Shown one piece after another: positions 1 through 64,000 of a stretch of 64,000 bases of DNA. How positions within the stretch are numbered: position 1 is the first letter of the stretch; the number at the start of each line of letters is the position of its first letter. Under the pieces are notes generated by a model. It did no database searches, was not told where the DNA came from, and was given only the letters and a program-made list of their open reading frames with translations. A program made the translations under genes and the position numbers. The stretch covers positions 6,014,001 through 6,078,000 of the forward strand of contig CP075495.1 of the NCBI GenBank assembly GCA_021613535.1, in the 5' to 3' direction. This DNA is from Adineta vaga (taxonomy: Eukaryota; Animalia; Rotifera).

Positions 1-2830
1 TTGCGGTTTTTCATTTCAAATTATTAAACTTCACTTTGAGTTTGTAATGGATGTGAGGACGGACGGCTTTTTAATGATATCGTTTCAGTACCATTGATAC
101 TTGCTACATCTTCACTATAACTAAATATTGACAAAAAAAAGTTATTATTTTTCTTTCAAAAAAGGTTCTTTGTACCTAGTATCCGACATTTGTTCCAAAT
201 CATTGTCAGCATTAATTAATGCTTCATTATAACGTTGAATACGATAAGTTGTTGCTTCCATTTTTTGTTTAACAATTAATAATTCTTGTTCAACAATATC
301 TTTATCTTTTTCCGTTAAATTCAAACGTTTCTCTAAATCCATAATTCTTAATTGTAAAATTTCACATTCATCTTTATTATCACGATTCAATCGATCAGCT
401 AATTTCATTTGGTCATCAGCACGTTTGACTTTTTCATCCATATAAGATAATTCCGATTGTAATTGTTTGATATTATCTTGTAAACGTGCCAATTGTCGTT
501 CACAATGTTCACGTTTAGCAACTTCATAATCATATTGTAATGTTAAAACACGATTGGATGAATTTAATTTTTCTAATTCATTTTTATCCACTAAAGATAT
601 TTGTTTTAATTCAAGTTTTTCTTCAAGAAAAACACACTAGAAAGAAAAGATTCACATCGTTAAATTTGTTTATCGTAGAAGAATACATTTCATCATCATC
701 ATCAAGAGCAATCGTGCATTGAATACATGCATGTCAGTATAGGGATTTTAAAAAAAAGAATATATACAGAGTCATAGATGGTTTTCTGGCAAACTAACAG
801 CGAAGATGTGTTGTTCTTTCAACCTACATTGTCACTGATGCTGCTTAGAATAAAAGAATAATGTTATCTAGAGAAACTGTATGATATAAGAAAAATAAAC
901 TGATAGTTACTTTTTCTTTTAATTGACTATTTTCTTTTTCTATTTGTGCCATTGAATCATATAATTTACTCATTAATCCTTCATGTATTGCATACTAAAA
1001 CAAATGAATGTAGATAATAAAATAGAAATGATGTTAAGTCTTTGCTTTTTTTTAAATACATTTTTCACATGATTTTGATAATTTTGTAGAACGATACGAT
1101 TATGATCATTTAATTCTTCAATCGTTGCTCGTAATTCTTTATTTTCTCGTGTTATCATTGCATTTGCATCCTCAACCTAATTGAAAGAAATTATTAAATA
1201 TACAAATATCTTCGATACATTGAATGTTTCAATTCTACTTACAGATTTCTTTTGTGATTCAAGTGTAACGATTTCTTTTTCCAATTTTTCAACTTCATGC
1301 TTCAATGATTCTTTTGTTTTTTGTAATGTTTTGGTTTCCCATCCCATTTCACTGATATCTTTACGTAAATCGCTGATTAATGCATCTGATGAAAGAAGAT
1401 TATTTGTTGATAAATGCTTTGTTAAACAATTCTGCGATGAAAGTTCTCGTTGAGCTTCTTTGAGACGACTTCGAGTGCGGAATAATTCCCGGCGTAAATT
1501 AATTGAATCAACTAAATGAAAAAATATTTATGTTATGTCTATCTGCTTATATCCTATTTCTATTTCTTATCATTGAAACATTCTCTTCTCTTTTTTGATT
1601 TTACATGAAAAGGTTAATATTACTCAATGAGTTTTGTCTTGATTTCTTATTCAGTTTATTTTTTTGCCTTCATAAATCTCAAGATTCTATCGTGTTTGGA
1701 TCTTTTCGAAGTTTTTTTTGTCGATAATTACGTTCATCAGCTGAATCAATTCGTCTTATTGGTGTTGTTGATACGGAAGAATTCGAACGTGGTGCTGATG
1801 TTGGTGTTTGCATTGTACTTGTTTTTACGGCTAATTCATTAACTTCATTTGTTAATTCTGTAATACGTTGTTCTTTCGTTTTCAAGGTGATTGTCAAAGA
1901 TTTGACCTATATAAATAGATAGGAAAAAACGTAATTGAGTTTTTTTCTAACAAGGAGAACAAAATATGTTATCATACTTGTTGTTCGGTTTTTTTACATT
2001 GAAAAATTTTTGATTCAAATAATGAAAGAATATCCTGATCTTGTTGTTGATTTGGCTGAAAAGAAAAGATAAAATTTAATTGTAATACTAATCTTTACTT
2101 ACTGTGATTTCACAGAAGTTTGAAACGAGTTGAAGTAAAGGATCGTTTGTCTCGATAGTAACTCTATAAGGGAGAGAAGAAAAAACGATTTTTACATTAG
2201 ATAAAAGAAGAGAAAGTAAATTTTTCTTTTACTGATTTTGTAATGCATCACATAGTTGATTTAATTCTTTGATTGTTCTTTCGGAATGTTCAATATGTTG
2301 ATATTGTTCGTTGATTTTGTGTGCTAATTCACTGTTCTTTACTTCAAGTTGTTCGATCTATAAAAATCATATAGACAAGATTTCGATCAAAGAATAATTA
2401 GAAGATTTTACATAATTTCGTATTTGTGGTGACACTTGCGGTTGAGGTGAAGACGGAGCACGTGGTGTTTGAGTTTGTTGCTGATCAATAGTAGCTTGTT
2501 CCGCTAGATAATTCCATTGAATAAATAAATAATCAATTGAAAAAGATTTCTCTTACCAGGTGAAAATGTATAAGTTGGCACTTTTTTTGGGCGGTCACCT
2601 CCGAATTTAAAGACGAGACTGGAAACTTTTGGTCGTGGTTCTTGCGCTTCATTATTTCCATTTGATGATGAACTAGATGATCCTCCTGATGTATTATTAA
2701 CTGTAATCGTCTAAAGTTGAAAGAGAAGAAAAGATGATTTGACAAACGAATGATTTGTAATTACTGATGTCGTTTGATGCATTTTCTGATCAGAAGAACG
2801 ACGTGTGCCTAAATGACGAAGGCGATCCAT
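1..2830 (-). CDS. Multi-exon long coiled-coil protein, family not identified; 3' end runs off the window
   Basis: ATG at 2830 (MDRLRHLGTRRSSDQKMHQTTS) is followed by a GT donor. The next exon gives TITVNNTSGGSSSSSSNGNNEAQEPRPKVSSLVFKFGGDRPKKVPTY. Later exons (ORF pieces 1679-1897, 973-1158, 145-591) are heptad-rich E/K/Q/L sequence joined by short GT-AG introns. Confidence 0.75.
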
Positions 2831-4012
2831 GACGCCCGTGAGATCTGAAGGATACAAAAAAAATCATTCTCGTTGAGTGTTCAAGGATATAAGAAGTAAA
2901 AAGAAGTAAAAGAATGATTGATTAGAGAAGGACAGTTATACCATCTATCTAACGTCCCTCTTCTATTCAATGATATCAATCAATTGATTCGAAATTTGTC
3001 TTTTTTTGCTCACTATAATATATGTAATAAAAACGAATCGATTGTAAAAAAACCAATATGATTATTTATGATCACATACTTGTTGTTTTCTTTTCTTCTA
3101 AGACGAAGAAGAAGAAGAAGAAGAGAAGAAGAAGAAATGAATCCTTTGATACAACAACCAATCGAAATGAATGCAACTATTAAATGACATTTAAAGTTTT
3201 TCAAAAACAAGTCTTTTCAAAAACGACACAATATTTGAGATACAATATTCAAAATGATATTAATAAGATTTTTCTATTCAACATAAATTTGACTAGACCG
3301 TCGAGGAAAATAATAATGTACTTTACACTGATGACTAGCGACAATTTTCGAAAAGAAACGTGATAGCGACATATGATAAAAGAAAATGACATATCATATT
3401 TTTAATTGAATATATTCGATCATATCATTCAGCATTGTATTCAAGAACACTGAGAACTTGTCTATAGAACATTCAAAATACGAACAATTCTATCAAATAC
3501 TATCAATCATCGATCATATATTTGTGAATAAATCTTCATCGTTTGACATAAGCAGGATTTAGTTCAGATACGAACAATTCTTGATCATGATAACCTTGTA
3601 TATTTTTGTCTTCTCTATTCGTTGTTTTTCAATGATTGATACTAAAACAGGTCGAAAAACTGTCTCGAAACAATTCTTTGATTTGTTCTGAATGAGAAAA
3701 GAACCTTGCAAATAAGAAAATATATTTTACATTTACAGACGACTGTTAGTAACGTGTCTACGAAGTCATAAATAAGAAATGAGTTATGATTAATACCTTG
3801 AAATCATTGAAATCTATTCATAGTTCGATCAAAACTATCACTCATATAATCTTATCGTTTTGAGAAAAGTTTCGTATTAGATTGAATTTTATTTCATATA
3901 AAAAGAAATTAATAAGATGATTATTGATACAATTAGATCAAGCTGTTGATCATAGAGTAGTATATAAAAAAGAAAAAGGAATATTTAAGTCATCATTCTG
4001 AATCGGTTGAAA

Positions 4013-6518
4013 TTAACGTCTATGAATTGCACTTGCTGGTCGAAATGGTGTTATTGGTTTAATTTCAGTCTAGAGAAAGAATTTTAACAGTGAAAAAAAA
4101 AACATTCGCAATTGAGATTAAAAATTACTTCTTTGCCAAGATTAGTTTGTTGTCGACCAGGAGTTTTGGAACTGATTTCTAATCGTTTGATATTTGCTTG
4201 TGCATGTGTCATAGTTGGTGTTTGTCCACGTGCTAATTGTTTTCGTGCTTTTTCAATTTCTTTTTCTTGCGAATAATTTTCTTTTTCATGATTAAAAAAG
4301 TCTTGAACTATTACACCTTCAACTAAAAATTGATCTAGATAAAGAGTAAAAACTTCAATTTTAAAATTATCCAAAAGAGATATTCTTACGTCCAAATTCG
4401 TGTTCATAGTCTTTACTCAATTGTAAAACAGTATCTTGTACTTTTTTAAGAGTAAATTCTAAATGTTTACGTTGTTTTTCTTCTTGTACAGCTGAATAAC
4501 CTCGACGTTTAAATCGTTCAGGATCACTTGCTTGACGCTAGAATGAAACACAAAGAATTCTTTCTACGAAAAAAGTCTGTTTTTTTCTACTTGAAATTCT
4601 CGATATTCAGCCCAAACTTCATGCCAATTAGCAAGATTAGTAAATAATTGTTCATTATGAATATAATACATGTTAATTTCTTCTAATTCTTTTTCATGTT
4701 CTTCTAACAATTCTTCTGTAAAATCATCTAAATACAATGAACCTTGTTGATTAGTTGACAATAGTTCATGAAAAAAATCATACTAGAATATAATGGAAGA
4801 AAACTTTCCATTTGTTCTCGTCCATAGAAGCATTTTTCATATTGAGCAAAGATTTCATCGCGAATATTTTCGATATATGTACGCATATTTTGTCGTCGTA
4901 ATTCTTTGCATCGTTCAATTTCTTTTTCCAACTAAAATAATCAATTAAACAACATTTTGCAAGTTTTCAATTGATATACATAATCATTTATACTAGACAA
5001 TTCAAGATTCAACGAAAAATTGATATCAAACTCAGACATAGATTGAAAATTTTCTTCAATATATATGTTAATAAGTCGATCAAGTTCATATTTTCATTAA
5101 CTAAATCTTTTCATTTCAAATGTATACATATATAAATACGTCTAGGAAATCTCTCTCTCCCTCTCTCTTTTTTTTTTATTTTGATTATTCTTTTATATAC
5201 ATACCAGATTGAGATTTACTGATCGATGAGGCTTATCAAGTGGCAACTTAATATGTCTGTCGGACTCGATTAAATTTAATCGTTCGTACAAAGCATTGAG
5301 TGTAGTAACAAGATGTTCAGCCTTCATTCGATTTGCTTGATATTTTGCATGGAGCTATTTTCAAATTAATGAGAAATTTTAATAATCAAAAGAGAGAATG
5401 TAATTTATTACTTGATTTGCAACAGTTAATAGACGTTGAACATTACTTTTCGATAATTCAATTAGATGTACAGGTCCATCAATAAGATGGAGTACTTGAG
5501 GATCATCATTTGGTTGATTATATGTATCATCAAGGTCAAGTTCAACTTTCATTTCATGAATTTGATTACGTGCTTGTTCAATAGCTGATGAACGTTCGTT
5601 CTGATAAGAAAAAGATAACATCTATTTTTTTTCTGTCAAATAATATATCTTGAAATTTACCTGTAAATTTTGTAAATCATTAATATGTTTTTCAAGAATA
5701 TCTTGTCGTTGATCGTAAGGCATATCATCAACTAGAAACATGAATGTCAGATAGATTTTAGAAGAAAGAAAAAAAACTTTTCTCATTACCTTCATTATCA
5801 AAATTAATCATTTTTTCCTCAAGTTTATGACATAATTTCTCTTCGATTATTTTCAATTGATTAATTTCTTCAATTTTTGTTTTCAATACTTGATTGATTC
5901 GATCGAGTAAATCATTAGCTTGATTTAATTGTTCTAATAGTGATAAATTTTCATTGGCAATATTCTAAAACATAAAGTATAGTTTTGAAAAAATCTTTCG
6001 AAGTATAAAAAATTATTCATTTGCTTTACTTCAATACTATAATCTAATTTTAGAAGACGATTTAAATAACGACATTCATCTAAAATAGCTCGAACACGTG
6101 TTTGAATTGTATCGTTTTCTTTTCGTTCAGATTCATTTAGTTCTTGTAAACATGTCTAAGAGAAAATAAAATCGGATCGTTTTGATTTGTTTTTGAAAAA
6201 GAGACATGTTTACTTTTAAATTATGAATTATTGTTTGTTCTTTATCGAAAATTTCTTGTTCATCTAAACCACGTTGTGTAAGATTAGTACGAAGAAGAAT
6301 TAAATTGGATTCAATCCATGAATAGAATGGAATATGTTCAATTCGACATTCAAGTGTTGATTGTTCTTGACGAAGAATTGATGATGATGATGAACTTTAA
6401 AGAAAATAAATAAATAAAAATTTCATAATGAAAAAAAAACAACAACAACAATAATTATTTACTTATTGAATTCATCCGTATTTGGAGGATCTTCTAGTGA
6501 AAATGTACGATCGGACAT
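4013..6518 (-). CDS. PRC1: Protein regulator of cytokinesis 1 (PRC1/Ase1/MAP65 microtubule bundler)
   Basis: Spliced exons give EKEIERCKELRRQNMRTYIENIRDEIFAQYEKCFYG, DDFTEELLEEHEKELEEI and RQASDPERLKRRGYSAVQEEKQRK, which are MAP65/Ase1 hallmark segments. ATG at 6518 (MSDRTFSLEDPP), TAA at 4013-4015. Confidence 0.9.
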
Positions 6519-8469
6519 ATTTTTCTAAATAAAGTTCAAAGAAAATATGATGTAAAGACTAGAAGAAAGAAAAACGAAATCGATCATACGAACAATATGT
6601 ATCACATCAATCAATATCACTCTCTCTATATATATATATTCATTCGGTCTTACCCGCCATTCTTTACGTTTCTCTTTGGTCATATTACGTTGTATCTCAT
6701 GTATCGATGTATCTTCTGTTGTCATTTTTTTCTAATGTATATATAAATATCTATATATCAAGATATTTTTTTTGTCGATCGATTCGATTTTAAATATGAG
6801 ACAAATGAATGTATTAGTTAAGAAAGTCGAATACACAGTTGTCACTTGCCAAAAAAGAAAGAAGCAGAATTTTCCTCTTTTTTTCTCTTTCACACACATA
6901 CAAACACACATCCATTCTCTTCGCTCGGTCTTTTAGTCGAGGAAAAAAAAGAGAAAAAAAAGAGATGCATTGACGTAGTACTGCCGGCTGCTGCTATGTT
7001 TTTTTGTGATTAGTCCTTCTGTCACTCTGAACGAAGAGGAACTGAGAAAAAAATGCAGAAAGAAAAATGCCGAGTTCACGCATTAAACACTAGAACTACT
7101 TACTTTCGCCAATGATCAATGTATATATATTTATATTTATATGAGGCAAAAATAGAATGGAAGTCATATCCGCTCTTCTAAGACAACTTGTCTTTGTTTA
7201 AAAAAACGCCCAATTATGAGAGTTCTTTTATCGACTAGGAAGGAAAATAAAACAAAAGTTTATTTTACATCAAGGACATGCCGGAATATGCTTTTTGAAC
7301 AAATATATTTTATTGAGAGATGAAATTAGTCCTTCCTTTTTACTATCAATCGAACATCTGCGCGCTTCAAGATCAGAGAGAAGAAGAACTGAAACGAGAT
7401 GATTTAACCAACACACGGTGGCATCTATGGAAAGAGAATTTGAACGTACTTTTAGAAAAATTAAAGAACAGCGCAGAACTTATGGATTTTCTCGTCTAGA
7501 TAAAGTAAGATATCCTTGAGAGACAAACAATAGGAACTGTTAATCAAGAAATCAAAAGAACAAATAATTCTTAAAATATATGTTCTATTAGTTAGTCCAT
7601 CTTGATCAGCACCTATAAAAAAAGGAATATAATTCATATTGATTCTCAGTTGAGAACATTGGATAATGAATTTAAAATAGAAAATAATAATCAAGGAAGC
7701 AAATGTCTTACAATACCTTTTCATTAATCAAAATATTAATTACGACGACAAAATACATATATTCGATCTGACAATTTGAACTATAAAAATGAGTTTATCA
7801 ACATCCTCAAATTATTAATTTAGTCTATCTCTATTCAATGACACAAGTCAAATATTTTCAGATCAATTGACATCTAAGAAAATAAACATATCATGTAATG
7901 AAACAACTCTAGATTTATAAGCTACTCGGTCTTAGTTTACATATCAACAAGAGCTGAAATTTATATACGAATTATTCTTCTAATAAAAAAAAAACGAACA
8001 ATTTTTTTTTATACTAATTAATATTCTTTCTGTGATTAGAGAAAAAGGAAGCTTGTTTCTTAATAAACATTTGTCATGTAAATTAATCCATTTTTAAAGT
8101 AACACAAAAATGCATCAGTAATTTTCTTCGGACATTATTTTCAAAATTATAATATCTAATAGAAAAACAAATCGAGATGATTTAAATTTGATATTATAAC
8201 TTTTATTCAGCTGAATAGGTTTATTTTAAAAAAAGAAGAAAAAGAAGAAGAAGAAACGAACAATGTACAACTCGAGCCTTGCTATTGATTATTTTTCTTT
8301 CTACTGTTCCACTCAACAAGAACACCATGACATATATGCATGTATATATATATATATAAACGAGAAACAGTTATTAACTCGACAGAACAAATAATGATCA
8401 ATCACAATGTGAGTATGCGAAATAAATTTAAAAAAAAATAAGGACGGTCGCTAAGAGAAAAGTAAAATT

Positions 8470-11368
8470 TTAACTCGAATGATGATGCGGATGATGATAT
8501 ATAGTAAAATTTTCTCCTGCAATATTTGCATGTTGAGATGGATAATACCAGTGTTCATTTGCTGCGGCTGGTAATGTATACTGTTGCTGTGTAAATGTAT
8601 TAGAATCATAATGAGCATATGGATGGTAATGTTGCGGATGGTGTTGTTGATGGTGAGGATGCATGCTTTTTGTCATGATAACTGATGGTCGATTTGTAGG
8701 TAAAGGTGAATGAGGCGATGAAGGACTTGGACTCGGTGTTGATGTTGATGGTAAATGACGATGATGAGGAGAGGAAGAAGCGAATGATGAAGATGGCGGA
8801 GGTGGTGGAGATGGATAGAAACAGTTTGGTTGTTGTGCTTGCTGTTGTTCACTTGGATATGGAGATAATTGTCGTTGTTGCTTAATCGATACTCGAGATT
8901 GAGCGCTCGAAGGTGAAGATTCAACAACATCAGTTGGACTCAATTGGGATGAAACTCGAGTAGCATATTCTGAATGAGTATAGAAAGAAAAAAGATGAAA
9001 TAATTTTGTCTTATTATTTCAAAGTCAAATAAACAAACCATTTTCTAGTTCTTCATCAATAGCTGGTACAATATGGCCATCATCCACTCTAGAAAATAAT
9101 AAATTTATACCGTTTTTATTCGGATATATTTGACATTTTCTTACCCAATGACTTCTACAACAAGTACAACAAAATTTTCATCATTTGTTTTAGATTGCAT
9201 CATTGTCGCTAATAAATCACACCAAATCCATTTTTGTTCAGTAATTACTTGATTATTATTGGTATTATTATTATTATTATTATTATTTGCATTTGTTTTT
9301 CTTGGATGTTGAGATGATGAAGCAATAACATTCATCTGTAAACGAACAACATTCAAAACAAGTTGTTGTCGTGATGGTACTATATGAAAGGAAAAAAAAG
9401 ATAAATTTAACTTTCGTTTTCTTCATTTACATTCTCGATGAGCTGCAATTAATACTGATAAATCGTCAGGATGTATATAGAGATAGAGTGATGATGTCGC
9501 ATATGTTAAAGACCAATTGAATGTTCGTTGTGATCTATTTTATCGCATACGAAAAGGAAAACTAGGATTAATACTGACAAATTTGACTTACTTATCATCC
9601 ATATGAGTAATATGAAGATTTTCATCAAGTCGAATAACACTTTGATGTTCAGGAATAGGAAATTCATTTTGTGAGGGACTTAAATTAGGAATAATTGCTG
9701 TACCAACAAATCCTAATAGATGATCACCATTCTGTGATGGTCGACGATGATCAGGATGTATCCATCGATAATCACCAATAATTTGTACTGACTATTGGAT
9801 AGAATTATAAATGAAAAAGAAAGATTCAAAATGAAAAGAAAAACAAGAAATTTACTCGATAGCCAGGTGTTTTCATGTTAGGTGCTCGTTTAGTTAAACT
9901 TGAACGCATTCGAATACATAATGATTTTTTAATAAAACGAGTACCATCGGTTGGTGCTTGCATTCTAGGACATTGTTCAACTAAAATATCAAGATAAACA
10001 GATCCTCTGCATTCAATAATGGTATTCAATAATCATACAAAACATGAAACATACTTCTATTACGAAAAGTGTTTTCTGTTACTCTCTAAATCGATTCATA
10101 TCTATCACTATCCGAAAAGCAAAAGATCACTTTTCCATGCTGTAAGATCAATGTTACACATAGTTCACATTCTTTCCGATAAAAAATTCCTCTGTCATTT
10201 ATAATACATTCATATTTCTTTTTATTATTTTTTCGAATAGATAAACGAAACAAAAATAAAAGAGAAAGACGAAGAAATGATTCATTCAATTGTACTCACG
10301 TGATATATCCAAAAGATCGGGATCGTTATTATTTGAATTCATCAAATCCATTGGTAAACTTGTTGTTGGACTTGATGGTGGTAATAATTCAAAACCAAGT
10401 ACATCTGCAAAAACTTTCTTATCATCTTCATGTAAATAATTAAATATAAAATTGCCCGTCATTTCAACCATCGATAAGCCTAAACTGCTGGAAACTGATT
10501 CTGATATATAGAGAATTCTTCCATCAGAACTTAAAGCAAATATAAAACCGTCCAATGACTTTAAAAGAAAAGAAACAAATAAAAAGAAAAAGAAATAAAA
10601 ATTCAGTCTCTTCTTTTTTGCTTTACTTGTAATAATTGAGATGATTCATCGGCATTAAATAATTTAAATGCTTGTTTTCTTGATGGTACTAAATAAGAGA
10701 AAAGAAAAGAGGAATTTTTGTCAAGGGATTTCATATCTTATCCAGTGAGAATTCTAAGAAATCTATCAGATTAACAAAAAGAAAAGAGAAGAAGACAAAT
10801 TTACCATTGATGTCATTTGGCCAAGATGGATCACCATGTGATAAAAATTCATGTAATCGTAAATAACTGATAGTTAAACGAATAATTGAAGCTTTATCAA
10901 GTTGCGCAGCTATTTGTTGTTGTAAAGGTAATAATTTGGATAGATCCGTAAATTCTTTATTTTCAGCACTTCGACGATGTTTCGCAGCAAGACGAGATTT
11001 TGCTTTTCTATCATCATTATTACTTCTAAAAACAAAAAGAAAGAAAATCGATATGACTGGTCAATTTAATTCATCAAACAGCCAATGATATTCTTGAGAA
11101 TTTCAAAATCTCCTATTTACCCATTGAGCCAATTTCGACGATGATGATAATCCATCGAAGTTGGATCATTTAAATTTCCATTGTTTGTCGAATGCATCAC
11201 ATACTCATCGTTATTAGTACCTTCGATCATAATCACACGTGAATCATAAAAACATTGAGATGGTATCATTGTTTGCGATGGATGTGGATAATCGAATGGT
11301 TCACTTGTCGGTTGTTGTTGTTGTTGTTGCTGCTGCTGTTGCTGCTGAGGATGCCACCAAGACGCCAT
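8470..11368 (-). CDS. trh: bHLH-PAS transcription factor, trachealess/NPAS1/NPAS3 class
   Basis: bHLH RKAKSRLAAKHRRSAENKEFTDLSKLLPLQQQIAAQLDKASIIRLTISYLRLHEFLSHGDPSWP; the GDPxW motif is typical of trh/NPAS1/3. PAS-A reads LDGFIFALSSDGRILYISESVS and CIRMRSSLTKR. PAS-B includes YLYIHPDD. N-terminal polyQ and a P/S/H-rich tail. Confidence 0.88.
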
Positions 11369-14154
11369 CGTTTTTCTTTAGTAAACGTTTGTTTGTTTGA
11401 AAAAAAAGAAAAGCAAAAGGATAAAAGAAAAGAAGAATCATTTACTCTCTCTCTCTCTCTCTGTTCTTCGCTCTTCTCAATATATTAGTTTGTTCTCTCT
11501 CTCTATTCCCTATATTTTATTCGAGAAATACATTCCATATAGAGAGAGAAAAAAAATGAGGGATGTGACTATAAAGGAAATGCATCTAAACAGACAAGAT
11601 TTGAGCGAAAAAAAAAGAGAACCGTCTGTTATTAATCGTGTGTGGAAGAGAGAATTAAAAGAATAAATCTGATTTGCTCTGTGCGTCGCAATAGTATCGG
11701 ATATTGTTTTATATGGATGTGTAACTAACTAGAAGAGGGAAAGAGAGAACATCATCGGACAATTAGGAGCCTCTTTATCATCTTGTCTACGCGTTATCGC
11801 TGCGACGTGACTATCGTACGAAAAATGCCTTTGAGTCTGGTTTATATGGACGAATGTCAAAAATCAGAATAAGGAAAGGGAGCAAGAGAGAAAGAAACAT
11901 TGATAATAGGCAAATGAGATGAATAATGTGCAAGAAAATTTCCATGAAATATTATTCTTTTTCGTTTCATACCTCATATCGAATTGATATTGTTGATCAA
12001 CAAGCATACTGCTTTTTTTACTATGTTGAATGATGCATCAATGTATTTCTTTTTTTTTACTTTCTTCTCTTTTGCTCTCTTATCTCATCATCATCATCAT
12101 CAATAAAAATGACACCAATAGTTTTGTCTCTCTTTCTCTCAGTCTATATATATATATATATGTGTGTGCGTTGGCACATTAAATTCTCTTGGGAAAGAGA
12201 GAAAATGTTAATCATTTTTCACTTTACTAAGTTACTTTTTTACTCATTCATATAGTATTATTACATTCAAATGAAGTCTTTTTTTAATGAGAAATGAATG
12301 TTATACAAATTCAAAAGTTTCCTTCTCTTTCCCATCTGATAAATCCAATTAATCATGAGCAAGCAGATAGAAACCGATTGGTAACAAAACTCTCAAAATA
12401 TTTTGTTTCTTTGATCGCGATTGTATATTTAATTGAACAAGAGAAGAAAATTACAATATGAAACACTTCATTAGATCAAATCTTTCTTTTTTTTTTCGTA
12501 GAGAATCGACAGCGTGTAGATTTGATTACTCTATCTCTTTCAGGCGACAACTCATCAGGGGGTACGAGAGCAAAACTAGTGTAACGAAATAAAAAGTATA
12601 GAGATCTAGATGTGAGGAAGGAAAAAGGGGTGGTGCGCAACGACGACGATACAACGTATTGATCTTCTCTTTGTGTCTCGTCTTGTCTATCACAACTATA
12701 GCTGTGCGATGCTACATTTAATCAATGCAAATACTATAGTAGTAATGTTGGTCAAATTTGCATGTGTGAATTCATTCATCATCACTTTTGCTCTCTAACC
12801 GGACGGATACGGACAAATGCAACATCCGTTTGATGATGTTGTTGCTTAGTCATTTTTTTTTCTCTCGATAAAGAATTTAATGAACACAATATCGTTGTAT
12901 ATATTTATATTATTTATGTATCTACTTGTTACTGCGCGCATCATTGACAATGATGAACAAGAAGACCAAAAAAAAAGATAGAGAAAGAAAAAGAATGAGC
13001 TGATTATGGTACGAGCTTTAGAAAAGATTGAAATCTTTGGTGATTTGTATAATAGGAGAGACAAAAAACAATTATCAGTTGATTTGATTTGTTGTACATC
13101 ATCTCATTTCTGGACAAACCACGCCTATTTAATTCAATTAAATTCTCACTTTCTTTCTTTTTCTCATCAAGATATTAACCGTATCAATTCAATGACAGAT
13201 CTTCTTATACACATGCCAAGTATCGATATATATATATATATCTGTATATAATAAAAAAAACACAAAGAATATATCTTTAACATTAAATTGACTAGAATGT
13301 TGAGTCTATCTATTTATCTATCTATCTTTATGCTCTACTGCGAGATGATGGAGCAATGAAGAGAAAAAAAAGTGATGGATGATCTATGCCGTCTAATGAC
13401 TTTTGGTCGCTTAAGCTATAAGCGCATCTGCATCAATTCGAACATTAATTCTGTCTCTGCAATATATCGATGACGATAAGCAGGACGATATAAAACAACA
13501 AGGTTATGTTTGCCGGTATTCGATTGAGAAAAGACTGCTCGAGCGCGCGATTGATTTTACCGAAGTGGCTCGTTAATCCAATGCGGAACGATCAAGATCG
13601 TCATTTTTTTTCTTTCATGTTGTTTTCTTTCTACCTATCATCAATATATACATATATACATATCAGTTAAGTTGTGCTTTAGAGAGACATTGCACTATGT
13701 ATCGCTATCATTCTGCTTCCATTTATATAGAACATGATGATGAATGATCTATACTCCTCCTCTTGCAATGTATGTTTATATTAAGTTGAAAAAAAAAGAA
13801 CTGAAGAAAGAATAACAGTATTTGTTTATGACTTCGTCAAGTTCAATGATAGAGGCTTCTTCTTTGTTTTGTTGGAAGATTGGATGATAAAGTAACGATG
13901 ATGTTATTTATCAGAAAAAAGTTTTTTTTTCAAGATAAATTGAATCAAATATGTAATGATTCTTCCTTCGGAGATTTTCTTTCGATTATCATAAAGAACA
14001 AGAAGCTAAAGACTCTAGAGATGTTCAATTAATATCTATTGTATGTTAGACATGGAAAAGAAAATTGTTTTCTTCTTGTCATTAATTAGTACCGGAAAAT
14101 TCAAAAGATTCAAGTGATTTTTATGGATGACTTTGAACAGATGTTTGATTGTAT

Positions 14155-14175
14155 TGTGTGTGTGTGTGTGTGTGT
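14155..14175. repeat. (TG)n microsatellite, one of many short CT/TA/TG microsatellites in intergenic DNA
   Basis: Direct reading of the tgtgtg run. Confidence 0.9.
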
Positions 14176-15048
14176 TTTTATTTCTCTAAAGTTAGAGACA
14201 TACATACAAACACTGTCTAGAATTAAACTATTCAATTAACAGTTATAAGGGAAGGAAGAAAAGGAACTCTTTACTAATGAATAAAGATCATTAGTTATCA
14301 CAGTCAATAGTCTATTAATCATTTCTATCTTTCTTATAAGAGTTATATATATATATACATATACATACATGTGTCTTTGTATATCAAAGGCATACTCTTT
14401 GAAAGAATGTGAATAATGATTTTTAGTAGAGTTAAAATAAAAATGATTGAAGTATTTTTTATCTTCTCAATTTATCTATTTGATTTAAGAAAAGAAATAC
14501 ATTTATTTTCTGGCATCTTCTAATTTATCATTTAATCAATCTGTAAAATATTGATCAGATAATAATAATTCAGAATGTTTGATAGTAAGATATGATTTCT
14601 TAAGAAAAACAAAAAATACAACCAAATCAATTGAAAAACCTAATATGATAGATTATTGATACAGAATATTCTATGATTGCATTCTTATCTCTTTTCTATT
14701 TGAGAAAATAACAAGAAATTTTTGGATCTTTATCACAAGGGATCGATTTATATTGTTGATCGATGTTTAGACTTTATCATATAACGACATCTTTTGATGA
14801 TCTTTTCATGTGGTTCATAAATGCAAATAATATGGCATAGACGCAGCCGTAGATGTTATTCTTCTCTCGGAATGAGTTTCTCGGTTCTGTTGTAACACTT
14901 TCCGTCGCATTGAATTAGAACAGAGTGTGTGGGTGAAAAACACATAATTGTAGACATATTATTGTTCGTTGAACTTGAAAACATTTAATATCGTTTATTC
15001 TAAAAAAATTTATATTAATTATCGTAAGATCTGAAAAATTTGGCAATT

Positions 15049-18000
15049 ATGACAAATTATTTACACAGATTCTATGAAAATATAACAAGAAAGAAAACTT
15101 ATGATACGGAATCATTACAAACATCTCAATTGAGACGCTGTTTAACTGTTTTTGATCTTACTATTCTTGGTAGAGAAAAAAATTCATCGTCAATGTCTTC
15201 TTATAAAACTTTTCTTCCATCATCTATTATCTAGGTATTGGATCAACATTAGGTACAGGAACGTACATTCTTACAGGGCAAGTAGCCCATGAAACAGCAG
15301 GACCATCAATAATATTAAGTTTTCTTATTGCAGCTATTGCATCCATTCTTGCAGGTAATTTTACCTTTTATTCAACTGTTATGTATGATTTCTGTTACAG
15401 GTGTTTGTTATGCTGAATTCGGTTCACGAGCACCACGTGCAGGCAGTGCCTATACCTATACATATGTTAGTGTTGGTGAAATAATGGCATTTATTATTGG
15501 TAAATCATTGTCTTGATTTCGAATTAAAATTCGGAATTTTTCATGTTCGATTTAGGATGGAATATGATTCTTGAATATGTCATCGGTATGTAAAATTAAT
15601 ATATGATATCATTTAAGAATTCTCTTTTCATCTGAAATTTCATAACGCATCATTAACATAGATAATACTACTGAATGAATAAAAAAGAATGAGAATATAA
15701 TTTCATTTCTGCTTTTTTTTTGTCAAAATTCTTAGGTGCCGCTAGTACAGCACGAGCATTAAGTGCTTATTTTGATTCACTTATTAATTTTGTAATGAAA
15801 GATTACTTTTCAACACATTTTCCATTACATTCCGAAACATTTGCACCATATGCTGATCTATTTGCTATGACGTTATGTCTAGTTATAACTAGTATGTTAA
15901 ACACTGATTTATAAAACACGAATGAAATGCTTTCCTTTTCTTCTTCTTCTCTCTTATAGTTCTTTTGATTGTTGGAATCAAAGAATCAGCTGTATTGAAT
16001 AATGTTTTTACATTTGTCAATCTTGCGGTTATTTTACTTGTTATTGCCATTGGTTTAACAAAAATTCGTGGACATAATTGGCATATCTCTTTGAACGAAG
16101 TATAATCGATTTCAAATGATTTTATCGATAGATGAGATTGATTTTTGTAGATACGAAATTTTACGAATGAAACGGAAGGTGTGGGTAAAGGTGGATTTTT
16201 TCCATTTGGAATCGAAGGAACTTTAGCAGGAGCTGCTACTTGTTTCTATGCTTTTGTTGGTTTTGATTTAGTTGCGACAACAGGTTAGAAAGTTCTTTTA
16301 AATATAGATAATTTTTGAAAAGTTCTTCGTCGTTCAATAGGTGAAGAAAGTAAAAATCCACAACGAGCGATTCCAATGTCAATTTGTTTGACATTAATAG
16401 TTTGTACGTTTATTTATTGTGCTGTTTCAATTGTTATTACATTGATGGTAAGTAAATTTATTCATATATGTTATTAATCCAATTATATTAAATAGCATGA
16501 AAAGCACTATTGTTCTTTTTTCTCTGGAAAACATCTTAGAAAACGTGACATAAGACTAAGTATAGTAGAATTAGAAACGGAAATGTTTTCATCGTTTGTG
16601 CTTCATATGACGTATGATAGTATTCAATGAAAGAACGGATATGCATCGGTCCTTTCAAATGTGTTTTTGATTGATGTCTAACTGTTTCATTCATATTTCT
16701 TTTTACAAAAAATTTTTCAACAGATATTTTGAATTGAAAGTCAATTATATAAATAAAAGAGGAGAAAATAAAATATTACATCACCTATGTTTGTTATACT
16801 TGCCGTTGAATCGATATGTTCTTTTCATTTATTTTGTCAATTAGTATTCATATTCAATAATTTGCCCATTAATTGAAGACGTTCTCCTATAATATTCTAG
16901 TGTCCTTAGTCTACGAAATAACAAATGATGAGAGACTAAAAAAATTCAATTCTTTATTTAGGTTCCGTATTATCTTCTTAATCCTGATGCAGTTTTTCCT
17001 GAAGCGTTTCGTTATGTTCAATTACCAGCATTTAAATATATTATTGGTGCTGGTGCATTAACTGGTTCGATTTTTTTTCTCTTTGTTTTTTTTGTATACA
17101 AATGATCTTTTTAAGGAATCTTCGCTTCATTACTTGGTTCACTTTTACCATTACCACGCGTTCTATATGCTATAGCTGCTGATGGTCTAATTTTTCGTTT
17201 TATCTCTTGGATTCATCCACAGTTACAAACACCAATTATAGCAACAATTCTTGGTGGTATTGCTTCAGGTAAAACCAAAATTAATTCGGATAGAATCGAA
17301 TCAATTCAATCATTAAACTTGTCTTTATAGCACTTATGGCATTATTATTTGATTTGAAAAAATTAGTGGAAATGATGTCAATTGGAACATTACTTGCATA
17401 TTCACTCGTGTCAATATCAGTTTTATTTTTACGGTAAATCATTTTTTTTTATTTATTCTGTTTGTTTCACTTCATTTATACGTTATATTTAGTTATCAAC
17501 CTTCTGATGACCCACTTTTACGGTCAAGTACACCTACAGTTGGACCAATTTGGAGAGAATTACTTCGACCATCACAAGTTTATCCAACTGTATATACAGC
17601 AAAAGTAACGAAATATCTGATTACATTATTAAGTAAGAATCTTAGTTTTAAAATCAAATGTATCAAGATATAATGTTTAATAATAGTTCTCAATGGTTTT
17701 ATTCTTTGTGCAATACAAATTTTTGCTGGACATCGTCTTGCTAACAAAGAATTTGGCATGATCGTTATTTTTGGATTTTTTCTATTCACGGAATTTCTTC
17801 TGGTTTCAGCAATTGCACGACAACCCAAAAGTGAAAGAGCATCCTATTTTGAAGTGAGTTCTATCAAAAAAAAAGTTTCATATCAAAATAAAAAATTTCT
17901 TCATCTGTTTCTTTTTTTCAGTCGACTTTTCATGAGGTTTGTATTCAGTGTTGTTTTCTCATAAAGATATCGTCAGTGTCAATAATTGATAATACGTTTC

Positions 18001-18288
18001 TTTTTTTGTTTTTATAGACTCCATTAGTACCTTATATACCGATATTGAGTGTATTGATTAATACATATTTAATTTTGAAATTATCACCTGCTACATGGAT
18101 TCGATTTGGTGTTTGGATGTTTGTTGGTATGTTATGATTTTCAATGATAGAAGTGAAAAATTGCGAATTATTTTTTATTAGGTTTTCTTATCTATGGATT
18201 TTATGGATTTTGGCATAGTTCACAGCGATTTATTAATGATACACAACGACTTCTCTCGGGCAGTACATCATCATTAATCACTTCTTAA
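15049..18288 (+). CDS. Cationic amino-acid transporter (SLC7A1-4/CAT, APC superfamily)
   Basis: Exons give [107 protein letters not shown] and C-terminal [10 protein letters not shown]...TWIRFGVWM. Stop TAA ends at 18288. Confidence 0.95.
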
Positions 18289-20271
18289 AAAGAAATTTGA
18301 TTTGAAGATCTTTTTCTCGTTGTTGTTTTTGTTGTTGTTGTATGTAATGCAATGTTGTTTTGTGAGTATCATTGTTATTATAAATTAACTTCTTATCTCA
18401 CTATTTTAAATCTATAAAAATTTAGTCAAATGTTATTATTTTTTTCTTTCTGATATTTTATTGTTTAATCTCGTTCTCTTGTTGTTTGTGAGTAATCGAA
18501 AATCTAGTCAATTTTCTATTGTATTTCTTCATCTATTATTTTCAATTTGTGAATTCTTCTCTTTAAACTCATTTTACGATATCATTGTTGTTCTATTTTA
18601 ATGACGAAAAAAAAAATATATGTTTATATGTTGTCACAGGTACTCATTTCTTTTGATTAATCATTGGTATATTCATATAACTTGATGAATGACAACGAAG
18701 AGAAAAAAACGACAGTGAGAGAGAAAAAATAATCGAAGTATCGTTCTGTCACACATGAATAATTTTACGTTTTTTTTGCTCGTTTTCAGACGCCGTTACT
18801 ACGTTTGAATATATTTTCTATGCTGTCCTTCTATCGAGAAAATCAACATGTTTCGAATGTTATTTCTTCAAGGATAAAACTAATTATTTTATATAAGTAT
18901 GAAAATGACAGAAGAAGTAAAAAAAAACTTTCTCCATGTCTAATGAGAAACCGCAAATCATAGTGAAAGTAAAAAAAAAATTTTATTTAAGTATAGTACA
19001 AATAGTTATAAATAGCGTTTCATTCAAACTACACTAGATTACTAAACATAAAACGGTCAATTTAAATGTATACATTGCAAATATTCTACTCGTATGATTC
19101 GATGAGCAATGGATATATTGTCATATGAAGATATCTAAGAATGATTGATGTTTGTTTGCATAATCAAGGACATGATATTACAAAAGATTAATTCAAGCGA
19201 GTAATCAGTATGTTACATCATTTGGATGTCGAAATATGATCAATGAAAATTTTACATTAAGTTCGATTCGAATAAGAGTCGTATGCCTATTTTGTCAGTT
19301 TAATGAGACAAACACTTTTCCCATCTTTTTTTCTTATTTTTTGATATAGATCAACATAAATCATGTTTTGATTAAAAATACTGTCAAAGTAAACGAAATA
19401 TTTGTACGAAAGTCTAAAACCTTTCATGCATATCAAGTTATTATTCAAATAAAAGAAGGTTTCATAGGCCAAGTATTTCATTCTCAAAAATAAAATTTCC
19501 TTCGATTTATCTGTTCAACTATAGACTTGTTACATTAATGAATGCATTAGTTAGCATTGTTTTCAATGACAAATCATGATTCACTTAATTTTTTCATAAT
19601 TGTGAATGTCGAAATTCAATGCAATGTTTAAAATAAATAAATCAGTTGTGGCATCATTTGATCTGATTAAAACTGCTTAATTCATCCGACTAGTTTATCA
19701 AGTTGAATAAGAAGATGATTAATTTAATCGTTTTTTTTAAATAATAGATTAAAAGAAAAAGAAATAATTTTACAGATTTCTATTTTCAATCGTTAAACAC
19801 TGATATTCGAAGAAAGTTTTGTTTTGCTTCAATAAATGTGAAAAAAAAACAAGGCAAAGAAGTAACAATAAAATAAATCGAACATGAACAAACTATTCTA
19901 CTCTTGACTAAATTCTCTAATCGTCTCTTTGATATCTTTTCACAATTACATACACAAAATGAAAGCCTTCTTATACTAAATTAATAATACTTGAAAGAAA
20001 AGAAAAGAAAGAAATCAACTGACAGTCATTATGTGTATTAAAAAATGAGAAAGAAAGAAAGAAAGACAAAGAACTAGAGAGATTAGACAAATATCAAATA
20101 GGTGTGCATATTCACATATACACACAAAATAAACGCATCAACAAATAAACGTCGAAATGAAATCTGCGCAAAGTAGTGTTAAACAAATTCGTGATTTTTT
20201 TCTGGTAGATAGAAGAAAGAGAGATTGTATCCTCTCAAACGAAAGATAGAAAAAGTTAATATATATTTTCT

Positions 20272-21104
20272 TTAATAGAGAGGTAGACCACCACCTAATC
20301 CACCAAGACTATTACCGAATCCACCTAGTCCACCACCAAGGCCGCCTCCGTAACCACCACCAAGACCGCCTCCGAAACCACCGCCAAAACCTGGAACACC
20401 TGGTATACCACCACCATAAGCGACAGTCATCATCGGTAAGGCCTGATAACCAAGATTGGAACCAAAACCACCTCCGAGTGGAAGACCACCACCAAATCCA
20501 CCTCCTAGTGGAAGACCACCACCACCAAATCCGCCTCCAAGTGGAAGACCACCACCAAATCCACCTCCAAGTGGAAGACCACCACCAAATCCGCCTCCTA
20601 ATGGAAGACCACCACCAAAACCACCTCCAAGTGGTAGACCACCACCGAATCCGCCTCCTAATGGAAGACCACCACCAAAACCACCTCCAAGTGGTAGACC
20701 ACCACCGAAACCGCCTCCACATGGATTAGCTGCTGGTAATGGAGCAGCAATATAAATAACTGGTCGTTTTTGACGACCACCTACTGTTGGAATATAATAC
20801 TCAGTCCATTGTGTTACTGCCCAAGGTTCTTGAACAATTGTTGGTTGTGTAACAATAGCGCCTGCTCCTCGACCACCGTATCCTAAATACAATAATTAGT
20901 AGAATCTTTACATAACTTTATCTTACCTGTATATGGTCCATAACCAGCAAGTCCTGGTTGAGCACCATAACCATAACCAGTTCCATATCTATATTATTAT
21001 CATAAACTATGCTTCGATCAGATAAACAGAATTTAAACTCACTGATTTAAATATGGATCTCCACCATATGCGGCTTGATTTCGTCGAGCTCCTCGATTAC
21101 CCAT
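20272..21104 (-). CDS. Gly-rich repeat protein A (3 coding exons; MGNRGARR N-terminus; 8x GGGFGGGLPL)
   Basis: ATG at 21104: MGNRGARRNQAAYGGDPYLNQ | YGTGYGYGAQPGLAGYGPYTG | YGGRGAG...KRPVIYIAAP...GGGLPLY*. The frame is preserved across two GT-AG introns, and the N-terminus is paralogous to the gene at 23498. Confidence 0.85.
20462..20720 (-). repeat. Coding 30-nt tandem repeat (GGGFGGGLPL) with a 60-nt higher-order unit
   Basis: 20581-20640 and 20641-20700 differ at one base; one unit has an extra Gly codon. Confidence 0.95.
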
Positions 21105-23278
21105 TCTAGAAAAATTTTGTCTACTTAGCAAGTATGTTCGATCGATAAAATATTCTTTCGTATGAATAGAAACAAACCTTTATGTAGTTATTTAGTACTG
21201 ATATTGGTCGTTGATCGGTGTATAACTGATTGTATTATCTGACAAACAAAGAAAAAGAGACAATAGAGAAATGTGAAGAAATATAAATGAGCAATATCAT
21301 TAAGCATAATATGGTATATATGCATATGCAACAAAAAAAACGAAAAAAGAAAGATAAATGAGTGAGGTGGGATCCCTATTTACACGTCAACGTATATAAA
21401 AAAGCTAGATGGGTGATCGATCAATTGGATGCGGTGTTGTGTATCAAATGTTGTATGTGAGCATAAAAAGAAAGACACAGAGAGAGACAGTGAAAGAAGA
21501 AGAAGAGAGAGAGAGAGCAAAATTCGTTTAAAAAAGAAAGGAATAGGAAGCAAAGTAATCAAGGTAAAAAAAGACGACAGCGCGCGGTTACGTGGTATAC
21601 ATGTTGCGGTGTGAGGCAATCAAGCGTAGAATAGTCGTCCCTATATTCGCTCATTTTTTGCGATTAACAAACGTCGTAAGAGTGGTTTGTTGTTCGTATT
21701 ACGAAAATGTTGATTAAAAAAGATTGATAATTTATAATAAATAAAAATGAATCAAAACGAATAGATATAATCATAAAAATTACAACAAAATGTATTCTTT
21801 TTGATGATTAAATAAATATTCTAAACAATCTGTAACAATATTCATAAACAATCACACCTTTGCTAAATATGTATTTAGAATCGAATGATTGATATTATCG
21901 TATGAAATATATATCTATGATATTCTGCTGGGACAAGACATGTGCAAAAGTATACCATCGTCAGTTTGTAAACAACACTTGACCTATTGAATTTTTTAAA
22001 ATATTAAACGATCTAACACATGTTATATGATAATTACGTTGAATGAGAAAGTATAAGATGAATATCGATCGATAAAAATATAGAGAATTCTTATTTATTT
22101 CGAGAATAAGTTTCTCTCCTACAAACTCTTGTCGAGTTATGCATATATCTGTTGACTAGACATCGATTTTTTCTAACAAACAATTTGATCAATTATTTAG
22201 ACTTCTAATGCTTCATGTAAAAATTAAAAAGTAAATATGATTTTATATCCTCTTTAGAATATAATATTGTATAAAATTATATAAATTATTAGAAAGCTTC
22301 TATATAAGTTGAGATTAAATGTTTCATTTAAAATACTAATGATAAATTTATACATCGTCTCAATTTGTTTCTATAAAACTATAGTGTGAGAGTTTATCAC
22401 ACTTCTTGTTTGCGATACGATCAGTAATAAAGGAACTATTCTCTCATATGTTGTTAATGGTCCTTCAGCTAAAAAGAAAACTAGTGAATAACTTAGTGTA
22501 TTTATTTATGCATATAAGCAAGATTTTGTTCTAGTCTAGTACTATTGTTTCGACCTTGAAATAATAGATGATAAATTTAAAAATACAATAGAGCTAAAAC
22601 CACAATAATAATGATCAATAATTAACAAATAAAAGTACTTTTCTCTCTGTCTCTCTCTCTCCATATCTCTCTCCTTATGTAATGTATATCAAGGCATTTT
22701 GTCGACTCATCATCAATAAAAACAATCTCAAGGTTATCATAAATAGTTAAACATACACCGAATAAAATGATAGGATATTACTTTTCCCCGTCTGCCAAAT
22801 CAAACTTATTTTCGCTTATGTGTTTACAGATAAATATATTTATGTGGTTTAACACTGATTTTCGTTTTTTCGACTATTGACGATCATATTCAGGTAACTG
22901 ACACGTCACTTCGTGCACATAGATATGTTTATTCTAAGTAGATAGATTTATGATTGCTCTCTCTCTCTCTCTCTCTGGTTATTATATTAGTAAACTAAAC
23001 GGCCGTGGTTGATAAAAACATCTTTTTCTTTTTTTTGTGTAGATATTACCGCCGTTGATGAAACCTTCTCTTTACGCGTCATTGACTGATGCACGCGTAA
23101 CTCACAGACAAATATGATAAACCAATTGTATTGTATATGCGCCGTCCTTACAGTAAGGGCCGATCGGCGGCGTCTAATTTTTTAGCCAAAAAGCTTCTCT
23201 CTTTTCCCTTTTTCTCTCTATTTTTTCTCCCTTTCTTCTCTTATTATCATCTAAAACGAAAAGGTGAAACCGCTTACC

Positions 23279-23285
23279 TATAAAA
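23279..23285 (+). promoter_or_regulatory. Candidate TATA box of repeat protein B
   Basis: tataaaa lies about 70 nt upstream of the donor (gtaagt, about 23350) of a non-coding first exon and downstream of a CT-rich tract. Confidence 0.35.
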
Positions 23286-23497
23286 TCAGAAACATTTGTA
23301 TTGAATCGATTACTTGAGATCGACAATCGTCATCGTCACTTGGATAAAAGTAAGTATTTAGTGTGATTGCAATTATCATTACTCTTTAGTTTCGTTTCTT
23401 GAGAAGCATTAAAAGTTACCAGTTTCTTCTAACCATACATAACTGATTATACTTATTTTAGGCATTCACGTAGTAGTTTATCGTCAATCAATAAAAT

Positions 23498-25654
23498 ATG
23501 GGAAACCGAGGAGCACGTAATCGACAAGCTGGTCTTCCAGCATACGGTGCAGGATATGATCCATATTATGGAATGGATTACTATGGCGGTGCTTATGATC
23601 CTTATGGAGCTTCATGTAAGTTTGCATAATTTGCAATATCTTGTACATATAAAATATTCACGAATACACTTTCAACATTCTTCTAGATGGTGGTTATCCA
23701 ACTGGTGGATATGCAACAGGTTATGTTACAACAGCTGTTGTTCCAGCTGGACCTATTGGTCGAGGCCCACTTGTTGGTGGCTACGGTGGTCTCGGTGGTG
23801 GTCTCGGTGGTCTCGGTGGTGGTCTCGGTGTTGGTCTTACACCTAAAGTTCGTGCTATCTTCATTCCTCAAGGTGGCGCTGCTGCCGCTCCTTGGTAAGA
23901 TAATTTTTCTGTAGCTTTGCTGCGAGATTTGCTATAAATATACTGCTTTTACGCTTGCTACAGCTGCCCTGCGGTAACACCTATGTTGCCACCACCAATG
24001 CCGGTTACTCCTTGGTAAAATAGCTTCCTTAAGATCATAGATAATCATTTGAAATAACGTATATTTTTCTCGTTTAATAGCTGTCCTGCTGCTCCAATGA
24101 TGCCACCACCAATGCCAGCTATAGGCGGATGTGGTAAGTTTTGAATGAAAGCCAGCATGATAGTTACATTCAATATATACTATGATTTTCATTTAATATA
24201 GGAGGAGGCTTCGGCGGAGGCTTCGGCGGTGGTCTTCCAATGGGAGGTTTCGGCGGTGGTCTTCCAATGGGAGGTTTCGGCGGTGGTCTTCCAATGGGAG
24301 GCTTCGGCGGTGGTCTTCCAATGGGAGGTTTCGGCGGTGGTCTTCCAGCAGGAGGTTTCGGCGGTGGTCTTCCAATGGGAGGCTTCGGCGGTGGTCTTCC
24401 AGTGGGAGGTTTCAGCGGTGGTAAGTTTTTCTTATGAACTAACGTGAAGAATAATATAAACGTAATTCTTTCTAGGTTATGGAGGTGCTAGTCTGATGTA
24501 TCATTCACATTTGTCATGAACACTTTTATAAAGTACGATGAATATTTTATGCAGCTTGATTAGTGATCACGAAAGTATGTCTCAATCACATTAACAATCT
24601 AAAATCGACGATGCATATCTGATGTTTTGATTTGTGAATGATTTTAGGGTGGCGGTCTTGCTTCCTATGGAGGTAACAAAGATTAGCCTTTAATCTTTTG
24701 AATAGGTTAATCAATGGTATTATTTGTAATTTAGGTATTGGCGGCGGTTTCGGTGGTGTTCCATCATTCGGAGGCGGTTTCGGTGGTGCCCCATCATTCG
24801 GAGGCGGTTTCGGTGGTGCCCCATCATTCGGAGGCGGCTTCGGTGGTGCCCCATCGTTCGGAGGCGGTTTCGGTGGTGTCCCATCATTCGGAGGCGGTTT
24901 CGGTGGTGCCCCATCATTCGGAGGCGGTTTCGGTGGCGGTTGTTCCATGGGTAAGACTTTTATATTTCATGTTTTGTCACTATTTGTGCTTAATACTTGA
25001 AGAAATATCGAACTTATAAACTTTTTTATTTTTTTAGGCGGTGCTCCACCTATGGGTATGATACGTTCATTAGAAGCTGTCGGTGCACCATTAATGCAAC
25101 CATACAATCAACTCCAAGCAGCTCCATTTCCACAACCTTGCCCAATTGCTCCACCACCCCAACCATACTTTCCACCACCACAACCATACTTCCCACCTCC
25201 ACAACCACAACCATACTGCCCACCTCCACAACCAATAGCACCACCTCAACCATACTATCCACCTCCACCACCACCACAACCAATCTGTTTACCACCACCT
25301 CCACCACCTCAACAATACTGTCCACCACCTCAACCAATCTGTCCACCACCACAATTCGCTCCACCTCCACCACAATTTCTTCCACCTCCACCACAATTTG
25401 CTCCACCTCCACAACAATTCCTTCCACCTCCACCACAATTTGCTCCACCTCCACCACAATTTCATCCACCTCCACCACCACCCCAATTTATTCCACCACC
25501 ACCACCACCACCCCAATTTATTCCACCACCACCACCTCAATATGCTCCACCACCACCACCTCAATATGCACCACCACCACCACCCCCACCTCAATATGCT
25601 CCACAAGGTGGCAGTGGTCGTATGATTTGCTGCTGTTTTCCAGCTCCCAACTAA
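23498..25654 (+). CDS. Gly/Pro/Gln-rich repeat protein B (MGNRGARNRQ N-terminus; C-terminal GRMICCCFPAPN)
   Basis: In-frame exons 23498-23615, 23687-23894, 23964-24014, 24081-24133, 24202-24420, 24735-24950 and 25038-25654, all GT-AG. Encodes YDPYY, PKVRAIFIP, two CCP..PPPMP exons, glycine repeats and a poly-Pro/Gln tail. Confidence 0.85.
24216..24420 (+). repeat. Coding 27-nt tandem repeat (about 7x GGFGGGLP[M/A/V])
   Basis: Repeated ggaggtttcggcggtggtcttccaatg units. Confidence 0.95.
24740..24940 (+). repeat. Coding 30-nt tandem repeat (6x GGGFGG[A/V]PSF)
   Basis: Repeated ggaggcggtttcggtggtgccccatcattc units. Confidence 0.95.
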
Positions 25655-27852
25655 AAAAGAATTCAGCAATATCATCCGTTAGACTTTTGTTTCTTTTTTT
25701 TTCTTTGCTGTGTAGACACATCTTGCTTTCCTATTTTTTTTCTTGTATTCTGGACTTATAAATTCATCTAAAGTTGTCATTTAATAATAGTCCAATTTAC
25801 AATTAACAAATTACACACTTAATTTAATGAAGAAGAAAATGTTTTCTACATCATCTGTATACATTTCAATCTTGATGATGAATTATAACACTTGTTTTGA
25901 TATTATTTGAAGCATTTCATGCTTCTCCGTTTATTTCATGTTCAAAACGCAATTGTTCTTCATTGTTTTCTGTTAGTATTTTTTCTGTTTCTTTTTTTGG
26001 CATTGAGTGAGTATTTGTTATACTAGTGCAGTTTTAATGTCATATGAAAGAAAAAAAATAAACAAAATAGACTTCTATCCAATCATTTTGAGTATTATTT
26101 TAATTTTCTATTTTAGTAAATAGATTGATATGAATATGCAGTGACTTTATGATTCACATCTGATACTATATATTTATGTATTTAGTTACTACTAAAAAGA
26201 GAGTCAGCTAATTTCAAGGATACTAGTGATGGTTCGTTTCTTTCTTTCTTTTTTATTTCGCCATCATTAAATTATATTTTGATCAAAACGAAGAAAAATT
26301 GGTTGAATATGTGGTTTTGATACCTGTCATATTTGCTTATACATACTGATCGAAGTATCATATATCAAAGACAAACAAGTATTGATGAAAAACAAAATAT
26401 CTGATTTATACTATAGACACTTTACACGCGTCACTAATTTTATGGCTATTAAGAAAGAATATATAGGAGATAGTGATGATAACAATAATGATCTGGGTAA
26501 TTTTCTAAAGGTTATTTATTTTTGACTCGTGAAATTTAATATGACTGAAATCGAACATTTGAATATATTGAAAAAAATTGTAATCAATATAGATCAACAT
26601 TTAATGCAATCATCAAGACAATTTGCAAGTCATAAAAGAAACAAAATGATCATCATTGAAACTTGTCCGATGATATGCTCACGCTAAATAGAAGATGAAT
26701 ACATTTACCTTGAATCTTTTCCTATATGATAGTAGATATGTATCTGTAATATAGTTCAATATGAAGAACTCAAAAAGAAGACTAGTATTTGTCGACTCAA
26801 TAAGCGACTATTCTCTTATAGATATATATAAAGATTTTAAATATAGTGCTTATTAAATATGATACTATTGAAATAATCAATTTATACTTTAAGGCAATTA
26901 TTCGATTACAAAATAAGATTCTATTACGTCTAGTTATTATATAAAGAGCAAGACTTTTTTAACGAATGTTATAATCATTAATTATTTGAATATAATCATT
27001 TTTTTGTATATATTGTTGAAAAAACATCGAAAAAACCTCATTTAGTACTGAATTGAATATGTCCTGGCAATGAGGTGATATTAAAATCTAGCAAACACAT
27101 TTCCTACGGGTTTTTATCTGTATCAAACTATATTGTGCCAAATTTTAGAATAATATAAATAGAAATTCATTTGATGAGAATAATAAACGTAAGATAGATC
27201 ATTTTTTTACTTCACCGGCGGCATAATTATCACATAAGTTTCATTACTTTTGTCACCCTATGTATGGGACGTATATTTTATTTCTTTCTATCATAGTTCG
27301 ATTAGGCAAACAAGCATGCAACTATAGGCAAGGTCTATCACTATAACTCATCATCTTACAGTACGTGAGGTCATCATTGACGGCTGCGAAAAGATCGGCC
27401 AAGAGGCAATTAGAACAGTAGAGCGAAAAGACAACCAAAATGAACGAAAAACTTGTCCCTAGGCAAATGCACTATAGAAGGAAATATATACATGATTGAA
27501 TTGTTTCGAGTAATATCTCTCTCTCTCTCTCGCCTTATGTCTTGATATTGATGGTTCTGCTGCGGTCGATTGATCAGAGAGAAAAAAAGAGAAAGAAGTA
27601 GAAAGAACATATGTGTAAAACCGTTCCAATTTCTCATTTAATAAAGTCGGTTGTTTGCATTTAACTTTAGAACTAGACTGTTCCAAATCAAATTGAAGGT
27701 AAGAAAAATTTAACGAAAATATTGCTTTTAAGTAGTAGTGAACATCTCTTCCTTTGATGTTCTTATTTACTACTAAGTTCCATTATATTTAATTTTTATA
27801 GGAACATATATATATATACATATATATCTATAAATTTACTTGAAACAAGAAA

Positions 27853-30755
27853 ATGGGTAATAACAATGTTCGTAGACAAGGAACCGGTCTTGGTAATTAT
27901 GGTTCGCAATATGATCCATATTATAATTATGGTGATATAGAAAACTATGGTTCCTCTTATCAACCTATTGGAGGATATCCATTTGGTTTCAGCGTTACCG
28001 ATGGACCATTGACAACATCAGCGAAACCTCAATCTGCTGCTTTGGGTGCATATGGTAGTACATATCCAGCAGGTTTCAATCCGATGTTACAACCTGGTCC
28101 GAATGGACCTAAAGTCCGTGTGATATATGTACCTAGTCATATAGCGAATGGTATGCAAAATTTGATTCAACAAGGTGGAGCAGGTGGGATGAATCCATTG
28201 AATGCTTACGGTGGAGCAGGTGGGATGAATCCATTGAATGCTTACGGTGGAGCAGGTGGAATAAATCCGTTGAATGCTTACGGTGGAGCTGGTGGAATAA
28301 ATCCGTTGAATGCTTACGGTGGAGCTGGTGGAATAAATCCACTAAGTGCATATGGTGGATACGGTGGAATGAATCCATTGGTTGGCTATGGTGGAGTTGG
28401 TGGAAATTCTATGGCAGGTGGTTTCGGTGGATATGGACTTCCACAAATGATGCCACAAGTGCCAATATCACCAATGGGTTCAAATTGTTGTTCTTTATCA
28501 ATTCAAGTTCCATCTGCAGCTCCTCAAATGCCGTATCCAATCCCTTGTCCACCACCAATGATTCAGCCAATGATGCCACAAATGTCTATGCGTAAGATAA
28601 TTATTTATCTCTTTATATATTTCCAATAACATAAGCTTTTTAATGAATATTTTAAACGTAACTTAATATAATTACTAATCGAATTACAATGACATCTTCT
28701 CGATCTTTCTTTAAACAATACTAATTCTATTTAGCTTATCCACCAATGATGCCACAAATACCGATTTCACAACCGCTGCGTAAGGAATAGAAGTTGCTTA
28801 TTTTTTTCTTTAAGAAATAACACTAACGCCAGTCGACTGGTAGTATTATTCATGATACCTATTCCTTTTTGACTATAATAGTTTGTCCACTAATAATACC
28901 ACAGATGCCTACCGGTTCAGCTCTGATGCGCAGAAATTATACTATCATCTCTTAGTGCTTTTTAATTAACCATACCATAGTTCATAGTATATCTAAAAAA
29001 TATCAATTAACTATATTTGTTCTATTTTCCGATTTTATAATTAATAGTTGATTCGATCATTTGAATTTTTTTATAGCTTGTCCACCTTTGCTACCTCAAA
29101 TGCCTATTGCACCTTTTCCGATGCGTAAGAAATAGAAAAGAATATTTAGTATGTTGAAATATAGAGTGGTTTGATTTTCTCTTAGCATATCCCCCGGTTA
29201 TGCAACAAATGCCAATTGGTCCACAACCTATGCGTAAGAAATATTATCTACTCATCCGCGAATATTCTGTAGAAATACATTTTATATTAATACTTTTTCG
29301 TCAATTACTAATAGTGACAATAGTATACATAACAATGTCTAACAATCATTTACATTGTTTTGCTTTTTCCCTAGCTTATCTACCAAATATGCCTCAACCG
29401 CCATTTCTTTCTCCCATGCCGATGTTTCCTCAGCAAATACCAATGCGTAAGATTTCATTGTAGATTACACATCAGATTGAAGTTTTTCATGTTGCTTTTA
29501 TTATTTAACTAACAATCAATAACATATTCATATAATAAATTGATTGAATCTATTATTCTTTCATTTAGCATATTCGCCACAGATGTCTCCAATGATGCCA
29601 CAACCAGTACAATTTTTACCTCAATTTCCAGGTGTACAACAACAACAACAACCAATTTATCCTCCAAATTTTCCTGGAGGTTTTAATGGTCTACCTGGAG
29701 TTCAATCGTACGGAGGTATAATTCTATCTCTTCTATCCTCTAAAAAGAATAAAAATTAAGAATGATAATATTAAGTTAATCTAGGTTTCAATCAAGGAAC
29801 ACCGCCGTATGCAAATCTCGGAAATTACAGTGGATTTCCAAGTAAATAAATCCTTCTCTATTTATGAATAAAATATCTTTTTTTGCCATTGTTTTCATTA
29901 TTAAGATATTGGTAGTAATATGATTGCAAATCCAAGTGGTATTAGTCAGCCAGCATACCCTCAACCTGGTCTTGCCGGATATGGTAGTTTTGGATCCAAT
30001 AGTAACTACAGTGTTGGCTTTGGTCAACAAGGGTATCCTCAGCCTGGTCTTGCAGGATATGGTGGTTATGGTCAGTTCCCTTATGATAATTTTAATCAAC
30101 CTATGTATAATTCACTCGATATTTCAGGATTTGGTGGAGCCAATCAATCACCTTATAATGGCTATGGTAACTGTGGTCAACAGTTCGTGGGTGGTTACAA
30201 TCCACAAGGATATAATGCATTTGGTAATTTACCTAACAGTAATTTTATCCAACCAGGTGTCGGTATTAATATGCCGCAGACTCCTTATGGAATCGGTGAA
30301 CCTGGTCTTGCATCGTATGGTCCACCCATTGGTGTCCCTAATCAATCAGGATATAATGGTTATATTCCACAACCATATGGCGCTTTTCAACAGCCGCCTT
30401 ATGGTAGTTATGGTCAACAACTACCTTATGGTAATTATGGTCAACAACTACCTTATGGTAATTATGGTCAACAACTACCTTATGGTAGTTATGGTATGGT
30501 AATTATGCTCAACAACCATTCAGTGGCTTCTCTCAAATTCCTCAACAACCCATTGGTATGTATCCACAACAACCACAACCATCTTTCAATCCATTTCCAC
30601 AACAACCATATAATAATTATCCAGGAGCAAATATGAATTTATTTGGTGGTGTTCCTTCAGGCGGTGGCTTTTCTTCCCCAGGTGGTCCACAATTAATATC
30701 ATTTCCAGGTGGCACTGGACGAGTGAGAATTGTCTGTTGTGCTTTTCCTGAATAG
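27853..30755 (+). CDS. Gly/Tyr/Pro/Gln-rich repeat protein C (MGNNNVRRQ N-terminus; C-terminal GRVRIVCCAFPE), with an apparent frameshift at about 30495
   Basis: Exons 27853-28591, 28735-28779, 29077-29124, 29186-29233, 29375-29446, 29569-29715, 29785-29841 and 29906-30755, all joined by phase-1 GT-AG introns. Shares YDPYY, PKVRVIYVP and the C-terminal Cys motif with protein B. Confidence 0.8.
28174..28389 (+). repeat. Coding 36-nt tandem repeat (6x GGAGG[M/I]NPLNAY-type)
   Basis: Repeated ggtggagcaggtgggatgaatccattgaatgcttac units. Confidence 0.93.
30388..30509 (+). repeat. Coding 27-nt tandem repeat (QQLPYG[N/S]YG x4 plus one truncated unit)
   Basis: caacaactaccttatggtaattatggt units; the last unit (30496-30509) lacks its first 13 nt. 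Confidence 0.9.
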
Positions 30756-32937
30756 GAATAATGCAAAGGAACTATCAAGTTTGTAAGGCAAGACATCTTC
30801 CATTTCTTCTCTTTTTATATGTGTATTCATTCATGATAATAATGAACGTCATATCAAATATTTTTTCGTCATAAAAGCGTTTCTAGGTAAAGTGCCTAGA
30901 ATGTGATCTTTTTTATTGTATAAATTATGCTAGGAAAAGAACTTTTCCATTTTTCAATGAAGTTATCTTCTTTGATTTCACAACTTTTTATTTCTACTTC
31001 TTTTAGCCTTTATTACAATATTACATAGAATAGGAAAATATCGTTTTCCTCTACTTCAATATTTTGATCTTTTTTCTTCCTATATTTCGTCTCCTACAAA
31101 TGTACTTTTTTGTAAATGCACAAAAAAGATTTGTCTACTTTATTTACGCATGCAAACGCTAATATTTTCTGTTAATCCGGACCAATACTTGGCCTTGCTT
31201 CTTTTCCTAAGCATATTCTAACATTTTCTTTTTTACAATTTTTTTGCTTAGAATTATAAACGAAAAATACATACAAAAAAGGAAAACAATTCATCTGATT
31301 CTTTGCTTATATCATCATAAAAAAAAGTAGCAGGTTAAATAACAGATTTCAACATTTCAAAATACCAGATAGCCTTTATGCTTATGGAATAGAACTAATC
31401 AATTAAAAATTACTGTTGAATAAGTATCATTTTCAATTAAAACTACCTTGATTATTAAAAATATTGAGCAGATGTTTCCTATATAAAAAGAAATGTCATT
31501 AATTGTTATTATGAAAATACCAGGTCAATAAATATTATTTGACAATTATATTTTATATAGAATGATGCTTTCGACATAGATATTATTCTTCAAAATGAAG
31601 TATTATGTTTACATTTCAAAAAGATTTATATATAAGTGCTACACAACACGTTGATTAACATGTTTTTTCTTCTTTCAGAAAAAAAACTGAATCCAATAGG
31701 GCTTTCTCATCGTTATTTAACGAAAGAAAAAAAGGCGAAAGTAATATAATCATTTAAAGAAAATATTCAAACTTTATTTTTAGTTCACGTCAATAAATTG
31801 ACTATAGTAGTAATACTAGTCACTCTTGTGTCTAAAAAAATAAGTTAAACAATAAATGCCACAGGGAGTTATGTCGTTTTTCTCTTGAATAATCCAAGTC
31901 ACGATATTTACATAGATTAAGTGTTTGGATGTGGAATAATCATATACACAAAAGATATGACAATCAACAAGTTTGTTCCATCATCTCTCTCTCTCTCTCT
32001 CTCTCTTCTATTTTATTTCTTTGCATCACTAAGTGCACATTTTACAGATGAAAAAGCAAAAGAGAAAAAATATCTTGGAATATGTTTTCTCTCTCTCTTT
32101 CTCTCCTTCTCTTTTGTATTCATTTCAACATTTTCCATTTTACTAGACTATTAAACGTCGAAAAAAAACCAGGCAACCTATTGTAAGTATATCTTTCTCG
32201 AACATATCTTTCAATATTATCGTTCTTCGTGACTTCTCTTTTTATAAAACAAAACAGGAATTTTTCTCATCCCACGGGTAATTATCATGTTAAGTTTTTG
32301 ATCCGTAAAAAACTGAATAATTACTATGGTTCCGAAATTTTAGTTGTTCTCTTTTTTAATATTGACATGCATTAGAAGAAAATGATATAAATAAAAAAGA
32401 CTTCCTTTTCATTTTTCTTTACTTTCGTCACTACAATTAGCTTTTTAATAATAGGTGACTGAACAGATAAACAAGGAAACATTTCTTGGCGGAATTTCTT
32501 AAGAAAACATTAGTTATTGCACTATTCGAAGTAGGAATGTCACTTGAGATTTAAATTATCTCTCAATAACTAGGAATTTAATATTTGAGACAATACTTCT
32601 TCGTCGATTTATTCATATACGATTGAGATAAATTAGAAAAAGTACTCGTCAAATAAGTCGACTTATTAAGTTGAGAATAATAATTAAAATTTTCCGTCTT
32701 TGAACAATTAATCCGTGAGAATGATAAGTAAAATGTATGCGCATTTTTAGTATTGTTCTTATTAATGAGATACATCGAAAGAGACTATTTTCGGAATATC
32801 TAGTTAGTGCAAAAATAAAAGAAATGGAAGAAGTTTCTCTGAAATACATGATCAGATCTTTGACATATCGTTGATCTGAATAGAATTTATTTACATTTTT
32901 GTTTTGTTTTGTTCTAGAAAAATCCTAATCAATAAAT

Positions 32938-33560
32938 ATGGGTCATCTATCCCTCTTCACATTTATTATCTTCATTGGTTTAAGTATGGTTATTGCGAAG
33001 AGTGAGGTTAAATTTCGTCATCATCAGCAAAAACGATTCGCCCGAAACAACGAGCCAGCGCGCACTTTACGTAATCTGATAGGAAATCTGATTGACACTG
33101 AAGCAAATATCGTATATACTATAGATGGACAGAAACAAGTCAATACACCAGTACATTCCGATGCCACAACAACAACAGTAAGTCCATTGGCAGCTGTTTC
33201 AGCTCCAAAACAAGAAGAAATGGCTTGTCTTGCTGCGTGTCATTCTTGTCTTCAAGGCTTTTCATTTGTAAGTATATAAATTTATCTTTAGTTTGAGTAT
33301 TTCAATTGTTTTTCCATTAGCATCAGAAGAGAGATGACGATAATTGTGGTCCGATGTGTGATTGTGCCGATCGCTGTTTCTTCATGCCAGCCGAACAGGT
33401 AAGAAAAAACAAAAGATTCTATTTCTTCTTTGGAAATAATCCGTTTTCTTATCTTACTATTTATCAGGTTGGTAATATGTACAATCAAATATCTAGTATT
33501 CGAAATGGTCCTGATTGTTGGTGGAGAAACTATAATGAATTTTTCGCGAATACAAAATAA
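32938..33560 (+). CDS. Secreted Cys-rich peptide/prohormone precursor (166 aa, 3 exons)
   Basis: Exons 32938-33267, 33321-33398 and 33468-33560 (phase 0). Hydrophobic signal peptide MGHLSLFTFIIFIGLSMVIA, KR dibasic site, and a C-terminal 8-Cys domain CLAACHSC...CGPMCDCADRC...PDCWW. Confidence 0.85.
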
Positions 33561-34677
33561 TAAATCAAATAAACGACCATGATTTTCAACTGTTTCGTTT
33601 TTGTCTCTTACTCTCTCACTCTTACTCAATCTTTCCATCAGATTTCAGTCTAAATATTTTTCACAATAAAATATCTATTCAATTATATCTATTCATATGA
33701 AAGGAGAGAAAAACAAATTGATTGTCATACTTTCACATACTTGAATAAACAACTTTAAAGATTCATATATACATTACCATCTAATGACTTAACGAGCCTA
33801 TAATCTCAATTCAATTATCATATTAAATGTAAGAAAGACGTAGATGTTATTCAGTCTATCGTGTATATTCTCAAGCAATCATAATATGTTCCTAGTCGTT
33901 TCAGTTCTACGAAAGAAATTATATACAATGATAACCTAAGGAAATAATCAAGAAGAAATCTAATACATATTATTCTGTTTGAACTGCAAGATATAATAAA
34001 AAAACAAAAGAAGGAGAGCACAAGGTTACGCGTCTTATTTATATGTTCTTTTATTTATTTTAAGATCTTTATTCTGTATATATCAATTGATAAAGATTAC
34101 TTTACTAACATCTTTATATATAATGAATTTATTTCTGTTAGACTAGAAAGAATTTATCATGAATTCGTTACATTAACAAAAAGACTTTCATAAATAGATA
34201 AAATAACAAACTAATAGAAGTGATTTAATCAACCATTTGATTCCGTAGCTTTGATCTTTGTTAGATTAGAAAGTATTTAGAAATAAAATAAATTACTGTA
34301 TGACTTGCACTCTTTCTTTTTCTACTTTCTCAAGGATCAAATGCAGCATTCCACATGACCGAGAGAGAGAGGGGAAAGAAATTCCTTTCTATTAACTAGT
34401 TAAATAATGCATTAAGAGGAACAAACAAAACAGGAAGATTTTGTTTTAGATCATCAATATTGATCGAACGTACTTGTACGTCATTTTTTCAATGACGATT
34501 ATTAAATTTAGCACGTTGTGATTGTTAATTTAAAGAATATAATTGAGACATGTTTTTTTTTCATAAGAACAAAGTTCATTTCAATTGAAAGATTGCATTA
34601 CAATATTTATTTTGTAAATTAGTCTCGAATAAATTAAATAAAAAAAATATTATAATATCTTGAATAGACGCTTTATT

Positions 34678-35298
34678 TTAGTTTATTATTTGCTGATATT
34701 GCCGAAATAAAAATTCAGGATAACCCATTGGTTCGATCGGAATATGTCGGTGTTGTTCGATTAATTTCTCAATAATTTTCTCATGAATTAAATTCGAACC
34801 TATTTGTTCGATACAAACAGTTTCATAAAATAGATCATGACCTATCTGCATTTGATTGTCCGATCGAATAAATTTCAGATGTAAACCAGTTAATTCTTGT
34901 ATAAGACCATGTTCTGTTGGTGATTGATTACGAAATTTACTAACATTACAGACAATCATCGGTTTTACTGACATCAATCGTTCAATCAATTGTGTTTCAT
35001 TAGATTTTTTCAGAACTTTAATTATGGAATTCATATCATCGAGATGTATACTTCGTAACGTATGAATTGTTTTTATCCAATATTCTTGTCCATTAGAAAA
35101 ACGTCTTACACGTTTTTTCAATTCAAGTTTTTTTCCTTTGCGCAATTTTAGACCATATTCAATATGAATACTATCAGATTTATCTGTCATTTCAGGCAAT
35201 ATAAAATAGATGTCGGCTCGTTTTTCCAAACCAGATCGTTCTCTCCATCTTGTCCGGTATAGATCTTCATTAATTGGATAAAAAAAACGATATTCCAT
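34678..35298 (-). CDS. Intronless CYTH-like (triphosphate tunnel fold) protein, 206 aa
   Basis: Single uninterrupted ORF. The motif order EYRFF...RADIYF...GLKLRKG..LELKKR...EYWIK...K.R...ETVCIE...PMGYPEFL matches, by recall, uncharacterised CYTH-like proteins. Confidence 0.65.
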   Translation of the reverse strand: MEYRFFYPINEDLYRTRWRERSGLEKRADIYFILPEMTDKSDSIHIEYGLKLRKGKKLELKKRVRRFSNGQEYWIKTIHTLRSIHLDDMNSIIKVLKKSNETQLIERLMSVKPMIVCNVSKFRNQSPTEHGLIQELTGLHLKFIRSDNQMQIGHDLFYETVCIEQIGSNLIHEKIIEKLIEQHRHIPIEPMGYPEFLFRQYQQIIN

Positions 35299-35714
35299 TG
35301 AGAAATATTTCTATATTTAATTATTTGAATTCCGATAATCTATAAATTGTAAAATGATATTTTTATTTTCATTCAATTAAATCACACATTATCCAAACAA
35401 GGTACATATCTCTTTTCAGATACTGTACAGAGAAGAAAAAATAGTTTTTTTTTATACTCATTAGGAATGCATTAAAAGAATAAAAATAGAATAGAGAAGC
35501 ATGTACAAACAAGAAGAAGAAAAAAAAGACGTGTTGCTTTATTTTCCTTCGCGAGATTTTCGAAGAAAGTTAAAACATATTGCATTAGTTGAAAAGAAAT
35601 AACAATTTATATACTGTTGAGCATTTCTATATGATTTGGACGGTGAACAATACTTTTGTAAAATAAAAAACAATAGAATGTCTTTGTATATATATATGAA
35701 TTGTATAAGATATT

Positions 35715-37415
35715 TTATGTAATTGAATCCCAATCAAATGCTTCTTCTTCGACAACAATTGGCAGAGGAGAAAACTAAAAGATTTAAATTAAGGATTTTC
35801 GGCATAAAGAATAGAGGAATTACATTGTGAGTTGTTTCTAATACTGTTCGATTCGATACTATGGGTAAACGATTGAATGGTATTGGTTCATCTATAAAAG
35901 ATGATAGTTAATTATTCTAATATGTCATTTGGCTATGAGTTTTAAATAAAAGTTTTATGTTTCTATTTAAACATAAAAAGAATTTTGAAAAGATGACCTA
36001 CGTGAGATTTTATTTGTTGTTAAATTAGTAACACCCGTATAATCAAAAAACGATGAGATCGATGAAGCTAAATTAAGAACTTTATCTCGATCTTGTTGTT
36101 GCAATGTTGAACTTGTTCGATAATTATCTGAAATATTCCATAAAAAACCTGATCGTATTCAAACATATTATTCGTACCACAGTAAGGCTTAACATCGACA
36201 TCATGCCAATTAATTTCACTATGGGATGCTAATTTAAAACTATCAAAGAGAAGATTAGATTCACCATGAGGTAAAAAATCATAATTCCAAGTATTTGTAG
36301 TAGGACTATTTGTGGATGGTGAATCTATAAAAATCTATAAGACATCGTTTTAAATTTTTAACAGAATATATACCTGATGATGGAATCCAAGAATTCGATG
36401 GTGCATCAAGAATTTGTTCACGAAATCGTCGAAATGAAGCCGTTAAATCAATATTAAAATCATCGCATGATAATAATTTTGTCTAAATAAAAAAATCAAA
36501 GGAGATAGATCTTCTTCTTCTTTATTTTCATGTCTATTCTTACATTAGCAATAACAGACTGGTCGTATCTGATTCATCAGCTGATGAGGATTGTCCACCA
36601 ACACTATTAACATCACCGTAGATCACAGGATTTTGATATGAATAAACACCATTTGGTTGTAACTGATGATTATACGGCGAAGAAGATAGAATATCATTAG
36701 ATGCTTGTATTGAATCAAACTAATACGAAGAAAATTAATTAGAAAGATTCTTTCTTTTCCCTTATCTATTCATACTCTTCGTCGACGAGCATTGATTTGA
36801 GTGACTTGTATCAGATTCATCGAGTGCCCAATAAGAACCCTAATATGTAAAATTAAATAAGACGAAACAAACGGTTATGTAAATAGTTTTACTTTGCCAG
36901 GATCATCTGAACTTCTTTGAAGTCGTTTAAAACATCTATTTAAAGATAAATTATGTCGAATTGAATTCTAAAATGATAATGATTATGTTTCAAATTTACT
37001 AAACAAATCTCTATCGAACCTTCCATTTAGGTGGTGCTGTTCGAAAATATGGATATGATTCTAAAATCCATTGATAAATTTCATTCAATGTCATTCTTTG
37101 CATATCACCATTTAATATTGCTTGTCGAATTAACGTTACATAACTGTATGGAGGTTTAACATGTACTGTTGATGTTGGTAATTCAACATCGTTTGCTTCT
37201 ACTTTATATTGAATATTTGCTATGGTCGATGACGTTGTTGGTAATGATGTTGAATCTGGTGATGGCTGTTTCGGAGATGTTGTTGATGGTGTTGAATTTT
37301 CTCCTATCTGCATTTTTGGTAACCAATCCATAGATGTTAAACTACTATCTAATGGTACACCATTTGTTGTTCTACCTATTCCTTTCTTTTTACTTGATGA
37401 TTTTCGGACAAGCAT
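35715..37415 (-). CDS. FOXJ3: Forkhead transcription factor FoxJ2/3
   Basis: N-terminal [12 protein letters not shown] motif; forkhead domain [14 protein letters not shown]...[10 protein letters not shown]...WK|[15 protein letters not shown]...DPGK|GSYWALD; C-terminal [11 protein letters not shown] characteristic of FoxJ2/3. Confidence 0.92.
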
Positions 37416-37620
37416 CTCTTGTTATTAAATTGTTGTTTCTTTTTATTCTAGAAAACAAAAGAAAGACATCAGATGATAATCAATTGAAGTAATTCAACTA
37501 GGAACTATTTTGTTATATATGAACCAAAGAAAAAACATAGACACAAACATATGTTCGACCAATTTATGATATGTACAAACAAACAAACAAAAAAGCATAG
37601 TAATAAACTTTTATTAGTGA

Positions 37621-38720
37621 TCAGGATTGCACTATTTCTTTATTCGTGCCATATAAACGATACTCATAAGTATATGTTCGAAGATTTCCTAATAAAAAAA
37701 GAACAAAACAAATCGTTATTAAACTTACGTACAAATCAATGTGTACATATACATACGACATTCGAGACCGCATTTTGATGACTGACATGATGTACAAGGG
37801 AGGAAACAACCAGAACATGATAAACGATTACAATCACATCGATCAGTTTGATCAGAAACAAGAAGACCTGAGTCAGTATATAATGGTTTAATTGAACTAA
37901 AATTTTAAATATATATAGAAAACGTTCGATAGATGACGCTTTTACTAAGTCAAAAGTTACTATGAATATTGTCTTTCTCGAATTTAATATCAATACGAAA
38001 CATCTTATAGTAATGAGAGAATTCTCGTTCAATGTTTACTAATATATTATTTCATAAACAAAAGAAGGTTAGCACTGTAATAAGTATAATGGTTTAACTA
38101 ATACCTTCTTTATGAATTGTAAGAACTCATATAACATATATACTACGACGATAGAATGAATGATATTTACTTTATGTCTTTTTCTTATCATATGTCTACT
38201 AACAAATACGACATATTTTTCGATGTATGTAATCATTCTGTGTATTTTTACTATAGAATTCGACATTTTTTTGTGATAAAATTCTACAACTTAATTTATT
38301 CATACTTTGGTTTGTCTTGTGTCGATGGTTCTCGAGTTTTCAAACGTCTTGATGGAACATTAGCTACGTTGACTAAATTTTTTGGACCTGGATTGACAAA
38401 TCCAAGATCTTGAAGTGCTCTATCCTACATAATGGACATGGTTGTATTCTATTTTAAATTATTAACTTCTTACTGTTCGTCTTGCTGGTTTACGTTTTTT
38501 TGATGATGTTTTTTGAACAGAAGAATATGATCCATTAGTTGCAGGTATCGATGAAATATGGGAACGACGTAATGAAGAAACTACTGTTGACGTTGATGTT
38601 ATATGTAAAGTTTCATTCGTTGATGGCTGCAAATTGAACAATGCATTTTAAAAAAATTAAAAAAAGATTTCTACCAACCGAATCCAACATATCGAAAATA
38701 TTATTATTTTGCTCATCCAT
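37621..38720 (-). CDS. ARL14EP: ARL14 effector protein-like (ARL14EP/ARF7EP), 5 small exons; essentially missed by the ORF track
   Basis: Spliced product MDEQNNNIFDMLDS | ...KRKPARRT | DRALQDLGFVNPGP... | SIKPLYTDSGLLVSDQTDRCDCNRLSCSGCFLPCTSCQSSKCGLECR | NLRTYTYEYRLYG...*. It has the ARL14EP L..L.F.NPG motif and the CDC-x4-CxGC-x3-C-x2-C-x3-KCGxECR domain. Confidence 0.85.
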
Positions 38721-39392
38721 CGTTCGAGCAACGATGAAAAGTATTTCGATCTAAAATAATTCTCTTTTTTCTTCTAAAATCAAGCATTATTTTCATTTTA
38801 TTTATGTTAAAAAAAACTAACATAAGAGACGGAAACGTGAATATGAATAATAAATATCGACCATTTTTTGCACAGTAAAATATATAATTGTTGCCATTGG
38901 ACCCCCATCCTTGAAAAACAGCAGTTAAAAGAAGACGAGGAAAAAATAAAAGAAAGAATAAAAAATTTAAAAAAAATTCTCGTTCTCAAGTATCATCATT
39001 AGTTATTTACTGATCATTTGTTTAAGAAGTAACCAACCAAAAAACTATCGTTAAAATCTATAATAAATATTGATTTCTTCAATGAACAAACGAAACGATG
39101 ATTTTAACCAACCTATGCAAAGCATGATAAAATTATCAAACAAATATCCAGCAGAAGCATTGCTAGTGACATCTTTCATTGTCAAAAAGGAAGTAGTTTA
39201 GTTTTTAAGATCTATCGTATTTGAATTCTAAATGATCTCACTTTCACTTGATAAAAATACATTACATTCATACATCGTGAACAGATAGTATATCTCAAAT
39301 TTCACTAGTATACGCACGCTTGCAAAAAGACATCTACGCAGTGAACTAGTTTTCATTGATTATAATAGAGTAGAAGAGTATAATATAGCATT

Positions 39393-39480
39393 CGAACTTG
39401 AAATATGACTTTTCTTTTCGTCTTGTTCTCAAACCAGAAAAAGAAATATGATAGACATGAAAGTCATAGTTTCGAGTTCG
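39393..39480. repeat. Imperfect inverted repeat (about 22-bp arms)
   Basis: cgaacttgaaatatgacttttc (39393-39414) versus the reverse complement of 39459-39480, cgaactcgaaactatgactttc. Confidence 0.6.
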
Positions 39481-41251
39481 TTTCAGTTCTCATGTGTGAA
39501 AAAGCCTTCAGTAAAAGATAAGAAGAATATTCGAAGAGCAAAGTGCAGCATATTATTCTATACTTATTAAGAAAATTATCAATTATTATGAACTTCAATA
39601 TTATCTTTTCTGTTATCTGCCGGCGCGATATGAGTCAACAATCTTTTGACTAATATAAAGATATTGAAACAGAGCAACACTTCCATGAAAGATTTATTCA
39701 TTTCTTATTTTTAAAATACAGTTGAATAATTTCAATAAAAACACAAATAAGTGAACAAAAATCTAATTGATGTGCATTGTATTAAAACGAAACGAATCTT
39801 TTTCCATAATTGAACACAGATTTTTGCAAATAGATAAAACAATTGCTGGACGAAATATAATTATAATGGACAATGAACTATCATTTCTTCTCATTTTGAT
39901 ATTGAAACTATAGCTAAACAATCAAATGTATTTCGTGGTGGATGTTCTTTTCATGACTATTCAATCTACATCATATTTTAGAAATAACTCTTCGAAAAAA
40001 TAACAACACGCACATCACAACTATAACTATTTATTTATAATTATAAATTTAGACAGGCAATATCTCGTCAATGTCGTTGCTTTTCTTTCAACACAGATCG
40101 CTCTATGGAGAATAGTGCAGATGAGAAGCACATACGGGTTAACGTAGTGCATTTTTTCTTTTCCTCCATGCTTTTTGCCTCTCGTCTATTATCTTCGTCT
40201 AGAATATGGTCGAATGATGTATGACTAAGAAATCCTTCTAGGTTTTTTGTCAGTTATTTCACAATAATAAAATATTGCAGTCCTTGATTATAAATCAATA
40301 GGCGTTTATCAAAATATACAAATTTTGGTACATTAAATCGGTGAGAAAAATTGTAGTCAAATTCTGGATGATGAATGTGAGAATTTTTCCTATATGAATT
40401 ATTTTGATTGTTCTTAGTTGAAATAGTAATATAAAAATGATTGAAACATTTTTACTGTTTAGGATGTTGTGCACTTAATAAGGGCGAAAAAACATCATCG
40501 GACATAGAAACATTTTTTTTCCTGTCATCTATTATTCGTTCTTACGATGTAAAACAGGAAAGAAAGAAAAAGTCAACAACAGACCGTGTAGCATGATTGT
40601 TATTTATACCCTATTTCTTTAATTTATCATATAGATTATATCGCTGAAAACTATTTTTAAACACTTGTTTGACCATTTTCTTTCAATTTGATTTTAGGAT
40701 TACTACTGATCGATTTATTATTGTAGAATAGGTATATCGAATGTAAATAAGAAATCAGTGAAAAATCACTTTGAACAGATGTTTCATTCTATCATCTATC
40801 AATGATATATTAAATCAATTCATTTTTATCCGCTAGCTGGCATTTTCTTTATATTTATATAAATACGATTGTATTCGTATTGTTTAGAGATTAAGACGAT
40901 AGAAAAAAGGCTACATGAAAATATAGCGATCAAGTTCACCCAAACATTTTTTCAGCTGACAGTTTAACTTCTTTTTATCGATGTCAAATGATGAAAATAA
41001 GTATACGACCGATAAAATGGTATCAAAACAAACATAAAAATACGTTCTTCCCTTTTCTATGCTGTGCTGTTCATATTTTAGGTGTATTTAGTTTTACTAT
41101 AGTAACGAGGATTGTGTAGTACAAAAGAAACGACGTGGGTCGCAGATACATTTTTTCGTTCTTTCTCATGTCGTTCTTTCTCATGTCGTTATCGATTAAC
41201 CTTGACTATAAAAGCATTTTCTCTTCTATCAGATATAAGACGTCCATAGAA

Positions 41252-43058
41252 ATGCCGAAAAAACCTATGAACTCCGTGCACAATGATTTTGAAATTACAA
41301 CTAATGATCGAAGTGAATTGAAACGTGTGTCATCAACAACGAAAAGAAACAAACAGTCCGGATCAACTGCAAAACGTTATAAATCGCTACTAATATGTGG
41401 TGTTTGTGAAGGTGATGCTCATGGTAAGTGAACAAATGAGATGAATTTGTACAAGAATATATCTTGATGTTTATTTCTAGGTTATAACTTTGATGCAATT
41501 ACCTGTGAATCATGTAAAGCATTCTTTCGTCGAAATGCATTGAGACCAATAGTAAACATTGAATGAAAGCTTATTTCTTTTTTATTTAATATTTATTTAG
41601 GAAAAATTGAAATGTCACGGAAATGGTCAGTGTAGTGTCAAACATAATATAAGAAAACGATGTAAAAAATGCCGTATGATGAAATGTATAGATATTGGTA
41701 AGAGAACAATGAAATTCATTTGTTAAATTATGCATAGAATATCATTATATTATACTAGGTATGCGAAAAGAATGGATTTTAACCGATAAAGAGTAAGTAT
41801 TGAAACAGTAAAGATGATTGAAATAGTATAATTAGTTAGGACTTATCTGTATTTCGAGTGCAGAATGCTGATTTGTTATCATCAATATTATCTTTATGTG
41901 AAGGAAAATATTTTCATGAAATTATGCAATTTTTCTAATTTTAAAAATGAAGAATCGATATGATGTTTATTCACTTCAGAAATATATAATAAATCGTGAT
42001 GCTCGGCTCACATCTTAATGAAAAAATAGTCTTCGAGAATGTTCTTATCAGTTTTCCTGCTCATGGTAATAAATATTCTATTTTTATTTATTTGACTTAC
42101 TTTCAGACGAGAAGAAAAACGCGCTAAAATAGAAGAAAACCGTCAACTCCGAGAAACTCAAGATAATCATCTAGAGCGATTTCCATCAATAAGGGTTAGT
42201 TTGTTTATCCAAAAGAAAAAATACATTTCAACTTAACCCATCATTCTATTACATTTCTAGTCAAACACTAGTGACAGTGATCTCTCATTAGATTTATCAC
42301 TCTCATTTGAACCAGAACTTTTAAATGAAATCGATTGGCTTATGATTCGATTCATTCAAGATTATTATGTTCAAGCTGTGAAACTCAATGAAATATCAGG
42401 TATTGCATTTTATCCTTTAACTCAACCGATTGAATCAACTGAAGAATTACTTCGTATTCCACTCTACATCTCTGCAATGCGACTCATTAATTATATCAAA
42501 CAGACAAATGAATTTCAACAATTAACAAGCAATGATCAACTTTATCTTATCAAATCAAATCTATTAACAACTTGTTTCTTCCATTCAATATTTATTTATG
42601 ATCCAAGAACTGATTGTTATCATGAAGAAAATACAACTGATCCATTATTTTCAGGAAAAGATTGGGTGAAAACATTCAATAAACATTTCCATATAGAAAT
42701 GAAACAATTAAGAAAGGATTTCATTGATATATTTCAATTAGATGATATTGTAATCAAATTATTTCTTTTAATTATCATATTTTCAACTCGAATACCATTG
42801 AATGAATGTCGAGAATACTCATCGGCATCTGTAATCAATAATTCATTAGATATATTCAAAGCACAAAGTATATTTGTAGATTTAGTTTATCGATATTGTA
42901 TAAATCAATATGGAACATCAAAAGGATGTACGATGTTTTCACGATACATACTCAAGTTAATGAAATTACAAGATTTAGTTGATGCTATTAAACATGGAAT
43001 CGATAATTATGTGAATATTGAACAAGTTTCGCCATTGATGAGAAGTCTTCTGGTATGA
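41252..43058 (+). CDS. Nuclear receptor, NR1J/HR96-DAF-12-like, copy 1
   Basis: C4 zinc fingers CGVCEGDAHG|YNFDAITCESCKAFFRRNAL...RKRCKKCRMMKC..IG|MRKEWIL. The LBD exon ends QVSPLMRSLLV*. The start codon is somewhat uncertain because a splice acceptor lies just upstream. Confidence 0.9.
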
Positions 43059-45611
43059 TTGTTATGGCATATAGTTAATGTTTCCACAGTCGTCGATTCA
43101 AGACAAATTCATATCAGATATGAATTTACTGAACGAACTTTTAGTCGAACGTTATTTATTGTTGTTGTTTTTTTCATAGATAAAACTGAAATAGAAACTT
43201 CGTGTTTTATTCGTTACATTTATTATATTTTATTGTAGAGCGTAGACGAACAGATTTATTGAAAGTAAAAAATAAAGATGTACATTTCCAAATAATCTTC
43301 TATCTAACTAATACTAAAAACTTAGTAAAGACTTTTTATAAATACTATCTGGCAATTCAATAAAGTACTACACAATGATGTTTTAATAACAACTAATCAA
43401 CATAGGAATTTCATTATCGTTCTTAGCATTGATAGAATCAACACGACAGAACTTTTGTTCTCCATCAATCAAGTCTTGTTCCATCAAATTTGATAACAGT
43501 CTATATTTATTATGTACGAGTTGTGAAAGAGTTTTGAAGAATTTTATTATTAAAATTACTATCTAAGTGAACAGAATCATTGGCACAAAAAACGGTATAA
43601 ATCTCTATGCGATGTTAATTGTTGAGAAATTGTAATATATGTGTATATAATTCAGAAAGAAGAACTCATTTAATTCGTTCTTACGTTTGAATTGTTGTAT
43701 TTTGTCGTAGGTATTATCTTCAAATGTACATCTACCCCTATCGACATGGTTAAGGATTACGGAATATCCTTTTCTCACAGTGTCATATCCTTATTCCTTG
43801 AAAAAAGAGGGCAAAAGTAATTAAATTTTCGTCCGAAGTATAGATTACTATACTCTATGAACGATAAATATTTTATAAAATCTCCTGCTGGAGAGTTCGA
43901 GAAATGAACATGTTCTTTTTTTCAGGAAGGCCTCAGAATTTAGAATTCTACAGTTGAACAAAACAAACCTCAGAAAAGTTTTAATATAAATTTGTTCAGG
44001 CTTTAATAAACTTTCATAATATCCTATATTTTCTTCATGAATATGAATGCACAGGTATTTCATTGCAACTATTATTGATGAATAGATGAAAACCTAGAGA
44101 AATTTATGGAGGTATTGCGTGTTAGAATACGTTTTGAAGAGAAATAATACTAATATAAGAATTGAACACTGAAATTTAGAGCGTGAAACGTATTCAATCA
44201 TTTTTCAATGATATAATCTCGGCTGTTAAAATATTTTTCTTGAATTTTGTTATTTGAGATTCTTTTCGTGTAAGCGTGATCGATGCCGATATATACGTGA
44301 AAATGTTCTATATTCTGGGAACAATTCATCAAACATTCTTAGTTTTGCATGTTGAAAGAAAAACCACTTCAAAATAATCTTTAAAAACAACGTCTCCAAG
44401 GATCAATAATATCACAGTCGATAGCTGTAGGTAGGTAAAAGCAGAAGATCTCTTCACGTGCATTTCGCTTTTAGAAAGTAGGCCGTAGATATACAGGTAA
44501 AAAATAAAAGCATAGTCAAGAAACATGTTTATCAATCGGAAATAAATTCTATTCTAACTTACAGACAGACAAACAGTTAACTTAGATTAAAAGAGAACGA
44601 GTTTTATCTTTTAAGACTTATCTATTTTGTCTTATATGACATTTTTAATATAAATGTCCTTTTCAGTTTCTCATAAACGTGTATCTGGAAAATTTTATAG
44701 TTTCATTGTAATTTATAAAAGGAATATATCTTGGCGACTTGCTTTATTATTCATTAATTCAATTTTTCAGTAATTCTCTTTGCTAATGTCGAAGAAATGG
44801 AAACAGGATATTTTTCTTGGAACTTCAGTTAACTGAGTCGTTTCTTCTCGGAAGTTCTATAATAGAATGTATCTCTGATGGTGAGGATAGTTCTCAAGTA
44901 CATCGAGAAATCACATCAAACATATCAATTTCGAAGCTATTCATCGAGTATTTATAATAAAGAAATTACATTATTGATGTGTTTGGTTATTTGAGAATTA
45001 GTCAGGTTTAGATATATATATTTTTACAAAACTATATTTATATCAACATATCAACATCACTATTTCTGTTTTCATTTAACTTATTTATATATCATAGATT
45101 ATGTTTCAATTATGCATGGAAATCTAATAGATTACACATAAGAAAATGGAAGTTTTCTTTTAATTAAAGATCTAAAACTAAGTTGTGACATGCCATAGGA
45201 GATGGACGGAACGATCTGCTCTACATCAAGAAGAATAGAACGTAGTCATGTCAATGTCGAAGATTGTATTAGTCATACGTTGTAGGAAAGGAAGAGAAAA
45301 AACATTCTTACTGGATGCCCTGTTCTCGAAATGCAGTGTTAGTTATCGAGACACCATTGAAGACTACTGCATTCTTTTCCTCCATCTGACGTGTCTTTTT
45401 TCTCTTTCTACTCAGATGTGTCATTATTGTGTATGCGTATGCATGTTTTTTTTAAATGTATATTCGACCTCTTTCGATAAGGTTCGAGAATAAATTTTAG
45501 TATAATTTCGACGAACTTTTTTATTATTGAGTATTCATTTTAGATCTGATGAATATCATCGTGCCTATTCAGAATTACTTCTGCTGAAAAGACAAGTAAA
45601 ACTGGAATAAA

Positions 45612-48109
45612 ATGCGTACAGATACGGACAATCATCTATTAAATATTGGTTTTGATGATAATGATTACTCAAAGAATTCATCATATGATGCACCGAAAAA
45701 TGAAGATAAATCATTAATCAAACGTTCAAAACCAACATTAACCTGTATCGTTTGTGGAGATCATGCTTTTGGTAACAATGAAGATTTATTGTTTTCTAAT
45801 ATAATTTATTTTATCTTTTTATTAGGATACAATTTTGATGCTATATCATGTGAATCCTGTAAAGCATTTTTTCGTCGTAATGCATTACGTCCACCGGTAA
45901 TATTCATTTACTGATGTTCTTTTTCTAAAAGAAATATTTTAGTTATATCGATCAACACGAAAATTAAGTTCTTATCATCAAATGAAGGAACAGAAATAAA
46001 TGAGCTAGTATTTTCAAAAAGTTTCTTCCGCTATCGTCACACATATCTATGAATTGTAATTATGTTTATTTTGAAAAGATTATATATATATATATATATA
46101 TAATGATCTTTAGTCTAATTTCATATGCAACATTTATATCTACAAACGACTTCACCATTATAAACTTTGTTTTTTCCTCTATTTTCAATTGAATCTATCA
46201 AAGAAAATAGCGAAGATGCATTGAGCTAGGATATTTTCTTTACTGATTTCTAATGACATAATGTGAAGTGAAGAGAAAGATTGACATAAAAGTAACAGTT
46301 GTTCTGTTTACATCAGTTATGTAATGCATAGTTCTATGTCAAAATATCCATACTTAATCATAATTTGAAATCTTTTGAACATAATATTTCAGAATAACTA
46401 TTAATTCTTACAAAAGCGTGCTTAAGATCTTTACAACTATTTATAGTTACTCTCGCACATTGAATGTACTACCTTCTAATTTAATCTCTTCTTAATTGAT
46501 AGAAAATCTGTGAAAATGCATGACAATACAAAACATTCTTCGATCATAATTAAGTTTTTGATATAGAAATAGTGTTTTTTAGATCTTAGCTACTCGACTA
46601 ATTTCTAACTGTCTGTTATTGAAGCGACTTGCGCGTTACACATTAGCAAAATAAATACAGATTATTAATATATTGATAAGATCGTTGTTACTTTCATTTC
46701 GAAATTGAAAATAAAATTAATGCTTTGATTTTCATGCATAGAAACTTTCCGTTCACCAACAACATCGATTCAAATCAGTAATAAAATTTCTAACATATTT
46801 TTCTAATTGTAGTTTAGGAAATCAGATGAATTAACACTCAATGAACATTTGATTAGGTAGAAAAAGTTTTTATATTTCTCTATTTTAGGGTAAGCTTAAA
46901 TGCCGTGGTAATGGTCATTGTGAAGTAACCGTTGAAAAAAGAAAACGATGTAAAAAATGTCGATTAGACAAATGTTTTCAAAAGGGTAAATAGATAATTT
47001 GATTTTGACTGGTTTGTTTTTCAAAAACATTGGAATTTGTTTTTGATAGGTATGCGTAAAGAATGGATACTTTCTGAAGAAGAGTAAGTTTTATGGACGA
47101 GTATTAGATTGTATTTATTGACAGAATTTTCTCTAGAAAACATCATAAACGAAGTAAAATTGAAGAAAATCGTCGTCAAAAGGAGACAAATGAGAATGGT
47201 GTAGTTCGCCATCGACGAAATCTGAAATTAGTATGTTTTCTTTAACGAGAATAAGAATATTCTTTTGAAATAATCATTTCAATCATTTAGATTAAAGTTC
47301 AAAATACTTCACCTAAAGATGAATCTTCTAATCAAATACATGATGATGTTCCACCAATGACAGATATGGATTGGATCAAAATCGAACAAGTTCAAAATGC
47401 ATACAGTCAAGCTATTACATTGAATAAAGTCATCGGTGTTCCTCTATATCCCGCAATACAACCAATACGATCAACACTTGAACTTATTCGTATTCCAACT
47501 TATTTAGCATCGATTCGTCTTATCACATTTATCAAACATATACCTGAATGTGGTCTATTTCATCCTGATGATCGTGTCGTTCTTGTTAAATATAATTTAT
47601 TAGCAGTAGTTTTTATGCATTCTGTCCTATTGTATAATCCAATAGCCGACACATATCATGAACACAATACCGAAGATCCGATATTTCAAGGAACAGATTG
47701 GATCAAAATATTGGGCAAAGAATTTTATCATGAGTTAACAGACCTAGCAACAAAATTAATCGAAATAGTTGAATATGATCGTGTAATTATTAAAATATTT
47801 TTATTACTTATTCTTACAACAAAGGGATTTTGTGGCTATGATATTGTTCATGAACCATCGTTGAAAAACTTTTCCAGTGTCTTTAGTACTCAAAATGTTT
47901 ATCTAGATACACTATATCGATATTGTTTACATCACTATGGTGAAAAAACAACAGTTAATATATTTTCGCGTACAATTGGTCCATTAATGTCTATTCAACG
48001 ATTAGCTGTACATTTGAAAGACTTTGTACATGATCATGTTGATCCATCACAATTATCACCATTAATGCAAAGTGTTTTACAATTGACTGATTCCGATTCT
48101 CAAGATTAA
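45612..48109 (+). CDS. Nuclear receptor, NR1J/HR96-DAF-12-like, copy 2
   Basis: CIVCGDHAFG|YNFDAISCESCKAFFRRNAL, an intron of about 1 kb, then RKRCKKCRLDKCF.KG|MRKEWIL. LBD at 47357-48109 ends QLSPLMQSVLQL. Confidence 0.92.
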
Positions 48110-50132
48110 ATTTATTTCTATACATTGAAAGTTGCTTAGAAATACGCGAGTGTACATAAATATATACATATATATTTAATAAAAGAACCGTTACTTTAAT
48201 TATATAAAGACTATTTGTGATTATTTTATGATTATATATGTGAACATTTTCTAGAATAAATTATTGCTTTACGAGTTTAGTTTCTGTTTTAAGTCTTTCT
48301 GCTGCATACTGAAAGACGTTATTACTCATCTGAATAATCTGACAATAAAACAAATAATGTTGCTTACGAGCAAATTAATAAATGTTAAACTTTAGGAAGG
48401 TTAATTCTGTTTTTAGATATATGAATTTCTTACAGATATATTTCTTTGAATATTCAGGGAATGAAGGTAATAGTAAAGAGTTTTGACTAATTAATAATTA
48501 ACCATTTTTCGTGATAGAGTGTAAGAAAAAAAGCGCATATAAAAAGAATATCGTGTTTTTTCGCCGACTTGCATCAAATAATAGACGACATTTTTTTTGT
48601 CCTACATTTTGCCATCGTTCTCTTTCTTATTTACTTACTCGATGACATCAAAATTCTTTATATAGACATAAGTATAAATTGTGACTGAAAAAAAAGCAAA
48701 ATTTCTGCACATAATTAAGCACAAAACATGTATAGTTTCAATGATCTATCTAAATATTTTTCATGTCAAAAGAATTGACTTAAATCTGCTTGAAATTTTA
48801 TTATTTACTTAGGATATTTTCTATATCAAACATTGACTAGGTTATATTCTGTTTTTATTATACGATCTAGTTAAAAATAGACGTACTGTGATTGTAACAA
48901 CACAAAATAACAATATGAATGGCGCATATTTCGTATAACCTTGAATCTGAAACAAAACATATTCAGTTAGAACACTTGTATTACAATATAGGATATTCTA
49001 TTAATAGAAAAACCCGAATTGATCATGTTTCTATCGTATGATTATCGAAACATCATATTTATGTAAAGATAAGATTCTCAGCGACATTTGCAGAACGAAT
49101 GCAAACTGTTTTGTCAATATTATTCATGTTATTTACTGCGGTACTTTGAACTTGACAGAAAAAAATATAAATGACAAGAACAATGAGATATATAGAGCAT
49201 TATTTAAACTTGAATAGACTACATAATTTGAAAACAGAATAAAACAATTATTTGAATTTATTTTTAATATAAAAAAAATACTTGACTTATTTTGATATTA
49301 GTATAGCATGAATCAGATGTATGTTTTTCAATGCAAAACGATATGATTGGTTATTTATCTTGTCGTTTTTTTTTCTTCATGATTTGCTTTGTAATATATT
49401 TTTCTTTCTAAGATAGTTGTAACGAGAAGCTTGATGTTTTTTTTCACATTTATTCTCGTTTTTTTTCTTTTTTTCTTAACCATTCGTTGACAATATACAT
49501 CGAACCTTGGACATGACGTAGACGAGTGCGATAGTTTAATAAGAACATTTTGATCGTTCTGTCCTATATTCTTGTTTCCCTTTTTTATTCCTTTTTCTGT
49601 GTCGATTCAAAGCCCCTTTATAAAAAGAACAAAAAAAAGAGAGTGAGAGTGAAAGAAAATATTGCTTTTTTTGTCCTATATTGATTTTGCTCAGCTATAA
49701 ATATGAGCAATGAAATTAATGGAGAAGAATATCTGATACGACTTTTGATAATGTACGTTTTACATAATTCAGAAAAAAAATGAAAGTAATGAGTGAATCT
49801 AAAAACTAATTAACTGTTGTTCCTTTAAATTTTAAAGAAAAACTATTTTTGCATCATCACATGCAGGTTAACCTTGCAAAAGTACCAAAGATTCTAAATA
49901 TATAAACATCATGATCGATGCTTTTTCTTTCTCTCATTCTCTTTTTTCTCTTTCTTACATCTAGTCTTTCACTGTCATACTAACGAAGACGTTTGAGTGT
50001 ATTTGCTTTCTACTTTCTCTGACTGTTTCTTTTCTATTCTTTTCTCCTCTAATTTTTCGTTCCTTACCTATCTTGACGGATTCAGAAACAGAAGAGTAAT
50101 CATTACAGATATTAGTTTCTAGCCAAACGATT

Positions 50133-51653
50133 ATGACTGATAGTTCTCTCCGACAACGAAAACGAGTTTTACGTCGTGCAAATAATCTCAATGAAAGTAA
50201 AAAGCTAGATATGGATCATGATTCATATGATAGTGTCAAAGATACACGACAACAACGCGGTTTAAATCATGTACGAAAGAAAATCGAAGCATTAACTTGT
50301 AGTGTCTGTGAAAGTCTTGCACATGGTTATAATTTCGATGCAATCACATGTGAATCATGTAAAGCGTTCTTTCGACGTAATGCATTAAAAGCTGATGTAT
50401 GGAACAAAGATTTTCCATTGTTTTTTTTTAATAGTTATGGTTTTTATCTTACAGGTCATATCAAAATGTCGAATTAATAATGGTAAATGTGTAATTACAA
50501 TTTCAACAAGAAAACGTTGTAAAGCTTGTCGATTAGCAAAATGTTTCGAAAAAGGTTTGATTTCAATCTGAAAATATTTATTCAAATCTGAATGTACTTA
50601 ATTATTTAGGTATGAGAGCAGATTGGATATTAACTGATGAAGAACGTTTGAATAAACAGCAAAAAATTGAAGAAAATCGTCGACTTCGAAGAATTCTTTA
50701 TCCGGATTCATCAGAAGCAGATGAGGTTTGTTCTTCAATAAAAGTCAACCATATTCAAGTGACACATTTGTTTTGTTTAGAAACAGATTTGTCAAACAAG
50801 CACGGAACCATTTGATTATGACAACACAATGACAAGTAACAATGGTAATAATGAAGATAGTCATGCGAAAAATTCTTTACATGAATCATCATCTTCAATA
50901 TTATCATCGAACGATTTAATTCAAATTCAACAAATTCAACAAGCTTACAATGATTCGATACGTTTGACGTCATTATCATCTGAATTCCCGTCATATCCTC
51001 AAGCATTAAGAATAACAGATGCGTGTGATTTATTTAATTTTCTCACCAATGTACTTTCAACGCGTCTTATAACCTTCTTAAAACTTCTCCCTGAATTTTC
51101 TTCATTAAATTCAAATGATAAATTTATTTTAATTAAATACAATACATTAACATTAACATTCATCCGTGCAGCATTGAATTATAATCCAAATACAGATGTT
51201 TATCATGAACCTCAAACTGATGAATGTATACTGACTGGTTATGATATAGCGAAATCTTTCAGTATTCAACAATATAATTTATCGAGTAATTGTCTGAAAA
51301 ATCTATTAAAAAGTTCATTTAACGATCGATTGATATTACAATTATTATTAATAGTGGTCGCATTTTCCAAAGGTTCATCTATATGTGCAACAGTTGATGA
51401 AATGGAACCGCTTGTCGAAGATATTCTAACAATATATCAAATACAAAATATTTTTGTTGATCTTCTCTGGAAATATTGTGAACAAAAATTCGGTCGAGAA
51501 ATGACCGTACAAATTTGGTTAAATTTAACAGTGTATACAATGGATGCTCATTTACAAGCTTATAATTCTCGACATGGTGATGTGAAAGTAAATTCAATTG
51601 CTGATCAATTATCACCATTAGTTAGATCTGTTTTAATACTCGGTGAAATATAG
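50133..51653 (+). CDS. Nuclear receptor, NR1J/HR96-DAF-12-like, copy 3
   Basis: CSVCESLAHGYNFDAITCESCKAFFRRNAL, then RKRCKACRLAKCFEKG|MRADWIL. LBD ends QLSPLVRSVLILGEI*. Confidence 0.92.
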
Positions 51654-52596
51654 AAACTGTCTATAGAGTTGTTGTTGTTGTTTTTTCTTTTTCGTTTGGT
51701 GTTATTTATGTTTTTTTATTCTACTTTTCTTCTTAGTGAAGAGATATTTAATGAGTCTCATTATATGTTTATATTAAGTGGAAAGCTATTTATTAATTTA
51801 ATTTGTATGCATACTAAACAGGATAAATGGATAGAACACCAAGTATTTCTTTTTAAAGCAAATATGTACTTTTTTCGATGACAAATGATTCATATACCAT
51901 AATTGAAATATCTGACACGATTACGTCACTAATATTAGAAGAGTCTCTTTTTTATTAAGTGCTCAAATGCTACATTTAATTGATGTTATTTTCATTAATG
52001 AACGGACATATTGACTGTCTTCTTTCGCTTGAATACATGTTTTCCACCTCTAAACATAGAAAGAAGAAAAGCATACTATTTATCTTGTTTACTTCTTTAG
52101 CCTATTACATATGTATGATAGTATCTTTCTGATCGATTTATAAAGTAAGAATTGTTATTTATTAGAAAGAAAAAAAGTTATTTTGCGTACTAATTGTCAT
52201 TCATTATTAAATATTCAATGATTTAAAGTACTATGTTTCTATTTGCTCCAATTCTCTCTGGTAGAAAGATTAGTCCGTGTTAAACACACGTGCACATAGT
52301 TTGCTTTCAATGCATCTATATTTTCTCTCATTTTCTCTTTTCTAGACTTTTTCTTTCCTCTCTTTCTATTACCCCATATAACCCCTTCATACGTTACTAC
52401 GTTTTCTTCTTTCCTCTCGCCATACTTTCGTGATAAACTCAGTTAGTGTCTTGTTGAGTTGATGTGAGTATGCGTACATATGTAAGCAATGGATGTTCTA
52501 ATTATTTTGTTGAAATTAGGTTTTTTTTTGAATTTTTTCAGTTAACTGTTAAAAGCAAACGTATCTTTTTCAAATTAAAATATTTTCTTATCTACG

Positions 52597-54215
52597 ATGC
52601 AAACGGATCATAGAGTTCCAACAACAAATACAGCTGCAATGAGACAACAACAACATCGTAAACGATCATTTTCTGGTATTAATCCTCGAAAGCGTGATCG
52701 TCATGATCTTATCTGTGTTGTGTGTCATGCACCTGCAATGGGTAAATTATTTTAAGTTATTTTTATCCTTTAGTATACTTTTATTCTATTTCTATAGGTT
52801 ATAATTTTGATCAAATAACTTGCGAAAGTTGCAAAGCCTTTTTCCGTCGTAATGCATTGAATAATGCTGTAAGTTAGGTCATTTGTTAATGTTATCGATG
52901 ATATTCTTTTTCTTCATTAGGATAAATTTCAATGTCGATCCGGTACAAATGACTGTCTGATTACTCTGGATACACGAAAAGTATGTTTTTTGAAATAGTC
53001 AAATTTATAGACGTATGTCCATATATCTAAATAATCTTTGATTTTTATTAGAGATGCAAAGCCTGTCGATTAAAAAAATGCTTTGACAAAGGTTTACGTA
53101 AAGAATGGATCATGTCCGAAGAGGAAAAATTAAGTAAAAAACAAAAAATCGAAGATAATCGTCGTTTACGTGCAATGTCACAAAATGCTACGATGTTTAC
53201 ATTTACACCGTCAAGTTCACCATCGATGGTTCCCGAAACTGAAGGCTTTCATTCCCCTACTGATTATCAAAAACGTAAGATTTATTTTGAAGATGAAGGA
53301 ACAAATGATACAAAACAACATATTCATTTATTTGACGAAACAAATGATTCAGATGATATTAAACCAGCAGTTGATATCATACATGAAAACACCATACAAT
53401 CAAAACTATCTGTTTCTGATTATAAAAAATTATTAAATGAATCTGATTGTCTATTATTAACAAAAATCGAAGAAAATTATAATCGTGCTGTTCAATTAAA
53501 TATATCCGTTATACGTGGCTATCAATATCCATGTTTACGAAGTCTCAAAGATGTTACGGATCTTGTTAATGAACCAGCTCAAATGAGTACTATACGAATG
53601 ATTACATTTTTTAAATTAACACCTGAATTTAATGTAAGATTGATTTAGTTTTCTTTATTTTTAAACATTGATTAAATTGTCATTTAGTGCTTACATGAAG
53701 ACGATCGTTTAATACTAGTTAAACATAATCTATTTTCTATATTGTATCTACATATTTGTATGTGTGTTGATGTTGAAACACAAATCTACTGTGAACCAAA
53801 TACAACAAATGACTTTTGTTATCATGCAAGTGAATTACGTCGTTATTCGGATGAAATATTTCACGGAACAATGGCATTGATAAGCGAAGTTCAAGATATA
53901 TGTTCTAATGATCATTTAATTGTTAAATTAATCATGTTAATTATGATCTTTTCAAAAGGAACCGATTCAAATGAACCAACATTACTTGAACCGCAGAAAA
54001 TCCTTCAAGCACAAAATCTTTTCATTGAGCTACTTTGGAAATATCTTGATGTACGTTTTGGAAGTGATTTAATACCAATAATTTATACTCGTCTCATATT
54101 TGCCTGTATGAAAGGACAAAATCTGGGACGAAAAACTAAAGAAGCAGTAGCAAATCAAGATATTAATAACGAACAACTTGCGCCATTAATGCAGTCGGTT
54201 TTATTAAATTCCTAG
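52597..54215 (+). CDS. Nuclear receptor, NR1J/HR96-DAF-12-like, copy 4
   Basis: ATG at 52597; CVVCHAPAMG|YNFDQITCESCKAFFRRNAL, then RK|RCKACRLKKCFDKGLRKEWIM. The LBD is split by an intron after PEFN and ends QLAPLMQSVLLNS*. Confidence 0.92.
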
Positions 54216-54549
54216 TGACTACTTGATTGTCGTTTTTCTTTTTGCTTATAAGTATATTTAATAGTTATTTTTTTCTGTTTTCTTTTGTGTGTTTTCAAAA
54301 AAAGAAACATATCATCGAAAAACAAAAACAACAATAACAACAACAACAGTAGAAATAAATATCATCAAACAGTAGATCTGCAGTTAAAAAAGAATCTTCA
54401 TTACTAATTTTACATATAAGAAAAATCTCATTTTTGGATGAGCGCTTTGATTTAGATAATGGAAACTATATCCTGTTGTTAAGACTAATAGCTTTTGTTT
54501 TATATTAAAAATAATAATGAATAGAAATGAATGACTTCAAATAGTACAT

Positions 54550-56515
54550 ATGGTACAAGACATTGAACAAACATGGCGTCGCCGAGTTTTGTGTAACATC
54601 CAATCAGGTGTTCGTGTTAAAATGCCACCTAAACATTCGATTTATGTTCGATCAGATCAACGATACTCAACTAATCATATGCAATCAACGTTGAAACGTT
54701 TACAGATTGAATCAGAAAGATCAAAATTAAGTCAAAAATCTTCTGTAATGTTTCCTAATTTAAATAAGATGGAACTGTTTTTAAATAATGATTTCTTTGA
54801 ATAGAATCACTCGAAACGTGAACATTATCTGATAAGTACTGGTATTCAAACAATCATAATTCCGAAAATTGATCAACAAATATTATGTACTATTATGAAA
54901 TCAACGAGACAAAATCGAAAATATCAATCTTCATCATCAGAAACTTCAAGTTCGAACGAATATTCGAATCAGACAGATGATATTTCAAATGAAACATCAA
55001 TCGCTAGTAATAACGATCATAAGAGGAGATACCATCGAAATACTAAACGCAAATATCAATAGTATGAAAGCGAAAGAAAAACATATCGACATCGAACAAT
55101 TCAATATAGATAAAGTCTCGGAGATCTATTGCCGAATAAAATATCTTTCTTGATTACAATATGATACTTATAGGATAATGAGCGAACAGCAGACAACACT
55201 TCTAAGAATGATCAATGTTATTCTCAATCAATTCTGTCAGGAAGAAAAGCGTTTTTTCATCCTCTACTGAAGTTATTTTCCATTTTTCGATCATCAGCAT
55301 TTAAACATGATCAGATTTGTTTATCAACAAATAATAGTGCAATTCCACTCACCTCAAGTGATCATCATACCGTCAGCAAGAATACTATCCAAACACCAAA
55401 ATCTCGTTGTCGAAGATCAAATGAAACCTATATTCAAAAACAATTCGATAAAATTTCGCATTTAGAACAAAAGACTTCCCAACCTGCTATTTCCTATAAA
55501 TCTCCATCAATTCAAGAACAAGACACGCAAAGTATATCACAATTACTCACTTTTAAGTCCTATATAGATTATGATTTTTAAATAGCTAAGAATGATTCTC
55601 ACATTCATCACCGAAAAACTCGTTTGCATCGATCTCAAGAGAAAAAACATCGAAAACTTTCTGAATTATCAATTTCTTGTGAAGATCAATCCAAAGTACT
55701 TGCTCAAAAAAGTAAGTTCATCAACGATTTGATCAAAACTGCCATTGATATGTACATCATTTCTAGATTCGAAATCATCTATTGGTAATATAAATGATTG
55801 GGACAAAATCTCATCCATCTCATAAAAAATCTGAACAATTTATCGAAAACAGTTTAACTCGAAATACCATTTTTTCTCCAAAGGTTTAAACGAGTAGAAA
55901 ATAGGCCAGAAATCTGATATTTCATAGTAATAATAAATTCTTCTTCTGTAGAATGTATCTTCACCACTTCGTTCTATTCAGAAATATTCAACATTGCCAC
56001 TTTCTACAAAACAGAATGTCTGTGGAGCGAATGCAATTCATCTTTACGTTAGAAATAATCTAGTTAATGAATATAAATCACGTCTTTCACAAACCAGAAA
56101 TCTACATTTTAATAATAATTCTCTCGATGATAATGATGATCTAAAGATGAATACTTGGAGGGAGAAACGAATTGTCAAAGTAATGATATACTTCGTGCAT
56201 ATTATGACTAATTTATCTTTTCCTTTTTTATAGACAAGAAAAAATTCACGTGTATCAATTGTTTCATCAGACAGTCAATCAATATCAACGGATAATGGTT
56301 CGAAAAATATACATCGATTATTTCAAGGACAAAATGAAATAATTCGTGAAGGCATTGATCAATTACTACGCTATCAAAACTTTGCTAAATCGTATCAATT
56401 ACAGAGTAATAAAGTAGTTCATGAATTTTTAATGAAATCAAATATTTCATCTACTAAATCTCTCCATAAATTATCGATTGAAAATGAACCACATCAAAAT
56501 CACAAATTAAACTAA
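54550..56515 (+). CDS. Uncharacterised Ser/Lys/Arg-rich multi-exon gene, possibly disrupted
   Basis: Several coding-like exons are bounded by GT/AG, and the last (56234-56515) ends in TAA. In-frame stops at about 55060 and 55111 are not cleanly removed by obvious splicing. No recognisable domain. Confidence 0.45.
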
Positions 56516-56791
56516 ATCGATTCTTTACTTTCAATTTCTCTTATCATCCAGTCTGTTCAAGGTAATGCGCAGAAAAGAAAGAACGATTCTATATAGTCAT
56601 ATAATATGGATAGATATTTATTCGTATTTAATCGACGAAGAATAAATAGAAGCTATAAATAGTGCATGTACCAAGTGACTTTTTATTTTCGAACTTTGTA
56701 CTAATCGTTCTGTTGGAATTATTTTTATGCGCAAATTTGCTATATCAAAAGTATTTACTCATATTTACTAGTAGAAAAAGAATGATTTATT

Positions 56792-57157
56792 CTAAAATTT
56801 ATTTTGAGCTCTAAATCGAAATGTATTAACAACATTAATTAAAACACTAATAACAAAAAGGAAGAAAACGGAAGCAATTGTAAAGATAAATATGACAATA
56901 TAACAACGACGTTGATCTTTTTTCTTTCTTATTTGTAAAAGTTCATAGAAATCGGAATCACTTTTTTCTATATTTGTCTGTGTTTGATAGATCGATTTAT
57001 CGATTTCTTCCATATGAACTTGTTGTTCATCGAATGTTGAATATAAATATCGATATAATTCTTCAATTTTATTTAAATTTTGTTGTAATTTAAGAATTTC
57101 ATCACGTGCTTCATAGATTTCTTCGGATATATATTGATCACTTAATTGAAATTGCAT
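56792..57157 (-). CDS. Minimal syntaxin-like Qa-SNARE (SNARE motif plus transmembrane anchor), intronless, 121 aa
   Basis: EARDEILKLQQNLNKIEELYRYLYSTFDEQQVHMEEIDKSI aligns by eye to the syntaxin H3 helix (R.dEI.kLe.si.el.dmF..la.lve.Qge.idrIe). It is followed by basic RKKKDQRR and a long hydrophobic segment. Confidence 0.7.
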   Translation of the reverse strand: MQFQLSDQYISEEIYEARDEILKLQQNLNKIEELYRYLYSTFDEQQVHMEEIDKSIYQTQTNIEKSDSDFYELLQIRKKKDQRRCYIVIFIFTIASVFFLFVISVLINVVNTFRFRAQNKF

Positions 57158-58786
57158 CGAGACATGAAATTGAAATCATATTTAAACTAAGATGATAAAC
57201 ATTAAATTAATTTACAGCGCGATTTAAGTTTTTTTGTTTTTTTTTTTAATATTTGATTATGATTTTATTGTCATCGATGATCCTTATCGTCATACAATTG
57301 AGAAAAGCAATAAAGTAGTCGTCCTTTCAAAACTAGATAACATTTTCATATCTCTTCCGATCGTAGTAAATCGTAATTGTCGATATTTCATACGTTCGAC
57401 GGCATAAATTTATTCATAGAATTCTCAATCATATAAAAAGAAACTAATCAAATTAATCGGATAATGGTCGAAATAAGAAAGACGAGATTGTTTTGAAGGT
57501 TACATACATCTTTCTATGTGCATCACTGCATCATAGACGTAGAAACTTAATTTTTCAAAAATAAGATTTAATGAATCTTAATCATGCATCGACTTGTTTT
57601 TGGTTCGATTAGTTACGCATTGCTACATCAATAGATGAGGACTTAAAAATTGATCTAAAATGTTCGATATAATAAATAACAATCCTTTCTTATTTCTGTT
57701 GACATCATATAGATTTTGATTCTTTATTCTTCATTGATTATTTACACACTATATTTGATTTCCATGCATCGATTGAATATTGAGAAGAGATTTTCAACGA
57801 AATGAATTATTTATCATTGATACGTTTTCTCGATGTGACTAACATCATGATAATATTTCATATAGATAAGTTTTGTTTATTAATTCGTCTCCTTCGAATC
57901 GATGATTAGAAAGATAATTATTAGAACAAAATTCTCGGAACTATTTTCTGATAGATCACGAATCAAGATAATATTTGTAAATATATACCAATTCATTAAT
58001 ATATGTCATCACATATTTGTCCTAGAAATTATTCAGTTAATCCCCACGTTGATAAAATTCAACAAGAATAATGACGCACAATTTTTTAACCCTAGAAAAT
58101 ATCTTGAAATCTCTCGAGATCGATTTATATTCAGGTATAAAGAAATGCAAAGTATTCTTCGATCTTTTTCTTCTTCTTCTTCTTCTTCAAATACGAGTAT
58201 ATATGTATACATATATGTGTATAGAATATATTTATACAGATAAATAACATTGACTCGAATAACAGATACTAAAAAGTTGACGTTTGCATCAGTGAATGAG
58301 TGAGAGCGGAGATTCTAACACAGACAACACGGAAAAAAAGAATAAAAATGTTAGTGTAAACAATTTGTTATTCTCACTGCTCATCAAAAGCAAAGACTTA
58401 TGTTCGAAGGAAGATTACATTCAATATTGTTATACAAAAAAACAAACATATAAAATAAAAGACATTTGCCAACAGATCATGTAACTCTAAAGGTACATGG
58501 AAAGAAATGGGGGGAAAAGGTGGGATTGTGCAGACAAAGCAACAAAAAATTTCCAAAACCACACACACACACGTGTACGTACGGAACTAACCTGACAAGA
58601 CAACACACAAGGCAGTAAAATATTCTCTATTTCTTTTTTTGCACACATAAAAGAACAGAACAGAGAAAAAGAATTAGGAAGAAAATGAGAAAGAACTTGC
58701 AGATCTTCTGTAATGTCGTGAGATTAAAGCCGAATGAACAATTATAAAAAAATATAACGGATGCAATTTGTTTTCTTTTTTGAAAA

Positions 58787-61241
58787 TTAACTTTTCAGTA
58801 ATGTTTTCGCACGTTTATTAGCTCCTTCCAAACGCATTTGACTAATATCAGTCTAAACAAAAGAGAGAATAAACCCAATTATTACAAATATAAAAGATCT
58901 TACTTTAGCCTTGATACGATCAATTTGATTGTTTTGATTGGATATTTCATTACCCATATCGCATGCCATATTTCTTAGATTTCCAATCATTGTGCTTACT
59001 TGTTGAAGGTTATCTTCCATTTCATCTTCACGTGCATCATTTGTAATTCTAAATGATCGACTCTTTCTCTCTCTCTCTGTTTACTGAATAAACTTCGTTT
59101 TTTTCTCTTCTATTTACCTTTGAATATAACCCGAACCAGGGCCCATGCCATTCTGTGAAACAATTTGTCTTGGACCCGAAGAATTAACTTTTCCATCTTC
59201 ATTACCTTTGAATGTTTTACTGTATGCAGCACTTTTTTCCACATTTTTGGTTCTAAATAAGCAAAATATAAACAAGTTGTTCGATTGTTTAACGATGAAA
59301 AGTTGATTATTACCGTTTCCAAGGAAGAACGCATAGACCACAACATTTCTCAAGACCCTCAAGATTCTTTTCTGCATCACGCATTTCAGCGTTGATTCGG
59401 TCCATTCCTGAATCGATTGCATCGAGTTGTTCTAAAAAGTACATTGAAATTAAAAATTGTTCTCAGAAGAAAATCTAATTGGATTTTTTTTAAAGAAATT
59501 TTGACATAAATATCTGCAAGATTAGTTCCTTGCATGTCGAACGAAAGATTCATTAGGAAAAAATGGTAAGTCCCGAATTGATCTACAATAAGAAGTTTAT
59601 TTTCATATATCGTATTTTATTCTTTGGTCAATGTGTATTTATTCATCTTCGAGAAGTTTTCTTTGATTGAATAAATCTTTCATCAATTCAATATTTGTTT
59701 ATAGAAAATAACTCAAAGAATACTTTCCAACTTCTTATCCTAGACTATTTTTCTTTTCTTTCTACTTGAGTTAATAGCCTTATTATGTGACATAGGAAAG
59801 TATATCGTTATATATAGAAATCAATCTATTATCATAAAGAAAGAAAATCGTAATATTCAGTCTTTGTTTCGTCTATTTCAATCAATCACGTGCACAAGGG
59901 AATTGATGAAACTTGTTTTACGCCATTTCTATCGGAATTTTTTCTTAGTTTTTGAAATAAATCATACTTTGAATTACCGAAAGAAATCACTTTTCAATTA
60001 GTTAGAAGAAAACACTTGAAATCATAATTTAAAAGAAAATATTTTCTCAACATTTTCTTTTTCTTACCTCCTTGTTCATCGAGCATAACCAGCGTTCGTA
60101 TTCCAGCTTCTTTACTCTAAAAATTACGCAAATATTCATTTTAGTAATTGAATAAGTAATTCGTTACTTCTTCGCAAAGACCAAGCATACGACGAGTGGC
60201 TTCAAGTGACTAAATAAAAATAAAAAGAATATTTAATTAGTAACGAGTGCTTAAATAGAGTAGTTCAAATGAGAATATCTTAGAAAGAGATTACTTTGTA
60301 CCATAAAATCAGATAACTAAACGTCCACGATCATCCAGGGAGCATATGAACGTTTATATTTTTTTACCTCTAGACATTGAATACTAGTAAAAGTCTGTTT
60401 TCATTGGTTCTTTACATTTTTGGAAATACAAATCAATGTTGATCGTTGAAATTTCATTTCATTTTCGTTCTTTTTTTCTAGTATTCATCAATTAAATTAG
60501 TTGAATTTTTTTTCTTAACGAAAATAATCGTCTTTATTCCCCTTAGGAATGGCACTTGCAATAGATCCAGTCTTGATCAGTCTTCTGTCTGTAAGAGAAG
60601 CACATATTTCTGTCGTCTTGAATAATCAAACTTGTCACAAATAAAACCAAGAGATACAGAACAGGAACAAGAACAAGATGACACTATGCAATGTCTGATT
60701 ATTACAAAAACAAAATAATGGACTTTTTCTTTTCTTATTTCTAGATGAAAAATTGAACACATGAAGATTTGATCAAAGAAGAAGAAAGGTCTGATCTTTA
60801 AATATCATAATGATCAATGATTCTTTTCTATATTTTATCTTTTCAGATCGAAAGAGCAAAGGAAAAACTACTTCTCAGTTTTTTTCTTTCTTTTCTTCTT
60901 GTATTACTCTTCAACTCTATTCATCAATCATCGTATTGTATAAGGCATAGCGACGAACGAACGAACGAATGAACGAATGAGACGCATCTAACTAATCGAA
61001 TCGATTTCGCATTCATGAACGCAAAAAAACCTTAACGTCAGACATAGTCTGTCGTCAAGAAGAAAATAGAAAATTATAATTAAAAGTTATTATAGAAAAC
61101 GATGTTCAAAATGTTTTGTTTTACCTCATGAACACCCTGATCAATGGAAACCAAGATTTGTTCTTCTTCAGTCAGTATTCTTGGTGGTTCATTATTAGCT
61201 GGAGCCGTTTCAGCCGGCTTTGACGAAAACGGTAAAACCAT
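58787..61241 (-). CDS. SNAP25: Synaptosomal-associated protein 25 (Qbc-SNARE)
   Basis: Exons give [11 protein letters not shown]...E|[14 protein letters not shown]|[16 protein letters not shown]|[39 protein letters not shown]|...GYIQR|[45 protein letters not shown]...|...[11 protein letters not shown]. Confidence 0.97.
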
Positions 61242-64000
61242 GTTTTATATTTTTACGAAATATAATCAATGAGATGAAAAGAAGATCTTTTCAAAGATTA
61301 CTTTTACTTTCTCAATGTATCGTCTTTACATTTTCATACAGATGACAACCAATAAGAGTAATACAGGGCGGTAATATTGAATAATAATAAATAAAATTTT
61401 CTCTTTGATAAATAGCAAATCACTAGTTACTCACTGATTGCTACTTGGTGGACAGAAAAGAGAAAAGAGAAAGAGGAAATTTGGATTGCAAAGAAACAGA
61501 GAGAGAGAAAGAAAGAGTGGTGAACACAAGAATAAGCACGCTAACTTGCCGTTGTCTTCCTGTCGATTTATACTGAAGCAAAAGAAAGCACGGAGAACTA
61601 CGAGTGTTTTTTCATGAACAATGTCGAAAAAAAGAGAACGCGTAATAAGAAGAAATAGAGAAACGGGAAAGAGACAGAGAGGAAAAGAAGAGAAAAGAAA
61701 CAACAAAAACAACAATATTGAGTTCTTCATTTCCACAAAATCGCCATCAAGATAATGCTAAGACATACATAAGGACAGCGAGAGAGAAGAAGAAGCAGAA
61801 GAAACAAGAAAAGATGACAAAAAGTTGAAGATTGATAGTTTATTACTCTTGTTCTTTCTTTTCTTCATATATATATATATATATATAAAAGAAAAAGTCA
61901 ACCATCATTCGATTGAACTCATTATTAGAAATCTCTTATTTGCAATCATAATTCAAACAGTCAATATTACTATTTCAATTAATTATAAATTTCCACCATA
62001 AAGAAGACAGAATGTTTCATTTATTTCTTGACTATATGAACGAGTCGATTACATATAAAAGTCGTTTCCAATTCGAGCAGGTTGATGCATCATTAAAAAT
62101 ACTACTGGAGACTCTTTCTTTTTTTGCTTCGTATGCGTGTGTAATTCTTGTCGTAGACAAAAAAAACAGGTCTCAAAGGAGAATGCAAGAACTCCTAGAC
62201 TGATTATTATCCTGATCGAATTTTAGTAACAATAGACAAAAAAAAATAATGACAAGTGCACAAAATCGTGCACGTTGACACGTATATATACAAAGAAAAA
62301 CTCCGTTTTACATAAACGGATGTTATAGATTGACAAGGGTCAGCATCCTTTGTAGACAATAGAACGAAGAGAGATTGCTGTCAATGACAAAAAAATAATA
62401 ATAAGCAATTCTAAATTGTGTGGTCGAAACCAAGAAACAAAAAATATGCCTCCGGCTTATAGTCTCCTCTATTTTTTGCTACTATTCTCATTACTCGTCC
62501 TATCCATCTACGCAATCAATTAGAGAGAAAAAAACAATTGTGAAAAACAAACCACTTACTTCATTCGTTGTTTGGTTCATCTGTGTCTGAATACCAGATA
62601 ATTCAGTCGGCATTACTTCGTCAGTCATTTTCGAGGAGTTTTAGAAGAGGTGCGTAGTTGTATGAAGTAAATGTTTGTATATTGTTATCTAGTGGCTTTT
62701 CTCGAAGAATTTAAGCCAATCTGAAGAAGAATAAAATCGCATCGAATAGGTGAGAAACTATCACAGGTAAATAGCAGAAAAAAAACAATACTATTTTATT
62801 TCATCTAGATTTTTGTTTGGAATTTATAGAAGAAAAAAAGCAGAAGAAAAAAAAGCAGATAATTATTGTGGCCGACGGCAATACTAGCTTCGAAGATGGA
62901 ATGCACTAGCATCGATCTAAAAGGATGATGATGAGATGGTCGTACGAGTGTTTATTTTTGTTAGATTTGTTGACTAATGAATTGTTTCTCACTATTGGTT
63001 TTTATTTTGAACAAATCTTTAAGGATTCTTTTACCTCTACTTATATTTATAACTGTTAAGTTCAACGAGAGAATTTCTCAAGATTTGCTATGAAGGAGGT
63101 TATCTATTAATAATTTGATTGACTTGTTCATAAAACGATAGATGACGCTGCTTGATGGAAAACTACAATTGAAAATTTTCTTTTCATTAACATAAGTATC
63201 GGCTTTGCAGACATAAATACTGTAAGTCGGTTTTAAAAAAAATATACATAAAAGAACTCTATAGAAAAGAAGTCACAATCAACCTACGTTGAATCCTCCA
63301 TTTATTCTTAATAATTCAAAATATTATTAGATATGTCGATTTTTCTAAAGCATTTCTTTTGCTTTTTTTTCATTTTGAAAGAATATAATCTTCGTTTTCT
63401 TTCAAAAGGAACAAATGATTCGATGATCAAATTTTCTTGTGCGTGACTTTTTCGACATTCTTCATAATGCATCAGTTTTCTTCCTACATGTAATTGAGTT
63501 TTCTACGTCACTTTCTATCGTTTTTCATATCTATATTTGATTCAGAATGAAAAAGAAAACGAGCATAGCAATATGTTGCTTATCCTTTAGAACCAAAGAA
63601 AACATTCTTTTCCTATTATTTTTCATATCGGGTAAGATATTAGTTAAAGTATAGCCGTTAAACCATATTAAAAGAAAACAAAAACCCTTTCTTAAGCTTT
63701 TTATTATGACAAATCGATTCGAAAGAAAAAGCAAATTCTTTTCTATAGAATTTATTCAAACAAGAAGAAAAAAGAAATGGAACTATGAACATAATTAAAC
63801 ATCCAGACGTTTTTCACATTGATTTCCAGTGAATTTATTTCGACATAAACATGCGACTTTATTTCCTCGTGCCACGCATGTACCACCGTTTGTACATGGG
63901 TTCGGAAAACAAGGATGAACACCTAGAATTAAATTTTAAATGAAACAGAAAATGCTTTTCAAATATATTTATCTTACGAGTTTCGCAAAAAAGGCCAGTA

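Follow-up and report, generated by a model that had tools for sequence, protein, structure and literature searches.

Layout of the three-gene cluster

The window is the whole 64-kb stretch of DNA that was analysed. Positions 20272-30755 hold three spliced genes, G1 on the minus strand and, divergently from it, G2 and then G3 on the plus strand (G1 <- -> G2 -> G3), exactly where the original prediction had placed three neighbouring spliced genes. A six-frame motif scan detected no fourth family member in the 64 kb. G1 (244 aa, 3 exons) starts with MGNRGARRNQ, followed by KRPVIYIAAP, ..NPC, GGGFGGGLPL repeats and a GGGLPLY end. G2 (493 aa, 7 exons over 23498..25654, GT-AG throughout) starts with MGNRGARNRQ and continues with PKVRAIFIP, two Cys-Cys pairs, each with one Cys codon split across an exon junction, repeats in the order GGFGGGLPM, GGGFGGAPSF and PPPPQ[FY], and the end GGSGRMICCCFPAPN. 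G3 (about 683 aa, 9 exons over 27853..30755) runs from MGNNNVRRQ through PKVRVIYVP to the end GGTGRVRIVCCAFPE. The features are:

20272..20882 (-): G1 exon 3; invariant core EPWAVTQWTEYYIPT..RPVIYIAAPLPAANPC, 8.5 copies of a 30-nt repeat unit (GGGFGGGLPL), NLGYQALPMMTVAYGGGIPG, C-terminus LPLY
20927..20988 (-): G1 exon 2; Tyr/Gly module with a QPGLAGYG motif, contiguous in protein P0001
21043..21104 (-): G1 exon 1; MGNRGARRNQAAYGGDPYLN, Q codon split over the junction
21105..23497 (no strand): head-to-head G1/G2 intergenic region; divergent arrangement and spacing matched in L017, L031, L012-L014 and L023
23498..23615 (+): G2 exon 1; MGNRGARNRQ..YGAGYDPYYGMDYYGGAYDPYGAS, 72% identical to the G2-like exon 1 of L014
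23687..23894 (+): G2 exon 2; GYVTTAVVP, GGLGG repeats, PKVRAIFIPQGG motif
23964..24014 (+): G2 exon 3, a mini-exon; (C)CPAVTPMLPPPMPVTP
24081..24133 (+): G2 exon 4, a mini-exon; (C)CPAAPMMPPPMPAIGGC
24202..24420 (+): G2 exon 5; 7.7 copies of a 27-nt GGFGGGLPM repeat
24735..24950 (+): G2 exon 6; 6.5 copies of a 30-nt GGGFGG[AV]PSF repeat, homologous exon in L027
25038..25654 (+): G2 exon 7; MGMIRSLEAVGAPLMQPY.., Pro/Gln/aromatic/Cys repeats, tail GGSGRMICCCFPAPN
27473..27617 (no strand): conserved non-coding block and (CT)n tract 5' of G3; related blocks upstream of G3-like genes in L009, L026, L027 and L014
27853..28591 (+): G3 exon 1; MGNNNVRRQ..YDPYYNYGDIENYG..PKVRVIYVP, 6.4 copies of a 36-nt repeat unit (GGAGGxNPLNAY), MGSNCCSLSIQVPS..PCPPPMIQP
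28735-28779, 28882-28929, 29077-29124, 29186-29233, 29375-29446 (+): G3 exons 2-6; five phase-1/phase-1 mini-exons
29569-29715, 29785-29841 (+): G3 exons 7 and 8; Pro/Gln/Gly/Tyr-rich
29906..30755 (+): G3 exon 9; QPGLAGYG motifs, 3.7 copies of a 27-nt QQLPYGNYG repeat, tail GGTGRVRIVCCAFPE

Common to the three proteins are a Met-Gly-Asn start with arginines, a YG..DPY N-terminal module behind it, and a PKVRxI[FY][IV]P or RPVIYIAAP motif, after which the repeats differ from gene to gene. The N-termini of G2 and G3 align with E = 2e-7; with the conserved homologues of each gene elsewhere, this similarity is far beyond chance. GRxxI(V)CCxFP forms the C-terminal tail of G2 and G3, in agreement with the predicted CC end in two of the three proteins, and G1 has no CC tail and a single Cys in the whole protein. 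The Cys or Cys-Cys expected after the hydrophobic motif is present in G1 and G2, whereas the CC of G3 lies about 115 residues past PKVRVIYVP.

Each G3 mini-exon encodes one P[YC]PP.MPQ.PI..PM-type unit, and in L029 and L014 the same repeats lie together in one exon. The mini-exon 28882..28929 has a GC donor instead of GT, and in the window the frame of the last G3 exon breaks at about 30496/30497. The 314-nt G2 intron 24421..24734 contains out-of-frame exon relics. Blocks inside the G1/G2 intergenic region show conservation with L017 and L014; one of them, non-coding and situated at about 23252-23356, includes a TATAAAA-like element together with a (CT)n tract. The block at 27473..27617 is probably the promoter or a non-coding first exon of G3.

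Relatives and conservation

The proteins of G1, G2 and G3 gave no match in Pfam, NCBIfam and PDB. An exhaustive HMM search of 1.84 billion representatives delivered 19 matches, one of them spurious, which leaves only 18 credible relatives. Both results bear out the view of a lineage-restricted cluster without a named family. All members traced to a named organism or a public genome assembly belong to the bdelloid Rotaria, and metagenome contigs contain additional copies. The family is conserved in bdelloid rotifers and so far traced only there; it is new and unnamed, its general kind already known.

A G1/G2 pair is located on L017, with a matching layout on L031 (R. magnacalcarata) and on L012 and L013 (R. 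sordida). L027 and L028 carry G2 followed by G3 with a gap of 2.2 kb as in the window, and L014, on which the cluster is complete, is collinear with the window from an amino-acid permease gene up to and including G3. This conserved head-to-head and tandem layout and the conserved blocks between the genes suggest that the cluster genes are co-expressed and that their products assemble together.

G1 homologues share 72-83% identity in the core, where 36 columns of exon 3 are invariant among 10 sequences, and keep EPWAVTQWTEYY.PT and RPVIY.AAP; their LPL[FY] terminus is near-invariant. In G3 homologues identity across the first 110 aa amounts to 63-69%, with 85 invariant columns in exon 1 (5 sequences). 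The PKVRAIFIPQGG motif of G2 exon 2 is kept in L017, L031, L012-L014 and L023, and the tail of exon 7 in L027, L028, L031 and L014.

Seven intronless Logan contigs of 1.2-1.3 kb encode a full-length G1 homologue and are read as cDNA because they lack introns, carry untranslated sequence on either side of the reading frame (5' and 3') and show a stop in frame ahead of the ATG. They cross both G1 exon junctions, and the junction after LNQ is confirmed by one such contig (L001) and by protein P0001. The G1 splice model is thus supported by homologue contigs that look like cDNA.

The frame break and the GC donor of G3, as well as the exon relics in the G2 intron, could be taken as marks of non-functional low-complexity ORFs or decaying pseudogenes, a reading to which we give next to no credence. 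Motifs, frames, gene order and termini are kept in many relatives at about 66-71% DNA identity (window versus G1 and G3 relatives), and one homologue has the intronless cDNA-like contigs. The last exon homologous to G3 exon 9 has an intact frame in L009 and L014, and in L029 the C-terminal part of a G3-type last exon is read and ends in the matching tail. For G1 and G2, decay is already contradicted.

Protein properties and a candidate submembrane matrix

Glycine accounts for 41% of G1, and G2 consists of 28% Pro and 24% Gly. Each of the three proteins has about 2-4% charged residues and 1-2 Lys. Cross-linking in the manner of the cornified envelope, part of the original prediction, is weakened, as transglutaminase envelope chemistry is unlikely with Lys nearly absent. 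AlphaFold models have a mean pLDDT of 43 and 34 and are essentially without secondary structure; the family proteins are predicted to be disordered, with Gly/Pro/Tyr/Phe/Gln repeats between short, strongly conserved anchor motifs.

The predicted full disorder with sticker-and-spacer repeats, and the restriction of traced members to bdelloid rotifers, which tolerate desiccation, would suit soluble or gel-forming anhydrobiosis protectants that condense or vitrify on drying and shield membranes and cytoplasm, the ends tuning only localisation or turnover. We consider this quite unlikely. The known desiccation protectants LEA and CAHS carry many charges and fold into amphipathic helices, unlike the present proteins, whose low charge and richness in Gly, Pro and aromatics imply poor solubility. 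The Gly2 and basic start, the interfacial Trp/Tyr motif and the CC tails would also stay unexplained.

As claimed originally, none of the three proteins has a signal peptide; the N-termini are not hydrophobic and no 19-residue Kyte-Doolittle mean exceeds about 1.0, so that membrane spans are likewise absent. This weighs against an extracellular structural or adhesive material (eggshell, trophi, pedal-gland cement) delivered by non-classical export or via an unrecognised upstream signal-peptide exon, although the repeats, which we liken to abductin-like GGFGGxGGG, recall glycine-rich structural proteins and secreted elastomers. In L001 a stop in frame directly precedes the ATG, the ATGs of G2 and G3 are preceded by in-frame stops in the same exon, and conservation of a Met-Gly start would make no sense if a signal peptide stood before it; such a material is very improbable.

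The lipid-anchor-like ends are under selection: of 34 independent N-termini 32 retain Gly2, and the tails GR[LM]ICCCFPAP[NQ] and GRV[RT]IVCCA[FIM]P[EQ] are each kept across different species. Divergent Rotaria orthologues start with MGNHTSQ, MGNHASQ or MGNQTSQ, which are textbook NMT contexts. The proposed pattern of a Gly2/basic myristoylation start and a CC tail stands in these respects and is weakened in others: position 6 is Val or Ile in 7 of 12 G3-type N-termini, which do not fit the PROSITE PS00008 myristoylation pattern, and two Rotaria-type G1 orthologues lack Gly2 (MNRRPGQR, MSRSRQ).

A myristoylated membrane-bound scaffold could also carry arrays of Pro/Tyr-rich short linear motifs and serve as an adaptor in membrane traffic or repair, a function we regard as decidedly improbable. 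Such motifs would be, for example, PPxY as a ligand of Nedd4-type WW domains and YP/PGY tracts that recruit ALG-2 or annexin-like partners. PPQY occurs three times in the G2 tail region, and QPGLAGYG and YPQPG tracts, which we take to resemble the Pro-rich regions of annexin A7/A11 and ALIX, recur in G1 and G3. However, PPxY is not conserved, the G2-like exon of L027 having PPPPPVQY and VPVPVP instead. Among relatives the repeat unit and copy number vary freely at kept composition, so that bulk material fits better than a specific motif array.

The best explanation, which we hold tentatively and with slightly less than even confidence, is a set of cytoplasmic, N-myristoylated and probably S-acylated low-complexity proteins forming a submembrane matrix. 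N-myristoyltransferase would acylate Gly2 co-translationally, and arginines 4, 7 and 8 would reinforce binding to the acidic inner membrane leaflet. The Cys adjoining the hydrophobic PKVRxIYxP / RPVIYIAAPLPAANPC motif and those in the C-terminal GRxxICCxFP tail could be S-acylated or form disulfides, so that both termini of G2 and G3 would be pinned. In the cytoplasm, stable disulfides are an unusual feature. The repeats may act as evenly spaced aromatic/aliphatic stickers within Gly/Pro spacers; through self-association they would form a two-dimensional gel or lamina, dense and flexible, lining the cytoplasmic side of a membrane.

The most obvious candidate for the target structure is the intracytoplasmic lamina of the syncytial integument, a guess that we think unlikely to be right. 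That lamina is a trait of all Syndermata, whereas the exhaustive search gave only 18 credible relatives and all traced public assemblies are from Rotaria.

Comparison with known systems

The repeat chemistry (GGFGGxGGx, GYGG, PGxG, QQ-PYG) and very low charge are shared with abductin, elastin, resilin and high-Gly-Tyr keratin-associated proteins. The first three differ in being secreted and cross-linked extracellularly, and keratin-associated proteins are small, single-exon and dependent on a keratin partner. These structural proteins lack the conserved N- and C-terminal motifs of the rotifer proteins, which have no match in Pfam. FG-nucleoporin and FUS-like domains (LARKS-type GFGG/GYGG) likewise have aromatics in a Gly-rich context, a known driver of hydrogel and condensate formation, and G2 contains PSFG-like units. 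The rotifer proteins, in contrast, have no nuclear-pore anchoring or RNA-binding domain, their spacers are Gly/Pro rather than Ser/Thr/Asn/Gln, and their termini are lipid-anchor-like.

With the myristoyl-plus-basic membrane anchors (Src, MARCKS, ARF-type MGN starts), G1, G2 and the divergent orthologues share a Met-Gly-Asn start in which position 6 is Ala, Gly, Ser or Asn and arginines follow within 8 residues. G3-type starts differ by Val or Ile at position 6, and outside the start the rotifer proteins have no fold or domain in common with these families.

The cornified-envelope precursors of the vertebrate epidermal differentiation complex (loricrin, SPRR, LCE) resemble the family in gene clustering, lack of a signal peptide, aromatic/aliphatic-punctuated Gly runs and Pro/Gln/Cys repeats. 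They line the plasma membrane on its cytoplasmic side, for which a rotifer counterpart is a proposal. No sequence relationship is found (none in Pfam), and the rotifer proteins, with 1-2 Lys each, have no Gln/Lys transglutaminase end domains. Unlike those of the precursors, the rotifer coding regions are multi-exon, and loricrin and SPRR lack the myristoylation-type start and CC tail.

The membrane-skeleton proteins of protists (articulins, epiplasmins, alveolins) and GAP45 and ISPs of Apicomplexa likewise have low-complexity Val/Pro- or Gln/Pro/Tyr-rich repeats, which the VPVPVP runs of the L027 exon recall. Membrane-skeleton and inner-membrane-complex proteins of protists build a lamina directly beneath the membrane, and GAP45 and ISPs have a Met-Gly start with myristate and palmitate. 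They differ in repeat units and conserved motifs, with no detectable homology; as an animal lineage is set against protists here, the likeness, if any, would be convergent.

Gene models and protein composition

The region of the three neighbouring genes, here termed G1, G2 and G3, was read and the splice sites were located. G1 is divergently oriented to G2, which is followed by G3 on the same strand.

Features of the window (coordinates, strand, description)
~15.05-18.26 kb: amino-acid permease gene (Pfam AA_permease, E = 6.6e-6)
21104..21043, 20988..20927 and 20882..20272, minus strand: the exons of G1, 244 aa
23498 to 25654, plus strand: G2, 493 aa, seven exons, all GT-AG
27853 to 30755, plus strand: G3, ~683 aa, nine exons

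All strings quoted in the original prediction were recovered, namely the MGN starts, the DPY module, the three hydrophobic motifs (KRPVIYIAAP, PKVRAIFIP and PKVRVIYVP), the Cys or Cys-Cys and the two ends containing CCxFP. A six-frame motif scan of the 64 kb revealed no fourth family member. The window has a GC content of about 29% and is AT-rich except in the three repeat-rich genes; Rfam and tRNA scans of it delivered nothing useful. Tracts of (CT)n/(GA)n are located a few hundred bases upstream of G1, G2 and G3 (21480-21530, 22640-22670, 22950-22980 and 27515-27535) and also upstream of the G3-like genes on three contigs of relatives (L026, L027 and L029). They may be a promoter feature common to the three genes; beyond these tracts no k-mers common to the three promoters were detected.

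Elsewhere in the window, four or five nuclear-receptor-like genes are arranged in tandem (42342-54215), one of them with a zf-C4 match at 50133-50477, while Pfam does not recognise the ligand-binding-domain-like ORFs of the array, which have diverged too far. On the minus strand, a forkhead gene is found at 37011-37415. The two kinds of gene mark the window as metazoan DNA, not human. Downstream of G3, 32938-33279 encodes a small protein that has no Pfam match and whose start resembles a signal peptide; it is kept in the same position on contig L029 (5582-6049).

Glycine makes up 41% of G1, G2 consists of 28% proline and 24% glycine, and G3 is rich in Gly, Pro, Gln, Tyr and Asn. Each protein contains 7-8 basic residues (Lys + Arg), mostly Arg with only 1-2 Lys, and 3-8 acidic residues; G1, G2 and G3 have one, 12 and eight Cys, respectively. 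The repeats are tandem arrays at the DNA level, with units of 21-42 nt and 84-97% matches. AlphaFold2 models of a natural full-length G1 homologue (10-sequence alignment, mean pLDDT 43) and of G3 exon 1 (5 sequences, mean pLDDT 34) contain nearly no secondary structure, the lone helix being 12 residues long and of low confidence.

Neither a signal peptide nor a membrane span was found in G1-G3, the 19-residue hydropathy never exceeding ~1.0, and a membrane-spanning protein was rejected on this value. The N-termini are polar and basic, and an in-frame stop precedes the ATG in G2 and G3 of the window and on the homologue contig L001, in agreement with the absence of a signal peptide claimed before. 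Secreted material was considered as a rival explanation, and the same observations led to the rejection of a secreted glycine-rich structural or elastomeric protein.

Relatives and gene order

Homologues were searched for with exon by exon translations, a scope in which, for G2 and G3, the length window of the word index may have masked relatives derived from full-length transcripts. With eight exon translations Pfam gave no family at E <= 1 except a sub-threshold PGRS repeat match (14 bits), and NCBIfam and Pfam gave no match with exon translations and homologues. Profiles of the G1 and G3 alignments matched nothing significant among PDB sequences, the only match being Seh1 (E = 0.065) in a Gly-rich stretch. 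The statement that no named family is recognisable was thus borne out. Membership among loricrin, SPRR or cornified-envelope precursors was rejected, with no Pfam family match and empty PDB profile searches, as was an FG nucleoporin, with no nucleoporin domain in Pfam and the Seh1 match non-significant. Literature searches on integument proteins, a rotifer cell atlas, glycine-rich rotifer proteins and the run accessions of the homologue contigs gave no description of the family.

Of 1.84 billion representative proteins searched exhaustively with a profile, only 19 matched at E <= 1e-3, one of them a spurious bacterial protein. The core region of G1 exon 3 retrieved nine proteins with 72-83% identity. 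The G1 alignment has 36 invariant columns, comprising EPWAVTQWTEYY.PT, RPVIY.AAP and Gly positions, and two further stretches are near-invariant, NLGYQ.LPM.T..YGGGIPG and LPL[FY] at the C-terminus. The unique motifs include the EPWAVTQWTEYY core and the MGSNCCSLSIQVPS region. One G1 homologue, P0001, is intronless on seven Logan contigs of 1.2-1.3 kb from runs SRR14765263-73. These contigs are read as cDNA because they carry untranslated sequence at the 5' and 3' ends, contain an in-frame stop ahead of the ATG and lack introns. As such they support the two splice junctions of the G1 model, its start at Met-Gly and transcription of the gene in a relative. The A. vaga desiccation RNA-seq project PRJNA962496, which names its BioProject and biosamples only, gave no link to these runs.

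Relatives of G3 exon 1 share 63-69% identity across the first 110 residues, and the genomic contig L009 contains a whole G3-like gene, whose last exon of ~640 codons stays in one frame until GSSGRVRIV at the contig end. The unique start of the G2 last exon gave no homologue candidate as a query, and relatives of G2 were located via synteny. A metagenome scan with the C-terminal 85 aa of G3 delivered pattern matches, none of them confirmed. The DNA of the relatives is only ~66-71% identical to the window, and conservation of the motifs therefore reflects selection on the protein; this speaks against the rival view of the genes as junk.

Several relatives are annotated, nameless genes in NCBI assemblies, among them GCA_905251635.1 from Rotaria sordida and GCA_905261645.1, GCA_905319835.1 and GCA_905273325.1 from R. 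magnacalcarata (Nowell et al. 2021, Table 1, PMC7943196). A short G1-like gene stands head-to-head with a G2-like gene on contigs L031 (R. magnacalcarata), L012 and L013 (both R. sordida), L014 and L023. The G2-like genes of these five contigs carry ..PPK[VI]R[VA]IF[IV]PQGG..; on L031 and L014 they terminate in ..GRMICCCFPAP[NQ]. All three genes are present on L014, from GCA_905332035.1, an assembly that by its accession and contig prefix is of the same series but is missing from Table 1. Here the G3-like gene starts with MGGRNARAQ, ends with GCSGRVRIVCCAMPE and has an uninterrupted last exon. This contig is collinear with the window in inverted orientation, from the amino-acid permease gene through G1, intergenic blocks and G2 to G3. 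In the Rotaria loci (L014 10771-11981, L031 6747-7914) the permease gene and the G1-like gene are separated by a Methyltransf_8 gene, of which the corresponding 2-kb gap of the window (18300-20270) retains only faint tblastx traces.

Metagenome contigs show the same arrangement. L017 has the head-to-head G1/G2 pair with a spacing of ~2.3 kb as in the window; on L027 and L028 the end of a G2-like gene lies 2.2-2.3 kb upstream of a G3-like start, also as in the window; and on L029 a G3-like gene ending in GSTGRVTIVCCAIPQ is followed by a homologue of the small protein at window 32938-33279. As gene order and tails are common to these contigs, the cluster, its order and both tails predate the split of the lineages. 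All relatives traceable to a named organism belong to Rotaria, and the family is conserved, without a name, and so far traced only to bdelloid rotifers; the window, too, most likely stems from a bdelloid. The clustered, lineage-restricted family of the original prediction is supported by the few profile matches and by the gene order kept in bdelloid relatives, and the observation of the three-gene cluster itself was not only confirmed but considerably strengthened, to a conserved bdelloid family whose lipid-anchor-like ends are under selection.

Terminal motifs, repeats and introns

Gly2 follows the initiator Met in G1, G2 and G3 and in 32/34 distinct N-termini of the family, as expected from the Gly2 with nearby basic residues noted at the outset; on contig L001, read as cDNA, this ATG is the true start. 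The PROSITE pattern for N-myristoylation, PS00008, is G-{EDRKHPFYW}-x(2)-[STAGCN]-{P}. Checked by hand, this pattern holds for G1-type (11/12), G2-type (3/3) and divergent Rotaria-type (4/5) starts, but only 5/12 G3-type starts pass. Most of the latter have the form MGN[NR]N[VI]R, which departs from the pattern at position 6; this residue is Val in the window G3 and Ala in the five that pass. G1-type starts read MGNR[AG][AGQ]R, and G2-type starts MGNRGA, MGGRQA or MGNRVN.

Evolution of G1 orthologues is much faster in Rotaria-type loci than among the metagenome G1-type proteins. The fast-evolving Rotaria orthologues include the starts MGNHTSQ, MGNHASQ and MGNQTSQ, which read as classic NMT contexts. 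Two Rotaria-type G1 orthologues (L014 9971-10069 and protein P0025) have lost Gly2: they start with MNRRPGQR.. and MSRSRQ.., and their C-termini read ..RFR or ..RYF in place of LPL[FY].

The tail GR[LM]ICCCFPAP[NQ] is found at 5 loci and GRV[RT]IVCCA[FIM]P[EQ] at 3 loci plus the truncated copy on L009, and ..AAPLPAANPC is nearly invariant among G1-type proteins. Close to a terminus or a membrane-binding motif there are thus conserved Cys or Cys-Cys, flanked by residues that are hydrophobic or basic. Because neither CC tail fits a prenylation motif (CaaX, terminal CC or CXC), S-acylation or disulfide formation is proposed as plausible chemistry for them. A CYSTM tail-anchored protein (PF12734) was rejected, with no Pfam match, a hydropathy maximum of ~1.0 and a tail that extends just 6-8 residues beyond GR.

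Relatives differ freely in the unit of the repeats and in the number of copies (GGGFGGGLPL vs GGFGGGFPAT; QQLPYGNYG vs GQPGYGQQPFGGF), with VPVPVP in one relative's G2-like gene, while composition and anchor motifs stay constant. Judged from these comparisons, free turnover of repeats at fixed composition appears to be the evolution of a material and not of a motif-specific adaptor. The rival of a trafficking adaptor, for which the window G2 offers PPxY motifs, is weakened, as these motifs are not conserved.

In its last exon (interval 30380-30640) G3 changes reading frame at ~30496/30497, directly behind a tandem array of 27-nt units with 3.7 copies and 97% matches; both frames are open and alike in composition. 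The orthologous last exons on L009 and L014 have no break. Among candidate introns in this exon, tested by translation without them, removal of the 131 nt between one GT..AG pair (30494..30624) would bring the tail back into frame. As this intron would take out a stretch whose homologue in L009 is coding, a genuine frameshift in the window copy or a misassembly of the repeat is more likely than the 131-nt intron.

Within window 28735-29446 each Pro/Met/Gln repeat unit of G3 forms its own phase-1/phase-1 mini-exon, one with a GC donor at 28930, and the same repeats occur in many more copies in one long exon on L029 (1983-2795) and L014 (1465-2985). This contrast points to intron gain or loss, or to tandem duplication of exon plus intron within the repeat array. 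The G2-like gene at L027 56-581 contains ~5 tandem units of ~112 nt, each resembling a mini-exon with its intron, and their equivalents in the window G2 sit inside single exons. The 314-nt G2 intron (24421-24734) contains two exon-like stretches with AG/GT borders, off the reading frame, one of which would read GGGLASYG; these are probably decayed repeat exons. The frame change, the GC donor and these stretches go beyond what the original prediction described.

Proposed role in the rotifer integument

In the best-supported of the proposed mechanisms the genes would encode cytoplasmic proteins of low complexity that are co-regulated and bound to a membrane. As the sequence patterns suggest, the tether would consist of a myristate and basic residues at the N-terminus, an aromatic or hydrophobic motif at the interface and acylated Cys; for G2 and G3 a second tether at the C-terminus is envisaged. 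The layer itself, dense and flexible, would arise by self-association of the Gly/Pro repeats, in which Phe, Tyr, Leu and Met recur at regular intervals. Such a membrane-tethered, self-associating layer is a serious but tentative candidate, and the earlier functional interpretation seems reasonable in outline. One part of it, the chemistry of a cornified envelope, is unlikely with 1-2 Lys per protein, and a transglutaminase substrate was rejected on the Lys count and on termini that are not Gln/Lys-rich.

The lamina, an intracytoplasmic protein layer of the rotifer integument, is a syndermatan trait. That the three products are structural proteins of this lamina is considered unlikely. As such they would make up an intracellular 'skin' of doubly lipid-anchored, self-associating low-complexity proteins that lines the apical membrane of the syncytial epidermis from within, a structure convergent with the cornified envelopes of vertebrates and the pellicles of protists. 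The reading is weakened because the lamina is syndermatan while all traced named organisms are Rotaria, because Gly2 is lost in some orthologues, and because the cornified-envelope analogy fails at cross-linking, Lys being nearly absent. No literature was found that ties the molecular make-up of the rotifer lamina to genes, and the cluster, with its order conserved between bdelloid lineages, offers concrete candidates: cytoplasmic, material-like proteins with ends that look suited to membrane attachment. Such proteins may have been overlooked. Their 7-8 Lys + Arg are mostly near the ends and would therefore leave almost no usable tryptic peptides, and low complexity defeats standard annotation. 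Even without a link to the integument, the family is a clean natural case of lipid-anchor motifs combined with sticker-and-spacer repeats, and illustrates quick repeat turnover around constant anchor motifs.

A desiccation protectant was weighed as a further rival. LEA and CAHS-type proteins are highly charged, hydrophilic and prone to amphipathic helices, whereas charged residues make up only ~2-4% of each rotifer protein; with nearly no helix in the AlphaFold models and no Pfam LEA match, a protectant of this type was rejected.
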